NCBI GenBank assembly: GCA_001643675.2 | Contig: LSRY02000010.1 | Location: forward strand, 248,001 to 312,000 | Direction: 5' to 3' | Length of the DNA stretch: 64,000 nt | Origin: Monocercomonoides exilis PA203 | Taxonomy: Eukaryota > Protista > Preaxostyla | Shown: positions 1 through 64,000 of the stretch, in pieces | Position numbering within the stretch: the stretch's first letter is position 1 | How the letters are laid out: each line of letters begins with the position of its first letter | Notes under the pieces: generated by a model | Told to the model about the DNA's origin: nothing | Databases searched by the model: none | Seen by the model: only the letters and a program-made list of their open reading frames with translations | Made by a program: the position numbers and the translations under genes

Positions 1-2
1 AC

Positions 3-2411
3 GAGGTCTCATTCGAGGGGATCAGGGCTGAGAGCACATTGGTTGTTGTGGAAAAGATGAGTGGAAAGGTGTTGGCAGACAACGAAGGCAGCGATGAGAT
101 GTCTTTGTCATTGATCCAGTTCAGCAACATTTCTGTTCAGTCAGATGTGCCGGCTGCTGTTTCTTTGATTTCTCTGGAGAATCCTGTTGTCATGCAAAAC
201 TGCTCGTTTGTTGGCTGCCAGTCGCATGCTGAAAGAGGAAGTGCTGGATCGATATTGCGCTGCTCGGCAGCTCGGGTGTGCACATGCATGTTTGATGGCA
301 GCACCAGTGGCTCTTCTTCATCACTTTCCAGCTCAGGTGCAGCTGGTGGAGCGGAGGAGCTGTGCAGCTGGAATGGATCAGTTGTGGATGCAGAACAGAG
401 CGAGGTGGCGATGGCAGACACCACCATTGCAAACTCGGCTGAGGGTGGACTGAGTGTGTCGGGGGGTTGTGTGAGTGCAGAGGCTGCCAACTTCACAGGC
501 AATGCACCCTCGATCCCGAACTACCAGTCAGCCAGAAGAAACGTGCTGTGCAAGGCAAACGGGAAGCTGGTGCTGGTGAGTGTGAAGGGAGGAGATGGAA
601 TGCTGCCAGACTCGTCACTGTGGATTGCCAACGAAGGGTGCGAGCTGGGGGGTTTGGCAAGTGACCGGGCATCTCCATTGTTCATCCCGCAGCTGACGAA
701 CGTGACCATGGCACAGACAGGCACAGCCACACAGCTTGTGTTTTGGGGGGTGCTTCTCCTGCCCTGCAACCTCTTGTTCAAGGTTGTCACAGCACTTGGC
801 GATGAGGAGGCAGTCGAGAAATACGAATTCCCCGAGAGCGGGTTTGTCTCAGAGACAGAAGCTCATGGCGTTATTCCCTCGTCAATACTCGAAGGCTCGC
901 CAGATGAGGCAGAAGTCACTGTTTCGATTCTGTTTGGACCGATCCGCTCGGCATCCACTTCTTCTGTGGTGTTGAAGAACAGAAGCAAAAGCCAGACAAG
1001 TGGAGATGGAATCGTTGTTGAAGGAGGAAAAGAAGGAAAATCATGGGCCTTAATAATTGCAGTTATATTTGTTATTTTGTTCTTACTAGTTCTTGTTGTG
1101 TCTATTATCCTGGCTGTTCGATGGAAGAAGCAAAAGAGAAGAACAGAAGAATTGGAGATAATTGTGGAAGACAACATCAGAAAGGATCCGAAGGCATTTG
1201 AGATGGTGACGATGGAGATGTCTCCAGAGGCACAATGGAGGAGGGCAGAAAGAGAGGCTGAGAAGAAGAATGAAGAGAGGATAAAGAAGAGGGTGTATGA
1301 GAAAAGCTTGGGACATTCAGAGTCATCAGAACATCTTCTATCTGAGAGTGGCTCGACAGAATACATACTGGGAAAGGACTCAGATAAGATTCCCGATTGG
1401 GCACTGGAAAAGGAGGAAGAGGAAGAGATAAGAAAGAGAACGCCATCTCCATCCATTTCATCCACTTCAACAACAGACACTTCAGACACAGATACCACAT
1501 TTGTTCGAACGGAGAGTCTGTGCCCCACCACCTCATCGATGTCGAATCTGGTGGATGCAATGGCATGTTCATCTCCTCATGAGAAGCTGATTGTGGATTT
1601 GAGAGATTCGCTGTTCATGTTGCTTCATGGGAGAAATGAGAAAAAAGAGATGGCGATTGGCACCCTTCAGGAGAGAGAAGTGACAGCTGCCCAAATCCTG
1701 TTCTGGGTGGCGAATGGAGCACTTCACTCATTTGACGAAATGGAAAACAAACTTCAATCGTTGGCTAATCTGAGTCCTCACATTGTTTTGTTCTCAGAAC
1801 ACATGGTTATCTGCATTGCCATGCACTCTGAATGTTCTTCTTCAGATTCAGATTCATCTTCGATTTCATCATCCACGATTGTGACATCTTCGTCTGATGG
1901 CTCAAGAAGGAGCAAGAGATACACACGCTCTCCCCCACCTTCATCAGCGTTTGAGGATGATGAAGACAACAGAAATGAGTGTTTGCGATGGAAGGCGCCG
2001 GAGCTGATGAACGGGGCAAAGAAGCATGCCACAAAGAAGACAGTTGTGTTCTCGATTGGGATGATGCTGTGGGAGTGTCTGACGCTCGATGTGCCATTTG
2101 GGGAGTATGAGGCAGTGATTGCGGGGAAGAAGATCGCGAGCGGGGAGAGGCCGAATCTGAAGCTGGTGAGAGGATCAGACTTTGCGGAGTTTGTGGAGGC
2201 GCTGCTGTGGTACGACTGGCAGAAACGGCCATCGCTGGAGGGGGTGAAGAGAGAGCTGCTGGGCCGCATGCCAGCAGGCGCTGTGATGTTCACAGCATCA
2301 GACGCAATAAGCCTGGAGGAGTCGGCAAGCGAGGAGAAAAGGAGCACAGTCGAGATCAGCTCGCGCGCTCGCGAGGAGGCCCAGCGGCTGTTGAAGGAGC
2401 TGACTGCTTGA
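3..2411 (+). CDS. Single-pass membrane protein with C-terminal kinase-like (TKL-type pseudokinase) domain; 5' end outside window
   Basis: Frame is open from position 3. Cys/Gly-rich beta-helix-like ectodomain tail; TM helix WALIIAVIFVILFLLVLVVSIILAV followed by RWKKQKRR; kinase C-lobe motifs RWKAPE, VFSIGMMLWECLT..VPF and RP; no HRD/DFG seen. Confidence 0.8.
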   Translation, partial: EVSFEGIRAESTLVVVEKMSGKVLADNEGSDEMSLSLIQFSNISVQSDVPAAVSLISLENPVVMQNCSFVGCQSHAERGSAGSILRCSAARVCTCMFDGSTSGSSSSLSSSGAAGGAEELCSWNGSVVDAEQSEVAMADTTIANSAEGGLSVSGGCVSAEAANFTGNAPSIPNYQSARRNVLCKANGKLVLVSVKGGDGMLPDSSLWIANEGCELGGLASDRASPLFIPQLTNVTMAQTGTATQLVFWGVLLLPCNLLFKVVTALGDEEAVEKYEFPESGFVSETEAHGVIPSSILEGSPDEAEVTVSILFGPIRSASTSSVVLKNRSKSQTSGDGIVVEGGKEGKSWALIIAVIFVILFLLVLVVSIILAVRWKKQKRRTEELEIIVEDNIRKDPKAFEMVTMEMSPEAQWRRAEREAEKKNEERIKKRVYEKSLGHSESSEHLLSESGSTEYILGKDSDKIPDWALEKEEEEEIRKRTPSPSISSTSTTDTSDTDTTFVRTESLCPTTSSMSNLVDAMACSSPHEKLIVDLRDSLFMLLHGRNEKKEMAIGTLQEREVTAAQILFWVANGALHSFDEMENKLQSLANLSPHIVLFSEHMVICIAMHSECSSSDSDSSSISSSTIVTSSSDGSRRSKRYTRSPPPSSAFEDDEDNRNECLRWKAPELMNGAKKHATKKTVVFSIGMMLWECLTLDVPFGEYEAVIAGKKIASGERPNLKLVRGSDFAEFVEALLWYDWQKRPSLEGVKRELLGRMPAGAVMFTASDAISLEESASEEKRSTVEISSRAREEAQRLLKELTA

Positions 2412-3540
2412 GTTTGCGTTCCATTGCAAAAACTGTTGTGCATCCAACAGCCCAGAAATATCAGAGGAGAACTGAATGTTATTTTCAAAAAAAATCAGAA
2501 AAAGGAAAATATGTTTTTTGAGAAGAATGATAACAAAAATGGAGAATGGAATTCAATCAGAGGGGAAAATGGAAAATGTGCAAAAGAAAGAAAAGAGAAA
2601 GAGAAACAAACTGTGAAAACTGTTCAAAGGACATTTGTTGATTTATTTTGTTTTATTGTTGGTGTTGGCATTTCGTTTGTTTGTTTTTGTCTTATTTCAA
2701 ACAGATTCAAAGCAAAACAGTTGATTCTGAGAGATTCTTAGTGTTGGTTTTTGCTCCTTTCTCTGTCAACGACAGCTTCAAAAAAATAGAAAAAGAAATA
2801 CTGCACAGAAACGCTTTTCGCCAAGTGCTTGCCAATCAACATCTTTCAGAGAATCTTCTGAGGTGATTTGAATGTTTTGTGGGAAACAAACAAAAATGGA
2901 GACAAAAAATCAAATGTGAAATTGTGTGAGAGAGAATGATCTTCTGAATGAAATAAAAAAACATGAAAGCACAACAGATGAATTGTGCATTGACAAACGA
3001 TTCAAAAAACATGAAGAACAAGGGTGTTGAACAAAAGGAGGAAAAAAAAGAAAGAAATAGAAGAATGAATGAAAAAGAATGAAAGAAACCATGTAATTCA
3101 TTGCTTGCGCTTCTCTTTGATTAATTATTTATGATCTATTTCATTCATAAAAAGACCTGCTCGTAGAATCACGTGAAAGCGTTTATTCACGTTTAAAAGC
3201 ATTCATTCCAAATTATCAAGGTAAATTGCAGAAATATTCCCAACACAAAAAGCAAATTGATATGCAGATTAACATTTAATAAGGATTAATGTTCACATCA
3301 AAGGAGTTTGTGGGGGAAAAAAGAAAAAGAGAGAGAATACTGATAAATATTTAGTTTCATGGATTGAGATTTTTTATTTATTTATTTATTTATTAAAAGC
3401 TCGAACAAAAACAATCTTCATAATTGGACAAGTTGTTTGTATTGAAAGAATCCATTTACTCTTGAATTTATTCATTTGTGATCAGAAAATAATTTTGATT
3501 CAACTATTGTCGTTGAACACAATCAAGCGCAAGATAAATT

Positions 3541-5742
3541 CGAATCGAAAGATCTCCGGCCTCGACTGAATATATAGAAACACCAAGTCTGAGATGGGTT
3601 TACGATTTTTTATCAAGGCAAAAACAATTGCGCATGATAAATCCAGTTCGACTTGATCATGCACGCTTGAGAGCATCGTTAAAAGCAAATATACAGTCTT
3701 TTCTTTCTCATTTGCGAACTTTGATGCTGAAGAAAAAATATCATCCTTCGTTAATATTACTATTGGACGAAACAAGTTGTCAGTCCAATGGTCGTCATCA
3801 TAATAAAAGAATTGCAAATGAGAAATGCAAATACTTGCCATGCTTGGAAACACCTCCTCTTCGTCATTTAACTCTTTTATTTATTGTGAGAGCTGATGGA
3901 TATCATCTCCCCACTCATCTCCTTTTAAGTTCAAAATATGAAAAAGAAATATACGAACAATGGAATGACGAATCGTTCGTATTGCATTCAACTCAAAAAG
4001 GATGGATGACAAAAGAGCTATTTGAAAAAATAATGTTAGAACATGTTCTTCCTTTCATTCAAAAGCAAAGAAAAGTTGTTGAAAGAATTCAACAACATCA
4101 ATATGAAATATGTCAAAAAAAATCTTGTGAATTGAAAACGAAAGAAAGAAGGTTAGAAAAATGCGATCAGAAAATGAAAAAGAATGAAACAAGTGAAAAA
4201 ACAACTCAACGAATTTTTCAAGATGAGGACGATCATGAATCAATATTTTTCCATTCATCAGCTGGATCAGAAGAATTTCCAATGGATAACTCAGATTCAC
4301 CGACAAAATCCCAGCGATCCAAAGATCAGTGCGATAATGAAAATAGTCACAAGGAATCCATTTGTATTGACAAACTGGAACTTTCAGATACAATGTCTTC
4401 AGAAGGAGATCGAATTCAAGTGTTGCAGCAACTGCACCAATCCGCATCTGGCCGTTCAAAAGAATCTTCAGAGTGTGGAAATTCTTTTCGAAACAAAAAA
4501 AGTTTTCAAATACCATCAAATGGATTTCTTAAAGTTGATGTTGATGAAATTTCTAACTTTCGTGATGAAACTTATTTAAGTTCTTCTGATGAAAGAATGT
4601 TTCTAATTGAAGAAGATGATAATAGAGATTGGTGGATAAAGAATGACACTCAGATGCAAAAAGTAAACTTTACGAAAAAAGAAATTACTCAATACGAAAA
4701 AATATCCGAAGAAAAAATAAGCAATTCATCACCCTCTGCTTTAATAATTCTTGACGGACACTCTTCAAGACAAAATATCCAGCTGTGGAAAAAGTTTTCT
4801 GAAGAAAACGTGGATGTCGTTGTGCTGCCAGCACACACATCTCATATCCTTCAGCCACTTGATCTCGGACCTAATGCAGCACTAAAAAAGCAATTGAAAA
4901 ATGTTCGAAATGAATCAAGTGTGAGAAAAATGAAAACAGAATTTTTGCCTTTTGTCCAAGCAATCGCAGATTGCTCTTATTATGCGATGGCACCAAGAGT
5001 TATAAGGCATGGGTTTTACGAAGCTGGAATAACGTCTTCTCAAATATCTCACGTTCTGAGGCGCACTTTGGATTCCTTGCCTTTCGGTGTGAAACCGGCG
5101 AGACAGACAAACCGATGGTCCATCTCTGGTAAACTAATCACATCAAATGCAGTTCTAAAGGAATGGCAAGCCTTTGAAGAGAAAAAGTCTATTTATGATG
5201 ATGAAAGAGTTGAGAATATTCATAAAACAAATATTAAGCAAAAAACGATAAAAAATAAAAAGGAAAGACCTTCATCTTCAAAAATAACTTCTTCTGATTC
5301 CAAGCTTTCAAACCTTGCAACTTATGAGAATACTGGTTTCAATACTGACACTGACGATATCTCATGTTCAACAGATTTCGAATCAGATCCAACTGATTCA
5401 CAAGAAGGGGAAGAAAATATTTTGGTCGTTCGTGTTTTCAGAAGAAAAAGCAAACGGAAAAGATTTATTTTGTGCCGGTCAGATCATTTGGATAAAGCAG
5501 ATGGTCGAAAAAAAGTATCTGATTTGTCAAGTTCTTCTAATTATTCTGAAGAAGAATCTTCAGAAACTGATCATCATTCCGACAGATTAAACAAATTGAA
5601 AGAAAAGAAAAAAAGATATCTTGACAGCAGTGAATATATAAAAGAAGATCTTTCATCAAGCAACGAAGAAGTAGATTTGGATGAAAAAAAATTGTCCAAA
5701 AAACATTCCATGAGATCGGAAAAATGTTTGCCCAAAATATAA
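3541..5742 (+). mobile_element. pogo/Tc5-type (DDE_1) DD35D transposase with CENP-B-like HTH remnant
   Basis: Motifs LLDETS, TLLFIVRADG, KGWMT, LIILDGHSSR (D at 4753) and LPAHTSHILQPLD (D at 4861; 35 intervening residues). The frame extends upstream of the track ORF to include PSLRWVYDFLSR (HTH helix-3-like). TIRs not identified. Confidence 0.85.
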
Positions 5743-7218
5743 TCTGAGCATTATGTTCTTTTCACCGATTCTGATGAAAGTGAGTACAATCCAAAGAAAT
5801 GATTTGTGAGAAATGAACAATCAAAAAAAGTTGAAAAACATATCAAACCTTTTCAATCTCTTCATATCAGACAATAATTATTCAGGAAATCACTATGCAA
5901 TTTGATTGTCAAACATTTTGTTAATTGCGTTGTTTACAACAACAAGTTTCAATAATTCTTGATAAAGAATTAGGATAACTCTATTTTTATAAAAAAACAA
6001 GCATAAGCATTTTTAATGAAAAGAAACAATAATTTTCAGAAAAAAGAAAAAAAAAAACATTTTTGAAAAAAGATAAACAAAAGAAAAAAAACAATTTATT
6101 TCATTTTCAAATTTAAAAATGAATCGCATAATAGAAAAGGCACCAAAGTTCCAGACAAAGAAATTAAGTGATCAACAAACCTGCGAAAATAAAAATAAAC
6201 TTTTTTCATTTTAAAACTTGTCGGAATAAATATACTATCAATGGTCGTGCTATTGTCTATGAAAAGAACAAAATATTATTTTATTGATATCAAAATAAAA
6301 ATAAAACACAAAGAACAAACCACATAAAGGTGATTCTTCAAAGAATGCGAACTTGCGAACAGTTTTTAACAATACTTATCGATGAAAAAAAGTTAGAAAC
6401 TACATTTCCTGAATTCATAAAAAGTCTTTCATGGAAATTGGAACACATTGAGTTTTCAAATCATTTGAAATCGAAAATTTTGATTGAAATTGAACAAAAT
6501 GTAGAATTGAACATCCTCCGTGAAAATCTTTCAAATAATATATCTAGTTAACAAACCACTTAATAATTATTGAATTGTTTAACTATTTCTTCAAAGTTGA
6601 ATAATTTATTAAACATTGTTGGATTGGAAAAAATTTTATAATGGGTTTGGAACCCATTATTTTGATAGAAAACAATGTGATGATCGTTATTATGATAAAT
6701 CTGCAAATTCATTACCATTAAAAGTAATTATGCAATAATGGTATTCTTTTGTATTTCATCTATTTCATCTATTGACTTTTTTCATATTTTTTTCATTTTA
6801 ATAAGAAAATAACATAATTTTTTTTATTTTCCGATTTTTTTCATGTTATAGAAGTAATTTTCAATGTTTCGCCGTAAGAATTTATTTATATTTTCAGTTA
6901 ATTCTTTGGCATTTTATTATTTAAGAAAAGATTTCAATTTTTCTGTTTTTTTTCACATCACAAGATTGAAAGATGTCAAAGACAAAAATTTTTTAAAAGT
7001 TGAGTAATATTTGTTGCAAACAAAAAAAGAATGAAATCATAGAAAGATAACATCAAAATAAAAATGAGAAATGTCAAAATTTTTCTTAAACTGAAAATTG
7101 TACCAAAATAGTTAATTTTCAAGAATAAAAATGAATTTTTGAAATCGACATTGAGTTTTAACAAAAATTAACATCATTTGATCAATTTTCATCATCTTTT
7201 AAATTATTCAAGATGATA

Positions 7219-7256
7219 TGTGCGGGTTTTTGCAACTGTTCGGGTTTTCCACCATA
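7219..7256 (+). repeat. Solo degenerate copy of the MITE terminus at 26937-26978
   Basis: tgtgcgggtttttgca (7219-7234) is identical to 26937-26952 and is followed, as there, by a second cgggttt and caccata. Confidence 0.55.
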
Positions 7257-7739
7257 CTATTATGTATTTAAAATTTCATTTTTTACAAAAATTGACATAC
7301 GAAATAGAAAACGATTTCTCAACAACCAAGTTGGATTTTATCAAATGGATAACCTAATAATATTTGTTGGAAAAAACAAAAAAGAGAGAGAGAATACATA
7401 AAATTTCATAATGACTGAAAGAATGTTATTTCTGTTCAACTTTGTCATTTTTAATTTTTCATTTTCTATGATCATTTTGAATATCAGCAAATCATAATAA
7501 AGGAAAAGAAAAGAAAGTAAATGAACAAAACATACACAGAAGCCGAAGCAGCGATGATCATTTTATTGAATAAAAATAAACAGGCAAGGCGAATATTGAC
7601 AGATGATAGAAAACACAGAAAAGGAAAATTTAAAATATATGAAAGAATCAAACGCAAATAGAAATTCCAATTTGAGTCGGAACCGATCGTTGAAAGATGA
7701 TGAATTGATGTGATGTTTTACGAACTGAATTTATTTTTT

Positions 7740-8500
7740 TCAAATTCCTCAATGTTTGACAGATATCATGGAAGATGAAAAAAGTTCATCCAAACTTGCC
7801 AATTGTTGATTGCAACAACACAAAAGTATTGCCTGAGTATGGTTCAAAAAGGAAGCTGTTCCCTTCATTCCAAAGAAATTGATATTTAATTGGATTCCTT
7901 TCTTTCCTCCAAAACTCCATTCTTCCTTTCATGTGTAGAGAAATAACCTTGCTGGAGTGTATCTCACGGAAAATCTATCTTCCTCCTTCTTCTCCAAATC
8001 TCATTTCAGCTGAAATGAAAACTGCCTTGAACAACAAGATTGCTTATTATTTCCAATCAAATGAATAAATTTCCTTTTGATGTTTCACTCCCACCAAACT
8101 TGAAAAACTCCATCATTTCTATTAGAACTGGACTTTATTCCTTTTCTTCATAGCACAAGATTATTTTGCAAATGAAGCATTGGACCTTGATCTTCTGTCA
8201 CTCAACAAGCATGTTCCCCATGTTCAAGAACTTTTCTTTTCATTTCTTTTGTTCAGACGATTTGTGATGATTTTCTAAATTTCTTTTCTTTTCTTCTTTC
8301 ACAATCCAATGATCCATTGACAAACGAGCTCAAAATGACACAGTCCACAAAATATGTCAAATCTTCAACAACCATCTGTTCTTGTTTTCAGACTCATTCT
8401 TCTCCACAAAAACTACTAAAAACATCTTCCGTTCGCTCATTCAATTTGCCAGATTTCTTTTCCTCTTTGCTAAAGGATTTGCTATTAATTCCGTTGACAA
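7740..8500 (-). pseudogene. Heavily decayed coding remnant, possibly the N-terminus of a surface-protein family member
   Basis: Coding-like composition on the minus strand with many stops (e.g. FSSLVG, FISAEM fragments); no long ORF. Confidence 0.25.
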
Positions 8501-8790
8501 AAAGATGTGATTCAAAAATTTTATTATCGATTTAAAAAATATCATTCTTCAAATAATATGTTGGTTTTGATCAAAAAGAAACATAAAATTTTCATTTCTG
8601 GACTTAGACGGTCAATCCTTGCGGCTTCTTCGCGATATCTTTAACATTTCTTTTTTTAAAGCAAAAACAGAACAGTTTGTGTTGCGATCATTTTAGTACT
8701 GCAATATAATCAACGATGTTTGTATTTATCTTTTATTTTGTTATTTGCCAGCTTTGCCCCACTTTTTGAATATTTTTTGCAACAAACAGA

Positions 8791-10190
8791 ATGAGCTTGC
8801 CAAATGATATATCTGAAAATGAACTTTTGACCACAGCCAGAACCAAGAAGTTTTCAAGTTTGTTCTTTTATTTGGATTGAACAATTTTGAAAAAGAATTT
8901 GTTTTTTTGAATGTTTTTTGAAGAATTGTTTCGTGAACTGGAGCGTTGCAGAGAAGATAAACAAAAACGGAAAATTGAGGAATTGAACAGATTAATTGAT
9001 GAAATGAATGAAATAGAATTTAGATCAATTTTCACAGAAGAACTATTTAATAAAATTCACCAAATGATTGAAGAAAAGAAAATGCGAATGGAAATTGCCA
9101 TTATCCTGATAAAACATGTTGGATATTGCAAAGCATTGAAAAGATTTTCTCTTTTTTCTTTTGATAATTCATTGCTGCGTGAAAGAATGAGAGAGATGAT
9201 GATTGATGAAAATGAGAAGAAAAAGGAAATAAACGAAAAAATTCTTACAGATCTCTGCGAATGCTATTTGTTGTTGAACAGATGGTTTTCATCTGAAATG
9301 GATTCAATTTGCGTGCCTTGCCTTCTGAAAGAAACCGGGAAGAAAGAAGAAAATGAGGTAATTCAAAAAGAAGTGGAAATGGTGTTACTGGCTTTGAGTT
9401 GCACCTATAAATATGATGTATGTTCGCTTCTATTTCCTTTTTGATGCTTTTGAAATATTTTTTTAATTCTGATTAGAATGTGTCAAAAGAACTGTATTTG
9501 AATGAGATCAAAACGATCATCGAATATCATCAGGAGCATCACAACCTTACCCGACTTGCCTATCAATCAGCTTGGAGGTTTTTGATAAACAGATATTATT
9601 ATGAAAATGAGAAAGATGTGATTATAAATGAACTGCATTTTAAAAGAGAGGTTGCAGGAGAATTAGAAGATCTTTTGAAGTGTATGGATTGGAAAAGAAA
9701 AGTTAAAGGAAGAAAAGAAATGTTTATAATAAGGAGATGGTTCGATGTTATTCATAATTTCTTTTCCTCATGCACATTGTGGAACGAAGAACTTGCTGGA
9801 CTCCTCGGAAGCCTCGTGAAATTATTTCGAACATCAAGGGACAGTCACAAAGATACAAGCTATGGATGCCTCGATTCACTTAGATATGCATCAGAAAAGA
9901 GAAATGTGAAAATTGTTGACTTGTTGAAAAGTGGAGCTATTGGTCTCTATTTGGAGGAAATGAAGCAATCAACTTTGGATGAAAAAATTATATGGTATTG
10001 TTTTTATTTCTTTTTGAATGTTTCAAAAAAATTTGATGAAAAGAAGGTTGATGAAATTGAAGAAGAAGAAAGAAAAGAAATGAAAAGAAAGACATTTGAA
10101 AGGATGGAAGAAGAAGGATTTGAAGATTGCATTGTGAGTTTTCACGAAAAGTTTTTTTCAATAGAAAATATTATAATGGTTCATCTTTGA
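8791..10190 (+). CDS. Lineage-specific expanded-family helical protein, three exons
   Basis: ATG at 8791. GT-AG introns 8858-8923 (joins TKKFS-K-LFRELE) and 9418-9476 (joins KYD-NVSKELYLNEIK) both preserve frame and merge track ORFs 8911 and 9480. Possible frameshift near 10150. Confidence 0.75.
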
Positions 10191-10310
10191 ATATTTTTGA
10201 TTATTTTGTGAATATTTGAGAAAATGAAACTCACTTTGTTAACAAATATTTTTATTTATTTGTTTTATACCTCTGTGGCATGGCAAGTTGTGGAATTATT
10301 TGCCTATCAC

Positions 10311-10449
10311 AAAAAAATAAAAATAAAAATAAAAATAAAAATAAAAATAAAAATAAAAATAAAAAAAAAAAAAAAAGAAAAAGAAAAAAGAAAAAAGAAA
10401 AGAAAAAGAAAAAAAAGAAAAAGAAAAAGAAAAGAAAGAAAGAAAAATA
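10311..10449 (+). repeat. (TAAAAA)n / (GAAAA)n A-rich simple repeat
   Basis: Direct reading of the sequence. Confidence 0.95.
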
Positions 10450-10535
10450 AACTAATTAATTAATTAAAATGAAAACAAAATAGTACGAATAATAGAAAAA
10501 ACTTTTAAAAACTTTAAAAAGAGCTTTGGAAAATT

Positions 10536-10880
10536 TTGTTGATCGCATATGAAATTTCTGATATTTTTTTGTCAGTGACGATCACTGACAAACTGAAGAT
10601 GTATGGTCCCATTAGTTCAACAACTCCAATGAAAAATACATATGGCACGACCATTATTATCCGTAGTAATCAACAGATAATCAAAAACCTACCAGACAAC
10701 TTTAATGTAATAATCTCAGGATATGCAGTACTAAAAGCAAGTGCAGACAAGATGTGCAAGATTGTCCCAATATTTGGTTATTTCGTGGATATGACCAGAG
10801 AAGGCTGTAGTAATCGTTTGCTCGTTTGGCCAGGTGAAACTGTAGAAAGTGGTGAAACAGGGGGTTATACAGCTTGGTGA
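10536..10880 (+). pseudogene. C-terminal fragment of an unknown element gene (beta-strand-rich, possibly structural)
   Basis: Coding-like sequence starts abruptly at ~10570 after AT-rich DNA and lies just upstream of the fibre gene. The track start is a TTG in host-like DNA. Confidence 0.4.
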
Positions 10881-10941
10881 TATCTCTAGGCGGAATACTT
10901 CAGACAAGAACACCAACATGTTTATTTTTTTTCAAACTTAA

Positions 10942-11784
10942 ATGACAAATGTTTTGAACGCGAAACTTGCGTTAATGTTAATGCAGAAAATACAGTATCA
11001 ACAAATCGCAAATGAAGTGAACGAAGTGAAAGAAGTTGTCGAAAATGTTAGTGGTGAGTCAATAGAACACATCAGAAACTTATCACAAATTAACTCAAAA
11101 ATAACCGGGCTGGAGAGTGATATAACTGAAATGAATGCAAAACTTGGGTAAAAAGCGAGAGTTTTCAACACTTACGAAGACATGAGTGAGTGGCTGAGTG
11201 TTCAAGATAATGTGAATACTTTGCAAATAGGTCAAACATTCTATATTGTTCTGAAAGATGTTCCTGATTATTGGTTTGATGGAACACAATTTTTGGAGAT
11301 AGAAACTGAGATAATAACACTCGAAGATTATTACAACAAAACGAATGTTGATGCAATGGTGGAAGCTGCTGTTAATGCTTTGTTCAACAAGATTTACCCA
11401 GTTAATTGTGTTATTATGAGATACAGTGCTGACGATCCAAACACACAATACACTGGTACAACATGGACAAAATTGACCACTGGCAGATATGTTAAGTTAG
11501 GCGTAATTGCTGGAGAAACTGGTGGTTCAGCCACAATGACAAGTTCATCGACAAAATTGACTGTTGATCAAATGCCTTCACATTCTCATTCGTTAATACT
11601 TTTCTAACAAGGTGGATCCAATCATAATGGATATTCTCTTGGCGGACACTTTTCAGAAAACAATAACGGTGTAATGTGTGGGGAAGGAAGCACCAACGAA
11701 GTGGGAGGTGTTCAAGGTCATGCTCATACTGTGTCAGTGACTCCATCATATCTCACAATTGAATTTTGGCGTCGAACTGCCTAA
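10942..11784 (+). pseudogene. Phage baseplate/tail-fibre-like protein (T4 gp10 C-terminal-like domain), two in-frame TAA stops
   Basis: ORFs 10942 and 11182 plus 11608-11784 are one frame with TAA at 11149 and 11605. Coiled coil, then VPDYWFDG, then IYPVN..DPN..GTTW..GRY..GETGGS..LTVDQMPSHSH..GHAH..PSYLTIEFWRRTA-stop. Confidence 0.75.
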
Positions 11785-13022
11785 CTTTGAAACATAAAAT
11801 AATTTTTGACAGCATCTGGAATCGTTTGATATGTTAAACTAACAAACTTTGTGAAGCATATCGGTAATTCCACAATTTCTTCAGATGGGATAATGGAACA
11901 AATAACATTACCGTGTTTGTATTCAATAAATTTTGCTAAATAATTAAAATTCCTTCGTTTCTTCGCAAATGCGTTTGACTTATAAAAGTGAATCATCAGT
12001 GTATAACCCTCAGAATAGTTGTGCATACTCTTTTTCATTTGTTGTTTCGTGAAATTTTTCAATGACTCCTTCACTTTACGAATATACATACCTTCAAGCT
12101 CCAAATCATTTTCAACTTCTCTGGGAGAATGCAAGTTGAAATAAGCTGAGTGTGGAGTGTCGTTGTAATAATCCACCAATTGTTGCATCATTCGTGGATC
12201 AGCCATGTTTCGAACATTATATCCAAAGCCATCTCTAAGTGTTCTGATCGCTCGATAAACAACACTGTTATGTTTCGTTTGTTTGCTGCTTGTGAAGAAT
12301 GTTTGTATTTCAATTTGTTCAAAGAAATTTGTTTGTCTCCTGCTTGTCCACACAGCTTCACGATCACTTCTAATGTGTTTTGCGTTAACTTGTTTTATCA
12401 GTTGTTCCAATGCTCTCAGCAATGCATTTTCTGTTTTATTGCTTATGGTGATAACCACAAGGAACTTCGTATTCACGTTAATTGCTACCATGAATGTGTT
12501 CAACAGTCTGTTTCGATCATCATTCAGTATAATAAGGTCAATCTCATATAAATGGAATGCTGGTGAGAAATATGGGTGTTGGAGTTTCAATAAGGGTTTT
12601 TGTTGATAATCAGCGGGGACTTCTTTTCTAAACAAAGGTTTGGACTTGAACGGAAAAATCAAGGGTTCAACATTATTTTTCGCAATATTCTTCTGTGTTT
12701 CCTTCTGTTGAATTCTTCGCATATGGAGTGGATAATGTTGGTCAATCTGTGGATTAAGTTCGTGGAGCAAATCTAAGTATTCATCATAGTATTGTCGGAC
12801 TGTTTTGTCACCATAATATATTTTTTCCATATTCTGTTCGATAAGTTTTCGTTTATCTGCATCGTGAGCTGTGAACTGTTTCTTAATAAATGATGACTCA
12901 GCTTCTAAATACTCCTGCTTCAAGAACGAATTGATAATTGTGGTCACATTATCTGAAGCTTTGTCCTTGTCCAATGACTGGAATAAATTATTCCATTAGT
13001 CAAAAATATTCTCCGAAGCCAT
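11781..13022 (-). pseudogene. Retroviral-type (rve) integrase of Maverick/Polinton
   Basis: YEIDL, FMVAINVNTKF, IRSDRE, NSVVYRAIRTLRD, YYNDTPHS. Upstream ATG at 13022 is in frame via a TAA at 12996-12998; the third acidic position reads Y. Confidence 0.85.
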
Positions 13023-13032
13023 TTTCAAATCG

Positions 13033-16000
13033 TTAAATAACACAATAATTCTTGGCCGATGCATTATACATGAATGATGCGCAACTTTCATCATCTAGCA
13101 CTACCATTTTCGTGTGTATTCCACTCAGAGCATTCTTTGTGATCCTCAGTTTTTTCATTTCACATTTCACATTCCTCAGGTTCAAAGATACAGACTCAAT
13201 AACAACATCATCAATCAGTGTTTGCAGGCAATCATTTACTTAAATTTCCTTTAATGTTCCATCCATTCCGATCACTTTAGCTGCAAAGCTCATGTAATTA
13301 TCATTGGTGTTAACCCCTTTGTTTTTCATAATCTCTATCCCATTGCATCGTATTGTGTAAGATTTTGGAGATAAAGTAATCATCCAATCACAAACTCTCT
13401 CAACAGTTAACCCCAACAATTTCTTTTGCTCCTTCACATCTGATGTTCCTGGAAACCAATATCCCACATGTTTGTTATTGAACTCGCGATTGATAAATAA
13501 TGCATCAAACCCCTGATTTATCCCGAGCTTGGAATGACCACAAATAGACCAATATGCACTATCAGTGTCACCTTCAATGAAATGAATACGTTCTAAATTC
13601 AAACATTTCATCATGAAGATGAAGACGAATCTGAGATACCACACTTTGGCGTTATCCAATGTCCATACCGCTGATTGCAAACAAGTGCAGCATGCTGCTT
13701 GTCTGGGCTGTTGTTCAACAGTGGACACATTAGCCCCCGGTTTCTGAGATGACACAAATGATAGAAATATTTGAGATCTCACTGTTTCTTCCTTCGATAA
13801 TAACGCTGTCTTTGGAAATATTTCAGTGTTCATACTATCATAAGCATACGATGAATTCAGCAGTAATTTCATAAACAGTGCTTCATTTTTGTTTCCCTCA
13901 GCAATAGCTTTAACCAGTTGATCCATCAAAGCACAAGCAAATGTTTTGAATACAGCGTTCTTGCTGAAGACAGCCATTTCCTTTAAATCATCGATCACAA
14001 GCCCACATTCCTTAATCATATAGAAGAGATGCTCGTTTGTGAAAGACATGAACTGGTTGTGAGTGCTAATCAATTGGGTGATTTTTGTCTCACGTTTGCC
14101 TATGTGTAATAACTGATGCTTCATTGTGTCCATCATTTTTGTTCCAACAATGTCTTCATTAGTGTTGAATGTTAAGTTTCTGATAATTGGTGGAAAAAAT
14201 AAACATTTGTTGATGTGTGATTCTTTGATATGTCCTTTCAGTGAAACAATGAATAATTTATCGTGTTCTGCAATGATTCTGTTCAGAACATCCATCTTTG
14301 TTGTGTAGAATTCACAATGCCATGGGATGTACATTCGTTTTCCAAAACAGTTCTTTATTGATGAATATGCTGATGGATACAAACTGTTGAAGTCCACACC
14401 CATAATGTGAGTCATGATGTTCGGAGTATTTTTTGATATTATCGTGTTGTCAGCATGGTGGAAATGTGATATGTGAGATTCGCCAGCAATGTTGATTCTG
14501 TGCATAACATTTGACAATCCCCCAGTTATCGAAGAACGTAATAACGAATATACTCTTGAATCATCGAGTGCGAGAGGCAAGTTATGATACAGCGCGAACT
14601 TCTTCATCTGTATTCTCAGTCTCGTGAGGTGTTCATCCCTGTCCGATTTCACAACATTGCAATACAAACACGAAAACTTCACATTATCTATTGAATGTCC
14701 TTTCGAATTATCTATTCTGTAGAGTGTGTGCTTATTGTTTGTAGTGAACGAAGCGTTGCACAAATGACATTTTTGTTGAAATAGTTCAACAGCCCAGTCA
14801 TAATCATCATTAGTTATTGAATTATTTCGCAAACTTTTGGCATCCTGAAGCTTGTATCCATCAACCATTTTCCTCCACTTTTCCGTTGTCAGTTTATATG
14901 GTTTCTAATATTTGGAAATAAAGTAATCAGCATGAATATCAAAGTCTGGATATGGTGGATAACCTGTGAATAATGATGGAAAATAACAGGACACAAACTT
15001 AGCAGCAGCTGCATTCGATGCTGCAGAAACTGAATGGATCATATCAATTTTGAAACGAGCGAATAAAATAATTTGATTTCTGATGGGTTTAATCATAATA
15101 ACAGTATCTTGCTCGTTATAATATTTGAAATAATCCCATCTGTTATTGAATTTCTGTTCATCATCAACATATTCGTTGTATTGTGTTTCAATCAGTGTGT
15201 TAATACCTTTCAGTGATGAGTGAAACGCTGTATGAGGGAATGGAGTGGTTTGAGTTAGCACTTCTTCATAATTAGATGAATTGATGGCTTCGTGTGGAAA
15301 CGCACCTTTCTCTTCACTTCCATCACCAAAGTCTTTGACAAACGAGTCAAAAGTTTGAGGAAATACATAATGTATTCGATCAACGAATCTCAATATGATA
15401 TGTTTGATGTTGTGAGATACCATAATCTGTTTGGCATGGTTCAGTTTACCAAGAACTGATGTCACAGCCAATTCTTCAGATATTTGATACGGGATGATAA
15501 ATGCGTTGTCGAAGTTCGATGAATTCCAGCCGATAGCATTAACAACTTTTGCATTATATGGGATATTTTCATCCTCATAACGATTTGATTCTGCAATTCG
15601 GTCAGCAATTGTAAACATTCACATGATCGCTTTTGTGATAAAACATTCACTATCTGTTGAATCTCGTTTATCGAAATACTGTGTGGACATTTCATCACTT
15701 ATTACCGCTGTCATTGTAATCGATAATGGTATTAGTTTGCTGACTGTCTGTGTTTTATCCCATGTTTCCTCTTCATCGGCAAACTTTTCTATTGTTTCAA
15801 AATCAAAAGCAATTAAATTCATTGTTGGTTTCCACTTGTCCATCATTTCGTGTGCAAGCAAGTATTCAGTTGTTTTGTTGTTCAAAATGGCTGTTGACTC
15901 TTGGACCGTTTTATTGTTTTTGTCTCTCCTTCTTTGCATTTAGCTACATGTTTTTCGAAAAGTTCAATACAATGGTTATCGACTTTGTAAGGTCTGGCAT

Positions 16001-17309
16001 ACGATAAACAATATGGGCAAACCTTCATTTTTGTCAACTTGTCTGGGTCAACAACGTGCATAATATGCATTCGCTCAGGTGCATTAATGAGCAATACATT
16101 CAAAGTTTTCTCAGCCTCAGGGTAAATATAAAACTGTGACAGGTGATAATTGTTTTTGGAGTTGTATGCATACAGATTAACGGAAACATTGAAGAAAGTC
16201 GTGAATTTGTCCATTTCTGTTGCAATATTTAATCCTTTGTGTGTTCTCAGATATGGTGTCAACAAACGTTGTTTACTGTTATCATAATTATAGAACTCAG
16301 CAAACAAACGCTTCGCTTCACACAACCTCATGTTGCTGCTGATCTTTCTATCAGCCGGCATTGTCAAAAAGGCTAATGCAATAAACATACAGATGGGGTA
16401 TTCACAATTAACGTGATTAACATTGTGTGTGGCAATGTGTTCCGCAAGCCCCGGGAAGTTCATCCCAATCTCTCGCAAGTAATACACCTTGAACATCACT
16501 GAAAATATTGCACACATTCTGTTTCTTGTGTCCAGAAAAGTTAAATCTTTGTTGTCTAGTATCCTCCTGTTCATTGCCTCTTTGAGTCTATCAACATCGA
16601 AGGCTGATGACACAATCATCGGTCTGGTTGTGATAAATGCTTGCTCACTGTTTGGTAGAACAGCATGGTATATGTACTGAGGTATTCTATCAATTTACCC
16701 TTCCAGTCTTTCGAATATCACACCAAAATCATACTGTATTTTTATCGGCATTTTCATTTTCTCTTGTTCGATAACATGTTTCAAGAAATTGACGATATTC
16801 TCGAATGAACAGATGCGATTGTTATAGTAATATCGGTAAGGTTCTGAGTCATCTGATACATAAGTGGGTTTCATTGATTTTCGTATACGCTCCAGTTCAA
16901 TCTCAAAGTCATGAACTTGGCTTAGGGGAAACAACAAAAGTGTACTGTTTTCTTCATCATCTGATTCAAGAGCTGTTTGTTCAATTTGTTGAGTATTGTT
17001 TGTTGACTCGTTAATGAATTGAAGCTTTTTCTTGAAGAATTGTTCTAATGCATTCTTCTTATCAAACTTATCAGCCTCGGTTTCAGCAATCTGGAACATT
17101 TGTTGAATATCTTCCATTATTTCGTCTGATATTTTTCGTTCGTTAGTCTCATGAAATGAACAGATGTCATCATAATCACTGTACTTGCCAGCATAACCAA
17201 GTATCGAAATATGTTGGTGAAACTGTGAGACTTTCGCAAAGTGATGAACAGCTGTGGGCTTAAACTTAAACTTCTTGCACAATTCAATTAATTGATTTTT
17301 ATTTAACAT
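13033..17309 (-). pseudogene. Protein-primed family B DNA polymerase with HNH/endonuclease-VII-like insert
   Basis: Exo I AFDFET, Exo II GWNSSNFD, KGAFPHE, Exo III YYNEQD; Pol A DFNSLYPS, Pol B KLLLNSSY, Pol C EGDTDS, KGVN. CxxC..TLYRIDNSKGHSIDNV..CxxCN lies between exo and pol. Five track ORFs join through in-frame stops (16695 TAA, 15619 TGA, 14905 TAG) and one frameshift near 15885; the frame continues past TAA 13240 to a final TAA at 13033. Confidence 0.9.
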
Positions 17310-17351
17310 TTTAATCACGAAAAAAATAAATTTTCTTTCACTTATTTTGAT

Positions 17352-18305
17352 TTATTCAATATCCATTGCTGATGGATCTGATGGAACAGATGACGAGGAA
17401 GCTGAGGCAGAGGAATCTCTGTATTTGTGTACAATATCAATAAAAGGATTGGAATACGCTTCATTGAGATTAAGCTCAATTTGTTTAAGATCTTTCTTAT
17501 TGAATACTCCTTTAGCCACTTCAAGCGTTGTGTCAGAGTATCTTCCCATTAAACGTTCAAAGTCTCCTGCCGTTAATTTGCCATGCAATTTTTTCCAAGT
17601 TCCTCTGTTTTTCTGTAATAAGTGATGGACATCATTAGCTGTGTCATATGAACTTTATGTTGGGTCGATTGCAACGATCATATCTTTTATAAGACATCGA
17701 ACGAAAATCACGTTTGCAAATTTCATCACACAGGCTGAATATGCCAGTTTTTGTTTTTTCATAAAATCATCAATTGCCGTATCCTTCCAATCAACATCGT
17801 TAAGAATCGACTCAACAACCCTTCGTTTGAAGTCAATATTTATGTTAGTGACCTTGTGTCCTTGCACGAACTCCCTTAATGATTGTTTTTTTCGAACCTC
17901 ATAATCAAGGTATCTATCCACAAAATCCTGTGTTAATTTTTTTCTCTTTAATTCATCACCTGTTACATATCCGTCCGTTGCATATATCTTCCCTTTGGGA
18001 TCTTTCCATATGATTTTGTCAGGAGTTGCCGGGTTATTATCATGATCAATTTGGTCAAACGTCCAGGCTTTATCTCTCCAAAGCTTCCTCCGTTTTAGAT
18101 TATCCTCTCCAGATTTTTCTCCGATCAGTTCTTTAATCGTCCGTATCTCACGTTGTTGATTAATTACGATGTCGTATAAGTCCTCCATTTGCTTGTCATG
18201 ATCACGTTTTTGTTTAGGTTTAGGTTTAATCGTTTTTCTTTGACCTAGTTGTGCCGCAATATCTGGCAACGATATCACACTCTTTGATGAAGTCATTGTT
18301 TTCAT
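17352..18305 (-). pseudogene. Hypothetical element protein (~317 codons) with one in-frame TAA
   Basis: Track ORFs 17655-18305 and 17352-17588 share a frame; only the TAA at 17655-17657 separates them. Confidence 0.6.
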
Positions 18306-18316
18306 AGGAGTGAAAA

Positions 18317-19220
18317 ATGATAGATAGTGATGCGAAACAGCTTGTTGACGAGATCAACGTTTTATCATTAGAAAACTGTGTCAATGAAATGATGGAAGAC
18401 ATGAACGATAATCTAACAGATGAGTTGCAGACTGAGATACACCCTGACTTATCCTTCAAACGCAATTCTGTTTCATTACTCGTGAGGGCAAGATGAAGTG
18501 GTAAAACATACAGTGTGTTGTACGAAACGGCGAAAGTTAGTGAATTGAACGATCTGTACACAAGATTTCCAGAAATTCAATACAGTCCATATTCGCTGTT
18601 TGTGTACATTTCTGATAAAACAATAGATAGAACATTCGCGAGAATGGAAAAGTTCATTAACATCCCCATTGTGCAAGTGCGTTACAAAGAAGCATTTCAA
18701 ACATTAACCGATATAAGCAGAACCAAAGAACTGCACAATCGCATTCGTTCTGGTGAACAATATGATGAAGATATTCAGCAAGCAGTATTTGATTCATTGA
18801 ATGTCAATGATTCATAACAAAAACATCATCACACCGCAGTTTTTATTCGATGACTGAATGGAAATATTCAAAAAGAAAGATTGCATCTTCCAACTGTTAT
18901 TCGAGAATGGACAGCCAATGATCACACACTTCTTATTCTTGCAAGATCCAAAAGGAATAAGTAGTGAGGTGAAAGCTAACTTAGATGCATTGTGGATTTT
19001 TGGTGAATTCTCCAAACAGAAGTTCAACTATGTGTATCATCAACTGCCGACAAGCAAAGATCGTGAAGAAATGCGGAATATTTACAAGTATCTGAACAAA
19101 AATGATGTGATGCATTGTTCGTTTAACACTGACGAAACTGTCATTAAAACAGTAGTTAATGAGACAATGTTTAAGAAAGATGATGACAAAACAACGACAC
19201 TGAGAAGACGAACAGTATAA
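18317..19220 (+). pseudogene. Virion genome-packaging ATPase (A32/FtsK-HerA type)
   Basis: ATG 18317; Walker A region SLLVRAR*SGKT (TGA at 18494); Walker B FLFDD before 18858 after a frameshift; FLFLQD motif C and downstream NLDALWIF. Confidence 0.75.
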
Positions 19221-19238
19221 ATGAAATAATATGAATGT

Positions 19239-19601
19239 TCATTCACTTAGCATTTTGAATGTTTTCAGTGCTTCAATAACGACTTCCATCTGCTTTGCCA
19301 ATGTGTTGATGGAATCAATGATACCGTCGAAATCTGGATTTTGTTTATCTTCGTTGATGGTACTTTGCTCGTGACATTTCTTTAATGATATTTTACCTTG
19401 AAGTTTGGTGATTCGATATCCAGGAATGTGAAACTGTTTGTTCAGCTTGCAAGTGGTCAGTTTATTCATCTCCTCTTCATTATCAGCGAGATATTCTTTA
19501 AACTCCTGAACTGTTTCAAATGTTCTGATGTCAGGAGAAAAAGGTTCAATGATAGTTAAATCTGGTAATTCTTTTCTAATAGTCTTAGATGTTTTTGACA
19601 T
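19239..19601 (-). CDS. Small uninterrupted element protein (120 aa), function unknown
   Basis: ATG-to-stop ORF convergent with the ATPase (18-bp gap); IIEPFS..TF.T..EF and TTCKLNKQFHIPGYRITK segments plus a C-terminal coiled coil. Confidence 0.6.
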   Translation of the reverse strand: MSKTSKTIRKELPDLTIIEPFSPDIRTFETVQEFKEYLADNEEEMNKLTTCKLNKQFHIPGYRITKLQGKISLKKCHEQSTINEDKQNPDFDGIIDSINTLAKQMEVVIEALKTFKMLSE

Positions 19602-20930
19602 CTTTTGAAGAAGATAAAATACATTTATTGATTCTGTTTCACATTATCACTTTATTTAAGAACACTATTATTTATGTTTCATTGATGAAATTTGAAACAT
19701 AATGTGAGGTGTTTGGTTTTGTGATTGATTTGAATTAGATTATTATTATTTATTTATAAATTTTTATTTTCGATATCGATAAATTATTTATTGTTTAATT
19801 TTGATTGTCATTAAGCACTTTTCATTAAGCACTTATCATTTATTACTGTGAATTAGGTTTTGATTTTGAGTTCTAAATTCCCTGCGAATTTGACTGCTGA
19901 GCAGCTATGAGCAACACTGTCTCATATATCGCAAAGAGGCATGATTTATTTGATTTGACAAATGTTTGAAAATTTGTCGCCTCTGATGGGTATTGAACCC
20001 TTGATTTTAATAATGAAAGGCCATGGTATTCCCCTTAAGTTATAAAAGCTAAAAATAAATTTGCATATTTCATATTTTCTTTTATTTTTAAAGATAATAA
20101 ATGAACATATTTTTTTATCGATACCAAACACCATTGCAATCATTAACACCCATCGACATTAATTACAACACCTCACCCCCCACAAAACGTTACCACACAA
20201 CCTCCACTTTAGAGACTCAACTCCCGAAAGCATTTGTGAACTCCCAACGAATAAGATACATTCACGTTATTTAGTACAAACTGATCAAGAAAATCGATCT
20301 CAATAAAGATCATCCCAACGAACTCGTGGATGGGGACAAAGTCTCCTTGAGCAACTTCGTAGCGAACACTATTGCACTTGATGAACCCCAGCATGTATCT
20401 CTTCATGCCGATTTAATTCACGAGGACAGAGACAACGACAGTTTAGTGCGATACTGCAATAATATATCAAAAACGAGACAAATATTAATAGTTCATCAGA
20501 CGAGATAGCTTCAAAGTGTGGTTTCAAAACTTGGATGGAACACTGTTGGATATGACAAATGTGAAGTTCATGTTGAAGAACATGCTGGAGTATTTGAGTG
20601 GACTTTCACATTGATGAAATACAACTGACCACACACGTTTGTTGTATCATTAGTTGAATCGTCAATTATTTCAAACAGTGTCCACTGAAGCGCTATGGTG
20701 GATAGCCAATGTCAATATTTTTTGAACAAATGGCATTATGGTGGATTGTCACATAGATGTTTTTCATTTGATTTGGTGGTTGTTTTGGTGTATTCAACTT
20801 GAAAAAGTGTAAATCGGTGTCCAGAATACGAAATTGTGGTAATGTCTGAGACTCAGCAGAGGGATTTATAGGTTAAATCTCCGTGCTGGAAGCGTTGACA
20901 GGCAGTCCGGATCTTTAAATATCATCTGAG

Positions 20931-21132
20931 AAGAGCTGCCAACATGCTATTTTTACCAACATGAGCATTTAACTCCTTATTTATCATGATTTTGAGGGTT
21001 TTTATTTATTTTCGATTGCATCATCATTCTGCCACATTGCCACATGGAATCGTTGGTGGAATATAACTGGTGGCACACACTTCTTGTATCATTGGTGTAT
21101 TAATGATTCAAAAAAAACGAATATGTTTTGTT
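20931..21132 (+). repeat. Left arm of inverted repeat flanking the primase-helicase
   Basis: 20931-21096 is the exact reverse complement of 23805-23970 (166 bp); near-identical to 21132; degenerate similarity continues outward to ~20630. Confidence 0.95.
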
Positions 21133-21434
21133 GTTACAAACAATTATCACACTGGCCCGGGTCAATTGGGCAGTTAATTTAGTGCTGTGGCGTTGAAATA
21201 TTGGGCTAAATCTCCGAGCTTTTCACCTGCACTGTGTGCACCGCATCAATTGTATCCTATAAATAATGTGGGCAAACGGGTGAACTGAGCATAGTGGGCA
21301 AAACACATTTAATGTGAAAATTAACTGTTATCGTTCATTTTCGACATTTCCTTTAACATCATCTTCCCCGTAAATTTGCGTAACAAAAATAAATCTGTTT
21401 CAAAAAAAATTTTTGTTTTTTTAATTTTTAAAAA

Positions 21435-23770
21435 ATGACAAACCCCCAAACAGACACTGACAACGTGATCCAACAACTAATTGATTCAATGTCAACAGAA
21501 CAGCAAACGTTGGGAGAACGAATGAAAGATCACATTGTTGACTTGTTCGACTACAAGAAATACTCTGACAAGAAGCAAGGTCAACGCCACACTGGAACAG
21601 TTGTCGATATCAGTAAATGTGAGGATCTTTGTGTCGTTGATGTTGACATTAACAAATCCCTTCAAACTGAACAAACGAAAGCCATCAGGAATTCCATCCT
21701 CAAGATACTCCCCCGAAATGTGGGACTTGTACAAACAGCTCATGGCTGTCTTCATATTTATTGTGAGCTGTGTGATTATCTCCTCAAATGTTCGTCACAA
21801 ACCAAAGTGTTTACGAGTCCAGAGTACGATATCGACATTTTTGCAGGTATTGTGGATGAAAAACATAGGTTTGTTGCACAAGTTGACTCTTCATACAGAG
21901 AAATGAAAGATGGCAAGAGAATCGTCACCAAATACATTCCCCTCAACAATTACAGGGAGCTCAGGGATTTTTCTCCACTCGAAAGTGTTCTTGACATCTT
22001 CGGTATTGATCTCAAAACAGAGAATTCATCAGCCGTAATGGAAGCTGAACCACACAATCTTCTCACACAAGATAATGTCGTTGATATGTTTCCAACTGTC
22101 GCTCTTGCTCTTATCGATGGACTCAAAGATGTTAAAATACATAACGACACAGGTTCTTTGTTACTTGATTCTGAGTTAACTCTTTTCTGTTGTTTGCAGC
22201 TCTCAATTCTCTTATCAACATTAATGGTTTCGTCAACGGATTGATATATTTTCTTTTCAATCAAATCAAAGAGACAGCCTCTCTTACAGCAAATGCAATC
22301 ACTAACTTTGAACAGAAACGAAACAGATACAGAGACTGCAAGTCACATCCATTTGTTCAAAAAAAATTGTCAAGAGACGGAATCCAACATATTACAACGA
22401 TGTGATCATTCCACTCCTCAGAATAGAGAATGAGCAAAATGAATAACCTCCACGAGAGATTACTGCACATGAAATAGATCTCAACTCATCGTTCTCGTTC
22501 TCTGAAATCAGGGATCAAGCTTGTCGAAAACAATACTCCTCACTGCCTGAAGTCGCTGAAGATCTCACAAAAGTTCTGAGGTTTGTTGAAGCAAGGATGG
22601 AATTCATTGTGAAAGAATTTGACATTCACACCTCTTGTTATTCGATAACATTCAAGACAAAACCTGCAATGAACGAACTGTTCAAAACATAAAAACTCTG
22701 GCATGATGATAAAAAGACTTTCACTGTTGAGACAGCTTTCGAACAATACTCTCATGTTCTATCGATTGATGGGGTGAAGTTCTTCACAGATAACCCTCGA
22801 ATATTCTCTCTATTCCATGGGTTCAAATGCCAAATGGCAAACGAACAAAACGACGAAATCATCAAACCATTCCTTGATTTCACACGAGAAGTTTTCGCCA
22901 ACGACAACGAATAACTCTATCAATACATCCTCTGTTGGATTGCGTCAATTGTTCAAAATTCTGGTCATAAAGCAGAAACATCACTTGTTCTCAAAGGTTT
23001 GCTAGGAATTGTAAAGAATGTCTGGACAAATGTCCTTACTAAACTGTTGGCAGGATATTCATGTCCGAATGTCACAGGGATTGCAGAACTGACAGGACAG
23101 TTCAACTCCATCGTCGAAGGGAAAATGCTTATTGTTCAAAACGAATTGAAGAATGTTGGAGATGATCAAACAGCTAACTTTTATGCATTGAAGAGTATAA
23201 TCACGGATTCAACAATCAGAATCAATGAGAAGAATCAGCCAAGAAGAACAGCTGAGAACGTCGCTTATTTCATATTTGCGACAAATCACACGTACTCGGT
23301 GAAGATTGAGATTGATGACAGAAGATATGTTGTTTGTGATTGTAACTCAAAAAACAAGAATAGTCTCATATTCTTCAAGGATTTCACAAGCTCTTTCGAC
23401 AATGAATTCCATGAACAACTTCTCCGTTATTTCCTCAGCAAAGATCTCTCCAATTTCAACACAAGGGATAATCCAACAACGGAGGCAAAGGAAGATATCA
23501 TTGCAGCATTACTCTCAGTTATTGAGGTGTTCTGTCAGGAGCATTGCAATAAACTCAAAGAAGTGTGAAGATGTTCCGAAGCACTCAGTTACAGACCAGT
23601 TGAATTCAAGAACTATCACTTATTCCAATTTGCAATCAAAGACAGATGTGAGAGAATACGAGAAGGTGGAAGAGGAAACAAAATCCAACGTTATGAACTC
23701 AAGCCAGAGTGTGAACCACTTTTCAAACGACAAGAAGATGAAGATTACATGGACTGTTCTGTTGAAATTA
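21435..23770 (+). pseudogene. Primase (AEP/Prim-Pol-like) fused to superfamily 3 (D5-like) helicase
   Basis: CVVDVD and TAHGCLHIY primase motifs; Walker A KGLLGIVKN, Walker B LIVQNE, LKSIIT..RINEK, FATNH, DDRRY. Frameshifts near 22190 and 22360; in-frame TAA at 22444, 22690, 22912 and TGA at 23566. 3' end approximate. Confidence 0.85.
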
Positions 23771-23970
23771 ACAAAACATATTCGTTTTTTGGAATCATTA
23801 ATAAACCAATGATACAAGAAGTGTGTGCCACCAGTTATATTCCACCAACGATTCCATGTGGCAATGTGGCAGAATGATGATGCAATCGAAAATAAATAAA
23901 AACCCTCAAAATCATGATAAATAAGGAGTTAAATGCTCATGTTGGTAAAAATAGCATGTTGGCAGCTCTT
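23770..23970 (-). repeat. Right arm of inverted repeat flanking the primase-helicase
   Basis: Reverse complement of 20931-21132; degenerate extension to ~24200. Confidence 0.95.
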
Positions 23971-24807
23971 TTCAGATGAAATGAAAAGATCCGGTTTACT
24001 GGTTTACAGGTTGACGCTTCCAGCACGAAGATTTTTGTCAATATTTCCCTTCTCCCAGCATCTCGATGTTTCCACAATTTGGAATCCTGAACACAGGTGG
24101 ACACTTTTTCTGTGCAAAAATATTGATGTTGGCAATCAACTTTAATTCCATCGTAACTTCTGTATGATTCAATCAACAAAACAAATAATGTGAACCACTT
24201 GTTATTTTTCGACAATTTGCCCATTTTGCCCACTTTGCTCAGTTTGCCCGTTTGTCCATATTATTTGGAGAATGAAATTGACACGGCGCATCCTGTGCAC
24301 AAAATGCAGGTGAAAAGCTCGGAGATTTATAACAATATCTCCATGCCACAGAATCACTCACATCACCTGACCAGTTTAACCGGTGAAGGCAAACAACCAT
24401 AAACTTTTTCCATCAACTCATCTCACATCTCATCACTTTCGATTAGCTTTCTCCTCAATATCTTAATCAATTTCTACTGTTTTTAAGATACATGTTCATT
24501 GGAATCCTCAGTTTTATCATTTCGTTTTTCCTGAAACTGTTTTATTTGTTTCTGTCGAGCCGCTTTTGCTTCTTCCACAGTTGTGAATATCTTCTTCAGA
24601 CCCATTTGGTATAAAACAAAAAACGAAATCAATTATTTTTATTTGCTATTTCACCCACGCTTACATCACATGTTCAACACATGTTCAACTCATGTATTTC
24701 ATCAACGAAAACACAATTTTTCACACAATTTCACCAATTATTTACCAACTTGAACATAACTTTTGTTAATCTTCCAGTTAATCTTTTTGCTAATTCTCCT
24801 CCTTGGA

Positions 24808-25054
24808 GATATGGTATATCAGCTATGGATATATCTCGATTACACCTATCAATAACTCCATCTTTATAGAACATCACTAAATATCTAATCATGAGAAACC
24901 CCATAAGAATATCAGCAATAACCCTCGATCTCTAACTTATTATCATTGCTTATTCCAAATTATGATACAAGATGATAACAGCCAGTAGATATTCATAAAT
25001 CGATAATATTGATTGACCTAATCGAGATGGATCTATAGCCGAAAACCATATATC
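24808..25054. repeat. Long imperfect hairpin near the right end of the viral element
   Basis: gatatggtatatcagctatggatatatctcgatta (24808-24842) pairs imperfectly with taatcgagatggatctatagccgaaaaccatatatc (25019-25054); further patchy pairing inside. Confidence 0.6.
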
Positions 25055-25657
25055 AAAAACACAATAAAATCGTTCCATTTTTTGACATTTTTGAAATGTT
25101 GGAAAACTTTATGTTTTGATTTCTAGGATACCTGTTTTCGGAAATGAAAATCAATATAATATCAAAATTTGAGAAAGTGTTATAGAGTTATGAGTTAAGC
25201 AATTATTCAATGCCATGCGCAAAAAAAACTTTAAAGTCCATATTTTCCCCCATTTGTGCGTATTCGGTTATTTGAATAACAAAAAAATCATTTATGCACG
25301 CTTTTTAATTTTCAATCTTATTAGGAACCTTTTTTCACAAATGATAATCGCAAAAAGAAAATAATTACGACTTCTTATGTATTTTTCACCTTTATTAAAT
25401 TTGACACAAACTCATATGTGTGATTATTTTTGAAATCATAAAATTTTTTTGGGGTTTGTGTTATTTTCTCATTCGCAGTTAATTGCAAAAGAATTTTCAA
25501 AAAAGTGTCACTTGCTTTTAAATTGTAGTCTTTCAAACGCATGTTGTCACGGAAAGATTAAGTTCATTTCTGATTTTAATGAAAACATGGAATTAATTTT
25601 CAAGTGTTTTTGACCAATTGTTAATTCGAAAATTTTGATAGAAAAAAATATGAAATC

Positions 25658-25816
25658 AAAAAAAAAGAAAAGAAAAAAAAGAAAAAGAAAAAGAAAAGAA
25701 AAAAAGAAAGAAATAAAGAAATAAAGAAATAAAGAAAGAAAAGAAAAGAAAAGAAAAGAAAAGAAAAAAAAAAGAAAGAAAAGAAAAGAAGAAAAAAAAA
25801 GGAAAAGAAAGAAAAA
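25658..25816 (+). repeat. (GAAAA)n polypurine simple repeat
   Basis: Direct reading of the sequence. Confidence 0.95.
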
Positions 25817-25828
25817 TTTTACACACAT

Positions 25829-26087
25829 GGGTGATTATTTTTGAAATCATAACTTTTTTCGGTGTGTCGATAATTATGAAAAATCATTGTCATTAACCTT
25901 ATAATTATCATTTGAATATAAATGCTATTTAATAGTATCAAAAACAAAAGGTTGATGAAAAATAAAGAAAGAGATGTTATTTATTAGAATTATCACTTTT
26001 CATTATTCATTAACAAAACTTTTAAAACAAAATTGAAAAAAACCGAAATTTTTGTTCAAACAAATATGATTTCAAAAATTATCACCC
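25829..26087. mobile_element. MITE with GGGTGAT(T/A)ATTTTTGAAATCATA TIRs flanked by AT
   Basis: 25827-25851 vs reverse complement of 26065-26089 match at 24/25; a third copy lies at 25416-25440. Confidence 0.6.
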
Positions 26088-26331
26088 ATATTTATTCTGA
26101 AAATCGTATTGTGAGTTAAAAAAGTGAAATAAGAAAAGAAGGCCAAATATAACATAGAAAAGGTTCAATACAAGTTAAAAGAAATAATGCAGGAATGAAG
26201 AATTGAGATGCTATGGCTTTTACGGTCGGTAAGAAATATTTTCTTCATGGCCAGCAAGTTTATGACTTAGATCCTATTTTTATCAAAAAGATAATTGACT
26301 TTTTTAACACAAATATTACTTTTAAAAGATA

Positions 26332-27449
26332 CACCAAAAATAATTCAAAATCGAAAATTAATAATTCGAATTCGGAAATTAATTATTCAATTTCGTAATT
26401 TATTAATTCGATTTCGAAAAACTTTAATTCAAAATCGAAAATGATTATTTCAATTTCGAAATCCATTATTAACTGAAATTTTTAATTTTTCTCAAGAATG
26501 GATTTCAGAAAAATTCAAGTTATTTTTTAACCACTCATATTTTATTACTCAAAAAAAACTTTTTTTTTTTATTGCAACAATCAATAAATCAATTCTTTAA
26601 AATTTTTTTTCCATTTTTGAAAATCATCATACAAATAATAATAATATAATAGTTGGGTGCAAAACCCGCACTTGTGCAAAAACCCGCACACTTGACATTT
26701 TCTTTCGAAATACTCTTCCACATTCATATATGTGAAAGCGTTTGGCATTTTGATGCCACCTATAACCAAAAACAAAAATTTTTGATCTTTTTTGATCTTT
26801 GGATCAAAAATTTTTGTTTTTGATTTTTCATTCGAAATACTTAATATTGGACAAAAAAAAGTTATAGGTTGCATCAAAATGCCAAACGCTTTCACATATA
26901 TGAATGTGGAAGAGTATTTCGAAAGAAAATGTCAAGTGTGCGGGTTTTTGCACAAGTGCGGGTTTATGCACACACCATAATAAAAATTCATTCTATTGAA
27001 TCATTTAATAAAAATTGAAAAAATTTAATTATGATTATTGAATTATTTCTTCACAATAATGTGATTGTTTCATTGGCAAAATTTTGAATAATACCTGTTT
27101 TAATCATTAAAATGTATTTATTTCCTTTTCAAATTTACTTCAATCAATAAATTTTCATTCAAAATGAAAGAAAATTTTAAAATGAAAATGCGTCATTTTT
27201 CAAATATAGATAAACATAATTTGCTGATGAGACAAAAATTTAAAGAATTTATAACCCCAAATACAAGTTATTCATTCCACAAAACAAAAAAATTTTCGTT
27301 TCGAAATCGAATTATTCTTTTTCGAAATCAAATTTATAAATTACGAAATAAAATTATTAATTTCCGAATTCGAATTATTAATTTTCGATTTTGAATTATT
27401 AATTCCGAAATTGAATTATTCTTTTTCGAATTTGAATTATTTTTAGGTG
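26332..27449. mobile_element. Foldback/MITE-like element with ~21-bp subterminal tandem repeats, TA-flanked
   Basis: ta|cacc...ggtg|ta termini; aataattcaaaatcgaaaattaataattcgaattcggaaattaat (from 26339) is matched in inverted orientation around 27357-27401. Confidence 0.7.
26662..26965. mobile_element. Young MITE with 105-bp inverted arms and an internal hairpin
   Basis: 26662-26766 vs 26861-26965 differ at one position; the spacer holds a 20-bp IR (26768-26787 / 26802-26821). Confidence 0.85.
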
Positions 27450-28095
27450 TATATTTCAGAATGCTGTTAAAAATGTGAATTTAAAAGTCAATTAATTTAT
27501 TCATTGATTGTGGCATTTGTTTGCTTATAAAAAGTTAAAATAAGTTTCAAAGAAAAAGGGTTGAGACAAAAATCTGACGTCAATGTGAAATGTGAACCAT
27601 TCATCATGTTTCACCAGAGTTAATAAAATAGAAAAGAAATTTGACAAAAATCAATTTTTTGAAAAGATTTTTTTCCATTTTTTGTTTTTCAACATTTGCA
27701 CACGAACAACAAATCGAATAAAACGAAGCAAATAATCGAATTTGAAAAAATCGTTAACTGATGGACATGTTTCTTGGTTCTGTTCTTTTCAAGCATTTTG
27801 TCCATGACGATAAAAATAGGGTGATTTATAAACCCGAACTTTTTTTTTATTTTGGTTTGATATAAAAAAAATTTTTTTTGAAACAATCATGTTTTAATTT
27901 TGAAAATTGAAATGATCAATAATAAACATAATCAACAAGTTCTCTTTTTACAGTTTTTCTGGAATTTTTCTGCTTTGATTCATCATCCAAAATATCATCA
28001 TTCAAAATGTGGGATTTATTAAATCTTCTTTTTTGGGGCTTTTCAGCTTCGAAAAGAATTTTTTCTTCTTTTTCATCATTATTATCTTTTCTTTT

Positions 28096-29512
28096 CTAAT
28101 CTTCTTTCATTTTCTTTTCTTTTTTCCATTCTTCAAGAAATTTTTGTTCAGTAATAATTTTTCCAAAAAAATCAAACCTGTGTGTTCTCTTTTTCAGTGT
28201 AACCGAAGGTTCCTTTGGAAGTGTTGATAATACGGAATTCCATTCGTTTAAAAGCACGCCGTTTTTCATGAACGAAGAAACAACAGTTACAGGAAGCAAT
28301 TCCGTCTGAAGAGCTTGTGGAAGAACGTTGGAAATGGCCTCACGTCGAAGAGAAATGGAAGAATCTGGAGGCACAAAGAAAAGAGAGTTGATGCATTTTT
28401 TGAATACAGCAAATACACCACGATCAAGAGGTTGTGTGATGTGTGAACTGTGAGGAATAAAAGTGACGACGTCAATGTTGTTATCAGCAAATTTCTGCCA
28501 TATGTCAGGCTGAGCCCGAGAAGAATGAGAATCCAAAAGCAGAAGACATCTCTCGTTGGTTTTCATTAATATTTTCCTTCTTTCGATGATTCCAGTTAAT
28601 AAAACCTCTTCTGCGTATCTTTGAAATATGCTTTCCGTCATCCATCCATCCTTGTTATCCCAAACATCAATGAATGCGCTCAAAAGAACTCGCATTTCCT
28701 TTGGTAATTTGTGGCATGGCCACAACACAATGCTTTTGAGAGAATATCCATCTGCAGCAGCTGCGACAACCAAAGTGGCATTTGGCATGTTTGTGGGTGT
28801 TGTGTGAAATCCAGCTGGAACTCCTGTGGGGTGAATCACAAGATTTTTGAAGGAATCCGATAAGCGGAGTGAAGATTCATCGGTGTCAAAGATCAGAGAA
28901 GGTGAATAATGATGAGAATTGTGAAGATTTTGTAGAAGCTCGTAGAAACGAAGCAGAGCTTGTTGATTGGATACTGAAAGACGTTGGATATCCACATTTC
29001 TGGGCATGGACGCTTTGAGCTCAGAATTCCTTTTTGCAAAAAGATATGGATATGATTTGGACACACTGGAATTTTCATCAACATCAGTTTCTGATCGTCT
29101 TTTTTTGTCGGATAGGACGGATTCCATCTGAAAAATATTTATTATTAAAAACGAAATATAAATAAATGTGTAATCAAACTAATTCTCTTGTTCTCTTTGC
29201 ATTTAAACTTGTTCCGGATAAACTTTCGTTTTTTATAACTCCAACAATAATATTCTTGTCATCTTCATAGAATAGTTCTGGCCTGCCAGATTTTCCAACA
29301 TCTCTTCCACTTTCAACCGCTGAAACTGCTCTGATAACTGCAGAACGCGAGAATTCTTTTGAATTAATTGCGTCGACAATTCGTACATGACCATCTACAA
29401 CAATACGTGCCATGCGTTCTAATCGATTTTCAATTCTTCGATATTCAAATGACATCTTTTTTTCTCGAAGAATTAACTGTCCTCGTTCTTTTTTATTTTC
29501 AACAACACTCAT
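28096..29512 (-). CDS. pogo/Tc5-type DD35D transposase, two exons
   Basis: Exon 1 has an HTH and GRP motif; phase-0 GT-AG intron 29179-29128; exon 2 has DTDESS, AAADG, DGWMT, LLLLDSHSSR and IPHSSHITQPLD. Confidence 0.85.
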
Positions 29513-30354
29513 AACAAAAAAATTCTGGTGATGATCTAATTCTAATTTTTGGAAAAAAAATTTTTTTTGGAATGAAAAAAAATCAAAAAAATATTTTCGA
29601 TTAAATTCTAACTTAGTCAGCCCCGTTGCTATTACCTAATTTCCTCAGGGGAGGCACTAATCGAGAGATGGAGGAGCTAACCCTCCCCCATCAGAGATTA
29701 GGTATAGTAATTTAATCAAGAATTTCAGTCATTGATTTTTCCTTATATACCAGAGCTTTTTCGTATATATCTATGATATGTGCAAAGAATAACTGATTGT
29801 GAATTGGAAAAAATTAATTTGATTTGATTGAATCAAATATGATTTTACTCAATCAGAATCTTGATCACTTTCAAATTTTGTTATATACCACTTTCGATCG
29901 ACAAAACTTTGTTTGTTCTTTTTCGTTTGATATTTGCATTTTGGGGTATTAAGACTTTCTTCAAACTAATTATTTATGTTTTTTTCGATATTTTTACAAA
30001 CTGTCAAATTGTATAAGTGTTTCTGATTCGGATCGAATCAGTTGGATAAAATCATTTTTTTTTGAACGAAGTATATTGTGCCAACAAAAAAAACCAACAT
30101 TATATATTCATTTTTATCTCGTTTCAGCTTTTCCAACTTTCGTTTTTTGAATATCACTTCGATTAAACATCAAAACCACAATATGGTCTAATATGATTTT
30201 TATTCATAATTTTTTGAAACATCAGATATTTTTTTTAGAAAAAAAAGTTGTTAATAATAAATGATTATAATTTATAAATAATTAGAAACATGTCATTAAA
30301 AGCGAATGAATGATATGAAGATAAAAAAGCACTGAGAATAATATTCAAAGTATT

Positions 30355-30651
30355 TTATTGTGAATTAAAAACAGGAAAATGTATTCTCTCTTGAGACGGA
30401 GTTACAAATGAAGCTAAAGAACCAAAAGAAAAATTTCTTTCGTTCTCGGAGCTCATTTGAGATTTTAAGGGTGATTGATTTGTAGATGTTGAATTCAATG
30501 AAGGAATTGACGTTGAAGATGATATTGTTGATGCTGATCGAGAAGAATCTGAAATTGAAGAATCTTCCAAGATCGAAAAATCAGATTGAATTGTTTCAAA
30601 ATTATGAGACGATGATAAAAACGACATAAAAGGATTTGTTGATGTTGTTGA

Positions 30652-30740
<89 letters not shown>

Positions 30741-32221
30741 TTGATGTTGATGTTGATGAGACAGAAGAAATCGATGAAGACGTCGATTGCGAAGATAGAA
30801 TATTAATAAAATCATCTGAAGAGAGATTTAAAGAGTCCCATTGCATTGGAAGATGCCAAGAGTGAAAACAATCTGGTTTTTGTTGTTCGTTGTCTTCTTT
30901 TTGTCTTTCTTTTTCTAAAATTTCATCTCTTCTCTCGTTTCTTTCACTTGTCACTTTCTGGACTTCGTTTCTTCTTCTTTCTGTCGCTTGAAGCCTCTGT
31001 AAATCTAAATGATCTATAACAGAATAATAAAAAATAATTAATATGGTTAAATAAAAATTAAAAAAATTTTTTTTTACAAAATGAAAAATTCAATAATGGT
31101 AAAATAACGAAAAATAAGCCTCTTATTTCCTCGATATTTATAGAAATGTTGGGTTCCATGGAAGTTCCAGGATTGAGTCTATTCTTCAATTTGGTCATGT
31201 GTCTTTCATTCGCTCTTCTTTTTGCTTCTTTCCTTTCGGTATTTTCCCTCAAAATATCATTTAAAATTCGAGTGTTTGCTTCAAAATCTCTTGATGTGAG
31301 TGGATTATGTAGTATATGAAAATTTGTGAGGCAACAGGCGACCAAAAAATAGTCAGAAACTTTTGATTCATCAAAAACAAAAGGACGACGAGATATTGTG
31401 AACAAAGTTTTCAACGTTCCAAAAAATCTTTCAACCACTACTCTATGAGATGCCAACTCTGGAGTGCCAACAGGTTTTGTTATAATTGCTTCTAGTTCGG
31501 GCTTTGCACCGATGTATGCAGAATCTGCGAGAATTTTTGCTCCTCCAAGTTGAGATTGGAAAGTTGGATAATGATCCTTAAATATGGTAAAGTCATGAGT
31601 TGAACCTGTGTACACAGAACTAACAGTGCTGACAGTTCCCAACCTGGGATTGACACCCACCTCCGATTATACACAGTACATATGATGTTTTCCACTGAAA
31701 TATTTTTTTCCATATTCCAATTTTCCTCCTGGGCGATTAATTGGAATTACTGTTCAATCAACAACTACGCCGACATTCTCATAACCTGTTATTCTTTCTG
31801 GTCTGAATGAAATGAACAATTGTGAAAGCTGATTTTTCAATTTTTCAACAGAAGAATGAAGAAGACGAACTGTTGATGTTTGAGATGAATGTCTTGGCTT
31901 TGCAAGAAGATGAGTTAATGTGCAAGATCCATGATGAAGAAAGTTGAGAAGGATAAAGAGCTGTTTTTCAAGAGAATTAATTGCTTTCGTTCTTCCTCGT
32001 TGTGGGTGTGAATAATCGGAAAGAAGACATAAAAGAATGTTGAATTCTGAACGAGCAAAGCCCGTCAGTCGAAAAAATGCAATTGATGGGTCTGTAAATT
32101 TTTTTAATGCTAAATCTATAATACTTCGAGGAACTGAATCTTCTTCATCATGATATTGATTTGGAATGGTATTTCTTTGCTCCAAATGTTCCAAAATTGA
32201 TAATAAAGGATTTTGAGACAT
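30355..32221 (-). pseudogene. PIF/Harbinger-type (DDE_Tnp_4) transposase with two in-frame stops and a probable GC-AG intron
   Basis: FFRLTG, VVD*T (TGA 31754), YFSGKHHMYCV* (TAA 31667), GSTHD, LADSAY, RVVVERFFGTLK, CCLTN are all in one frame. Intron 31119-31014 would join the Ser/Thr-rich exon ending at 30355 in frame. Confidence 0.85.
30637..30758. repeat. (GTT)n/(GAT)n trinucleotide microsatellite (poly-Ser/Thr on the minus strand)
   Basis: Direct reading of the sequence. Confidence 0.9.
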
Positions 32222-33223
32222 GATAAATTTTCAGAAATATTTATTAATAACAATTTTGACCATTATTTCAATTTTTTCTTAAATGATCATAATCCCCGAA
32301 TTTCTGAATTATGAATTGAGTCAATCAAAACTGATTTGATTGAAGATAAATAGAATTAAATCGATATATTTTATATTGAATATATTCAAATTGAAATGCT
32401 TAAATAAATATAGTAAAGTTCTACTGAAAACAATATAAAAAATATAAAAAGTGGGAAAAATCAACTTATTATTAAAAAAAAAGTCCGGGTTAATAAATCA
32501 CCCTAAAATTTTTTCTTCTTTAAGAATTTCGCACTTCTCATAAAATTGACTTTTTTTGTTATAAAGTGGCATTTAAAAATTTACGATGATACGACTGCAG
32601 AAAAAGCTAGGAACAAAGATTTTTTGATTAAAAGCAAGTATTTTGCACCTAAAAAATTTAATTCAAAGTAAAAATGAAGGGAGCAATTAATTTTTTGTAC
32701 AAAATTTTGATTTCATAAAATTTTAGTAGTTCATTATTTCACAACTTGAAAATTTTAATATTTATTATTTATATTTTCGTAACATGTTGACATTCAACTC
32801 GAATTTTTATGAATTGAGTCCTCGCAAATTTTAATAACTTTTAGATGAGAAATGCATGATGGCATCCCACTTGCATAATGAACAGAAGAATGCCCAAAAG
32901 AAAATGAAGGAAAAAAAAAAAAGCAAATACAAAGTTTTGTAGATATAAAAAACACATTAAAAGAAGAAAAATTCAGCTGTGGTCATCATCCCGGCGTATG
33001 CAGGTCTCATACACACACAACGAAAAAAAAAAAAACATATGAAATGAATGCAACAAACATTCGTTTGTGAAATCAAATTTGAGAAAATTTATTCACAATC
33101 ATCCACAAGGATTCGATCAAGCTTTTCAAACACCCATAACTTACAGAAAGTGCGATAAGAATAGTGAATAAAAATTAGTGTCCTACACGAACTAAATAAA
33201 TAAAATGCAGAACTGAACTCCGA

Positions 33224-35977
33224 TTAATCATCGTATTTCGCTCTTTTTCGAGAAGCAGAAGAAGAATAGCTATAACGATCTCTTCCCTTTTCACTATTTC
33301 CTCCCGTCGACTTTGCTCGGTCTCTATCTCTATCTCTATCATAATCTCTATCTCTACTTCTATCTCGACTTCTATCTCTTTCCCTGTCTCTGTCTCTGTC
33401 TCTTCCTCTATCTTCCTCTCTTCGTGGTGATCTATCTCTTTCAGAGCTTCTATACTTCGAACTTTCTTTAGCCCTGCTCCTATTAGCATCTCTATCTCTG
33501 TCTCTATCTCTGTCCCTGTTCTCTTCTTTTTCTCTTCGAGGTGATTGATGTGCTTTTGCTGACCCTTCATCAACATCTCTTCTTCTCCCATACTTACTAT
33601 CTCTATCTTCAACTCTGCGATCGTCTTGCCGTTTTCGTTCTCTCGAATAATCCGAAGATCTTATTTCAGCGTCTTGTCTTGTCAAAACTTCTTTTCTTCC
33701 TCTGTCTCTGTCTCTGTCTCTATCCCGATCTCTTTCTCCTTCTCTTTCTTTCTCCTTTTCTCTTCCTCCCCTCTCTCTCTTATATTTATCGCTTTCATAT
33801 TCGCCATCATCGCTTGGCTCATCTTCTCTCCTTCTGCTGACAATAGCCATCCTTTTCTCATTTTCAAAGTCATCCTCAGATCGATCATCGCGTTTGTCTC
33901 GCTTGCTCCGATAGCTCTCCTCACGTGCTCTTTCTGGCTCTCTTCCTCTCCCTCGAAGTTCTTCTGCTCCTTCTTTCAGTTTTTTAACTTCACTGCGCAC
34001 TTTATCGCTCCATTTCTTATCAGCATCTTTGCCTCCGCTCCGACTACTGCCTCTGTCTCTGTCTCTTATTTTCTCTTTTTCCTTCTCATACACACTCTCC
34101 CTCTTTCTATCTCTCGTTCTGTCCATTTCTCTATCTCTATCTCTTTCTCTTTCTCTATCTCTGCTTCTCTCTCCATTCCTATCACTGTCTCTATCTCGTT
34201 CTCTTTCTCTTTCTCTGTCTCTATCTCTGTCCTTCTCTTTCTCTCCATCTCGACTTCTTTCATATGGTGCACGCCTGTCTCTCAACTTCTCTTCTACTCT
34301 TTTATCAGAATCTCTTCTCAAACTTCTGCTCCTCGATCGGCTATTCCTCTGTTTCCTTCTTTCGGAAGCATCGCTACTTCGGCTCCTGTCTCTGCTGTCG
34401 TAGTGATGTCTTGTTCTGCTTTGTCTGCTTCGACTTCTCGAGTATCTTCTTCCGCTGCGGCTTCGGCTGTGGCTACGGCTATGACTACGACTACTGCTGC
34501 GGCTGTCGCTGTAACTTCTGCTTCTGCTTCGACTTCTGCTGCGGCTAAGACTTCTTCTGCTCCGTCTGCTTCTTCTGTCTCTGTCCCATTCTCTTCCATG
34601 CTCTCTACCGTGTCCATGATGGCTTCTATCTCTTCCTTCAGTCCGGTGCACATGGCTTCTCCTCCCGTCTCTCTCTTCAAGCCACCACTTCTCGTCAGCT
34701 GCGCTCGAATGCCCTCCGCTTTGTGGACCACGCCGGCTGTCGGTGCTAATGACTGACCGCCCTTTTGACTGAAACTGAATGATAATTTCTCTGTTTCCAA
34801 ACACTTTGCCATCCAATTCCTTAAAATTCATATTTAAAAAATTTCATTCAAAGTTATTATTTTGTATTAACATTTTTATAATGAAATTTATGTTAACGAT
34901 GCTTTACAAATACAAAACCTTTTTAGCTTTAATTGCATCTTCCAGATGTTCATAAGTTACAAATGCAAATGTTGATCTTGCACGTAAATCAACGCTTTTA
35001 ACTGGGCCACACTGCTCAAAAAATTCTTTCATGTCTTTTTCTTTAGTCCTTAAAGGATCATAATTAACAACAAATAATGTAGGAGAAGGAGGAATTAATG
35101 CTGAAGTAGTATTGATATGTAATAATAAGAACGTAATCTCAACAAATCATAAATAAATGAATCACACAATCTCGAGAATATAGAGCTGCCCTCCTGAAAA
35201 TATTCAAGAAAAAGATAATTAATTTATGATTGAAAATAAAAGCAACATACAATTTAGGATCATGAAATGATGGTTCAACCCTTAAACGACGACCCAAAAA
35301 TTCAATCTATGAAGTAAATTCTAAATTGTATGTGTGTAAGCGATTAAATGTATCAAACTCCAGGTAGTTCTTTAAGACATCGGTCTGCCAATTCTTTGTC
35401 ATTGAAAAAGACAAATGCAAAATGCTCCTTCATGTCAATTTTTGTTGGAGCCGCAATCTTTTCGGTTATCATATCTTTGAGTCCAAAGTATGCGTTTTCT
35501 TGTTGAGTCTCGATGTTCCCTGTTTCAGTTTTCATTTAGACATGTAAAATTCGAAAACAATTAATTCCATGTTAAAAGTATTATAACTACTATTGCTTTC
35601 GGAACTTAAGTAATAATCAAACCAATGTATACACCATGAAACTGCTTAGCAATCGAATCAATGTCAGCACCAGCGTTAAGTGGCAAAGATTGTTGCTGCG
35701 AAGAAGATTCAGGTTCAACATCCCATTCAGCAGCTTCTGGTGCATTGTCCTCTAATGGCCTATTATCGCTTTCATCTGCTACTGTTTGTATTTGTTCAGC
35801 CTCTTGAGAAATAAGAGGTGGCGGTAATAGTCCAGTTTGATCAGATTCATTGCTTAAAATTGGCTGCTCATCCCCAAGTGTAATATCTTTATCTGCATTA
35901 ACAATATCATTGTCATCAGCATGACTTGGAGAATTATAATCAAGATGCTCAGGGGAAGCAGTAAATTCTTCAGACAT
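33224..35977 (-). CDS. Two-RRM serine/arginine-rich splicing factor with long RS and RD/RE tail, multi-exon
   Basis: RRM1 pieces (GVYIG, HFAFVFF); RRM2 PTLFVVNYDPLRTKEKD..TFAFVTY..ELDGKVFGNREIIIQF; extensive RS/RD/RE dipeptides. Start at 35977 or 35998. Confidence 0.85.
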
Positions 35978-36055
35978 ATTGATCAATCTACGATCCATGC
36001 CATTTCATCATTTTTACTGGAGCCCCATCATATAAATATTTAACAAATAATTTTT

Positions 36056-38464
36056 ATGTCTTCTTCAAGGCTATACGCTGGCTATACGAATGAATCAAAT
36101 CCTTTCGGAGATTCAAGGCTTGGCGAAAAGTTTGTGTGGCATAAAAAGAACGAAAAATTAAAGAAATTGGGATTGAACGAGAAGAAAATATCAAAAGAAG
36201 AAAAAAGAATAATTCAAGAAGAAAGATTTGTTTGAACTTGCTTTTATCAACTTCTATTGCTTTAAAACAGCGTCTAACATTCTTTATACAGCAAGAAATT
36301 GAAAGAGCTCGGCAAAAAAGGCTTCAAAATGAGGAAGACAAAAAACTGCGAGAATTGCAGCGTTTACAAGCACAAAAAGATAAGGATTTGATGGACTTTG
36401 AAGATTGGAGAAGGCAAGAACACGAAGTTTGTTTCTCACTTTTTAATACTTCTTTTTGCTGTTATTCTAAAATAGTTTCATACAAAACAAGTGAAATTGA
36501 GATCTGAGATTCGAGTGAAACAAGGAAGAGCACAGCCAATAGACTTTGTTGCAAGAAACCTTCGTTTAGATGAAGATCAGCCTGATTTTTCTTCACCATC
36601 TGTTGATAATCTTCGTTTTGCTTCAGACTTTTCTCCAGATGATGTAGAAACTGATGAACGCCTTCTTCAAGAGCCATATCAGATTTTTAATGTATGAGAT
36701 GTTTTGTAGAATGTTATTAAATAAAAATTTCTTTTTCTTTTTGTTTCTTTCTCTTTCTTTATTTCTCAAAAAATTGATTATTATACGGCATGAAAACATT
36801 TCAACATGTTTTACTTAGGGAATGACATTGGATGAATTGAAAAACACAGAAAAGGAAATTTCTGCTTATAAAGAGTTGGATCAAAAGAAAAACAAATCAT
36901 TTTGGGCAGCCATGAGAGCGTTGTGTGTCGAAGCTATTCGAAATGCTCAGCTGACCGCAGAAGATATCGAAAAGTTTGATACAAACAATATTTTTCAGCT
37001 TTAATATTTTTTTCCTCCCCCTGTTCTCAATACAATTTTTTCAAAAAATGAAAACCTTCATTCAGAGAATCTCAGCAGCCGAGCCGTACAAAATTCGTTC
37101 CGCCTGTTTCTTCCTCGCTTTCTTCGCTTGCCTCCATCCGAGAAGGAGCCTCGCCCGCGCCTTACCATCGCTCCTCTTCTGACACACTCAGCCAAAGCGC
37201 GCCGTTCCGTTCAGCCGCGTATGTCAAGTCTTCTGTGCACTCTGTGCTGAGCCGGCTGTCAGCGGAGCAGCTGGCGGCGGTCGGGGCAGTGGTGGCAGAG
37301 GTGCTGGAGAGAGCGGGGCGGGACGAGCAGCTGAGAGAAGGGCTGGACATCGACTATTTGGACACCGTGCAGAAGGAGACGGCGCTGTGCAGCGCGCGCG
37401 CGGTTGTGAGGGAGAGGCACAGGGACATCCTGCAGAGGCGCCTGGAGCAGCTGGAGAGGAAGGCGGAGGCGCAGGAGAAGGAGAGGGAGAGGGCGGAGAG
37501 GAGAAGAGAGAGAACAAGAGGGGAGAAGGAGGAGAAGTTGGAGGAGAAAAGAGAAGAGGGAGGGGAAATGAAAGCAGACGAAAGAGAAATCAAAGAGGAT
37601 GAAAGCAGACTGAAGTATTCTTCTGAAGAGAGTGAAAGAGATTCGTTTGAGAGGCAAAAAGAGCAAAAATATGAACACAAAAGCAGATATGAAAAAAGAG
37701 CAGACGAAGAAGACTTAATTTTGGGCAACCAAAAGCACAGATTTCACGAACACATCACATCATCATCATCATCATCATCTTCTTCTTCTTCTCATTATGG
37801 AACAGACAAAACATCTTCTTCTTCATCTTCTTCTTCTATTTCTTCTGCCAGTGCTGTTGAGGAAGGAGCACAAGAAGACGATGCGGTGGACGAAGATCAG
37901 ACAACCCTCGAAGCATTTGATTATCTTGTGCCTTTGGACAAGGTGTGTTCTGCTTGTTAAGCTATTGCTATTCTTATCTGTCATATTTTATATTCTTATT
38001 ACCAAATTTAATCTTTTTTATATATTTCTATCTAAAATCATAAATAAATTCTTTTTTATTTCATTTTCCCTGTGACTCTGAAGGTTTACCGATGGTCTGA
38101 CAAATATCGCCCGAGAAAGCCCAAATATTTCAACAGAATTCGAACAGGATACGAATGGAACAAATACAACAAGACCCATTTTGATATCGATAACCCTCCT
38201 CCAAAGACTGTTATGGGATACCGTTTCAACATATTTTATCCTGATCTTATCGATAAGACAAGAACTCCTCGCTACATAACTGACGAAGAAACAGAAGAAT
38301 ACAAAATCATTCGTTTCCATGCTGGACCTCCATATGAAGATATCGCATTCAAAATCGTCAATAAGGAATGGGAATATAGAGGAAGAAGAGGCTTCGTTTC
38401 TTCCTTCGATAATGGAGTTCTAAGACTCTACTTCAATTTCAAAAGACTCAGATATCGTCGTTAA
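36056..38464 (+). CDS. CACTIN: Cactin, spliceosome C/C* complex factor, multi-exon
   Basis: N-terminal GYTNESNPFGD..FVWHKK; mid-domain KLRSEIRVKQGRAQPID and EPY; C-terminal WSDKYRPRKPKYFNR..GYEWNKYN..DNPPPK..NIFYPDLID..RFHAGPPYEDIAFKIVNKEW..RYRR. Confidence 0.95.
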
Positions 38465-38576
38465 ATTGCTTTTTTGTTTTTATTGCTTTTTCAAAAGATT
38501 CTATGATTTTCTTTTTATTTTTGTGTTGGTATTGATCAAGGATCAAAAAAGAATTGGATTAAAAATTTACTCTCCG

Positions 38577-38969
38577 ATGGGAGCATGGCATCAATCTCTT
38601 TTTGGATGTTTTAGTAATTTTGATGTTGCGTTTTATGGTCTGCTGTATCCTTGTTATTTTAACTCTTTAAAAAATTATTCTTTAATAATGATTCGATTTA
38701 AAGGCTTTCTTGTCTGCCAGCCATGCACACTCGGAAGCATGATTGCGTTCCACTATCAAGAAAACTTTTCATTTTTGCACTTTTTGCTTGGGTTAATAGC
38801 TCCATGGTCCCTTATGTTGCGTTCTGATATTCGATTAAGAGAATCTATTCCTGGTTCTGCTTGCGATGATTGCATCAAAACTGTATGTTGCTATCCATGC
38901 TCTTTTTGCCAAGTTACAAAGCAATATGCGGATAGAGGATGTAAATTCTTCCCGATTTCACTTGCATAA
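38577..38969 (+). CDS. PLAC8-family Cys-rich protein
   Basis: MGAWHQSLFGCF; CQPC; R..IR....IPGSACDDC...CCYPCSFCQ; probable 66-nt GT-AG intron at 38638-38703. Confidence 0.85.
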   Translation: MGAWHQSLFGCFSNFDVAFYGLLYPCYFNSLKNYSLIMIRFKGFLVCQPCTLGSMIAFHYQENFSFLHFLLGLIAPWSLMLRSDIRLRESIPGSACDDCIKTVCCYPCSFCQVTKQYADRGCKFFPISLA

Positions 38970-39106
38970 CACTTCACCAAGCCTCATTTCAGGCACTTCA
39001 TGAAAATTTATTTTTATTTTTTAAAATCTCAGTTAAAAGCTGTGAAATGGTAAACTTTCTTTATTTAATAAAAACGGTCAATTTTGATGAAGTGGATGTG
39101 AAGTGA

Positions 39107-42100
39107 TCAATGAATATCTTGTCTTCTTTTACCTTCTTCCATCAATGCTTTAACTGTTAATTGCACCTGTTGTTGCTGTCCAGATAGAAGCGTTTGAAAT
39201 TCAGACGAATCTTCAGTAATTAAACAGAATCTATTCCAAATTGAAGAAACCACAACAATTGGATCAATTTCTTCAAGAACATTGGGAAGTGAAAATTGAG
39301 GCTGTTTGCTGGAAGCTAATTTTGGAAGATAAAATGGATTTTTTCCTGTTGTTTCTGCTGAAAGAAGACCTTTAATTCTTGCTTCAACTTCGCGCTTAAG
39401 TTTCCTCTTTACAAATATTATGTTGTCTCTATCTGAATTGGAAGAGTCGCTGCTGTCAGAATCACAAGTTTCAGTGAAGATTTCAATGTACTCGTCGTTT
39501 CCCAGCACGTCGTGGTCTTTCCCAACGTCCTGTGAGATCTTCACCATCATTTGAAACAGCTCTTCTCCTTTCTTAAACCTGGCAGCTGATGCTTTGAGGA
39601 ACATCTTGTTCCGTCGCTCGTCTTCTGCAGGCTCATCCTCGTCAATATCGACGCTCCCATCTCCATCAAATCCATCGCCCAAGCTCTCCTCGTCTTCCTC
39701 ATCCTCCATCTCAACATCATCCATCTCATCCAATCCCAGCTGCTTTTCCACATATACAAAATCGGAATCTGTTAATGGGGCATCTTCATTAGCGATCCTT
39801 TCACTTGCTCCCTTTCTCTCCTCAGAAGATGACAACATATTTTCCTCTTTCTCTCTTCTTTCTTTTGATTTCTGCTTGCTTTGCTCGTCGTGGTTCTTTC
39901 GGAATTCTTCTACTATCGCTTTTCTCTGCAGCTTTTCGAGCTCAGCTTTGTGATAGTTTGAACACATTGTAGACAGAAGAGCAATTGCATGATGCATAGA
40001 AACAATGAATGGTTGGAACTTTTCAGCTGAAGGAGCAAAAGAAGATTGCACGCTCAGCTGCTGTTGAGCAGAAGACAGAGAAGAAAGTGAAAACGAGATT
40101 GGAGTATAGCGATACAACGATGGATCAGGCTTTAACAGAAAGATGCTGGCAATTGAAATGATGCAGCATTTTATCTCATTTGGCCTTTTGAACAGCGAAG
40201 CAGTTGTGAAGACGAGAGAAAGATAGCGACTGAAAATTTCTGAAGGCGGGTTGGAATGGATGGTTGGTGGAAGAGACAGAGAATAAGCGCCAGGAGTTGA
40301 CATAGAAGGTGTGGAAGGCGCATGAGAAAGAGAGAGGAAATGATTGACAGTGACGTAAAAATCAGCATAAAGCAGGAGGATGAGGCTGAGCATCAGCGAA
40401 GGGGCAGAATATTCGTGCTGAACAACAGCTGCAGCGAGTTTGATTGGGTCAACGGTTGATGCTGATAAAGAGGAAGACTGAGATGAAGTGGTGAATTGAG
40501 ATGAGGAAGATGGAAGTTGAGTGCTTTGTTGTTGAGGTAAGTGTTTCATGGCTGCCAGGTTTGCCTTTCTTGCTTGCTTCTTTTTCTCCTCTTCTTCTGC
40601 CACCAGAAGTTTTGCATATCCAGTTATTAAGATAAGATCGAAACGCCTCCAAAGCACATTAGCAATAGTTGGGATGAATGGAGAAAGAAAAGATGGAGAG
40701 TGAAATGAGCATGACGAAGCTTGCGCCGTCGAAGGAGATCCTTCGAATGAACGTGATGCAATCAGAACAAGCTGCAAAAGTGATGAGCCAAGTGAGCATG
40801 AGAACTCGTTGCTGCTTGCTGTGTATCGAAGAGCTACTTTGATAATGTCAAATAAAATGCAATTCGAACGAAGAGTACAAGAAGATGCACCAAAAGAACA
40901 AGTAGAGGAGGAGGAAGCGAAGGAAGGCAGGACAGCTTTCGGAATAGAAGGATCGGCTGCGCATTGTAGCTCCCACATCGAGTCCCAGATGCTCTTCACT
41001 GGAGTCACTGTAGCCTTTGGGTAGTGAAGCAGCAGCAGGCGGAAGGTCTCCATTGCATCGCTCAGCATGTCTGTGCCCACAAACGCGACTGTCTGCGAAA
41101 GCTGCTTAAGCAGCGGGAATATCAGCTCGGAATTCAATGAGAGGCAGTTAGGGATGTGTGTGATTGTATCCAGCAGTCCAACAACTGTGTCTGGAAGAAG
41201 AATGGATTGAGGATCTGTAGGGTCTGAAGACAGAACAGCAGATGAAGGAGAAACAGCCAGTGAAGGGAAAAGCATGTTTTCTGAAGCGTCTTCGCGAGAT
41301 GTTTTGGTAAGTTTGGCCAAAAATTCAGGCGAAAACAGATCACATGGGTTGAATTTTGATGCCTCGACCATCAGACCAGAAACAGAAGAGCTAAAGGCAA
41401 TCACATTTTGAATGGTGATCCCACGGCTGATGAGAGCCATTGCAAGGACAAGAGAAATGGCAGGGGAAACAATTTGAACGAAGACTGTGATCATTTCGGG
41501 ATCGTCCTTGAACTCGTCAAACAGCACATCCAAAGTGTCCTTTACAGGAATTGGTGCATACACTGCTTGATCAGCCTCGTCTATCGCCTTCCCAGAAGTG
41601 AAAGAGAACGCAGGACACGAAGAAACCATCTGCGCAACAACAGAAGCACCAATAGCAGACTCTGGAAATCCCGCAGCAACACACACTTCCCTCACCTTCT
41701 GATGCAAATGACCAAGAATTGCCTGCTCGCTTGCCCCAAAGTTGGTCTGCTGCCCGAAGTCCACAGGATATCTCGCCGACCGCCACACACAGCGGAGGTG
41801 GGTGATTGTCAGCGATGCTGCAACATACGCAGCAGTCGGGCGGAGAACAGTGCCAAAGCGCTGAATGAAAGAGGTCACACAATGCAGAAAGTCCTCGCTG
41901 TCGCCCATCACCAGCAGCATCTGCATCAGCGAGCGGAGCAGATTCGGCGCTTCCTGAACGAGAAACGGGTGAATCGTGTCCAGAACACAGGATGATGCTG
42001 GCTGAGCCTGTGATGGTGAACACATGCTCTGACTTCCTGCTTTCCGTATTCGCATCAGCTGAGGCAAAGAGGTGATTGCCTTGATGCGCACAGCAAAGCG

Positions 42101-44339
42101 CCGATCCGACATCGCCATCAGAATCTCCTTCACAACCTGACTCACCAGCGGATGGAATCCTGTTGCTGCGTCGCACAGTTCAGCGGGATAAGAGCGAGAG
42201 AGCAACGGAATAAAGAACGAAAGGCACCAGCAGCCTCTCATCCGCAGTCGCGGCTGAGGAGAGGAAAGAGAAGGCAGAATGAAGTTTGTGATGAGCCCTT
42301 CGATGACAGGCAGTGTTTGTGTGGAGAGAAGCTCTTTGTGGAGAGTGCCGAGCATCAGCAGGATGGCATCCCACTGAATCCACTTTGGCACAACTTGTTG
42401 GATGAAATGTTTTTTTAAAAAATGTTAAATAAAATAAAGATTTGGTGAAATAATTAAAAAAATCAGCATTTTGAAGGGAAGAATAAATGTGACCACAAAA
42501 AAACTCCCTCCAAAAAATAAAAATATCGTTAAAATTCATATTGCTCAATACAAACTCCATAAACATTCTTTTTCTATATTTTAAACTCTGTTTTTGCTTT
42601 CCAAAAAAAATTATCGTCATACCTAATTGTGATTTATCAGATTCAGTCGTGCTTGTTTTCTTCAATTCAGCCATTTTCTCTCCAATAAACTTTGTAATCT
42701 GAGGCATCGACGAGTCTGGGAAAGTCTCTGCCATTGTCTGCAGGAGCAGCAAAGCAGAGCTTTTGACAGTTCCTTCTGAGCGCTCCAAGCCATTCTCTGT
42801 CATCACGTAGTCCCTATCATCCTCCATTTGCGAGAGCTGTTGAGGCGCACCAGAAGTGAATGGACAGCACAGCGTAGATGAAGAAGAAGAAGAAGAAGAA
42901 GAAGAAGAAGATGATGATGATAATGAAGATGAAGTTGCTTGGCTGGTGGAGTTCGTCTGATGGAATGGCGCTAGAGCAGAGCTGTCATCCAAAACAGCTG
43001 CATCGGCTTCTTCTTCTGTCCACCTGCTCAAATCTTCGCCAGATAGAAGCAAGTTCGGATAGATGATCTCTTCAAGCAGAGAAGGAAGGAAAGGTCGCAA
43101 AGAACTTGCATAAAAACTGCGGAAGATGGCGCCTTTATGAAGAATTTGAATGCTTTTTGTGAGAACAACAGAGGTTATAGGGTTCTGAGGGAAAGGGACT
43201 CCCTGCCAGCCCAAAGAGCTATTCGTCTTATCATTTGCATAAAGATAAGACAGGAGAGAATAAGTGAACGCTCCGCTCTGATACGCCAAGTGCAATTCGT
43301 GGAGCACCATTGAGAGAACTGCTTTCCCTTCTGTAGCCACCCATCTTGTGCAGAACTCTTTGTATTTTGGCTGAACAAGAGGAGGAAGCCCATACCGCGT
43401 GAAGAGTATGCACAGCGCTTCTGCTGCATATTTCTTGCCTTTGCACCATGAAATCTGTTCGAATCCAGGCTGAAATAATAAAATGATATGAAAAATGATC
43501 AGTCTAAATTTTTAAAAAAAGAAAGACATCAAACAGCCATCGGCACATGAAACGAATACATTGCACTTATCACAGACAACCACTTTTTGAATTTTTCATC
43601 AGTCGCAACAACATCAGGAAGGCAATATCTAATTGATTTCATAAAAATTTTGCATATTCTGAATGGAATTTCACCGATAGAAGGATCCAAGCATTGCCCT
43701 TGCATAGATTGCACAGCAATTTCTATAAGGCGATCTTGTATTTTATTCAAAAATGAATGAAAGGCTGTACAATATTTTGCAGGTTTGAATGAATATGCAC
43801 TAAATAACGGAAGAAGACTATTTAATGCACCAAGAATAGAAAGAGGTTCATTTGTATAAAGGAACACTGAAATTTGCGATTCTAATTCTTTAAAATTCTT
43901 TGGGTAATCAGCATTTATTATATAAACCAAAGCATTCATCAGAAATTTTGCAATCTGCCTTGGCGCAGATACAATTGCATTTACAATATTCTTTCTAACA
44001 TAAATTTTACTTTTTGTATCTTCTGACATGACCCATTCGTTTGATACCCCATTTTTAAACACAATAATGGCTGCAACACGTATTTCTTGTTTGACAGCAG
44101 GATTCATTGCAAATGTCAGTAATTCCTGGAAATAGCCCTTCTCATTTTTCCACTTTTATTAGTGAATTTTCATTTTTCATTTTATATTTATGTTTTAAAA
44201 AGCATGAGACAAGGTAAAACTAAGTTTTCAAAAATACATAAATACACACTGATTCAACTTCTTTAGCTGTATTCAACAGAGTTTCCGTATTTCCAATAAG
44301 AGATTTTTCCAATGTATCATAAATAATCGCTTGATTCAT
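39107..44339 (-). CDS. Importin-beta family protein, importin-7/8 (Nmd5/Sxm1)-like, multi-exon
   Basis: IBN_N-like IRVAAIIVFKNGV..W..VRKNIV..IINADYPKNF; PRLRMRGCW; acidic C-terminal loop. ORFs 44220, 43529, 43175, 42180 and 39107 are successive exons. Confidence 0.8.
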
Positions 44340-44953
44340 ATTTAAAGATTCAGAAAATCGTCTCAAACATTTATGTATTTCCCTTACTATAATTTTTGGA
44401 AATCTATTTTGAAGGATTATTATTTTTTTAAAATTCCTTCCTAAAGAAAAATAAAAAACACTTTTTATTCGCTTTGTTATCATTATTTTTTAAGATTTTT
44501 TGAACAATAAATGAAAATTCTCACATACTCATCTTCTATTTCATACCTGTTTTTTTTCTTTCTTAATCGTGTAAATCAACATCCAAGTGAAATTTATCAA
44601 AATTCGTCACCAAGGTAAATATACAATTTATTAAAAATGAAAAATAAAACAATGAACTCGAAATTTTAATGAAGAATAAAATGGTAAATACCAACGATTA
44701 TCTAAATCAGTTTGATCCCAACTTTTCATCATCAAGTAATTTCTCTATTTTTCATTTTGCGATATTGAGATTCACCCTTAATCTGTCCTTACTTCCATTT
44801 GGTTCCAAATACATCTTTCCATATCTTGTTCCATAAAGCATCTGTTATTTTTAATCATATCCCATTAAATCAGCTTAAGATATGCATCATCGAGATGTGA
44901 TCTCATCGAGGTTGATAAAAGTCACAAAATACAAGAAGAAGAGAAAATTGCAA

Positions 44954-46026
44954 TCAGTTAATTCTACTCTGAAAATTATGTTGATTCTTCGCTCGTTCCC
45001 TCATTTCAGACAATGCTTTCTTCCTGCTCCCTCTTTTAGAGCCCTTCGTTCTGCTGTTCCTCTGCGCACTTGCTGACGACACTGATGCTGCAGATGCCAC
45101 AGATGTCACAGAAGAGGGAGAAGACGAGCGGTGCCCAAACGCTGTTGACTCCCGGTCAGCCACAAAAGACGACAGCTCGTCCATCGAGCTGTGCAGAAAG
45201 TGCGACGAGTACTCAGCTGCAAGCGACGGCGACAGCATCCGCGTGAATGCAATCGACGGCGATGGCAGCGAGCCCTGATACATCGCCGATGGCCCCAGCG
45301 ACATCAGCACGCTGCTCGACGAGGGAGTGCGGCTCAGCGGAGACGGAGACAAGCTCGGATATCGCATGCCATACGGCGTGAGTGCAGACGGCCGCACAGG
45401 TGTGGGTGCAGTGGGAGAGGGATGTGCTGGCGATGGAGCAGCGCTGGCTGGAGTGTCTGCACGATCTGCAAACGGCGCAAACGCCATCATCCGCCTCATC
45501 AGCTTCTTTTGCAACGAGTCGCTGCTGTCCTTCCTGCTCCGACCAGCCATCGACCCTGCCACTGAATACGATGTGCCATCATCCACGCCTCCACCAGCAT
45601 ACGGAGAAAGAGGAAACGGCCGCGAAGCTGAACGCTGCATCGGAGAGTGTGTTGCTGTCAGGCTGTCTGAAAACACACTCGGCGTCTGCCCATCCCCATC
45701 CATCCGCGAGTATCCCACAGAAAGCGAAGAAAAAGGAAGCACCGAAAAAGAGCTTCCCCCTTCCAACGATAGCGAACCTGCCACATCTTCATTCAGAAGG
45801 AATATTTGCGCAAGAGGCGCCGACTGAAGCTGCGACGGAGGGTTTTTCTCGAGCCAGTTGCGCAGTTTTATCACAGACACAAGAAACTGCTCCACAAGCT
45901 GCCCAGCATTTCCAGTTGGGAACGACACAGGAAAAGCGCTGCCATCCTCAGAGTTCAGCCCATGCCGTGCAGATGAAGTTGAAGAAGTGAATACTTGAGA
46001 CTGATCAAAGAACGGAAAATGAGATC
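44954..46026 (-). CDS. Ser/Pro-rich hypothetical protein exon; gene extent unresolved
   Basis: 324-aa track ORF, open upstream to a ttatag acceptor near 46026; GC-rich low-complexity coding style like neighbouring host exons. Confidence 0.5.
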
Positions 46027-49000
46027 TATAAATAGAGCGTGCAGAACTCTCAGATGAGCATTGATTGATAATTTCAATAAATCATATATCAATTGAAAAT
46101 TTTGCATTCTCCTGCTTCGATCACTTTCTGCATTGATTTGTCAAATTGTTGATTGGCCCTCGTTTTTTTGTAATTTTTCGAATGAATTGGAAGGGAGAGA
46201 AGAAGAAATTGAAATAAAAAAAGTGGTCTTTAAGAAGAAGAGTTTTGAATTGTCCATTCTTCGGAAATGTGATAAATCCATGAACGCTGTTGAACTGATG
46301 TTTTTGGCCTTCAACTGGAAATCTCAAAAATGGCAGATAAAAATCGCACTTCCTATAATTGAACAGTCAAATTCGGGAAGTCAAAAAGGTTTGGTTTTTA
46401 ATGAAAATATGAAGTTGACGTATGCAAAATTGCAAAATAAATCGATACAAACATTTCTCCAAGAAAATGAAGTGAGTTGCCACGATAGATAGTTTATGGG
46501 GAAAATGTTTTCGTGCTATTTTTGCTTGTAGAAAACAAATATTCAAAAATAACTCAAGTGAATGGAATTATGAACTTCAAGCCAACTTCTCGTTTTCCAT
46601 TCTTTTTGCATTATTTCCAGTGTCGTTCAGAAGAAAAAACTTCCTTTCATAAAATCGTATTTCCATTTGTTTTTAATATGTTTGTGCGAAACTGTCGATT
46701 GAATAAATGAAGCATTGGAATTCTGAATATTAACAAATGCTTGCAGCTTTACTATTACATAATATCATATATATTCCTTTTCCAATATAATAACATCATT
46801 TTCATATTGAATCCTTTCGTACTTCCAAGGAAAAAACTAAAAAATGTTCGATCGTTTACATAACATTTTCGAAAAGATCAAAATACAATGTTTTGGTCCG
46901 CAGGAATTGTGCAAAAGACAATGCATTCTGTAACTTCCATGAAACTCTGAGAACAGTTTATAGTTTCAATTGGGAAAGAGCTACTTCTTTATCGCTTTGA
47001 AATGAGCGTGAAAAAAGTGGGTTTTTAACATTTTTTGTATTTTGAATGCGATTGTCTTCATCCACGGAAAAAATGATTATCCTCAGGCTTAAAGGTTATG
47101 TTTCTGTGTGGTGTGTATTTTATTTTATTCATTCTTTGAAAAGAATTTGGTTTTATTGAAATTCAAAAAGCTTTGAAAACTTCTGTTGGATGCTCAAAAA
47201 CATCAAATCGTGATGTTTGCCAACAACAAAATGCGCATGTTTGTTTATTCAAAGGAGATGTTGGCTTTGCAAGATTGAAATCATTTTTGACGACTTCAAA
47301 CACAAAAATTTCTTTGATTCAAGGTTGCAATCTAAATGGAGATGAAAGTTATCGTGACTGGTGAACATATTGGGATAGAGCATTCGGAAAATGTTTGGGC
47401 ATTTAGTTTCACCTCAACGTTGAATTCGACATTTCATCATTGAATTTTGTAATTAAAGGAAAAATTCTTGAAGATTTGTATTTGCCAGCTCTAATTCATT
47501 GGAAGGCATTCAGTCAATCTTGCTGCAAATGGATTTTCTGATTTGCAGTTTGTTCAGAGAATATTTGCATTCTTTTCCATTTCATTGCTGTTCCTGTTAT
47601 CAATCAATTTCTGGAAAAGCAAGTTCATTGACGAAACGCCATTTGATATTCCTTTGAATGAACAAACTGGATTTTGAAAATCAGCATTAATGAGGCAGGG
47701 TGGATCCTTTGCTATCCTTCATCTTCTTTGTGACAGATGCAATCAAAAAAAAGGAGAAGAATTTTCTATGTGTTGTATTGGCTGAATTTTCAATTTTTTT
47801 CATTCATGCAAATGAAAAGTTAATGCCAAAAGAGAACAAAGGAAAAATGGACTTCTCAAGAAAGATGAAGCAGTTGCATGAGATTTGGAAATACCAAATT
47901 CAACATCAAAAGAAGAAAATGGTTTTGGATGGAAAGGTTGTGTTCATTCAATACATGCCTTGGAGAGTCTTATCAATTGGAAAATAAAAAGAGGTATTTT
48001 TTCTTTATGTTTGTGTCTGTCGTTTGAAATCAATTTATTTTATTTTTCATATCTCTTTTTCTGGATTAATTGACTTTTATTTTATATTAGCAGGTAGACA
48101 GATGGAAATGTGCAACATTCAGATTTTGAAAAGATAATCAGCAATTGTAACAAATCAGGAGCTGAAGGGAAATATCTTTTTTGGATTGTTCAAGTTATTT
48201 TAAGACGACTACGAAAGAAGGAAGGAAATGAGGGAAACTGAAATAAAAACCGTTTTCACACTTCAAGGAATTAATCTCTCAGAAAGAGATGAAGTGAGAA
48301 GACAATTTGGTTTGACTTTTTTTATTTCACTGTTTTTGTTAAAAATCCATTTTTTGGAATATGAATTTTGCCAGGAGTTATTCTCTTTCAAATTTGGAGT
48401 TGAATATTTCTATCTGCACAGCATTCCAAAGGATTCATCTTTCATCCACTATCTTTGCATTAACTGTCATTTCTTTTCGTGAAACGAACGGGAACTGTAT
48501 TGACTCACAGGATGAAAGAATTAGATAACAAATTGACAAAACAAAGGACAATCAGACACAACTTTTTTGAAGAAGAAGCAATGAGTCAGAAAATGAAAGA
48601 TTAAAATGAGGTTTGAGATGACAAGCTGAAATGTATTTTTGAAAAATAAAAAAAAATTTGATGATAGAAAAGTGAGAACATGGAACAACCACTTGTTGCA
48701 TTTGCTCTTTTTTATCTCACATCTTTTTTAGAATTTTAGAATTTCTTTCTTTCTCATTGTGACTTTTTGTTGATTATTCATTGATTTTTGAATGAAAAAT
48801 CTATTTGCTTCATTTTTTTTTTTGATCCTTTAATATTAGAATGCAGCAAACAAGAAGATGAAAAAAGAAATGGACCACAACGATTATTGAATTCATTTGC
48901 AGTTGGTATTGGGTATGCTTATTGTTGTTTCTGAGGAGTTCAAAACTGAAAAAATTTTTGTTCAAAGAATTTTAATTATTGATGATTCAAAAAGTTTGTG

Positions 49001-49146
49001 GATATTTTTACAAATTCTTTCGCGAAACATTTATCATTTGCGAATTTTGGATTTGGCAGGAAAAGAGAAGAAAAGATGAATAATTTATTAAAATGACCCA
49101 TAACAGAATAACTAGACTGAGAAAAATAGAATAAAAAGAGAATTGA

Positions 49147-52100
49147 ATGCGAAATCGAGTTTTTATTGTTTTGAGTTTTGTTGCCTCTGCATCCATATTG
49201 CAGTGCAAGTGCGTGCCCTTGGATGCAACAATCGAAGATGCATTCTCGAAGGAGAGAGTGAAAGAAAAGGAAAAGATTCCTGCATGTGAATACTCATTTG
49301 ACCATGGTGAATTTGAGATGAAAACATTTGACACAAAAAATGAGGAAATGTATTGTTCCCTCAAAAATGGATACAGCGAAGGAGCTGATGAAAGAAAAGA
49401 GGTTTTGATGAAAAACAAGGAAAACAAAGCAAAAGTGAAGAGCAATGATCATTTTGATGAGAAATGTGAGGATTGTGCAAATACTGAAAATTTGAAAGTG
49501 AGTGGAAAGGGGAATGAATTTTTTAGAAGTGAGATGAAAGGATGTGTGGTTTTGAAGAATTCGTCAGTGCTTTTGAGAGGATTGAGGATGGGCTGTGGAG
49601 ATGGAAAAGGCATTGCCTGTGCTTGGAGCGAAAGTGAGATTGCGATGGATGGATGTGGGGTGATTGTGGAAAGTGGTATTTCGCCATTGGATTTGAAGGG
49701 AAGCTGTGCAACATTGGTGAATATCTCTCTCAAAACTTCAAAAACTCAATTCCCTCAAATTCCTCCTCTTTTTGCTTCAAATCCAACTGAGGATCGTTTG
49801 CAATGTTTTGGAAGAGTTTCGATTTGTTCATCTCGTTTTTCTTCAATGACACTCTCCTCAGCACCATTTTTGTCATCACCATCCATTGAGAGTGCTGCAC
49901 TTTCGAGGATGGTTTTCTTCAACATTTCGAGTTCTTCATCGTCTCGAGGATCTGTTTCAATATCTTGTTGGGAAAGCTGCACTTTGATAGATGGCTGCTT
50001 GTTTTCATCAGTTTGTGATGTATATGATGGAGGGATTGCCCAATCAATTAATTCGCAACTTTCATCACTGTCTGCGTCAAACACTTCTTTTGTTGGGTGT
50101 TGTCGGACAAGAAATGTTGAATTCCTTGGAAGCGAAGATAACAAGAAATCCCCAGGAAGGCAGAATTTAACAGACAATGGAGCAAACACATTCACTTGGT
50201 GCGAATGGAATGGCTCAAGAACAACTGGAACAACTTATTCTTTCACTGATAGTGCATCAAATGGCGGAGCTATTTTCATGTGTAGTCGGCCAATGGGAAT
50301 GCTTTCAGTGAAATTTTGTTCGTTCAATGTCTGTCTTGCGCACTACACTGGAGGAGGAATAACATGCAATTCAATTGATTCAATTGAGATTGTGAACAGC
50401 AAATTCAATGGTTGTGTTGCAACAAATTACGCTGGAGGAGGGATGTATGTAAATTCAATATTGTCATGCGTCAGGATCAGTGATTGTGAATTCCAGAGAT
50501 GCAAAGCGATTGGTTCAGGAGGTGGACTTAGTATTTCATCTTTCAATGTTTCCGAATCTGGTTGTATTGATTCAGAAAGTGGCAAAGGGGAGAGCTCGTG
50601 CGTGTTTGAGTGCTCATTCACTTCGTGCGTGCTTTCTAGCTCGAGTGGTGGGGGGATGAATTGCCAAAGTGTTCCAGCTGCATTCAAAATGAGGAGCCTT
50701 CAGTTTATTTCGTGCAACGCAATATCAATTGGGGGAGGATTGTATTTTGATTCAAATCAACAAATGGCTCCAAGCAATAATCTTTATTGTTTTTTCTTCT
50801 TTTTCCACGATTGCAGATGCGCAAGTTCTAATTCTTATGGTCATGATATGTATTTTCAAGATTTTTACAATATTTTTTCATCTGCAAATCCATTTTATGA
50901 ATCGTATACAACGAATACCAATGATAAGAGAGTGTATCGCCAATATTACGATGGGAGTTCTGTTGTGTATCAGTTTACAGAAAAGAAGTGGTGGCTGAAG
51001 GAGGGGATGAAGGATAGATTTGTTGGTGTTGGTGGAAGCGACACAAACAATTTGTGTGGAATGGCTGAGTCAGCACCGTGCAAAACGGTGGGACATGCAG
51101 TGGGTGCGAGCCTAACACAGCTGAGTTCGACAATCACAGTGCTGGGTGGGAAGCATGTGAACGAAGGGACAGTAATCAGTGTTGGGGAAAAGAAGATTTC
51201 GATTGTTGGGAAAGGGAAAGAGGTGAGTGTGATTGGAACGAGTGCGCTTTCGACCTCTTCGGCAACGCTGTTCAGCGTGACGAGTGGGCAGCTGGAGATG
51301 GAGCATGTGGGGATCGATCACAACTCAATAAGAAGCTCGTCACCGAATGTGTTTGTGGTGTCTGTTGGGAGCGGGACTCTTTCGCTGGAGGATGTTTTGA
51401 TCAGTTCTTCGATGTCAGGAGGAAGTGTAATATCAGCATCTGTGTTTGAAGTTGCATTGAGGCAGCTGAAGATGGTTGATGTTGAGATTGAAAACATGAA
51501 AATAACACAACCTCTTTTCGCTGAACCATCATCAGCAGGATCGCCATCAGGAGAGAGTTTGCTGGGAAATGTGACAATTCGGAATGTGAATCGGACAGGA
51601 GGAGATGGCGTTGCAATGGCAAAAAACGTGAAGGCGGGAGAGACATTTGTGGTGTGGAATACAACAATAGAAGGATGCGAGTGTTTGGGAGGAAATGGTG
51701 GAGGGATAAAGGTTGAGTTGGTATCTTCGACAAGCAAAGTTCGAATTGGAGATTCAACATCACACAGTGGAGGAACAACAACATTTAATCAATGCAAGAG
51801 CAGTGGGTATGGAGGAGGAGTGATGCTATTTCTGGCAGATGGCTCATTCAACTTTGAGATATCATCTGTGAGTTTTGTTGGTTGCAGTGCAACATTGGGA
51901 GGGAAAGATGTATTTGTGAATGGGAGCAGGTTTGTGAGTGGGACAATAACAACCGCAAAGCTGAATTTCTCACGAAATGTTTCTATTTATGATGAGTTAA
52001 TGGGATATGACCGGAACGAGATAGGGATGGGAAGATTCCCATTGAACGTGTTTTTTGATACATTTTCAGGAGCAGCACATGTGGGGAAAGAGGTGAATGG

Positions 52101-55100
52101 GTGTGGAGGATATGACTCGTGGTTTTGTGGGTTTAGGTATTTTCCATGTTCCACAATCGCGTTTGCTGCTCAAAACAGATTCAGTTCGTCAAAGAAGAAT
52201 ATTGTGTTGGATCCAGGGTTTGAGCTGGGAGAAGTTGTGTCGATGGCGGGGTCATATGAATGGGAGGTGTATTGTGCAACAAACAAGACGAATGTGAATG
52301 TTTGGTTGCCCAGTGGAATGACATCTTCATCTTTGATAAATGTACAGAGTGCGAGTTCAATAAAGAACATTGCGTTTCAAATACCATTTTCATTATCGAG
52401 TGCAACATCACTCATTTGTTTGACCAGTTCATCACTCACACTCACAGGCTGTTCAGTTGCTCATTTGTCAGAGGGCACATCAAGTGTTTCCTTTGGATAC
52501 AGTTTTGTGAATGTGCAGAGTGGGAGTCTGAAAATGGATCGATTTGTGATGGAGGAAGGGCTGGCACTTGTGTTTGGAGCTCACTCAGCGATTGAATTTT
52601 GTGAAGGAATGGCGAGTGTGATTTGTTCAGGATGCAATATCAGTGGAGTCAAAAGGAATGAGGGAGATGGAGGATGGATGAAAGGGACAGTTGGGTCGAG
52701 TGGAACATTGACTGTTGATGGGTGCAATGTGAATGGGTGCGGTTGTGTTGGTGGAAAAGGAGGAGGAATGCATATTAGATTGAAGGGAAATGGGAAAGTG
52801 GTTGTGAATGGGTCGAGTGTGATTGATGGGAATAAGGCAGAGAATAATGGAGGGAGAGGAGGGAGAGGAGGAGGGATGTTTGTGTTGATGGAGAATGGGG
52901 GATGTGGATTGACAATTGGGCAGAATGTTGAATTTTCGAAAGTGAATGGGAATGTGGCAACATATGGGAAGGATGTGTTTGTTGATTGTGGGAGTGGAGT
53001 GCTGTTGGAGTCAAAAGTGAATTCAAACACATTTTCATTTTTTGACACAAGCATAATTCCATCAGATGTATTGAAACTGAGTGGGAGTGAAAATGGGGAT
53101 GAAAATGGAGTGATTCCACTGTTTGTGTATTTGTGCTCAATGGGGACAAAAGTGATTGTTGATGGGAGTGGAGGAAATGGGAAGGACCACAACCATTGTG
53201 GATTTGAGAAATTTGGCTGTTTGACAGTTGATTATTGTGCGAACTCAAGATTGAGTGAAAGTTCAAAAGAAATAGAAATTGTCTCATCTTCGTCAATTGC
53301 CAAGGAAATCACAGTACCATCATTTGGTGTGTTAATTTCAGGCAGAATAGTGTCATCAGATGGAGAGAGGATGGGAGTGAATGTGAGTGATGGAGGATCA
53401 GCCACTCAAGATTGGCTTGTTGGATGTTCGAGTTCATTGACAATGAGCAGACTTTCATTTGTTGTGAAAGGCCAGATGAATCCAAGGAGAAGTGCATTCA
53501 TTCATTCAACATCAACACTCAGTGTGACGAACTGTTCAGTCTCATTTGAAAGTGGTGCATTGATAGATGGAAAGATAGGATACAGCATCATTGACATGGC
53601 AGGAGGGAATCTGATTGTTGATGGATTTGTGATGGAAAGTGGAGTAACACTGACAATGAATGGGAAATCGCCAATATCAATAACAAGTGGAGCTCAATTG
53701 GAGATTTTAAACAGCAGAGTGAGAGGAGTGGAAATAACTGGGGTAGATGGGGGATGTTTGAATGTGGAGATAAAAGAAGGAGGAAGTGTGAAAATTGAAG
53801 GATGCAATTTTTCATCAACATGTTCGGGTGGAAGTGGGATGAAAGGAGGAGGGATGATGATATCAGTGGGGAAGGGAGGGAGTTTGGAAATGAAAAATGT
53901 GAATTTGTCTGAATGTAAAGTGCTATCAAGTGAGGCTGTGAATGGAGGGAGAGGATTGGGAGGAGGGATGTTTGCTGAACTTGCCGATCAAATGGGAAGG
54001 TTTTCATTGGAGAGCATGGCATTTTGTGAGTGTAACGCATGGAAAGGGAAGAATTTATTTGTGGAAGCACAGGATTTATCGGCTGTCATCAACAGCACTT
54101 CAATTGGATTCAATCCAGAAATTCGAATTAATCTCACAGACTTCAATGAACTTTGTGGAAGAGAAAGAAACAATTTGGAGCTGATTGTTCCACTTGTTGT
54201 GTTTCTTCGGACATTTTCATCGCCAGCATACGTGAGTGGGAGAGAACAAGGAAGTGAATTCAAGCTGTGTGGATATGAAGATTATCCATGCAGAACAATT
54301 GGAGAAGCAAGTGAATATCGGTATCCGAGTTCAAAACGAAACATCAGACTGACAAACACATTTTCATTTGATGAAGAAGTGCAGTTGAACAAACAGTCAT
54401 ATGAGATTGATTCGAGCAACAAAGATGTTGGATTGAAAGTTGGAGGAACAGGAACAAAAACACAAGAAGCATTGGTGATGAACAGTGTTTCATCAACATT
54501 GACGGGGATATTATTTGAATTGGGAGAATCGATTTGGGAACATACATCATTTGTTCATTCTTCAGGAGGGACATTGAGATTTGCTGATTGTGGGATAAAG
54601 ATGGGAAATGGAGTGGATGCAGTGAATTTTGTGTTTGTGAGTGGGAGTGGAGGGAAAGTGGAAATTATCCGGATGATATGTGGAGGGAGTGTGGGGGAAG
54701 TGAGATTTGTGGGAAGTGTGATTGTTGTGAATGGGAATTGTGAATGCATGATGGATGAGGTGATAATCAATCAAACAATATCAAATGGAGTGAATGGATT
54801 GATTGAAATTGCCGCAAGCAGCTCAGCCACAATTCAGAATTGCTCGATCGCAAATTGTGATCTGCCGAGTTGTGGAGTAATTCAGGTTGGGAAGTATTCA
54901 TCAATCACCTTGAAGAACACCTCATTTGAGAACATCACGAGAGGGAAAGGAGATGGTGGATGCCTTTGTTTGAGATCGAATGGTGATGGAAGCAAAGACA
55001 CAATGAAAATTGAGAATTGCACATTCAGGATGTGCAAGGTGAATGAGAATGGAAAAGGAGGGGGAGGATTGTCAGTTTCATTGGAAAATCCCTCTGAGCT

Positions 55101-58100
55101 GTATGCGTTATCAACAAGATTTGAAAAGTGTTGTGCTCCATCAACGAGTGGAAGTGAAGGGAAAGGAGGAGGGATATTTCTTTCTCTGGCTGATGCAGAT
55201 GCTAGATTTGAATTATCAGGAGATTTGATATTTGATGGAAATGAGGCAGAATATGGGATGAATGTGTTTATTGAGTCAGGAGATTTGGAGAGGAGTGTGA
55301 CAGGCGAGCACATTAAATTTGTAATTGCACTTTCAGATTTATCAGTTGAAGCGATGGGGATGGATGGGAAGTGGAGGGATGTTGTTATTCCGCTGAAGTT
55401 TTATCTGGCAGAAAAGCTGAATAGGATCAAGATGGGAGATGAAGGGAAGGATGTTGTTGTGTGTGGGTTTGATGAACTGCGATGCAAGACAGTTGGTTAT
55501 GGAGCAAGGAGACTGGAAGGACAAGAAAGATATCTTGAGTTTGGGGAAAGATATGAAATGAAAGAGATTGTTGAGTTGGATGGTGTGGAGGGATATCATT
55601 TTTGTGGGGTGTTGACAAAGACGAATATGGAGATGGTGGGGAATGGATTTGGTGGAGACTGGATGATGGATGTTTCCACATCATCTGCCACATTTGAGAG
55701 GATATGTTTTGTTGTTTTGTGTTCACAGCCATCATCAGTTGCGTTGGCACAAACAAAGATATTTTGTGTTTCAGGCACAAATGGAACGCTGATCATTGAG
55801 AGATGTTCTGTTGAAAGCAAAACAAGAGAGGGAGAGTGCAGCTGTTCTTTTGCGTGTGTTCGAAGTGGGAGACTGTCCATTTTCGATTTCAGCATGAATC
55901 ATGCGAAATTTGGATTGAATCCATTCGTTGTTGTTGATATAAATGGGGAGGGTTCGATTGAGAATGCATTGTTTGAGAGTGTGGAAACAACAAATATGAA
56001 GGGATTGATTGAGTATTCATCATCATCGAGTTCATTGTCGTTTGTGAATGTGACAGCACAAGAATGCGTAATGGGAGGAAAAGGACTGATATTGGATGAT
56101 AATGGAAAGAAGCTGAGGATGAGGAATTGCATGATTATGAAAACTTGCAGTTTGGAGGGAAATGGGAGTGTTGTGAGTGGAGAAGTTGGGGATGGATGTG
56201 CTGTTGAAGTGAATGATGTTGCGATTGAAGAATGTGGAACATTGAAGGGATGTGGAGGGGGGATGGCAGTGATACTGAAGGGAACAGGAGAAATGCGTTT
56301 GGGAAAGAGTGGAGTGGTAACATCGTTTGAGAAATGTTCAGCTGGTAATGAGGGATCAGTTGGGGGATATGGAGGAGGAGTGTTGCTGAGATGCGAAGAA
56401 GGAGGAAGCGACTTTATGATGAGTGAATTGGCATTTGGAACAGGCGAGGGAGCAAACACAGCCGCATATGGAGGAAACAATATGTTTATTGAAGGAACAT
56501 ATTTGCCACAATTGGTGAATAGCGCATCATTCAACTTCTCATTTGAGATTGAAGGAGATGGATTCAACATAAAAGATCTTATGGGAGCAGAAGATGGGAA
56601 TGAGATGAGATTGATTCCCATTGTGGTGTTCTTTCGAGAGAAGCCGAGAGTTGGGTTTGTGAATGGGGGAAATGGAGGGATGGACTATCATAAGTGCGGA
56701 TATGCTGACTTTGCATGCTCCACATTGACATATGCAGGAACAAGTGTTTTTGACACATCACCAACAACACTGAAACTTGTTGATGGAAGTTCAATTTTCG
56801 ATGAACTGACGCTCAACACTCAAGAAATGAACATTGATGGAGATGTTGCAAAGGCAAAGATTGGAATAAGCGAAGGAGGAGAAAATGAATTTTTGATAAA
56901 GAGCGAACGAGCAATATCGTTTTCGTCATTGGCATTTTCGATATCAACATTTGCCGAATCAAGAAAGGAGTATGTATTTCTGTGCAGTTCAAGCACATTG
57001 AGATTTGAAGGATGTTCATTTGGAGCAGAATCACAAGAGATTGGAGTTGGATTGATTTGTGGGAAAGGAGGGAAAGTGGAGTTGGTGAGATGTGAATTTG
57101 GAGATTTTGCAATGACCAAATCAGGGATGGTGACTTTTGATGGAGCAGGAGTTGAGGGGTTGATTGATGAGGTGATTGTGAGGAAAGTTACAAGAGAAAA
57201 TGAGGGAAGAAGCTTATTTGAGCTGAGAAATGGAGATGTTGAGATTAAGAACACTACGATGAATGAATCGAGTTTTGAGAATGGAAATGAGATTGAGATT
57301 GGAGAAGGGATTAATACTAAAATCTGGAACTGTACATTTAAATCAATTCAGAGAGAGAATGGGAATGGAGGGGTGTTGAATGGGAGAGTGGGGAGTGGGA
57401 AGTGTGTGGATATTAACAAATGCGTGTTTGAAGAATGCAAATGCAATTCAGTGAGCGCAATTGGGGGAGGGATTGTTATGATTGTGGGAGATGGAGGAAA
57501 ACTGTTGTTTGATGATAACAAGATGAATGGATGCACAGTTTCAGATAGAAGTGGAAAAGGAGGAGGGATGCATCTGACATTTGAAACAACGAATATTGAA
57601 TACTCTATGAAGAATGATGATTTTGCGAACAATGTGGCAGAAAAAGGAGAAGATGTGTATTTGGCGTGTGGATCACCATGGACGATGCTTCTTCCAGCGT
57701 TTTGGGAAGGGACAGCCACAAGAGTCACAGCAGAAAATAAGATGTGGGTGCTTGAGTCATCTGAACAAAGAAAAGAAGACTCGCTGATCAATTATCTGTT
57801 TCCAAGATTGGGAACGAATTTGTTTGTGAGCAATGCTGGAAACGAATTATCAAGTTGTGGAGTGAAAGAAAATCCTTGCTCGTCTGTTGATATTGGATTT
57901 GATCAGTTGAACGATGAGATAGAGAGGATTGTGCTTGTTGGTGCTGCTTCAGTGAGCAAGACGATCAACAGAAAAGTGAAAGGACTGATAATCGAAGGGA
58001 ATGAAGAAACGAGAGAACTGGTTGTGAAGGAAGGAGGGAAATTTGAATTGACAGAAGGAGATGGGCAAACACATTTGGCTTTGTCACTTCTTCAGATTTC

Positions 58101-60294
58101 GCTTCCATGCTTTTCCTCTGCAAGTGCAACTGGTGATGGATCGATTGTGGAAGTGAGGATTGGGCAATGTTTCATTTTGGATTGTTTGTTTTCAAAAGGA
58201 GAAGGGAATTCAATTGTGAATGAGTGTGGGAAGTGGATAGTGATTGGGAATGGAGGGGTAATTCAAATAGAGAGAACAGAAATGAATGGGATAAGATTTG
58301 ACGGATGTGGAATTGCAAGATTTGGAGGAGGGAATGTGATATTTGAGAATTGTTCATTGGACGGGATTGAGACCAGTGGAGGAGGAGTGATAGTGGGGAA
58401 TGGTGGATCGGAAATCACATTGAGGAACATGACAGGATTGGGGTGTGTTGTGGGAGCAGGGTCGCTGATAACGTCGAATGGAGGATCGAGTTTGAGAGTT
58501 GATGGAGAAAGCAGATTTGAGAATATCCAAACAGAAAGTGTGAGTGGAGGGTGTTTGAAGAGCGAGATGAAGCTGAATGATTTGCTTGAAATTGAATCAT
58601 CATTTATATTAACATGCTCGGCGAATGGAAATGGAGGAAGGGGAGGAGGAATATATATGGGTTTGAGTGACAATTGTGTGAATAACTTTGCGTTGACAAC
58701 ATTGACATTCGAAGACAATGTTGCAGCTGAGGGAAGGGATTTGTTCATTTGGTGCAAGAAACTGAATGAAACAGTGACGAAGGAGAGGTTTGGATTTGAA
58801 TACGAATATGAAAATGGAGAAGGAGAAGGAAAAGGGATGGCAGTTGATATGAAAGGGATTGACAGAGACTATTTTGCAGAGAGTGTTGATCTTGGGCTGT
58901 TTCTTGTTGAAATGAAGAGAATGGAGGTGTGTGTGTCGAGGGAGGGGTATGACACATTGGGATGTGGGAGCGATGGACATCCATGTGAATCGATGTGGAG
59001 TGGAATAAGCCACATTGACAGAAGAGGAACAGAAGGAGAAAGGAAAGTGAAAGTGAGGGATAAAGGGACAATTGAAGATATTTATTCCTTCACAGATGCA
59101 CTTGTAATTGAAGGGTGTGTGAATGAGGGAGAAGCCATTAAACACAAGCCTGTTCATTTTGAAGGGACAATCAATGGGGATTCTTCATCAACTTCATCTG
59201 TTATTTCTTCAACAGTATCACTTATCTTGTTATCTTTGATGTTGCAAATTCCATGTCAATTTGAGCCAAATATGAATTCCTTGATCTCATCGAATGGAGT
59301 TCTTCAATTCAAAGATTGTTTATTTGAGATCCAATCATCGTCAGATATCATTCAATACTCGTTGATAACAACAACAAGTGGAAGTTGCACATTGAAAGGA
59401 TGCAGTCTGGCAGATTGTTCATTTGTCAAATTTCCATTGATGATGGCCTCTTCTGTTTTGTTTGAAAACAGCAACTTTTCAAATATTGTAAACACTGGAA
59501 GCGGTGAAGAAGGAGGTGTGGCAAGAGTGATATTAAAAAATGAAGAAGATTTGGTGATCAAATCAACAAATGCGTCTTCTTGTTCACTTTCTTCAAACAA
59601 TGGAAAAGGAGGGTTTTTGTATTTGGATTGTCAAAATTGTTTGAATAAGAACCCATTTATTTTTGATGTTGGAGTAACGTTTGAGAACAACAAAGCAGCC
59701 ATTGGAAAGAACTTGTTCATTTTGGGAAAGGATTTCAACAGTTCTGTGACAAATGACTCATTCAAGTTTGATTATTCATCAATGATAAATGATAAGAATT
59801 TGTTTGCGGGGAGTGATGATTTTCATCAAGAAAAGGATTTGTTCATGTTTTTGATTCAATACAGTTCATTTGAGATATTTATTTCATCAAATGGATTTGA
59901 TGTTGCAAGATGTGGAAGTGAGGAAGAACCATGCTTCACAATGTGGAAAGGAATGGAAAATATGAAAAAGGAGAATGGAAATAAAACAACACAAATAACA
60001 GGATCAACTGTTATTCAAAATTCATTTAATGTGTCAAATTATCAGATCAAAAAGTCTGCACTGATGGGAGAAGAGAATGTGAAAGCAATATTGAATTTTG
60101 AAAAGGCAATTGGAAGTCAACTGGAATATTTCATGGTGAATAATGATCATCTTGAATTAACAAATATCCAGCTCCAGTTGACATTGGGATTTGACAACTC
60201 GGCCAAAACAATTATTTCAAACAAAGAAGGAGCTTTGGTGATAACTGGATGTTCATTATATTCAGAGGCAGGAGTGAACAATGGATTTGATTGA
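49147..60294 (+). CDS. Giant intronless Gly/Cys-rich parallel beta-helix-type surface protein, truncated by a DIRS insertion
   Basis: 3715 aa; signal-peptide-like N-terminus; recurrent GGG(I/M/L) and FxxC/FxxN motifs; nine CG-x4/5-(P)C-x-(T/S) modules; the stop codon lies inside the DIRS terminal repeat. Confidence 0.85.
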   Translation: MRNRVFIVLSFVASASILQCKCVPLDATIEDAFSKERVKEKEKIPACEYSFDHGEFEMKTFDTKNEEMYCSLKNGYSEGADERKEVLMKNKENKAKVKSNDHFDEKCEDCANTENLKVSGKGNEFFRSEMKGCVVLKNSSVLLRGLRMGCGDGKGIACAWSESEIAMDGCGVIVESGISPLDLKGSCATLVNISLKTSKTQFPQIPPLFASNPTEDRLQCFGRVSICSSRFSSMTLSSAPFLSSPSIESAALSRMVFFNISSSSSSRGSVSISCWESCTLIDGCLFSSVCDVYDGGIAQSINSQLSSLSASNTSFVGCCRTRNVEFLGSEDNKKSPGRQNLTDNGANTFTWCEWNGSRTTGTTYSFTDSASNGGAIFMCSRPMGMLSVKFCSFNVCLAHYTGGGITCNSIDSIEIVNSKFNGCVATNYAGGGMYVNSILSCVRISDCEFQRCKAIGSGGGLSISSFNVSESGCIDSESGKGESSCVFECSFTSCVLSSSSGGGMNCQSVPAAFKMRSLQFISCNAISIGGGLYFDSNQQMAPSNNLYCFFFFFHDCRCASSNSYGHDMYFQDFYNIFSSANPFYESYTTNTNDKRVYRQYYDGSSVVYQFTEKKWWLKEGMKDRFVGVGGSDTNNLCGMAESAPCKTVGHAVGASLTQLSSTITVLGGKHVNEGTVISVGEKKISIVGKGKEVSVIGTSALSTSSATLFSVTSGQLEMEHVGIDHNSIRSSSPNVFVVSVGSGTLSLEDVLISSSMSGGSVISASVFEVALRQLKMVDVEIENMKITQPLFAEPSSAGSPSGESLLGNVTIRNVNRTGGDGVAMAKNVKAGETFVVWNTTIEGCECLGGNGGGIKVELVSSTSKVRIGDSTSHSGGTTTFNQCKSSGYGGGVMLFLADGSFNFEISSVSFVGCSATLGGKDVFVNGSRFVSGTITTAKLNFSRNVSIYDELMGYDRNEIGMGRFPLNVFFDTFSGAAHVGKEVNGCGGYDSWFCGFRYFPCSTIAFAAQNRFSSSKKNIVLDPGFELGEVVSMAGSYEWEVYCATNKTNVNVWLPSGMTSSSLINVQSASSIKNIAFQIPFSLSSATSLICLTSSSLTLTGCSVAHLSEGTSSVSFGYSFVNVQSGSLKMDRFVMEEGLALVFGAHSAIEFCEGMASVICSGCNISGVKRNEGDGGWMKGTVGSSGTLTVDGCNVNGCGCVGGKGGGMHIRLKGNGKVVVNGSSVIDGNKAENNGGRGGRGGGMFVLMENGGCGLTIGQNVEFSKVNGNVATYGKDVFVDCGSGVLLESKVNSNTFSFFDTSIIPSDVLKLSGSENGDENGVIPLFVYLCSMGTKVIVDGSGGNGKDHNHCGFEKFGCLTVDYCANSRLSESSKEIEIVSSSSIAKEITVPSFGVLISGRIVSSDGERMGVNVSDGGSATQDWLVGCSSSLTMSRLSFVVKGQMNPRRSAFIHSTSTLSVTNCSVSFESGALIDGKIGYSIIDMAGGNLIVDGFVMESGVTLTMNGKSPISITSGAQLEILNSRVRGVEITGVDGGCLNVEIKEGGSVKIEGCNFSSTCSGGSGMKGGGMMISVGKGGSLEMKNVNLSECKVLSSEAVNGGRGLGGGMFAELADQMGRFSLESMAFCECNAWKGKNLFVEAQDLSAVINSTSIGFNPEIRINLTDFNELCGRERNNLELIVPLVVFLRTFSSPAYVSGREQGSEFKLCGYEDYPCRTIGEASEYRYPSSKRNIRLTNTFSFDEEVQLNKQSYEIDSSNKDVGLKVGGTGTKTQEALVMNSVSSTLTGILFELGESIWEHTSFVHSSGGTLRFADCGIKMGNGVDAVNFVFVSGSGGKVEIIRMICGGSVGEVRFVGSVIVVNGNCECMMDEVIINQTISNGVNGLIEIAASSSATIQNCSIANCDLPSCGVIQVGKYSSITLKNTSFENITRGKGDGGCLCLRSNGDGSKDTMKIENCTFRMCKVNENGKGGGGLSVSLENPSELYALSTRFEKCCAPSTSGSEGKGGGIFLSLADADARFELSGDLIFDGNEAEYGMNVFIESGDLERSVTGEHIKFVIALSDLSVEAMGMDGKWRDVVIPLKFYLAEKLNRIKMGDEGKDVVVCGFDELRCKTVGYGARRLEGQERYLEFGERYEMKEIVELDGVEGYHFCGVLTKTNMEMVGNGFGGDWMMDVSTSSATFERICFVVLCSQPSSVALAQTKIFCVSGTNGTLIIERCSVESKTREGECSCSFACVRSGRLSIFDFSMNHAKFGLNPFVVVDINGEGSIENALFESVETTNMKGLIEYSSSSSSLSFVNVTAQECVMGGKGLILDDNGKKLRMRNCMIMKTCSLEGNGSVVSGEVGDGCAVEVNDVAIEECGTLKGCGGGMAVILKGTGEMRLGKSGVVTSFEKCSAGNEGSVGGYGGGVLLRCEEGGSDFMMSELAFGTGEGANTAAYGGNNMFIEGTYLPQLVNSASFNFSFEIEGDGFNIKDLMGAEDGNEMRLIPIVVFFREKPRVGFVNGGNGGMDYHKCGYADFACSTLTYAGTSVFDTSPTTLKLVDGSSIFDELTLNTQEMNIDGDVAKAKIGISEGGENEFLIKSERAISFSSLAFSISTFAESRKEYVFLCSSSTLRFEGCSFGAESQEIGVGLICGKGGKVELVRCEFGDFAMTKSGMVTFDGAGVEGLIDEVIVRKVTRENEGRSLFELRNGDVEIKNTTMNESSFENGNEIEIGEGINTKIWNCTFKSIQRENGNGGVLNGRVGSGKCVDINKCVFEECKCNSVSAIGGGIVMIVGDGGKLLFDDNKMNGCTVSDRSGKGGGMHLTFETTNIEYSMKNDDFANNVAEKGEDVYLACGSPWTMLLPAFWEGTATRVTAENKMWVLESSEQRKEDSLINYLFPRLGTNLFVSNAGNELSSCGVKENPCSSVDIGFDQLNDEIERIVLVGAASVSKTINRKVKGLIIEGNEETRELVVKEGGKFELTEGDGQTHLALSLLQISLPCFSSASATGDGSIVEVRIGQCFILDCLFSKGEGNSIVNECGKWIVIGNGGVIQIERTEMNGIRFDGCGIARFGGGNVIFENCSLDGIETSGGGVIVGNGGSEITLRNMTGLGCVVGAGSLITSNGGSSLRVDGESRFENIQTESVSGGCLKSEMKLNDLLEIESSFILTCSANGNGGRGGGIYMGLSDNCVNNFALTTLTFEDNVAAEGRDLFIWCKKLNETVTKERFGFEYEYENGEGEGKGMAVDMKGIDRDYFAESVDLGLFLVEMKRMEVCVSREGYDTLGCGSDGHPCESMWSGISHIDRRGTEGERKVKVRDKGTIEDIYSFTDALVIEGCVNEGEAIKHKPVHFEGTINGDSSSTSSVISSTVSLILLSLMLQIPCQFEPNMNSLISSNGVLQFKDCLFEIQSSSDIIQYSLITTTSGSCTLKGCSLADCSFVKFPLMMASSVLFENSNFSNIVNTGSGEEGGVARVILKNEEDLVIKSTNASSCSLSSNNGKGGFLYLDCQNCLNKNPFIFDVGVTFENNKAAIGKNLFILGKDFNSSVTNDSFKFDYSSMINDKNLFAGSDDFHQEKDLFMFLIQYSSFEIFISSNGFDVARCGSEEEPCFTMWKGMENMKKENGNKTTQITGSTVIQNSFNVSNYQIKKSALMGEENVKAILNFEKAIGSQLEYFMVNNDHLELTNIQLQLTLGFDNSAKTIISNKEGALVITGCSLYSEAGVNNGFD

Positions 60295-60655
60295 AAAAGA
60301 AAATGTGAATCTCACTTCCTTCTCTTCTATTTACGAGAGATCATCACTTAAGGGTCAGTCACCCAACTGATCTGAAATGCAAAGATAGTAATAGATTACA
60401 ACGGTGATGTGAAATAGCTAAAAAGGATAGAAACATTAAAAAACATAACAATGTTATGGCGCTCATTACATATCACGCCTGAAGAAGAAGGAAGATGGGT
60501 CATTAACAGAATCTGTTTATAATAAGGGTGGGAGTGTATCGAGGCGGGAAGAAGAGAAGGAAGTGAGATTCACATTTTCTTTTTCAATCAAAGCGCAAGC
60601 ACTTTGATTTAAAAGAAAACATTCTCTCACTTCCTTCTCTTCTATTTACGAGAGA
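60286..60655. repeat. DIRS 3' terminal repeat and internal complementary region (ICR)
   Basis: 60286-60328 is the exact reverse complement of 60550-60592 (43 bp); after a 10-bp spacer, 60603-60655 is a variant direct copy of 60286-60340. Confidence 0.85.
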
Positions 60656-60705
60656 GTTCCATAATTGGGAGAATACTCTGCTGTTGTTATTATTTGATTG
60701 ACCTC

Positions 60706-63700
60706 TTATTTGTCATCCCTCAGCAATTGTTCGAGTTGCTCACGTTTGGCTTGCGCTCTGGTTTTAATTGTTATCTCAATTGTTTTCTTCTGGACAACTT
60801 CTCCAACTAGTCTTTTCTCACGAAAATTCCTTCTTTCATACTCTTTATGACTGTTCTCGTCTGGCTCCTCCACGTAGTCCGGCTTTGATGGTTCTTCTTC
60901 GTCGTTGTAGATCGTTTGGCTTTTGTTGTCATATTGCAGATTAGGTTTTTCCAACCTGATCCTGATTCCTTTTTCGCTCTCGATGTTGTCAGACTTTGAG
61001 TTCAGACTGTAGTCCTCCTCATCTTGCTCTTCGTCAGTTGACGAAGAGTCCTCAATATCTTCTGAACTTGAATTGTCATCAAAAGTAATTTTTGGTTTGC
61101 GAAGGGTTTGCAGACTTAAAGGTGATGACTGGGTCTGGGAGGAAGTTGCATTAATAGCCGCTTGATCTGCAATCACTTTCGCACAGGATGTGGCGATATC
61201 TTTTTGAAAATAGTAATTAATAATGGTATCGCTTCGTGGAGACAGCCTTGCGAACTTTGCCACTTGCGCTATTGGTAGTCCAGCCATTGTCAATGCAGAT
61301 ATTGAAGCATGCTTTATCGAGTAAGGACCAAAATAATTCGGTATACCTGTCTCGTGAAGGAGATTTGCAACAAGTTTTCTCAGCACTCTTGCAGAAAGTG
61401 GAATCTTTGTGCGATCGTTAATAAACAAGTGGTCAGGGTTGTCTTGAAGTTTGCTTATTCTGGACCACAATTCACACACTGCTGAGGCAGGACATATTGA
61501 AGGAGTATCTGTGAGAAACGGTATTATAATGTCTGTTCTTTCGGGTCCTGTTTTCAGCGAAGTATCCAATGCAATTGAATCTTCTCTCACTGCAGAATGT
61601 TTCAGACTGATCCGCTCGAGCTCGGTGAACCGGCAGGCGGAGAATAGCATGCAAAGACAAATTGTTTTCTTCGTGAGAGTAGTGAAGGATAAGTTCGCGT
61701 TCTCGCCTAGCCCCGATATATAATCAAGAAGTATTTTGGGGTTCCATATATCAGGCTTATTTTTCTTCTTCCTCCTTTCCAATCTTTTAAATGATCGGAA
61801 GAGAAGCTTCATAAGCGGGTAATCTCCCAAACTTCTCTCGAATAATAATTGAGAAATGAGAGAGATGGCAGATCGTATTTTACAAAGGGATTGCTCCTTC
61901 AGCCCCTTGTTGAAAAGCTTAAGGAAAACATCGGCACATCGAACGACCCAATTGAACCAATCTCCAACAGAAAGACCATAGCCGCAGTTTGTCCACTGGT
62001 CTCCGAAATGAGCATAACTGAGTAAGTACCCATGCCACGTCGAAGGCGAAAGACTGGATTTGCACAGATCACATATATCCATTGGAAATCCTCTTGTTTG
62101 CAAAACTCCTTTGAACCAGTGTTCTCCATTGATCGCTAAGGATTCATCAGTACAACTCGAAGCTTCCCTGGTGGCAGGCAAGCATCCATCCTCTTCATCC
62201 ATGGTCCCGGGGTAAGAAGTTCGCTCTGGCTCTTCCACATCCATTCTATATGGGTCGTTCTTTTCAACAACGGCTCCCATATTTGTCCCTTCCAATCGGG
62301 AAGAAGGAGAAGACCTCGAGCTCGTTCGAGAATCATTTTCCTGATTGTCGGAAGAATGAGAGGAATTGGAGGATGAGCAAGAACTGTCTCTCCTCGCCAA
62401 GGCTGCTGCAGACCGTCTTCGTTTATCGGGCTTCCTGGCCCGCACCATCTGCTCACTTTCTTGTTTTGTTTTGTGGCGAAAGCGTCCAACGTTATGTTCA
62501 ATCTCATCTTCGTTACAAGCTCCTTGAAGGATTCTTGCTTTATCTGATAGTCGCCTCCCCTTTCTAGCCTGGAAAGAGAATCGGCCCTTTCGTTTCTTTG
62601 ACCGGGGATGTGTTGCGCTTTCACTTGAATCTGCATCGTGTGTGTTTGTTTCCAAATCTTCAATAGGAGTCTTCTCAAATTCGCTCCTGCCCGCCACCTG
62701 TTCAGGTTGAACACCGATGTTGAGTTGTCCGATCTGATAAGTAGTTTGTGGATGCGATTGGATAACAGAATTGGGGAGAAGTGAGTTAGAGCTGACAAAA
62801 TTGCGAACATCTCCCGATAGTTTGAACTTTGATTTCGTTGCCAATAGGGGAGTCTGAGATGAAAATCCAAAATACTGTTTCCGATTCTTAAATAAGCTCC
62901 AACAGCTTTTCTGGAAGCATCCGTCGTAAGTGTTGCATCTGGAAGAAAGAGTGGGCACAGTTGTCTTGGCGTGTTGGTTTTCAACCTCGATATCCATTTG
63001 GTTAGATTGGGGAGAATGGACTGGTTGATCCTCATCTTCCCTCTCCATCCCACCATCGAAACCATTTTGTTTAAAGTGCGATAAAGATCTGAGAGAAACA
63101 GAGAAGCTTCTCGAACCACGAACCTTGTAGCGTTCAGCTTTCCAATGAACGCTGCAAGGTCTCTTACTCTCACTTCTTTCGCTCTGAGGGACCTCCTCCT
63201 CCATCTGGTACATTCCTTTATAAGTTCTTTCGTTCTCCTCATTTCCAGAGCCACATTGAACTTGTGCGTGTTCCACTCGAAACCCAAATAGGTGAAAGTT
63301 TGTGAGGGAATCAAATGACTCTTTTCTGTGTTTACCAGAAGACCAAGGCTTTCGAAAAGAGAAACGACTTTCTGAGTTATCCATTTTAATTTCTTTTGGT
63401 CTTGGTGAAGAAGAATAATATCGTCGAGGTACGCGATTGCTCTTACGTTCCATTGCTCCCGGATGAATTGTATCACCTTCCTCATGATTTTTGTAAAGAT
63501 TCTTGGAGAATCTTTGTATCCAAATGGCATTCCGTTGAAACAGTAGTAATTTTCGTTGAATTCGAACGCAAGAAACGGCTTGAAGTTGTCGTCCACTTTC
63601 ACTAAATAGTAGGCCTGGCTTAGGTCTAAAGTTGTTGCATAATCTCCTCTTGTTATAATTCGTTCTAGTGACCTGTAATCCTCCAGTTTGAAATGGATTG

Positions 63701-64000
63701 ACTTCGTTGCATTGTTCAACGCTCTGCAATCGATAATTTGTCTCCATCCCCCTTGTTTTTTCTTTATCACAAACACTGGATTTAAATGTTTCACCTTTCT
63801 TTTCTGTATTTTTTGTATTATGTTCGTTTCGAGCTGATTCTGGATCAGCTTTGCCATCGCTTTGGTTGCTTCCCCTGATTGATGGGGTCTGTATGTTTTT
63901 ATTTTTGAGTTTAGTAATTTCTCCCTGGCTATCCTGTTTTTCCAAATTGGAATGACGCCTCTTTTTACCAACTTCTCTCCATCTATCATTCTCCACGCTT
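60706..64000 (-). CDS. Tyrosine recombinase ORF of DIRS; N-terminal part overlaps the RT ORF in another frame
   Basis: SAM-like IRSAIS region, IWNP, LFSACRFTEL, SLKTG, CPA, YSIKHASIS, NYY; the YR domain proper starts near 62130. Confidence 0.85.
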   Translation of the reverse strand, partial: SVENDRWREVGKKRRHSNLEKQDSQGEITKLKNKNIQTPSIRGSNQSDGKADPESARNEHNTKNTEKKGETFKSSVCDKEKTRGMETNYRLQSVEQCNEVNPFQTGGLQVTRTNYNKRRLCNNFRPKPGLLFSESGRQLQAVSCVRIQRKLLLFQRNAIWIQRFSKNLYKNHEEGDTIHPGAMERKSNRVPRRYYSSSPRPKEIKMDNSESRFSFRKPWSSGKHRKESFDSLTNFHLFGFRVEHAQVQCGSGNEENERTYKGMYQMEEEVPQSERSESKRPCSVHWKAERYKVRGSRSFSVSLRSLSHFKQNGFDGGMEREDEDQPVHSPQSNQMDIEVENQHAKTTVPTLSSRCNTYDGCFQKSCWSLFKNRKQYFGFSSQTPLLATKSKFKLSGDVRNFVSSNSLLPNSVIQSHPQTTYQIGQLNIGVQPEQVAGRSEFEKTPIEDLETNTHDADSSESATHPRSKKRKGRFSFQARKGRRLSDKARILQGACNEDEIEHNVGRFRHKTKQESEQMVRARKPDKRRRSAAALARRDSSCSSSNSSHSSDNQENDSRTSSRSSPSSRLEGTNMGAVVEKNDPYRMDVEEPERTSYPGTMDEEDGCLPATREASSCTDESLAINGEHWFKGVLQTRGFPMDICDLCKSSLSPSTWHGYLLSYAHFGDQWTNCGYGLSVGDWFNWVVRCADVFLKLFNKGLKEQSLCKIRSAISLISQLLFERSLGDYPLMKLLFRSFKRLERRKKKNKPDIWNPKILLDYISGLGENANLSFTTLTKKTICLCMLFSACRFTELERISLKHSAVREDSIALDTSLKTGPERTDIIIPFLTDTPSICPASAVCELWSRISKLQDNPDHLFINDRTKIPLSARVLRKLVANLLHETGIPNYFGPYSIKHASISALTMAGLPIAQVAKFARLSPRSDTIINYYFQKDIATSCAKVIADQAAINATSSQTQSSPLSLQTLRKPKITFDDNSSSEDIEDSSSTDEEQDEEDYSLNSKSDNIESEKGIRIRLEKPNLQYDNKSQTIYNDEEEPSKPDYVEEPDENSHKEYERRNFREKRLVGEVVQKKTIEITIKTRAQAKREQLEQLLRDDK
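62136..64000 (-). CDS. DIRS reverse transcriptase - RNase H - N6-adenine methyltransferase-like polyprotein
   Basis: PVFVIKK, RQIIDCRALN, LDLSQAY, MPFG..SPRIF, YLDD, TYLG; RNase H TDAS, REMFA, SDN, HIPG..N..AD.LSR; MT-like LDAFA..N..HPPI..PDW..QIW. Confidence 0.93.
   Translation of the reverse strand, partial: AWRMIDGEKLVKRGVIPIWKNRIAREKLLNSKIKTYRPHQSGEATKAMAKLIQNQLETNIIQKIQKRKVKHLNPVFVIKKKQGGWRQIIDCRALNNATKSIHFKLEDYRSLERIITRGDYATTLDLSQAYYLVKVDDNFKPFLAFEFNENYYCFNGMPFGYKDSPRIFTKIMRKVIQFIREQWNVRAIAYLDDIILLHQDQKKLKWITQKVVSLFESLGLLVNTEKSHLIPSQTFTYLGFEWNTHKFNVALEMRRTKELIKECTRWRRRSLRAKEVRVRDLAAFIGKLNATRFVVREASLFLSDLYRTLNKMVSMVGWRGKMRINQSILPNLTKWISRLKTNTPRQLCPLFLPDATLTTDASRKAVGAYLRIGNSILDFHLRLPYWQRNQSSNYREMFAILSALTHFSPILLSNRIHKLLIRSDNSTSVFNLNRWRAGANLRRLLLKIWKQTHTMQIQVKAQHIPGQRNERADSLSRLERGGDYQIKQESFKELVTKMRLNITLDAFATKQNKKVSRWCGPGSPINEDGLQQPWRGETVLAHPPIPLILPTIRKMILERARGLLLLPDWKGQIWEPLLKRTTHIEWMWKSQSELLTPGPWMKRMDACLPPGKLRVVLMNP

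Follow-up and report, generated by a model that had tools for sequence, protein, structure and literature searches.

The window (the whole 64,000-nt stretch of Monocercomonoides exilis DNA that was analysed; coordinates are positions within it on the forward strand) contains what is probably a dead, truncated, single-copy remnant of a TvMav3-like Maverick, with a primase-helicase gene beside it that likely lies in a separate, dispersed multi-copy unit. The core of the remnant is a decayed new member of a known metamonad Maverick group. An earlier note on the same DNA had read 10568-25054 as one endogenous Maverick/Polinton-type virus with about eight intronless genes hidden in ORF fragments. 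Seven gene calls hold near the places given there, mostly after read-through of stops. That the whole interval forms one element was not borne out: the primase-helicase unit is multi-copy and the core single copy. Rfam and tRNA scans of the window were empty. The features are:

10475..20744, no strand assigned: Maverick/Polinton remnant (core), single copy, truncated on its right side, TIR not found
10599..11784, plus strand: fibre pseudogene (Pfam Gp10_C, PHROGs tail families)
11784..12995, minus strand: rve-type integrase ORF with no internal stop (Pfam rve 5e-5, below cut-off)
13036..17312, minus strand: full-length protein-primed PolB pseudogene with HNH-like module (homology)
17355..18305, minus strand: 317-codon gene, one in-frame TAA at 17657
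18380..19217, plus strand: A32/FtsK-type packaging ATPase pseudogene in two frames (tblastn with an ORF of a related locus, L012)
19242..19601, minus strand: intact 120-aa ORF (tblastn)
20185..20382, plus strand: possible remnant, by weak matches, of a large gene (up to 828 aa) that adjoins PolB in relatives
about 20745-24383: primase-helicase with flanking inverted repeats, dispersed multi-copy family
20801..21303, no strand assigned: left inverted-repeat block (X, 20801-21132; Y, 21157-21303), by complementarity
21435..23850, plus strand: D5-type AEP primase/SF3 helicase pseudogene (DUF5906, 4e-17)
23770..24383, no strand assigned: right inverted-repeat block, overlapping the last primase-helicase codons
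24384..25226, no strand assigned: different high-copy repeat outside the element, by contig depth

The core is identified as an endogenous element of Maverick/Polinton type, as previously proposed, by its PolB, which is 37-45% identical to PolBs of Trichomonas vaginalis, Streblomastix strix and gut metagenomes, together with an integrase and an A32-type ATPase. The PolB aligns with an intact relative of 1499 aa along the entire length of that protein (E 1e-149 and 4e-8) and is also colinear with the T. vaginalis protein P0007, of a 350-member cluster (7.7e-139), which upholds its assignment as a protein-primed polymerase. The motifs DFNSLYPS and EGDTDS are present. The reading frame is interrupted by four stops (TAA 16697, TGA 15621, TAG 14907 and TAA 13242) and by a frameshift near 15900. 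At E<=0.001 we found 78 related proteins. Leaving aside the window's own sequence, the best matches, from gut metagenomes, S. strix and T. vaginalis, reach 39-45% identity. The only 100% match is the window's own piece, and no protein named as M. exilis is among the 78, a rarity that refers to annotated proteins of 304-970 aa and to contigs at least 80% alike. An IMG/VR single-protein scan with PolB gave no match. The HNH module described earlier within PolB was recovered as CxxC..DRIDN..GH..CxxCN, kept in all 16 aligned homologues; Pfam HNH_5 matches it at E 0.6 at best.

The integrase assignment also stands: its match to Pfam rve falls below the cut-off, and a profile built from three PolB-linked relatives recognises it at 2.9e-57. 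In the alignment with these relatives, the window has the first and second acidic residues, and a Y in place of the third. For the packaging ATPase, both pieces were matched by tblastn (E 3e-16) with a 278-aa ORF of L012 that itself has a weak Pox_A32 match (0.0018). The gene is damaged by a TGA within Walker A (18494), a frame change near 18815-18860 and a TGA after Walker B (18855); both Walker motifs are recognisable though interrupted, and this call was likewise confirmed.

Integrase, ATPase and the 120-aa ORF all adjoin PolB in related metagenome loci. The 120-aa ORF was matched in three of the 16 such loci (L004, L010 and L014; tblastn E 1e-6 to 1e-10) and is, judged from these matches, a conserved accessory gene of the window's Maverick group. 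No homologue of the fibre, of the 317-codon gene or of the primase was found in any of the 16 loci, all of which are at most 13 kb long. The 317-codon gene, which had no usable match in Pfam, PHROGs or Atlas, may tentatively be related to a gene of 352-395 aa that adjoins PolB in six related loci: hmmsearch gave an independent E-value of 0.14, and hhalign a probability of 26% (E 7e-4, 122 columns, with a shared W..D.D..D). At 20185..20382, a piece of L004 matches at E 1e-3 in a search of the whole window, with 33% identity across 66 aa, and two further members of the up-to-828-aa family give short collinear matches in the same frame at chance-level E (2.5 and 6.7). The PolB-neighbour families of the relatives, of 828, 527-577, 352-395 and about 175 aa, themselves gave empty PDB profile searches and nothing below 0.02 in PHROGs, and the AlphaFold model of the 577-aa family had a pLDDT of 31.9.

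The gene set had been considered unusual. This no longer holds, since the same kinds of gene (primase, phage-tail-like, HNH, A32 ATPase, PolB and c-integrase) are tabulated for TvMav3 (Sullivan et al. 2025, PMC12289875, supplementary file 1, Tables 3-5), and the element thus largely nests, as far as these tables go, in a family that has already been described. The typical TvMav3 order given there is TIR-..-primase-..-A32 ATPase-KilA-N-DUF3839-KilA-N-PolB-c-integrase-phage tail-repeat protein-S1-TIR. When flipped, the window reads primase-helicase, 120-aa ORF, ATPase, 317-codon gene, PolB, integrase, fibre; primase, A32 ATPase, PolB, integrase and a tail-like gene therefore occur in the same relative order, and an HNH-type nuclease is present in both. 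PolB (37-39% identity) and the primase-helicase (44%) are homologous to their counterparts. According to the same supplement, an HNH endonuclease family gene is found in 24% of TvMav3 copies; there it forms a separate gene family, whereas in the window the module lies inside PolB. The window also differs in that its host is an oxymonad, its copy is single and dead, and its primase-helicase sits in a separately amplified unit. Neither S1/S2 capsid-like genes, DUF4106, DUF4108 nor KilA-N were detected in its ORFs and six-frame stretches at Pfam E<=1 or <=0.1, and we detected no counterpart of the TvMav3 TIRs, which are 100-130 bp long with poly-A/T outer ends (PMC12289875).

Bellas et al. (2023, PMC10120064) described from five parabasalids and the oxymonad S. 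strix a "Metamonada group" of endogenous Maverick-Polinton viruses, which is delimited by the major capsid protein. The window shares the host supergroup, and S. strix is among the nearest relatives of both its PolB and its primase-helicase; however, the window copy has no capsid gene and does not use TAA/TAG = Q. The passages of that paper on the Metamonada group do not name Monocercomonoides.

The primase-helicase call was itself substantiated. In addition to DUF5906, a VapE-like profile matches at 2.5e-5, and the gene is colinear with all 804 aa of the M. exilis paralogue P0223 at 77-81% identity. Read through its stops, 22447-23874 shares 69-88% identity with M. exilis paralogues annotated as "putative Poxvirus D5 protein"; with the fibre, about 50% identical to M. 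exilis proteins, this supports the gut anaerobic protist host that had been proposed. Identity to T. vaginalis is 44%, and S. strix proteins are also among the nearest relatives. The primase part contains VVDVDINK and TAHGCLHIY, which we take to be the DxD and sGGhH-type motifs of AEP primases. The gene is dead: it carries two frameshifts, in-frame stops at 22690, 22912 and 23566, and a mutated Walker A (GLLGIVKN, against GLQGIGKN in an intact paralogue). At least 16 D5-like proteins of M. exilis are spread over at least 12 distinct contigs. With the helicase, an IMG/VR single-protein scan gave no match; with a primase-helicase alignment, the scan gave distant matches only (79 loci, 25-35% identity over the helicase part).

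The earlier note had assigned this gene to the element as a second replication module. Contig depth, drawn from four DNA runs of one sample and summed in a way that does not equal copy number, points elsewhere. Zero-difference unitigs cover 10475-19518, 19495-19811 and 19955-20744; for the third interval this is true of three runs, the cover in run X3 being 20086-20744. Between 10803 and 19216 the summed depth stays even, at the level of a single copy. Unique unitigs end at 20744 in all four runs and depth rises sharply there, the primase-helicase bins reaching about 15-65 times core depth. Beyond the unit, summed depth over 24384-25054 is 4500-12700, against 32-135 in the core. The right end once placed at 25054 thus falls in a different high-copy repeat, in which a six-frame Pfam search of 24384-25054 had no match.

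The primase-helicase is flanked by the sole long inverted repeats of the locus. X is 87% complementary to 24110-23770 over 343 nt, with a 210-nt core at 97%, and Y pairs with 24383-24224 at 75% complementarity. The two blocks interleave instead of nesting, and the C-terminus of P0223, on another contig, reads into the sequence of the right inverted repeat. As the blocks are interleaved and one arm holds the 3' end of the gene, the repeats may represent the tail of another unit in inverted orientation rather than TIRs. The primase-helicase unit is probably one decayed member of a many-copy genomic family, and either landed beside the remnant or was concatenated with it.

It is possible, though on our assessment unlikely, that 10.5-24.4 kb is instead a single TvMav3-like Maverick with its own primase-helicase, the extra depth coming from other eroded remnants. 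The gene order just described matches such an element, primase occurs in 91.8% of 1705 TvMav3 copies (PMC12289875), and in the related locus L096 a D5-like gene (29-55% identical over the pieces of the window's primase-helicase), a DUF4108 ORF and an A32/Zot-like ATPase lie in a compact cluster on one contig. With primase integral to TvMav3 and present in L096, its adjacency in the window could be ancestral. Four observations argue against a single element: the end of unique unitigs at the depth jump, inverted copies of the 3' flank of the primase-helicase on both its sides, at least 16 D5-like proteins against no PolB named as M. exilis, and no similarity between the fibre-side end and the primase-side repeats.

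Less likely again is that the unit represents a mini-Maverick or satellite, non-autonomous and internally deleted down to putative Maverick ends and the primase-helicase, and moved in trans by a Maverick integrase. Such a reading would account for a dispersed multi-copy unit of about 3.6 kb bounded by inverted repeats with a 97% core, the inner part of the right arm being conserved in a paralogue on another contig. However, the repeat blocks are interleaved, and no TSD was readable in the one copy inspected. That a small integrating DNA element replicates by means of a D5-type primase-helicase is also known from Polinton-like viruses and Tlr elements, in which a helicase or primase-helicase replaces pPolB (PMC10120064; PMC4028283, in the parts that treat them); the window's unit differs in that its roughly 3.6 kb include no gene for a capsid protein, an ATPase or an integrase. 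We retain a truncated Maverick remnant beside a unit of a separate family as the probable reading.

The fibre pseudogene is the phage-like component of the core. It consists of an N-terminal part, a coiled coil, a widespread "VPDYWWDG" module and a C-terminal tip of T4 gp10 type, and is broken by a frameshift near 10878 and in-frame TAA at 10939, 11149 and 11605. Pfam Gp10_C (PF21939) matches at 4.5e-7 and 31.3 bits (cut-off 27) over profile positions 1-139 of 139, and PHROGs tail and tail-fibre families match at 3e-13 and 3e-11. A word-indexed search found no homologues of 167-532 aa; an exhaustive HMMER search later gave 1870 relatives, the first of which is a 240-aa M. exilis protein (50% identity, 1.3e-50). 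The P-x-H-x-H and W+RTA motifs are invariant in the tip in an alignment of 19 sequences. For the predicted fold of this M. exilis paralogue, not the window copy, the first matches were T4 gp10 (PDB 2fkk, 2fl8; probability 0.95-1.00, at a TM of just 0.28-0.36) and phage baseplate chains; the model had a pLDDT of 63. The bacteriophage-like fibre reported earlier is thus present. It resembles the C-terminal domain of T4 gp10 over the whole profile and in both motifs; unlike it, the fibre is encoded by a eukaryotic endogenous element, and the fold similarity stays at the low values above. A tblastn search of 50,697 phage records with the fibre gave nothing at E<=1e-3. The sole match in a PDB sequence search was a repeat protein, which we judged spurious.

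We consider it improbable that the fibre lies outside the Maverick, as part of another element or a host gene family. Five paralogues of 240-245 aa, at least 90% alike, do exist on five other M. exilis contigs, and none of the PolB relatives is named as an M. exilis protein. Against this, the fibre shares one zero-difference single-copy unitig (10475-19518) with the integrase and PolB, terminates no more than a few bases away from the stop codon of the integrase, has decayed as far as the genes beside it, and occupies the place of the TvMav3 tail gene in the published order, after the integrase at the end of the element.

Decay extends to every called gene except the integrase and the 120-aa ORF, the core genes together carrying 10 in-frame stops and 3 frame changes. 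An alternative code (TAA/TAG = Gln) in the virus or in an earlier host, such as is used by S. strix elements (PMC10120064, in its passages on this group) and under which ORFs of L004 and L010 are longer (table 6), is refuted by TGA stops and frameshifts: the stops mix TAA, TAG and TGA, relatives carry sense residues at the aligned positions (in PolB E, N/V/D/S/E/T and T/Q/S/V, with Q in one sequence at one site), and the host has uninterrupted ORFs of up to 3715 codons under the standard code.

Canonical Polintons/Mavericks carry pPolB, an rve integrase, an FtsK/A32-type ATPase, an adenain-type protease, jelly-roll capsid genes, TIRs and a TSD of 5-6 bp. The window has the first three of these; it differs in showing no protease, capsid genes or TIRs and in its additional phage-type fibre and HNH-like module in PolB. 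Pfam and PHROGs searches of the ORFs and of the six-frame read-through of 19600-21400 and 23900-25700 revealed no capsid gene. Profiles of four PolB-neighbour gene families from relatives had no match in the window either, although a very diverged capsid remnant could escape them. No adenain-type cysteine protease was matched by Pfam in the window; a protease is likewise absent from the TvMav gene tables (PMC12289875 supplement). The left end (10440-10700) has no inverted match in 19600-26000, and A-rich tracts at 10306-10451 and 25655-25817 are direct, not inverted, repeats. For this copy, with no capsid gene, protease or TIR found, the earlier description as virion-forming is not supported.

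From established Polinton biology, the live ancestor would have copied its genome by protein-primed PolB synthesis, inserted it by means of the integrase and packed it with the ATPase, and it would have used a trimeric fibre, whose tip resembles T4 gp10, to attach to host cells. The window copy is capable of none of copying, insertion, packing and attachment.

Among open papers, in the parts that could be searched, none was found that names Monocercomonoides and Maverick together, and a 2025-26 survey of viral regions across 7,103 eukaryote assemblies may list the locus. The words Maverick, Polinton and virus are absent from the M. exilis genome paper. Monocercomonoides and Polinton are named together in what appears, from the part available, to be a general review. 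In a 2026 preprint, metamonad Maverick-Polintons are described as unplaced among polinton-like viruses, owing to the divergence of their morphogenetic genes, with a call for more genomes of related hosts (10.64898/2026.06.19.733378, in the part available). As the window copy is dead and has no capsid genes, it does not by itself help to place the metamonad group.

The window adds a second oxymonad genus to the hosts of Mavericks. In the M. exilis genome, copies of the fibre tip and of the primase-helicase are both more numerous and younger than those of the polymerase core. It is conceivable, if doubtful, that Monocercomonoides harbours a PolB-less mobile family centred on a D5-type primase-helicase of Maverick origin between inverted repeats. 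Such a family would have become more numerous than its parent Mavericks and survived them, perhaps travelling with the five near-identical 240-aa fibre-tip genes. If true, a single genome would show a self-replicating Maverick in transition to a Polinton-like or satellite element.

The region 10475-25054 is composite: a Maverick/Polinton-type PolB core lies beside what is probably a separately amplified primase-helicase repeat. An earlier note had read a single virus here. Its seven genes are real, and homology and state of decay were shown for each; a total of about 20-25 ORF fragments is also a fair figure.

The PolB gene was followed on the minus strand in one frame at 18353-15882 and in another at 15939-13240. 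The only stops in 18353-13240 were TAA 17657, TAA 17354, TAA 16697, TGA 15621 and TAG 14907, TAA 17354 being a true gene end. Because a 68-aa tail beyond TAA 13242 is conserved in 10 of 16 related loci, PolB was taken to extend over 17312-13036 (minus strand). Its frame segments aligned along an intact 1499-aa relative (residues 193-548, E = 4e-8; residues 559-1498, E = 1e-149), and PolB is therefore a full-length pseudogene with four nonsense codons, at positions held by ordinary residues in relatives, and one frameshift. An HNH-like module (CxxC..TLDRIDN..GH..N..CxxCN..K) was kept in 16/16 aligned PolB homologues, including those of Trichomonas vaginalis and Streblomastix strix, and matched Pfam HNH_5 only at E = 0.6; it is a trait of this PolB clade and not peculiar to the window element. 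In two related metagenome loci (L004 and L010), PolB frames were broken in the standard code, and translation with table 6 (TAA/TAG = Gln) lengthened them greatly, as would be expected if their hosts used a code like that of Streblomastix.

The integrase ORF (404 codons) is uninterrupted; it matched Pfam rve at 5e-5, short of the cut-off, and a profile built from three relatives linked to PolB at 2.9e-57. Its third acidic residue, acidic in relatives, is replaced by Y. The ATPase is split over two frames, with one TGA within Walker A and another right after Walker B, and both pieces were matched by a 278-aa A32-like ORF of the metagenome locus L012 (E = 3e-16). The intact 120-aa ORF has conserved counterparts in 3 of the 16 related loci. 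Four further gene families adjoin PolB in relatives, and the window gave no match to their profiles except in two possible cases: the 317-codon gene may belong, as a remote relative, to a 352-395-aa family (hmmsearch 0.14; hhalign probability 26%, E = 7e-4), with which it has a W..D.D..D motif in common, and 20185-20382 may be a scrap of an 828-aa family (E = 1e-3).

The last 210 residues of the fibre matched Pfam Gp10_C over the entire profile, above the curated cut-off, and six PHROGs tail families. An exhaustive HMMER search gave 1870 relatives, and P..H.H and a C-terminal W+RTA were kept in an alignment of 19 sequences. A structure model of an intact M. exilis paralogue (pLDDT 63) gave phage baseplate chains and T4 gp10 as top fold matches, at probability 0.95-1.00 and TM of only 0.28-0.36. 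Outside the window, M. exilis has five intact fibre-tip proteins (P0229 and P0378-P0381; 240-245 aa, Gp10_C 3.8e-11), at least 90% alike and on five different contigs, which may form a younger virus-like family; contigs of two of those five sizes also carry D5-like genes.

The primase-helicase was colinear with all 804 aa of an M. exilis paralogue from another contig (P0223; 77-81% identity), relative to which it has two frameshifts and three nonsense codons. It shares 69-88% identity with a set of M. exilis proteins annotated as 'putative Poxvirus D5 protein'; for the fibre, identity to M. exilis proteins is about 50%. These values point to M. exilis, a gut oxymonad, or a very close relative as the probable host, which bears out the gut anaerobic protist proposed earlier.

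To compare depths, Logan contigs from four DNA runs of one sample (X1-X4) were mapped on 9000-27000 at 80% likeness. Summed contig depth, which is not a copy number, was flat over 10803-19216 (X1 32-49, X2 98-135, X3 2.6-7.4, X4 2.1-5.6), rose from 20744 on over the primase-helicase (X1 1125-2700, X2 1816-3215) and reached 4500-12700 at 24025-25226. A single 9101-nt contig covered 10475-19518 with zero differences, and another unitig stopped at 20744 in all four runs (19955-20744 in three, 20086-20744 in X3). The core recruited the locus's own contigs only, and the primase-helicase many diverged ones. This contrast agrees with the protein searches, which found at least 16 D5-like proteins of M. 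exilis on at least 12 different contigs and, among 78 PolB relatives, no protein named as M. exilis.

On either side of the primase-helicase lie inverted copies of its 3' end and of the sequence downstream of it: 20801-21132 is 87% complementary to 24110-23770 (97% over a 210-nt core), and 21157-21303 is 75% complementary to 24383-24224. A paralogue on a different contig has a C-terminus that reads into the inner portion of the right arm as well. As the blocks are interleaved and not nested, they may be either the genuine termini of a small unit or the trailing part of a second unit in inverted orientation. The Mavericks of T. vaginalis have likewise been reported as concatenated and nested.

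The gene set, thought unusual in the earlier note, is already documented. For the class 3 Mavericks of T. vaginalis (TvMav3, 1705 copies; Sullivan et al. 2025, PMC12289875, supplement file 1, Tables 3-5), the typical order is TIR - DUF4106 - S2 capsid-like - 14 - primase - 7 - DUF4108 - 10 - A32 ATPase - KilA-N - DUF3839 - KilA-N - PolB - c-integrase - phage tail-repeat protein - S1 - TIR; 24% of copies carry an HNH endonuclease family gene and 8.6% a 'Poxvirus D5 protein'. Followed from its right end, the window (primase-helicase, 120-aa ORF, ATPase, 317-codon gene, PolB, integrase, fibre) keeps the same relative order. A 'Metamonada group' of such endogenous viruses is described from five parabasalids and S. 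strix by Bellas et al. 2023 (PMC10120064), and our searches of open papers found no such element reported for Monocercomonoides; the gene content is known, and what may be new is its occurrence in this genus. A compact TvMav3-like cluster was also seen in metagenome locus L096 (1-9384): an A32/Zot-like ATPase matching that of L012, an 843-aa ORF and, 5 kb from the ATPase, a D5-like primase-helicase directly preceded by a DUF4108 ORF and 29-55% identical to the window's pieces. L096 was binned with a sheep-colon MAG labelled 'Bacilli bacterium', almost certainly in error, the contig being that of a protist or virus.

Neither the ORFs nor the stretches 19600-21400 and 23900-25700, read through in six frames, gave a match to capsid-like, protease, DUF4106/4108 or KilA-N genes, and no inverted copy of the fibre-side end was found further right. 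The window copy is a truncated remnant in which no feature indicates virion formation; for this copy, the earlier proposal is not supported.

The window is AT-rich (GC 0.24-0.49 in 2-kb steps), and the Maverick remnant lies in a transposon-rich tract with pogo-like, Harbinger-like and tyrosine-recombinase genes; tRNA and Rfam scans of the window gave no matches, and intron-free ORFs in the standard code reach 3715 codons.

3538-5742 (plus), 28096-29178 (minus), 31058-31666 (minus): DDE_1 (pogo/Tigger-like) and DDE_Tnp_4 (Harbinger-like) transposase ORFs
8911-10190 (plus): two ORFs (177 and 237 aa) without family match; their very high summed depth (X1 4800-8600; core about 40) assigns them to a repeat or gene family that is abundant and unclassified
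10306-10451 and 25655-25817: A-rich low-complexity tracts bracketing the entire composite region, 79-81% alike over ~145 nt in direct orientation; the likeness may be fortuitous or come from a common target of microsatellite type
26339-27444: several inverted repeats, among them a 105-nt pair at 99% (26662-26766/26861-26965), with 21-bp tandem arrays on both sides and very high contig depth; look like MITE or foldback repeats
49147-60294 (plus): single 3715-codon ORF, G- and S-rich, with a signal-peptide-like start, very strong GC skew (0.29-0.49) and no Pfam match; a probable host surface protein, giant and repetitive
60706-63999 (minus): open-ended ORF of ~1097 codons that encodes a Phage_integrase (tyrosine recombinase) domain (3e-6); a Crypton- or DIRS-type element is the likely identity

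By what is established for Polintons, the ancestor would have replicated by protein priming with its own PolB, integrated through the rve integrase, used the A32-type ATPase to package DNA and attached to the host cell by a trimeric fibre whose tip resembled gp10. Copy numbers suggest that the primase-helicase unit proliferated independently of the PolB core, perhaps mobilized in trans. All together, the element is a real, dead, capsid-less member of a known metamonad Maverick group, beside a separately amplified primase-helicase repeat. The more interesting question lies in the PolB-less primase-helicase family and the five near-identical fibre-tip genes.

Follow-up and report, generated by a model that had tools for sequence, protein, structure and literature searches.

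A Gp10_C-family fibre-like pseudogene beside an rve-like integrase gene and a broken protein-primed-type DNA polymerase gene in a metamonad chromosome

The window, by which we mean the whole stretch of 64,000 nucleotides that was analysed, contains on its forward strand a fibre-like pseudogene whose translation combines a predicted helical N-terminal part, a short module named after its PDYWFDG motif and a C-terminal head domain. An open, rve-like integrase gene converges on it from the opposite strand, the stops of the two genes overlapping by 4 nt at their 3′ ends, and is followed by a disrupted gene for a protein-primed-type family B DNA polymerase (PolB). All three genes lie within one single-copy block that is bordered by high-copy repeats (Table 1).

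Table 1. Features of the fibre locus (positions in the window; codons and residues of the fibre features are numbered along the fibre frame).
Feature	Position	Strand	Remarks
Single-copy block	10475..19518	.	fibre, integrase and PolB, plus ORFs at 16800-19600 (-); high-copy repeats on both sides
Fibre-like pseudogene	10942..11784	+	281 codons including two internal TAA and the terminal TAA; by translation, Pfam Gp10_C, PHROG tail/tail-fibre families
N-terminal helical part, predicted coiled-coil shaft	10942..11148	+	residues 1-69; AF2 helices 2-35 and 40-68
In-frame TAA, codon 70	11149..11151	+	Y at this position in the M. exilis homologue; run contigs agree
PDYWFDG module	11152..11379	+	residues 71-146; small beta-rich knob and neck helix, predicted trimerisation unit
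Gp10_C-family head domain	11380..11781	+	residues 147-280; conserved P-S-H-S-H, C-terminal W-R-R-T-A; PF21939
In-frame TAA, codon 222, within the head domain	11605..11607	+	run contigs agree
Terminal TAA of the fibre frame	11782-11784	+	by translation
rve-like integrase ORF, open	11781..12974	-	349 codons from ATG or 397 from TTG; Pfam rve below cut-off
Protein-primed-type family B DNA polymerase pseudogene	13039..16793	-	frame change, in-frame stop, premature stop

The sequence-only reading of this DNA had singled out one frame with two internal TAA codons, and translation confirms both the frame and the presence of every motif that had been quoted from it (VPDYWFDG, IYPVN, GTTW, GR, GETGG, LTVDQMPSHSH, GHAH, PSY and WRRTA). 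Over the length of the gene, the fibre frame contains three stops, whereas the other five frames contain between 11 and 27 and about 21 would be expected from base composition; its openness is thus beyond chance and that of a recently disabled open reading frame (ORF). The GC content of the gene (~0.32) is like that of its surroundings, and no second fibre copy was found by tblastn in the 64-kb window. An upstream ORF at 10536-10880, which contains a GETGG string, was considered as a second fibre remnant and rejected, hhalign assigning it a probability of 0.5%. Further upstream, where the single-copy block begins on the left, lies an A-rich microsatellite (10224-10463) made of AAAAT and AAG/AAAG repeats, which are K/E-rich in translation.

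Logan contigs of four DNA runs, which derive from one sample and one study and are maybe the source of the assembly itself, were compared with the window over positions 7001-27000. Contigs from three of these runs cover the fibre gene (X1, 10475-19518; X3, 10547-12034; X2, 10631-14003), each without a differing letter. As far as run contigs from a single sample can show, neither internal stop is an assembly error.

The head domain had been described as T4 gp10 C-terminal-like, an assignment which is upheld by profile comparison. Residues 147-279 match the Pfam family Gp10_C (PF21939) along its full model (profile positions 1-139 of 139) with 31.6 bits for a cut-off of 27 (E 3.7e-7), and relatives of the fibre (P0002, P0071, P0073, P0077 and P0083) score 38-101 bits with the same family. 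The translation also matches PHROG families of tail proteins (1.3e-13) and tail fibres (3.4e-11), and a profile built from six relatives with the full architecture (A3) retrieves two solved relatives from the PDB, the gp10 protein of Klebsiella phage KP1 (5.6e-7) and the C-terminal domain of T4 gp10 (2fkk, 6.8e-5). When the single fibre protein was used as query, the PDB returned nothing relevant by sequence, and tblastn of P0001 against GenBank phages gave no match at E ≤ 1e-3. The phage tail collar family PF07484 (T4 gp12-type) was absent among the seven Pfam families found at E ≤ 1.

Structural comparison leans towards the same family. An AF2 model of the fibre, computed from 120 aligned sequences, reached a pLDDT of 80.4 overall and of 54-72 across residues 190-270. 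Foldseek of this model against the PDB gave nothing at E ≤ 1e-3, the top-ranked entries being gp10 chains (E 9e-3 to 9e-2), and VIA-align returned Z-scores of 7.3 (9f4b_FA), 7.2 (2fkk) and 7.0 (5iv5_AC) over 50-60 aligned residues, which are middling values. In BFVD, 31 matches were obtained at E ≤ 1e-3 (down to 1.8e-7), including baseplate and Gp10_C predictions, and the named ones are phage baseplate, tail or tail-fibre proteins, bar one Klebsiella-phage protein labelled as an endoglucanase. The paired HxH motif, by contrast, is not the T4 gp10 hallmark that it had been taken for: PSHSH is invariant in the fibre family, while T4 gp10 reads PSHT at the same place in the HMMER alignment, so that HxH is a trait of the subfamily. 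In T4 itself, the C-terminal domain of gp10 is a part of the baseplate and is not known to be the receptor binder; for this reason, ligand binding by the window fibre has to be argued from the tip position of the domain in other family members.

N-terminal to the head, the coiled coil announced by the sequence-only reading is recovered in part, as two long predicted helices but only as helices (Table 1), and the Pfam matches of residues 1-69 to coiled-coil families are no more than weak. The region between shaft and head proved to be a widespread module. An exhaustive library search with the fibre returned 1962 matches at E ≤ 1e-3, 118 of them at E ≤ 1e-10, and about 100 of the 150 best matches cover the N-terminal module alone (residues ~45-145), which occupies varied positions in proteins of 107-2718 amino acids. 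Together with its preceding helix, this module follows the pattern KARVF...WL...G..FYI...PDYWWDG...LE, and neither Pfam nor PHROG has a family of its own for it. It was found at 17 gut-type bacterial genome loci, including a termite-gut Treponema MAG and members of the Lachnospiraceae, Prevotella, Eubacterium, Oscillospiraceae, Bacteroidales, Campylobacteraceae and Vibrio. One N-module protein could be assigned through its cluster to a Lachnospiraceae MAG. Among 401 Lachnospiraceae genomes, 25 encode either the module or the head domain, and in no case do both occur in one ORF. Six of the bacterial ORFs with the module were compared with PHROG: one clearly matches a tail-fibre family (1.3e-32) and one, weakly, a tail family; another two fall to phage families that lack a known function, and the last two have no match. 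JGI metagenome contigs gave 173 pattern matches to the module alignment and a single tblastn match, which was discarded because it is an MBL-fold hydrolase of bacteria in which the string YEDMSQWLS occurs by chance.

Judged by these comparisons, PDYWWDG is a widespread module of phage and prophage fibre-like proteins. Its predicted fold (residues 71-130) resembles the trimerisation domain of collagen XV/XVIII (VIA-align Z 5.4-5.8) and, to a lesser degree, the N-terminal knob of the HylP tail fibres of streptococcal phages (HylP residues 10-67; Z 3.6-3.8), which suggests a trimerising unit. Since both modules are phage-type, the whole protein, and not the tip alone, consists of phage-type parts that shuffle in the manner of tail-fibre modules.

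The trimeric build implied by the sequence-only reading was modelled on P0002, an intact homologue of the fibre, and the prediction agrees with it. Three copies of P0002 reached ipSAE values of 0.84, 0.84 and 0.83, while the best of three controls scored 0.00; the mark used for this score is attained by 21 of 30 solved homomers and by none of 23 solved single chains. At least 95% of contacts are common to the runs, with a partner pLDDT of at least 84, and H155 and H157 of P0002, which form the conserved HxH motif, are placed at the predicted chain interface. The model thus supports a predicted homotrimer, with a score that may echo the model's memory of solved gp10 trimers.

P0002 corresponds to MONOS_14978 of Monocercomonoides exilis and is the only named eukaryotic homologue. 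The window fibre is 43% identical to it overall, 63% in the N-terminal module and 41% in the head, the latter being 30-38% identical to the nearest other relatives. The full shaft-knob-head architecture is present in P0002, P0071, P0073, P0077, P0078, P0083, P0110, P0161 and P0185, of which P0083 is encoded on contigs from NCBI that reach 189 kb. In IMG/VR, 246 stretches encode relatives, and at the four loci inspected (L001, L002, L020 and L036) Gp10_C is the C-terminus of a tail protein, followed at L002 by an endolysin gene. Of 80 IMG/VR loci bearing the head domain, none carries this PolB, the integrase or the N-terminal part of the fibre, and a search of IMG/VR with P0073 gave 21 pattern matches and no relative. 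No T. vaginalis or S. strix homologue is named among the best 120 of 417 profile matches, which argues that the fibre gene is not conserved in the PolB lineage. In a FastTree phylogeny of 241 head domains (130 columns), five eukaryote-type rows fall together with 12 others in a clade of 17 rows (SH-like support 97), within which the window copy is sister to P0071; as the rows carry no organism labels, the tree has no word on the donor or on the direction of transfer. The earlier proposal of a source in gut phages is in keeping with the distribution of the two modules, the relatives of both being located in tailed-phage contigs and in gut-bacterial genomes, and a phage origin is for this reason the best inference, from databases in which gut genomes are over-sampled.

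The gene that converges on the fibre matches the Pfam integrase family rve with E 5e-5 and 23.9 bits, under the cut-off of 32.6. In the Atlas it lies nearest to clusters of rve proteins from Preplasmiviricota and Parabasalia (0.85; 181-192 features in common), a result which is used as a lead only. The PolB pseudogene is better defined: tblastn matches of P0012, P0013, P0015 and P0048 span two frames and extend past the ORF stop at 13240, and its translation shows the Exo II/III and Pol A/B/C motifs. The frame changes near 15900, and the gene further contains an in-frame stop besides the premature stop at 13240. The 61 homologues, several of them with PF03175, include many S. strix proteins and multicopy T. 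vaginalis clusters, with which the window PolB shares identities of 35-45% in alignments that cover up to 98% of the query. Within the PolB coding region, positions 14000-14200 (minus strand) encode an inserted Cys-rich segment (CHLCN...CLYCN) with weak HNH matches (E 0.37-0.89), and this insert is conserved in the listed homologues from S. strix, T. vaginalis and metagenomes. Two homologues labelled as bacterial (P0053 and P0054, from an uncultured Brachyspira and an alphaproteobacterial bin) are eukaryote-type PolB proteins with 34-38% identity and are probably protist element DNA that was binned with bacteria.

Depth in run X1 is flat, at ~98-100, across 10475-19518, and that of the flanks is 10-200 times higher. 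The 9-kb block is part of a 1.93-Mb contig, and within the window the element has host-type genes on either side; the element is integrated in the host chromosome. No terminal inverted repeats of the block were found, the inverted matches that bound it being of low complexity only. Neither in the ORFs nor in the read-through frames of 11781-19601 did Pfam, which may miss divergent proteins, recognise a capsid protein (double jelly-roll major capsid protein or penton), an FtsK-type packaging ATPase or an adenain-like protease, and an Atlas search with the ORF at 17655-18305 returned nothing usable (scores ≤ 0.85, TM < 0.36). The sequence-only reading had placed the fibre inside an integrating eukaryotic virus. 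What stands of this claim is the proximity of the gene to an rve-like integrase and to a Maverick-type PolB; what does not stand is an intact virus, since the broken PolB, together with the failure to find capsid, ATPase and protease genes or terminal repeats, makes of it a truncated and decaying Polinton-type remnant.

A further pair of repeats lies outside the block. This 58-nt, 79% pair, at 7219 and 26633, has its end motif in common with a nearby foldback element and is ambiguous. This foldback (26662-26965) has 105-nt arms that are 99% complementary, and its end motif, TGTGCGGGTTTTTGCA, occurs by itself at 7219 (7219-7276) as well, with four matches in the window for 0.06 expected. The 7219/26690 pair, 19.4 kb apart, could delimit a larger composite, or its members could be separate copies of a single small element.

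Several other elements populate the window. Two ORFs at 8911-10190 (plus strand), which have no Pfam match, lie in a repeat of about 60 times the single-copy depth, and this high-copy gene or repeat family abuts the left edge of the single-copy block. To the right of the block, an element of ~3.1 kb (20907-23994) is framed by 210-nt inverted repeats that are 97% complementary and contains an ORF with DUF5906, the C-terminal domain of D5-type primase-helicases (E 4.8e-17); its depth of ~13-20 times single copy makes it a member of a multicopy family. Three ORFs encode DDE transposases, two of them DDE_1 and one DDE_Tnp_4 (3634-5742 on the plus strand; 28096-29127 and 31058-31660 on the minus strand), and the window is a mosaic of DNA transposons. 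Near its right end are a 3715-codon ORF without Pfam match (49147-60294, plus strand), in a stretch of very strong GC skew (0.43-0.49 over 52-60 kb), and a minus-strand ORF of 1096 codons (60706-63996) that runs off the window end. The latter contains a tyrosine recombinase domain (Phage_integrase, E 3e-6) and may belong to a Crypton or DIRS-like element.

Collectively, these data make it very probable that the locus holds a phage-type fibre pseudogene of the Gp10_C family beside an integrase gene and a broken PolB gene. That this fibre was once the virion attachment fibre of the adjoining decayed Maverick/Polinton-type element is the reading which we favour, taken as a whole, with moderate confidence. 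In its support, the stops of fibre and integrase overlap, one single-copy contig covers the three genes at equal depth, and PolB is broken as well. The linkage of fibre and element is known from one locus, and the element may once have formed particles. According to the predicted layout, a helical shaft (residues 1-69) would carry a trimerising knob (71-130), a neck helix (133-151) and a distal head (152-280), and three chains would assemble into a homotrimer with the HxH motifs at the chain interface, as modelled on the intact M. exilis homologue. An ancestor of the element may have acquired the two-module fibre in one piece, the source being a phage or prophage of bacteria that shared the habitat of its host. 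Mounted on the capsid, the trimer would have bound a ligand on the surface of the target cell, as is thought for the fibres of polinton-like viruses and adenoviruses. After integration, neutral decay would have introduced the disabling mutations seen in both the fibre gene and PolB. Being a pseudogene, the window copy has no function now. A wider proposal, which we put forward more tentatively and would rather doubt than assert, is that a Maverick/Polinton lineage of gut oxymonads adopted as its capsid fibre a complete short tail fibre, with shaft, PDYWWDG knob and Gp10_C head, from phages of bacteria in the same gut, that the window contains a fossil of it, and that the intact Monocercomonoides copy is maybe still used by an active element or by the host.

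In some oxymonads, TAA and TAG code for glutamine, and the 141-codon piece between the two internal stops was called as a protein (P0070) in the source data. Both observations would suit a gene that is still functional, its TAA codons being read through, recoded or produced by sequencing errors, which is nevertheless highly improbable and largely refuted. Standard-code ORFs of 3715 and 1094 codons are open in this window, without TAA or TAG, and its long ORFs end in TAA (several of them), TAG and TGA; TAA is thus a stop in this host, and an alternative genetic code was ruled out. In addition, a TAA directly follows the family C-terminus WRRTA, the contigs of three runs carry identical letters, and the adjoining PolB has a frame change plus stops of its own. 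Scarcely credible is a bacterial or phage contaminant that was mis-joined into a eukaryotic assembly: although all relatives of the fibre but one come from bacteria, phages or metagenomes, that one eukaryotic protein is its closest homologue, the fibre gene has the same depth as PolB and integrase beside it, fibre and integrase are found together on single contigs of three runs, and the gene sits, with the GC content of its surroundings, in a contig of 1.93 Mb.

A more serious challenge to the favoured reading comes from the possibility that the gene entered alone from bacteria or their phages, was never part of the element and came to lie beside the integrase by chance or through a pile-up of repeats and elements. 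We consider this unlikely, while giving it real weight. In the annotation of M. exilis, the nearest named homologue counts as an ordinary protein, T. vaginalis and S. strix share the PolB without a fibre homologue among the matches listed, Pfam found no capsid module in the block, and the window is a mosaic of transposons. A lone entry would, on the other hand, have to account for the 4-nt overlap of the 3′ ends of fibre and integrase, for their confinement to one repeat-bounded single-copy block and for the same kind of decay in the fibre gene and PolB. Moreover, it is not evident what a cell would gain from a stand-alone virion fibre, while polinton-like viruses are known to carry such fibres, as reported in the available portions of PMC12220804. 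Within the favoured reading, the sequence-only reading had gone one step further and proposed that the fibre stuck virions to bacteria, or to bacteria-like glycans, so that they were swallowed by a bacterivorous host. This special case is a speculation with a slim chance of being right. It would fit with the phages and prophages of gut bacteria in which relatives of both modules reside and with the gut-dwelling flagellate that is the closest named eukaryotic carrier; yet in the accessible text of PMC12220804 the eukaryotic host itself is generally seen as the target of polinton-like virus fibres, and the heads of the two eukaryotic copies, 41% identical to each other and 30-38% to others, have diverged to a degree at which the specificity of the donor may have been lost.

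That viruses of the Polinton type borrow fibres from phages is known already, as far as the available text of PMC12220804 goes, and the window gene is a further example. It would add a fibre type, with a Gp10_C head and the PDYWWDG module, to the phage-derived fibres of Polinton-type elements, and a host group, the oxymonad-like metamonads, to those in which such elements carry them. The gut-bacterial and phage kin of both modules fit a gene flow from phages to eukaryotic viruses in a shared habitat, of which the direction and the source are inferred. A side product of the analysis is the PDYWWDG module itself, a widespread phage and prophage fibre module without a Pfam or PHROG family of its own. 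As the window copy is dead, its value is that of a historical trace, and further study should turn to the intact homologue of M. exilis.

Compared with the C-terminal domain of T4 gp10 (2FKK) and with KP1 gp10 (9F4A/9F4B), the fibre belongs to the same Gp10_C family, aligns with Z 7.0-7.3 and, through its homologue, is predicted to form a trimer. However, those proteins are baseplate wedge proteins of 600 residues, whereas the window gene encodes a stand-alone fibre of 280 residues in a eukaryotic element, and it differs from T4 gp10 by its PSHSH in place of PSHT and by the lack of any phage tail module around it. Unlike the Gp10_C relatives at the four IMG/VR loci inspected, which are parts of tail genes, it is located in a eukaryotic chromosome and has an rve-like integrase and a PolB for neighbours. 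The PDYWFDG fold is like the trimerisation domain of the multiplexins, collagens XV and XVIII, with which it aligns over whole domains of 53-56 residues (Z 5.4-5.8); with identities of 8-16% to these collagens and to HylP and middling Z-scores, the likeness is one of fold and probable role and no kinship is claimed. The "phage tail collar domain" proteins of the giant viruses Fadolivirus and Orpheovirus likewise bring a phage tail-tip fold into eukaryotic viruses, but they match far more weakly than phage proteins (BFVD E 9.7e-3 and 3.3e-2), belong to a different realm and carry collagen fusions.

The closest known systems among eukaryotic elements include the T. vaginalis Maverick/Polinton elements and the PolB elements of S. 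strix, with PolB proteins 35-45% identical to that of the window and an adjoining rve-like integrase. In contrast to these, the window copy is single, truncated and broken, and a fibre homologue of theirs is absent among the matches listed. Literature searches found no paper on Maverick elements in Monocercomonoides, a general review alone on polintons and none on PF21939. The available portions of PMC12220804 and PMC8502044 do not mention gp10, while they describe comparable fibres. Polinton-like viruses and virophages carry phage-like fibre proteins, as in Gezel-14T, for which the domains catalogued include the Peptidase_S74 chaperone, laminin_G_3, collagen, PTR and BppL_N (PMC12220804, as available), and adintovirus-like elements contain genes labelled "Fiber" (PMC8502044, as available). 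The window fibre differs from the polinton-like virus fibres in lacking an S74 domain (no PF13884, PF13385, PF01391 or PF12789 at E ≤ 1), in its oxymonad-like metamonad host and in being dead. With these fibres, as the accessible text of PMC12220804 presents them, it nonetheless shares its main traits, namely a modular, phage-derived fibre gene in a Polinton-type element of a protist, with a presumed role in attachment.

Follow-up and report, generated by a model that had tools for sequence, protein, structure and literature searches.

A broken primase-helicase gene of Monocercomonoides exilis between inverted repeats with an exact 166-bp core

Primase-helicase pseudogene and its genomic context

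In the window, a stretch of 64,000 nucleotides from Monocercomonoides exilis PA203 (contig LSRY02000010.1, positions 248,001 to 312,000), we found a primase-helicase pseudogene located between the two arms of an inverted repeat (Table 1). As already noticed in the preliminary description, the gene is broken. When the intact relative P0001 was used as a query, tblastn needed three frames to span it (21435-22226, 22190-22375 and 22360-23706), from which it follows that there are two frameshifts, within 22190-22226 and 22360-22375. In addition, the gene harbours four in-frame stops (at 22444, 22690, 22912 and 23566), and its native stop is lost by replacement, the frame reading through to 23875. 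Read evidence was taken from contigs built at k=31 from four runs (X1-X4) of one sample in one study; contigs of single-copy depth in X2 and X3 match the frameshift zone (22091-22408) without any difference.

The pseudogene is 81-84% identical to annotated M. exilis proteins (84% to a 'putative Poxvirus D5 protein'), and its closest protein matches are those of M. exilis, Trichomonas vaginalis, Streblomastix strix and Histomonas. Its helicase core (22915-23568) matches PF19263 (E 4.3e-17, 63.2 bits with a cut-off of 27.6), and PHROG DNA primase families match the pseudogene at E 4.6e-16. Furthermore, a profile of the family matches the C-terminal region of NrS-1 (chains 6k9c and 6k9e, E 4.5e-27), as does the structure model of P0001 (pLDDT 80.9, E 4e-18). 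With full-length AsfvPrimPol, the same model gave an alignment of ~890 columns (E 1e-13), yet TM-scores of 0.33/0.28; such low scores would be expected for a flexible multi-domain chain. The N-terminal part (21432-22244) had no match to a Pfam family, and the translations contain candidate D-x-D and H motifs of the kind that marks the AEP superfamily. The window copy has the DUF5906 helicase core in common with the D5-like, NrS-1-like and ASFV C962R PrimPol-helicases, but differs from these in being a pseudogene and in having an N-terminal part without a sequence-family match.

Table 1. Features of the locus, in positions of the window
Feature	Position	Strand	Remarks
Decayed single-copy Maverick/Polinton-type block (context)	11781..17351	-	rve-like integrase ORF and broken protein-primed PolB (pPolB)
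a2, incomplete third copy of the inner end of module a	20611..20655	+	direct orientation to left arm
Left arm a	20801..21132	+	inverted copy of the sequence after the primase-helicase stop; blastn against right arm
Exact core of 166 bp, left copy	20931..21096		string identity, exact limits
Module b	21157..21303	+	130-280 bp upstream of the ATG of the gene; inverted partner of 24224-24383
Primase-helicase pseudogene (putative AEP PrimPol-like N-terminal part and superfamily-3 helicase, DUF5906)	21435..23772	+	
Right arm a'	23770..24110	+	3' flank of the gene, from its last codon; weak similarity to 24140
Exact core of 166 bp, right copy	23805..23970		string identity
Module b'	24224..24383	-	outside right arm; inverted partner of 21157-21303

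Four to 10 kb to the left of the cassette lie a pPolB and an rve-like integrase ORF. The integrase ORF (11781-12995) matches PF00665 at E 5.1e-5 with 23.9 bits, which is below the cut-off of 32.6. The polymerase is broken into ORFs at 13240-14904, 14905-15618, 15882-16694 and 16695-17351; judging from the adjacency of these ORFs it probably reaches 17351, the further ORFs having no family match. For the ORF at 13240-14904 we found 71 homologues of 971-2770 aa, nine of them with PF03175 (best E 1e-143, 45% identity). The block also gave a PHROG DNA polymerase match (E 6.9e-6) and an HNH match. It is single-copy at ≥80% likeness, and a contig of 9101 nt spans 10475-19518 with 0 differences. The sequence between the block and the cassette (20103-20504) is likewise unique.

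To the right of the cassette, no virus gene was found in Pfam and PHROG scans. The cassette lies outside the Maverick-type remnant, with the rve-like ORF and pPolB to its left only, and the idea of a self-contained unit nested in the virus is not supported in that form. Among the ORFs of the window that were scanned (40 with Pfam, 16 with PHROGs), none matched a capsid, packaging ATPase or maturation protease family. For the capsid, this absence is weakly shown, because a survey of protist insertions describes metamonad capsid genes as hard to detect by sequence (PMC10120064). A relaxed self-comparison gave no inverted pair enclosing 11-25 kb, except for one AT-rich match of 58 bp (7219-7276 / 26633-26690, 79%). 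A kinase fragment had been guessed for the high-copy DNA right of 24341, which has no Pfam match, and was rejected.

According to the same survey (Bellas et al. 2023, PMC10120064), insertions in protists combine one replication gene, for pPolB or a primase-helicase, with a gene for an rve integrase or a tyrosine recombinase. The locus resembles the metamonad Maverick/Polinton elements described there in having a decayed pPolB and an rve-like ORF nearby. In contrast to these elements, the many-copy form is limited here to the primase-helicase gene with its flanks, whereas the polymerase block is single-copy, and the window has no detected capsid, ATPase or protease gene and no element-wide terminal repeats.

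Inverted repeats, identity profile and copy number

String comparison confirmed that the left copy of the core is the reverse complement of the right copy over 166 bp without a mismatch; the core has exactly this length because identity stops on both sides. A repeat search showed near-identical arms of 210 nt (20907-21116 / 23785-23994, 97%), and gapped blastn of 20801-21132 against 24110-23770 gave 86.9% identity over 343 columns with 13 gaps (E 4e-112). Divergence of the outer extensions, also claimed before, was found as well: 20801-20906 is at 67.8% (80 matches, 24 mismatches and 14 gap columns), and weak similarity reaches further outward to 20698 (20698-20722 against 24140-24116). By segment, identity amounts to 83% in 20907-20930, 166/166 in the core and 92% in 21097-21132. 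Taken as one tract of 226 bp (20907-21132), the inner part is 96.9% identical, compared to 68% in the outer ~106 bp (Fisher p = 1.3e-13). A chance origin of an exact match of 166 bp is impossible. When the whole window was compared with itself, only three pairs with a length of 100 bp or more met a threshold of E 1e-10.

The right arm begins at the 3' end of the helicase, as the preliminary description stated. Intact M. exilis proteins end with '...SVEIN', which corresponds to the codon at 23770-23772, and since the arm begins at this last codon, it is the 3' flank of the gene. The left arm is located ~300 bp upstream of the start codon. Modules b and b' form a second inverted pair (75% over 160 columns, E 3e-25, blastn). 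The partial third copy, a2, is 75% identical to the inner end of the left arm (20611-20654 against 21053-21096), from which it lies 442 bp upstream, and 76% identical to 23804-23848 as an inverted match in the repeat search. The order of the modules is a, b, gene, a', b', so that the two inverted pairs are interleaved and not nested. Therefore, one simple inverted duplication cannot explain the layout. Tandem sub-repeat units within the arms were considered and dropped, as only short and weak matches were seen.

The arms themselves show no sign of function. For an ORF of 107 aa at the right arm (23937-24260, minus strand), a search of proteins of 58-188 aa gave no homologue at E ≤0.1, and the ORFs of the left and right arm are not conserved with each other. 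Neither an Rfam family nor a tRNA was found in the arms, and they fold no better than shuffled sequences (z = -1.15 and -0.04).

Both the gene and the module at its 3' end are members of a family with many copies. In X1, 4009 contigs matched a 6-kb stretch at ≥90% likeness, of which 574 were at ≥99%, 1236 at 95-99% and 2199 at 90-95%. Summed contig depth, which is a rough proxy and not a copy number, was 1200-2750 over the gene compared to ~30 on the unique flank. The arm types are repeated too, with summed depths in X1 of 297 at 20706-20906 and 1472 at 23922-24122; relative to single-copy depth, relatives of the outer arm reach ~5-10x for the left type and ~21-49x for the right type. At least 33 positions within 21467-23425, among the best 40 of 221 variants, are those at which nearly all family contigs differ from this copy (~1.7%). 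At position 21019/23882 in the core, the letter of the window and the commoner letter of the family both occur at multi-copy depth, the former being the rarer one.

Origin of the identical core

We interpret the locus as a dead copy of a many-copy D5/NrS-1-like primase-helicase of metamonad Maverick-type endogenous viruses, with flanking arms whose identical core likely derives from recent gene conversion; we give this reading a probability of about 0.5. Among the readings of the preliminary description, recent conversion fits best, since identity steps abruptly from 68% to 97-100% inside a many-copy family that offers many donors. Paired replication origins, also proposed there, would be a further candidate reading. 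Arm-to-arm or ectopic gene conversion occurs in inverted and dispersed repeats, and short conversion tracts typically show up as a jump in identity around an exact centre. As in such cases, we see a short perfect tract in diverged inverted copies of a family with many donors; here, it is solely from the identity profile that we infer conversion. As a rough estimate, if both arms were decaying at ~1.7%, ~5-6 differences would be expected in 166 bp, and none was observed.

Under this reading, it would have taken two or more rearrangements or insertions, in a region rich in repeats, to bring the two arm copies together. A later conversion tract of ~226 bp would have run from arm to arm, or from a third family copy to one or both arms, and would have erased the differences within the tract, leaving the outer ~106 bp at 68%. 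The repeat would have no function of its own at this locus, although homologous recombination between its arms could still invert the 2.6-kb segment from time to time. A point against this reading is that the outer part of the left arm has relatives of its own in the genome: the arm may have come in on its own, as an insertion of a second subtype, and not as a local duplicate. Moreover, contigs at k=31 can neither bridge an exact repeat of 166 bp nor connect the central part of the core with one arm or the other, and they do not tie the conversion tract to this locus.

The core sequence is present in other family copies too. This speaks against conversion, as the identity could therefore reflect family-wide conservation and not a local event.

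Such conservation is the basis of a second reading, which we regard as rather doubtful. The inner 226 bp would be a constrained cis element (a 3' UTR/terminator, an origin or a packaging signal) that is near-invariant in young copies, and two family fragments of different arm subtypes would have landed in opposite orientation with their identity inherited. In line with this, the stop codon marks the exact start of the arm, the length of which is close to that of the average M. exilis 3' UTR, given as 312 bp in the genome report (PMC8767320). Judging from depth, each of the two outer-arm types also has relatives of its own in the genome, and among the variants listed (the best 40 of 221 and 40 of 550) only 21019/23882 falls in the core. 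However, the listed variants favour high depth, which makes the lack of core variants weak evidence. Moreover, the enclosed gene carries six disabling lesions and many family-discordant positions; in a copy of such an age, private changes would be expected in 2 x 166 bp too. Neither a structure nor a family signal was found in the arms.

We consider it unlikely that a small primase-helicase unit, mobile or episomal, has the arms as its terminal inverted repeats, with these repeats as ends or origins. Such a unit would be either a Maverick reduced by deletion or a satellite-like element spreading alone. In principle, a protein of this class (PrimPol with a helicase, as in NrS-1) would need no other polymerase to begin DNA synthesis. 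The copy numbers point in the same direction: the gene and its flank are many-copy, the adjacent pPolB/integrase block is single-copy and unique sequence lies between them, so the gene with its flank may to some extent have spread independently. In one search, no M. exilis protein was present among the 71 pPolB homologues, while at least five clusters of D5-like M. exilis proteins were found, on contigs of four different sizes. On the other hand, the interleaved pairs are not nested like the ends of one element, the outer ends of the arms fade out without sharp termini, and inspection of the sequence around the b/b' pair revealed no target-site duplication. Furthermore, the depth of the arms is not twice that of the gene.

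The proposed unit of inverted repeat, primase and inverted repeat was also sought in related loci from other collections, and no inverted repeat surrounds the gene in any of the four compared (L001-L003 and L030). Metagenome contigs yielded 29 loci, only three of which are close (43% identity); these are 1.6-2.9 kb long and have no inverted repeats, and in L001 another ORF follows on the same strand. A prokaryote genome collection yielded six loci, including L030 at 40% identity, which looks like a eukaryotic-virus contig binned with a bacterium. The gene in L030 is part of a compact virus-like gene set with an A32/Zot-like ATPase, and the primase-helicase is the sole gene common to L030 and the window. 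A viral contig collection yielded no relative (165 pattern matches, 0 relatives).

In a bolder version, which seems distinctly improbable to us, a PrimPol-helicase with its conserved 3' module would have escaped from Maverick-type viruses and would now be a self-replicating cassette of 3 kb, with the inverted modules as ends or origins that are kept identical by replication. Transpovirons, the analogy drawn in the preliminary description, offer a comparison, being small units that encode a replication protein of the helicase type and are flanked by inverted repeats (Yutin et al. 2013, PMC3671162). They accompany giant viruses as linear, plasmid-like molecules and have true terminal repeats. 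The repeats described here are chromosomal, a second pair is interleaved with them and they fade out at ill-defined ends; in addition, the enclosed gene is dead, and there was no sign of a giant-virus context.

That the perfect identity is an artefact of assembly or polishing, with mis-assigned short reads of the family having overwritten a few true differences, appears quite improbable. The M. exilis long-read assembly was polished with Nanopolish and then ten times with Pilon, and its authors report that multi-copy regions were polished unevenly (PMC8767320); a few true differences could have been lost if the window derives from an assembly of this kind. In addition, only 0.43-0.66 of the sampled 31-mers of the stretch are present in the four runs, and these runs, being from one sample and study, are not independent of the assembly. 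Nevertheless, the left flank and the first 30 bases of the core (20719/20720-20960) showed no difference in contigs of X1-X3, and the last 30 bases with the inner flank (21067-21334 or -21393) showed none in X2 and X3 and one gap in X1. These contigs of single-copy depth end at 20960 and start at 21067, i.e. k-1 = 30 bases into the core, which are the limits expected for a shared core of 166 bp at k=31. In X4, flank-anchored contigs at 20719-21013 (one gap) and 21024-21334 (one other letter) cover 156 of the 166 core positions. The right outer junction was matched in all four runs (23953/23954/23970 to 24251/24254, 0 differences). Finally, the window has the rarer family letter at 21019/23882, whereas consensus-driven polishing would give the majority letter.

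An ongoing flip-flop inversion of the 2.6-kb segment driven by the repeat, with both orientations in the culture, could hold alongside gene conversion and is very improbable: inverted near-identity of 166-226 bp is a workable substrate for homologous recombination, but the cassette has no adjoining recombinase gene, and the segment holds only a pseudogene, so that nothing would select for switching. Joints between opposite strands (21015 to 23741, 20671 to 24223 and 21295 to 24278) were rejected as evidence for inversion, since they correspond to deletions or to different orders of the modules; the simplest view is that they stem from other copies of the family.

Meaning for repeat-rich protist genomes

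In the literature searched, there was no printed account of the repeats of this primase-helicase family in oxymonads. Read as the outcome of gene conversion, the locus illustrates how pieces of endogenous viruses are shuffled and homogenised in protist genomes rich in repeats, and how a striking 'perfect' inverted repeat can be ordinary repeat biology. A noteworthy contrast is that the primase-helicase and its 3' module are many-copy, whereas the neighbouring polymerase/integrase block is unique. If the gene had indeed spread through the genome without the rest of the virus, it would represent a new kind of minimal self-replicating eukaryotic element.

The inverted arms and the enclosed pseudogene

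Direct string comparison showed that 20931-21096 is the exact reverse complement of 23805-23970 and that the match ends at those limits, which confirms the perfect 166-bp core of the preliminary description. Around this core, a repeat search gave ungapped arms at 20907-21116 and 23785-23994 (210 nt, 97%) and blastn gave gapped arms at 20801-21132 and 23770-24110 (86.9% over 343 columns, 13 gaps, E 4e-112). The outer extensions are diverged, as had also been described (Fisher p = 1.3e-13 for the contrast in identity between the outer arm part and 20907-21132). When the whole window was compared with itself, no more than three pairs of 100 bp or longer passed E 1e-10, namely the two arms, the second inverted pair adjoining them and an unrelated palindrome (26605-27023).

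Arm segments and selected open reading frames of the window
Feature	Position	Strand	Remarks
Arm segment	20801-20906		67.8% identity; 80 matches, 24 mismatches, 14 gap columns
Arm segment	20907-20930		83% identity
Arm segment (core)	20931-21096		100% identity
Arm segment	21097-21132		92% identity
rve, sub-threshold match	11781-12995	-	
Polymerase ORF	13240-14904	-	71 homologues, 971-2770 aa
DDE_1 ORF	28096-29178	-	inside 27817-32505
DDE_Tnp_4 ORF	31058-31666	-	inside 27817-32505

Within the primase-helicase pseudogene, the ORF 22915-23568 matches DUF5906 (E 4e-17), VapE-like domains and phage DNA-primase PHROGs. Its nearest database relatives, at 84-85% identity, are 'putative Poxvirus D5 protein' entries of M. 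exilis, followed by metagenome proteins (~60%) and those of Trichomonas vaginalis (57%), Streblomastix strix and Histomonas; 105 of 1250 candidate proteins matched at E 0.001 or better. In tblastn, an intact relative of 758 aa (P0001) covers 21435-23706 in three frames, implying two frameshifts. In-frame stops are present at 22444, 22690, 22912 and 23566, and the claimed decay of the gene was thus borne out. A profile of 25 family members matches chains 6k9c and 6k9e of the NrS-1 C-terminal region (E 4.5e-27), and the AlphaFold model of P0001 (pLDDT 80.9) matches the structure of this region (E 4e-18). The same model aligns with full-length ASFV PrimPol over ~890 columns (E 1e-13, TM 0.33/0.28). 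The profile and model matches make the label 'primase-helicase' sound where the helicase is concerned; for the primase part it is plausible.

Module order and origin of the arms

As previously noted, the right arm begins at the 3′ end of the gene: the C-terminus '...SVEIN' of two intact M. exilis proteins corresponds to codon 23770-23772, where the arm starts. In the window copy AAA comes next, and the frame stays open to 23875. The right arm is therefore the 3′ flank of the gene, and the left arm is this flank in opposite orientation. The left arm ends 24 bp from module b (21157-21303). This module is located 130-280 bp ahead of the gene's ATG and has its inverted partner b′ at 24224-24383, outside the right arm (75%, 160 columns, E 3e-25). 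With a and a′ as the left and right arms, the order on the plus strand is a, b, gene, a′, b′, whereas a, b, gene, b′, a′ would be expected from one inverted duplication of a single block. Given this order and a partial third copy of the arm's inner end (20611-20654), the layout requires two or more events, or else a set of modular repeats.

We favour, at a probability of about one half, the reading that the cassette is a dead fragment of a repeated endogenous-virus gene whose inner arms were homogenised by conversion. Several rearrangements would have brought the 3′ flank module to both sides of the gene in opposite orientation, and a conversion tract of ~226 bp would then have homogenised the inner arm part. 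Recent gene conversion had been proposed before and is kept here as the favoured explanation, in which the conversion step is one that we infer. Much less probably, the identity would instead be inherited, that of a constrained cis element. The arms contain no conserved ORF, no protein homologues of them were found, they match no Rfam family or tRNA, and their folds are not better than those of shuffles.

Relatives of the cassette and its neighbourhood

It is rather doubtful that the arms are the true ends of a small mobile unit. A search for the repeat-primase-repeat unit, suggested earlier for sites outside Maverick copies, found bracketing repeats in 0 of 4 short loci from other collections. 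Inverted repeats are absent from three metagenome loci (L001-L003, 43% identity), and in L001 the gene is followed by another ORF on its own strand. The fourth locus, a sheep-colon contig (L030, 1-7938) filed in a 'Bacilli bacterium' bin, encodes a primase-helicase with 40% identity to that of M. exilis within a compact, eukaryotic-virus-like set of intact ORFs (A32/Zot-like ATPase, 843-aa ORF). It has no inverted repeat near the gene start and no gene in common with the window besides the primase-helicase. Since the four loci lack such repeats, the unit is, as far as four short loci show, not a feature of the wider family. An AT-rich motif occurs in L030 at 47-76, 2405-2434 and 5274-5303, next to ORF ends; this contig is probably misbinned and derived from a gut protist or its virus.

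Among the viral contigs searched, no relative was found. Most metagenome relatives of the primase-helicase (P0004-P0075) are on contigs that exceed the gene in length by only 3-15% (2306-2553 nt in the case of proteins of 738-758 aa, for example), and pPolB relatives are on relatively longer contigs; this may reflect sampling bias, or the gene may have repeats as its immediate neighbours in those organisms too. For P0072 (primase-helicase) and P0116 (pPolB) alike, the longest contig measures 16062 nt, and the two genes may share one contig. Sections of PMC10120064 describe protist Maverick/Polinton-like insertions with primase-helicase genes and a Metamonada group of such elements, and sections of PMC3671162 discuss transpovirons and virophage primase-helicases. 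Our literature search returned no description of repeats of this family in oxymonads.

The neighbouring block 11781-17351 is a decayed Maverick/Polinton-type remnant. The best homologue of its polymerase ORF reaches E 1e-143 (45% identity); PF03175 is found in 9 of the 71 homologues, which include a 'DNA-directed DNA polymerase' of S. strix and no M. exilis protein. Further ORFs adjoin it up to 17351, with single stops between them. Pfam and PHROG scans of the window ORFs found no virus genes to the right of the cassette, and self-comparison found no inverted pair around the whole region. The cassette thus lies beside the remnant and not within it, contrary to one of the readings offered earlier, in which it was nested in the virus; its resemblance to its own family far exceeds that of the remnant to any other part of the genome. 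Next to the rve-like ORF, a 151-aa ORF (11152-11607, inside the single-copy block) matches phage tail-fibre PHROGs (E 3e-12); the decayed element could have encoded a fibre-like protein here, or the match could be due to low complexity.

Elsewhere, an AT-rich, very abundant foldback occupies 26336-27441 (summed depth 4400-11500), with 26605-27023 self-complementary (77% over 435 columns) and an outer pair at 26336-26488/27299-27441 (76%). Its centre (26732-26895) matches a plant miRNA model on both strands below threshold (43.9 bits, gathering score 85), most likely reflecting hairpin shape only. An inverted pair of 33 bp (27817-27849/32473-32505, 94%) encloses 4.7 kb that are probably one or two DNA transposons. 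A 734-aa frame (3538-5742; DDE_1 endonuclease domain, E 1.3e-12) is possibly an intact pogo/Tigger-type transposase. The uninterrupted 3715-aa frame at 49147-60294 has no Pfam match, and its GC skew is very strong (0.37-0.58 over 51-59 kb); it may encode a giant repetitive protein or be a repeat array open by chance. A frame of 1097 aa that is still open where the window ends (60706-63999; Phage_integrase, tyrosine recombinase, E 3e-6, just above cut-off) could be a Crypton-like or virus-derived recombinase.

Read contigs and copy number

A polishing artefact is an unlikely source of the perfect identity. In its favour, according to PMC8767320, Nanopolish and ten rounds of Pilon were used to polish the published M. 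exilis assembly, and the authors describe polishing as uneven in multi-copy parts. Four public read runs of one sample and study (X1-X4) contain 0.43-0.66 of the sampled 31-mers of the stretch and were used as k=31 contigs; the check covers three junction types, the right inner junction not being among the contigs listed. At single-copy depth and with 0 differences, contigs join the left flank to the core (20719/20720-20960, X1-X3) and cross the right outer junction (23953/23954/23970 to 24251/24254, X1-X4). The junction from core to inner flank (21067-21334 or -21393, X1-X3) is also found at this depth, where a single gap in X1 is the only difference. The contigs that end at 20960 or start at 21067 reach exactly 30 bases into the core, as expected at k=31 for a common 166-bp stretch, and the middle of the core is not assignable to one arm in such contigs. 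Flank-anchored contigs of the low-coverage X4 span 20719-21013 (one gap) and 21024-21334 (one other letter), and the frameshift zone 22091-22408 is matched without difference in X2 and X3. Ongoing flip-flop inversion, compatible with the favoured reading of a dead, conversion-homogenised fragment, is very improbable.

Summed contig depth does not equal copy number and serves here to tell 'many' from 'one' and no more. Over 10334-19004, depth at a likeness of 80% or above is flat (X1 33-49, X3 95-131), and a single X3 contig of 9101 nt spans 10475-19518 with 0 differences, so that this block is single-copy. The gene and arms are matched by thousands of short contigs; for 6 kb, X1 holds 4009 at 90% or above (574 at 99% or above, 1236 at 95-99%, 2199 at 90-95%). 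Across the gene, these contigs add up to a depth of 1200-3000 (X1) and 970-2860 (X3), which is some 10 to 90 times that of single-copy sequence. Each arm type has relatives of its own (X1 depth 297 at 20706-20906, 1472 at 23922-24122), 20103-20504 is unique, and 24341-27675 and 9000-10333 are repeats even more abundant than the gene and arms. The stretch 27676-28999 is many-copy too. In one X3 contig of single-copy depth (90), 19828 and 25077 are separated by 36 other letters; there may be another locus where these flanks adjoin without the 5.2 kb that include the cassette. Of all these findings, only the difference in copy number that sets the gene cassette apart from the polymerase block holds some promise.
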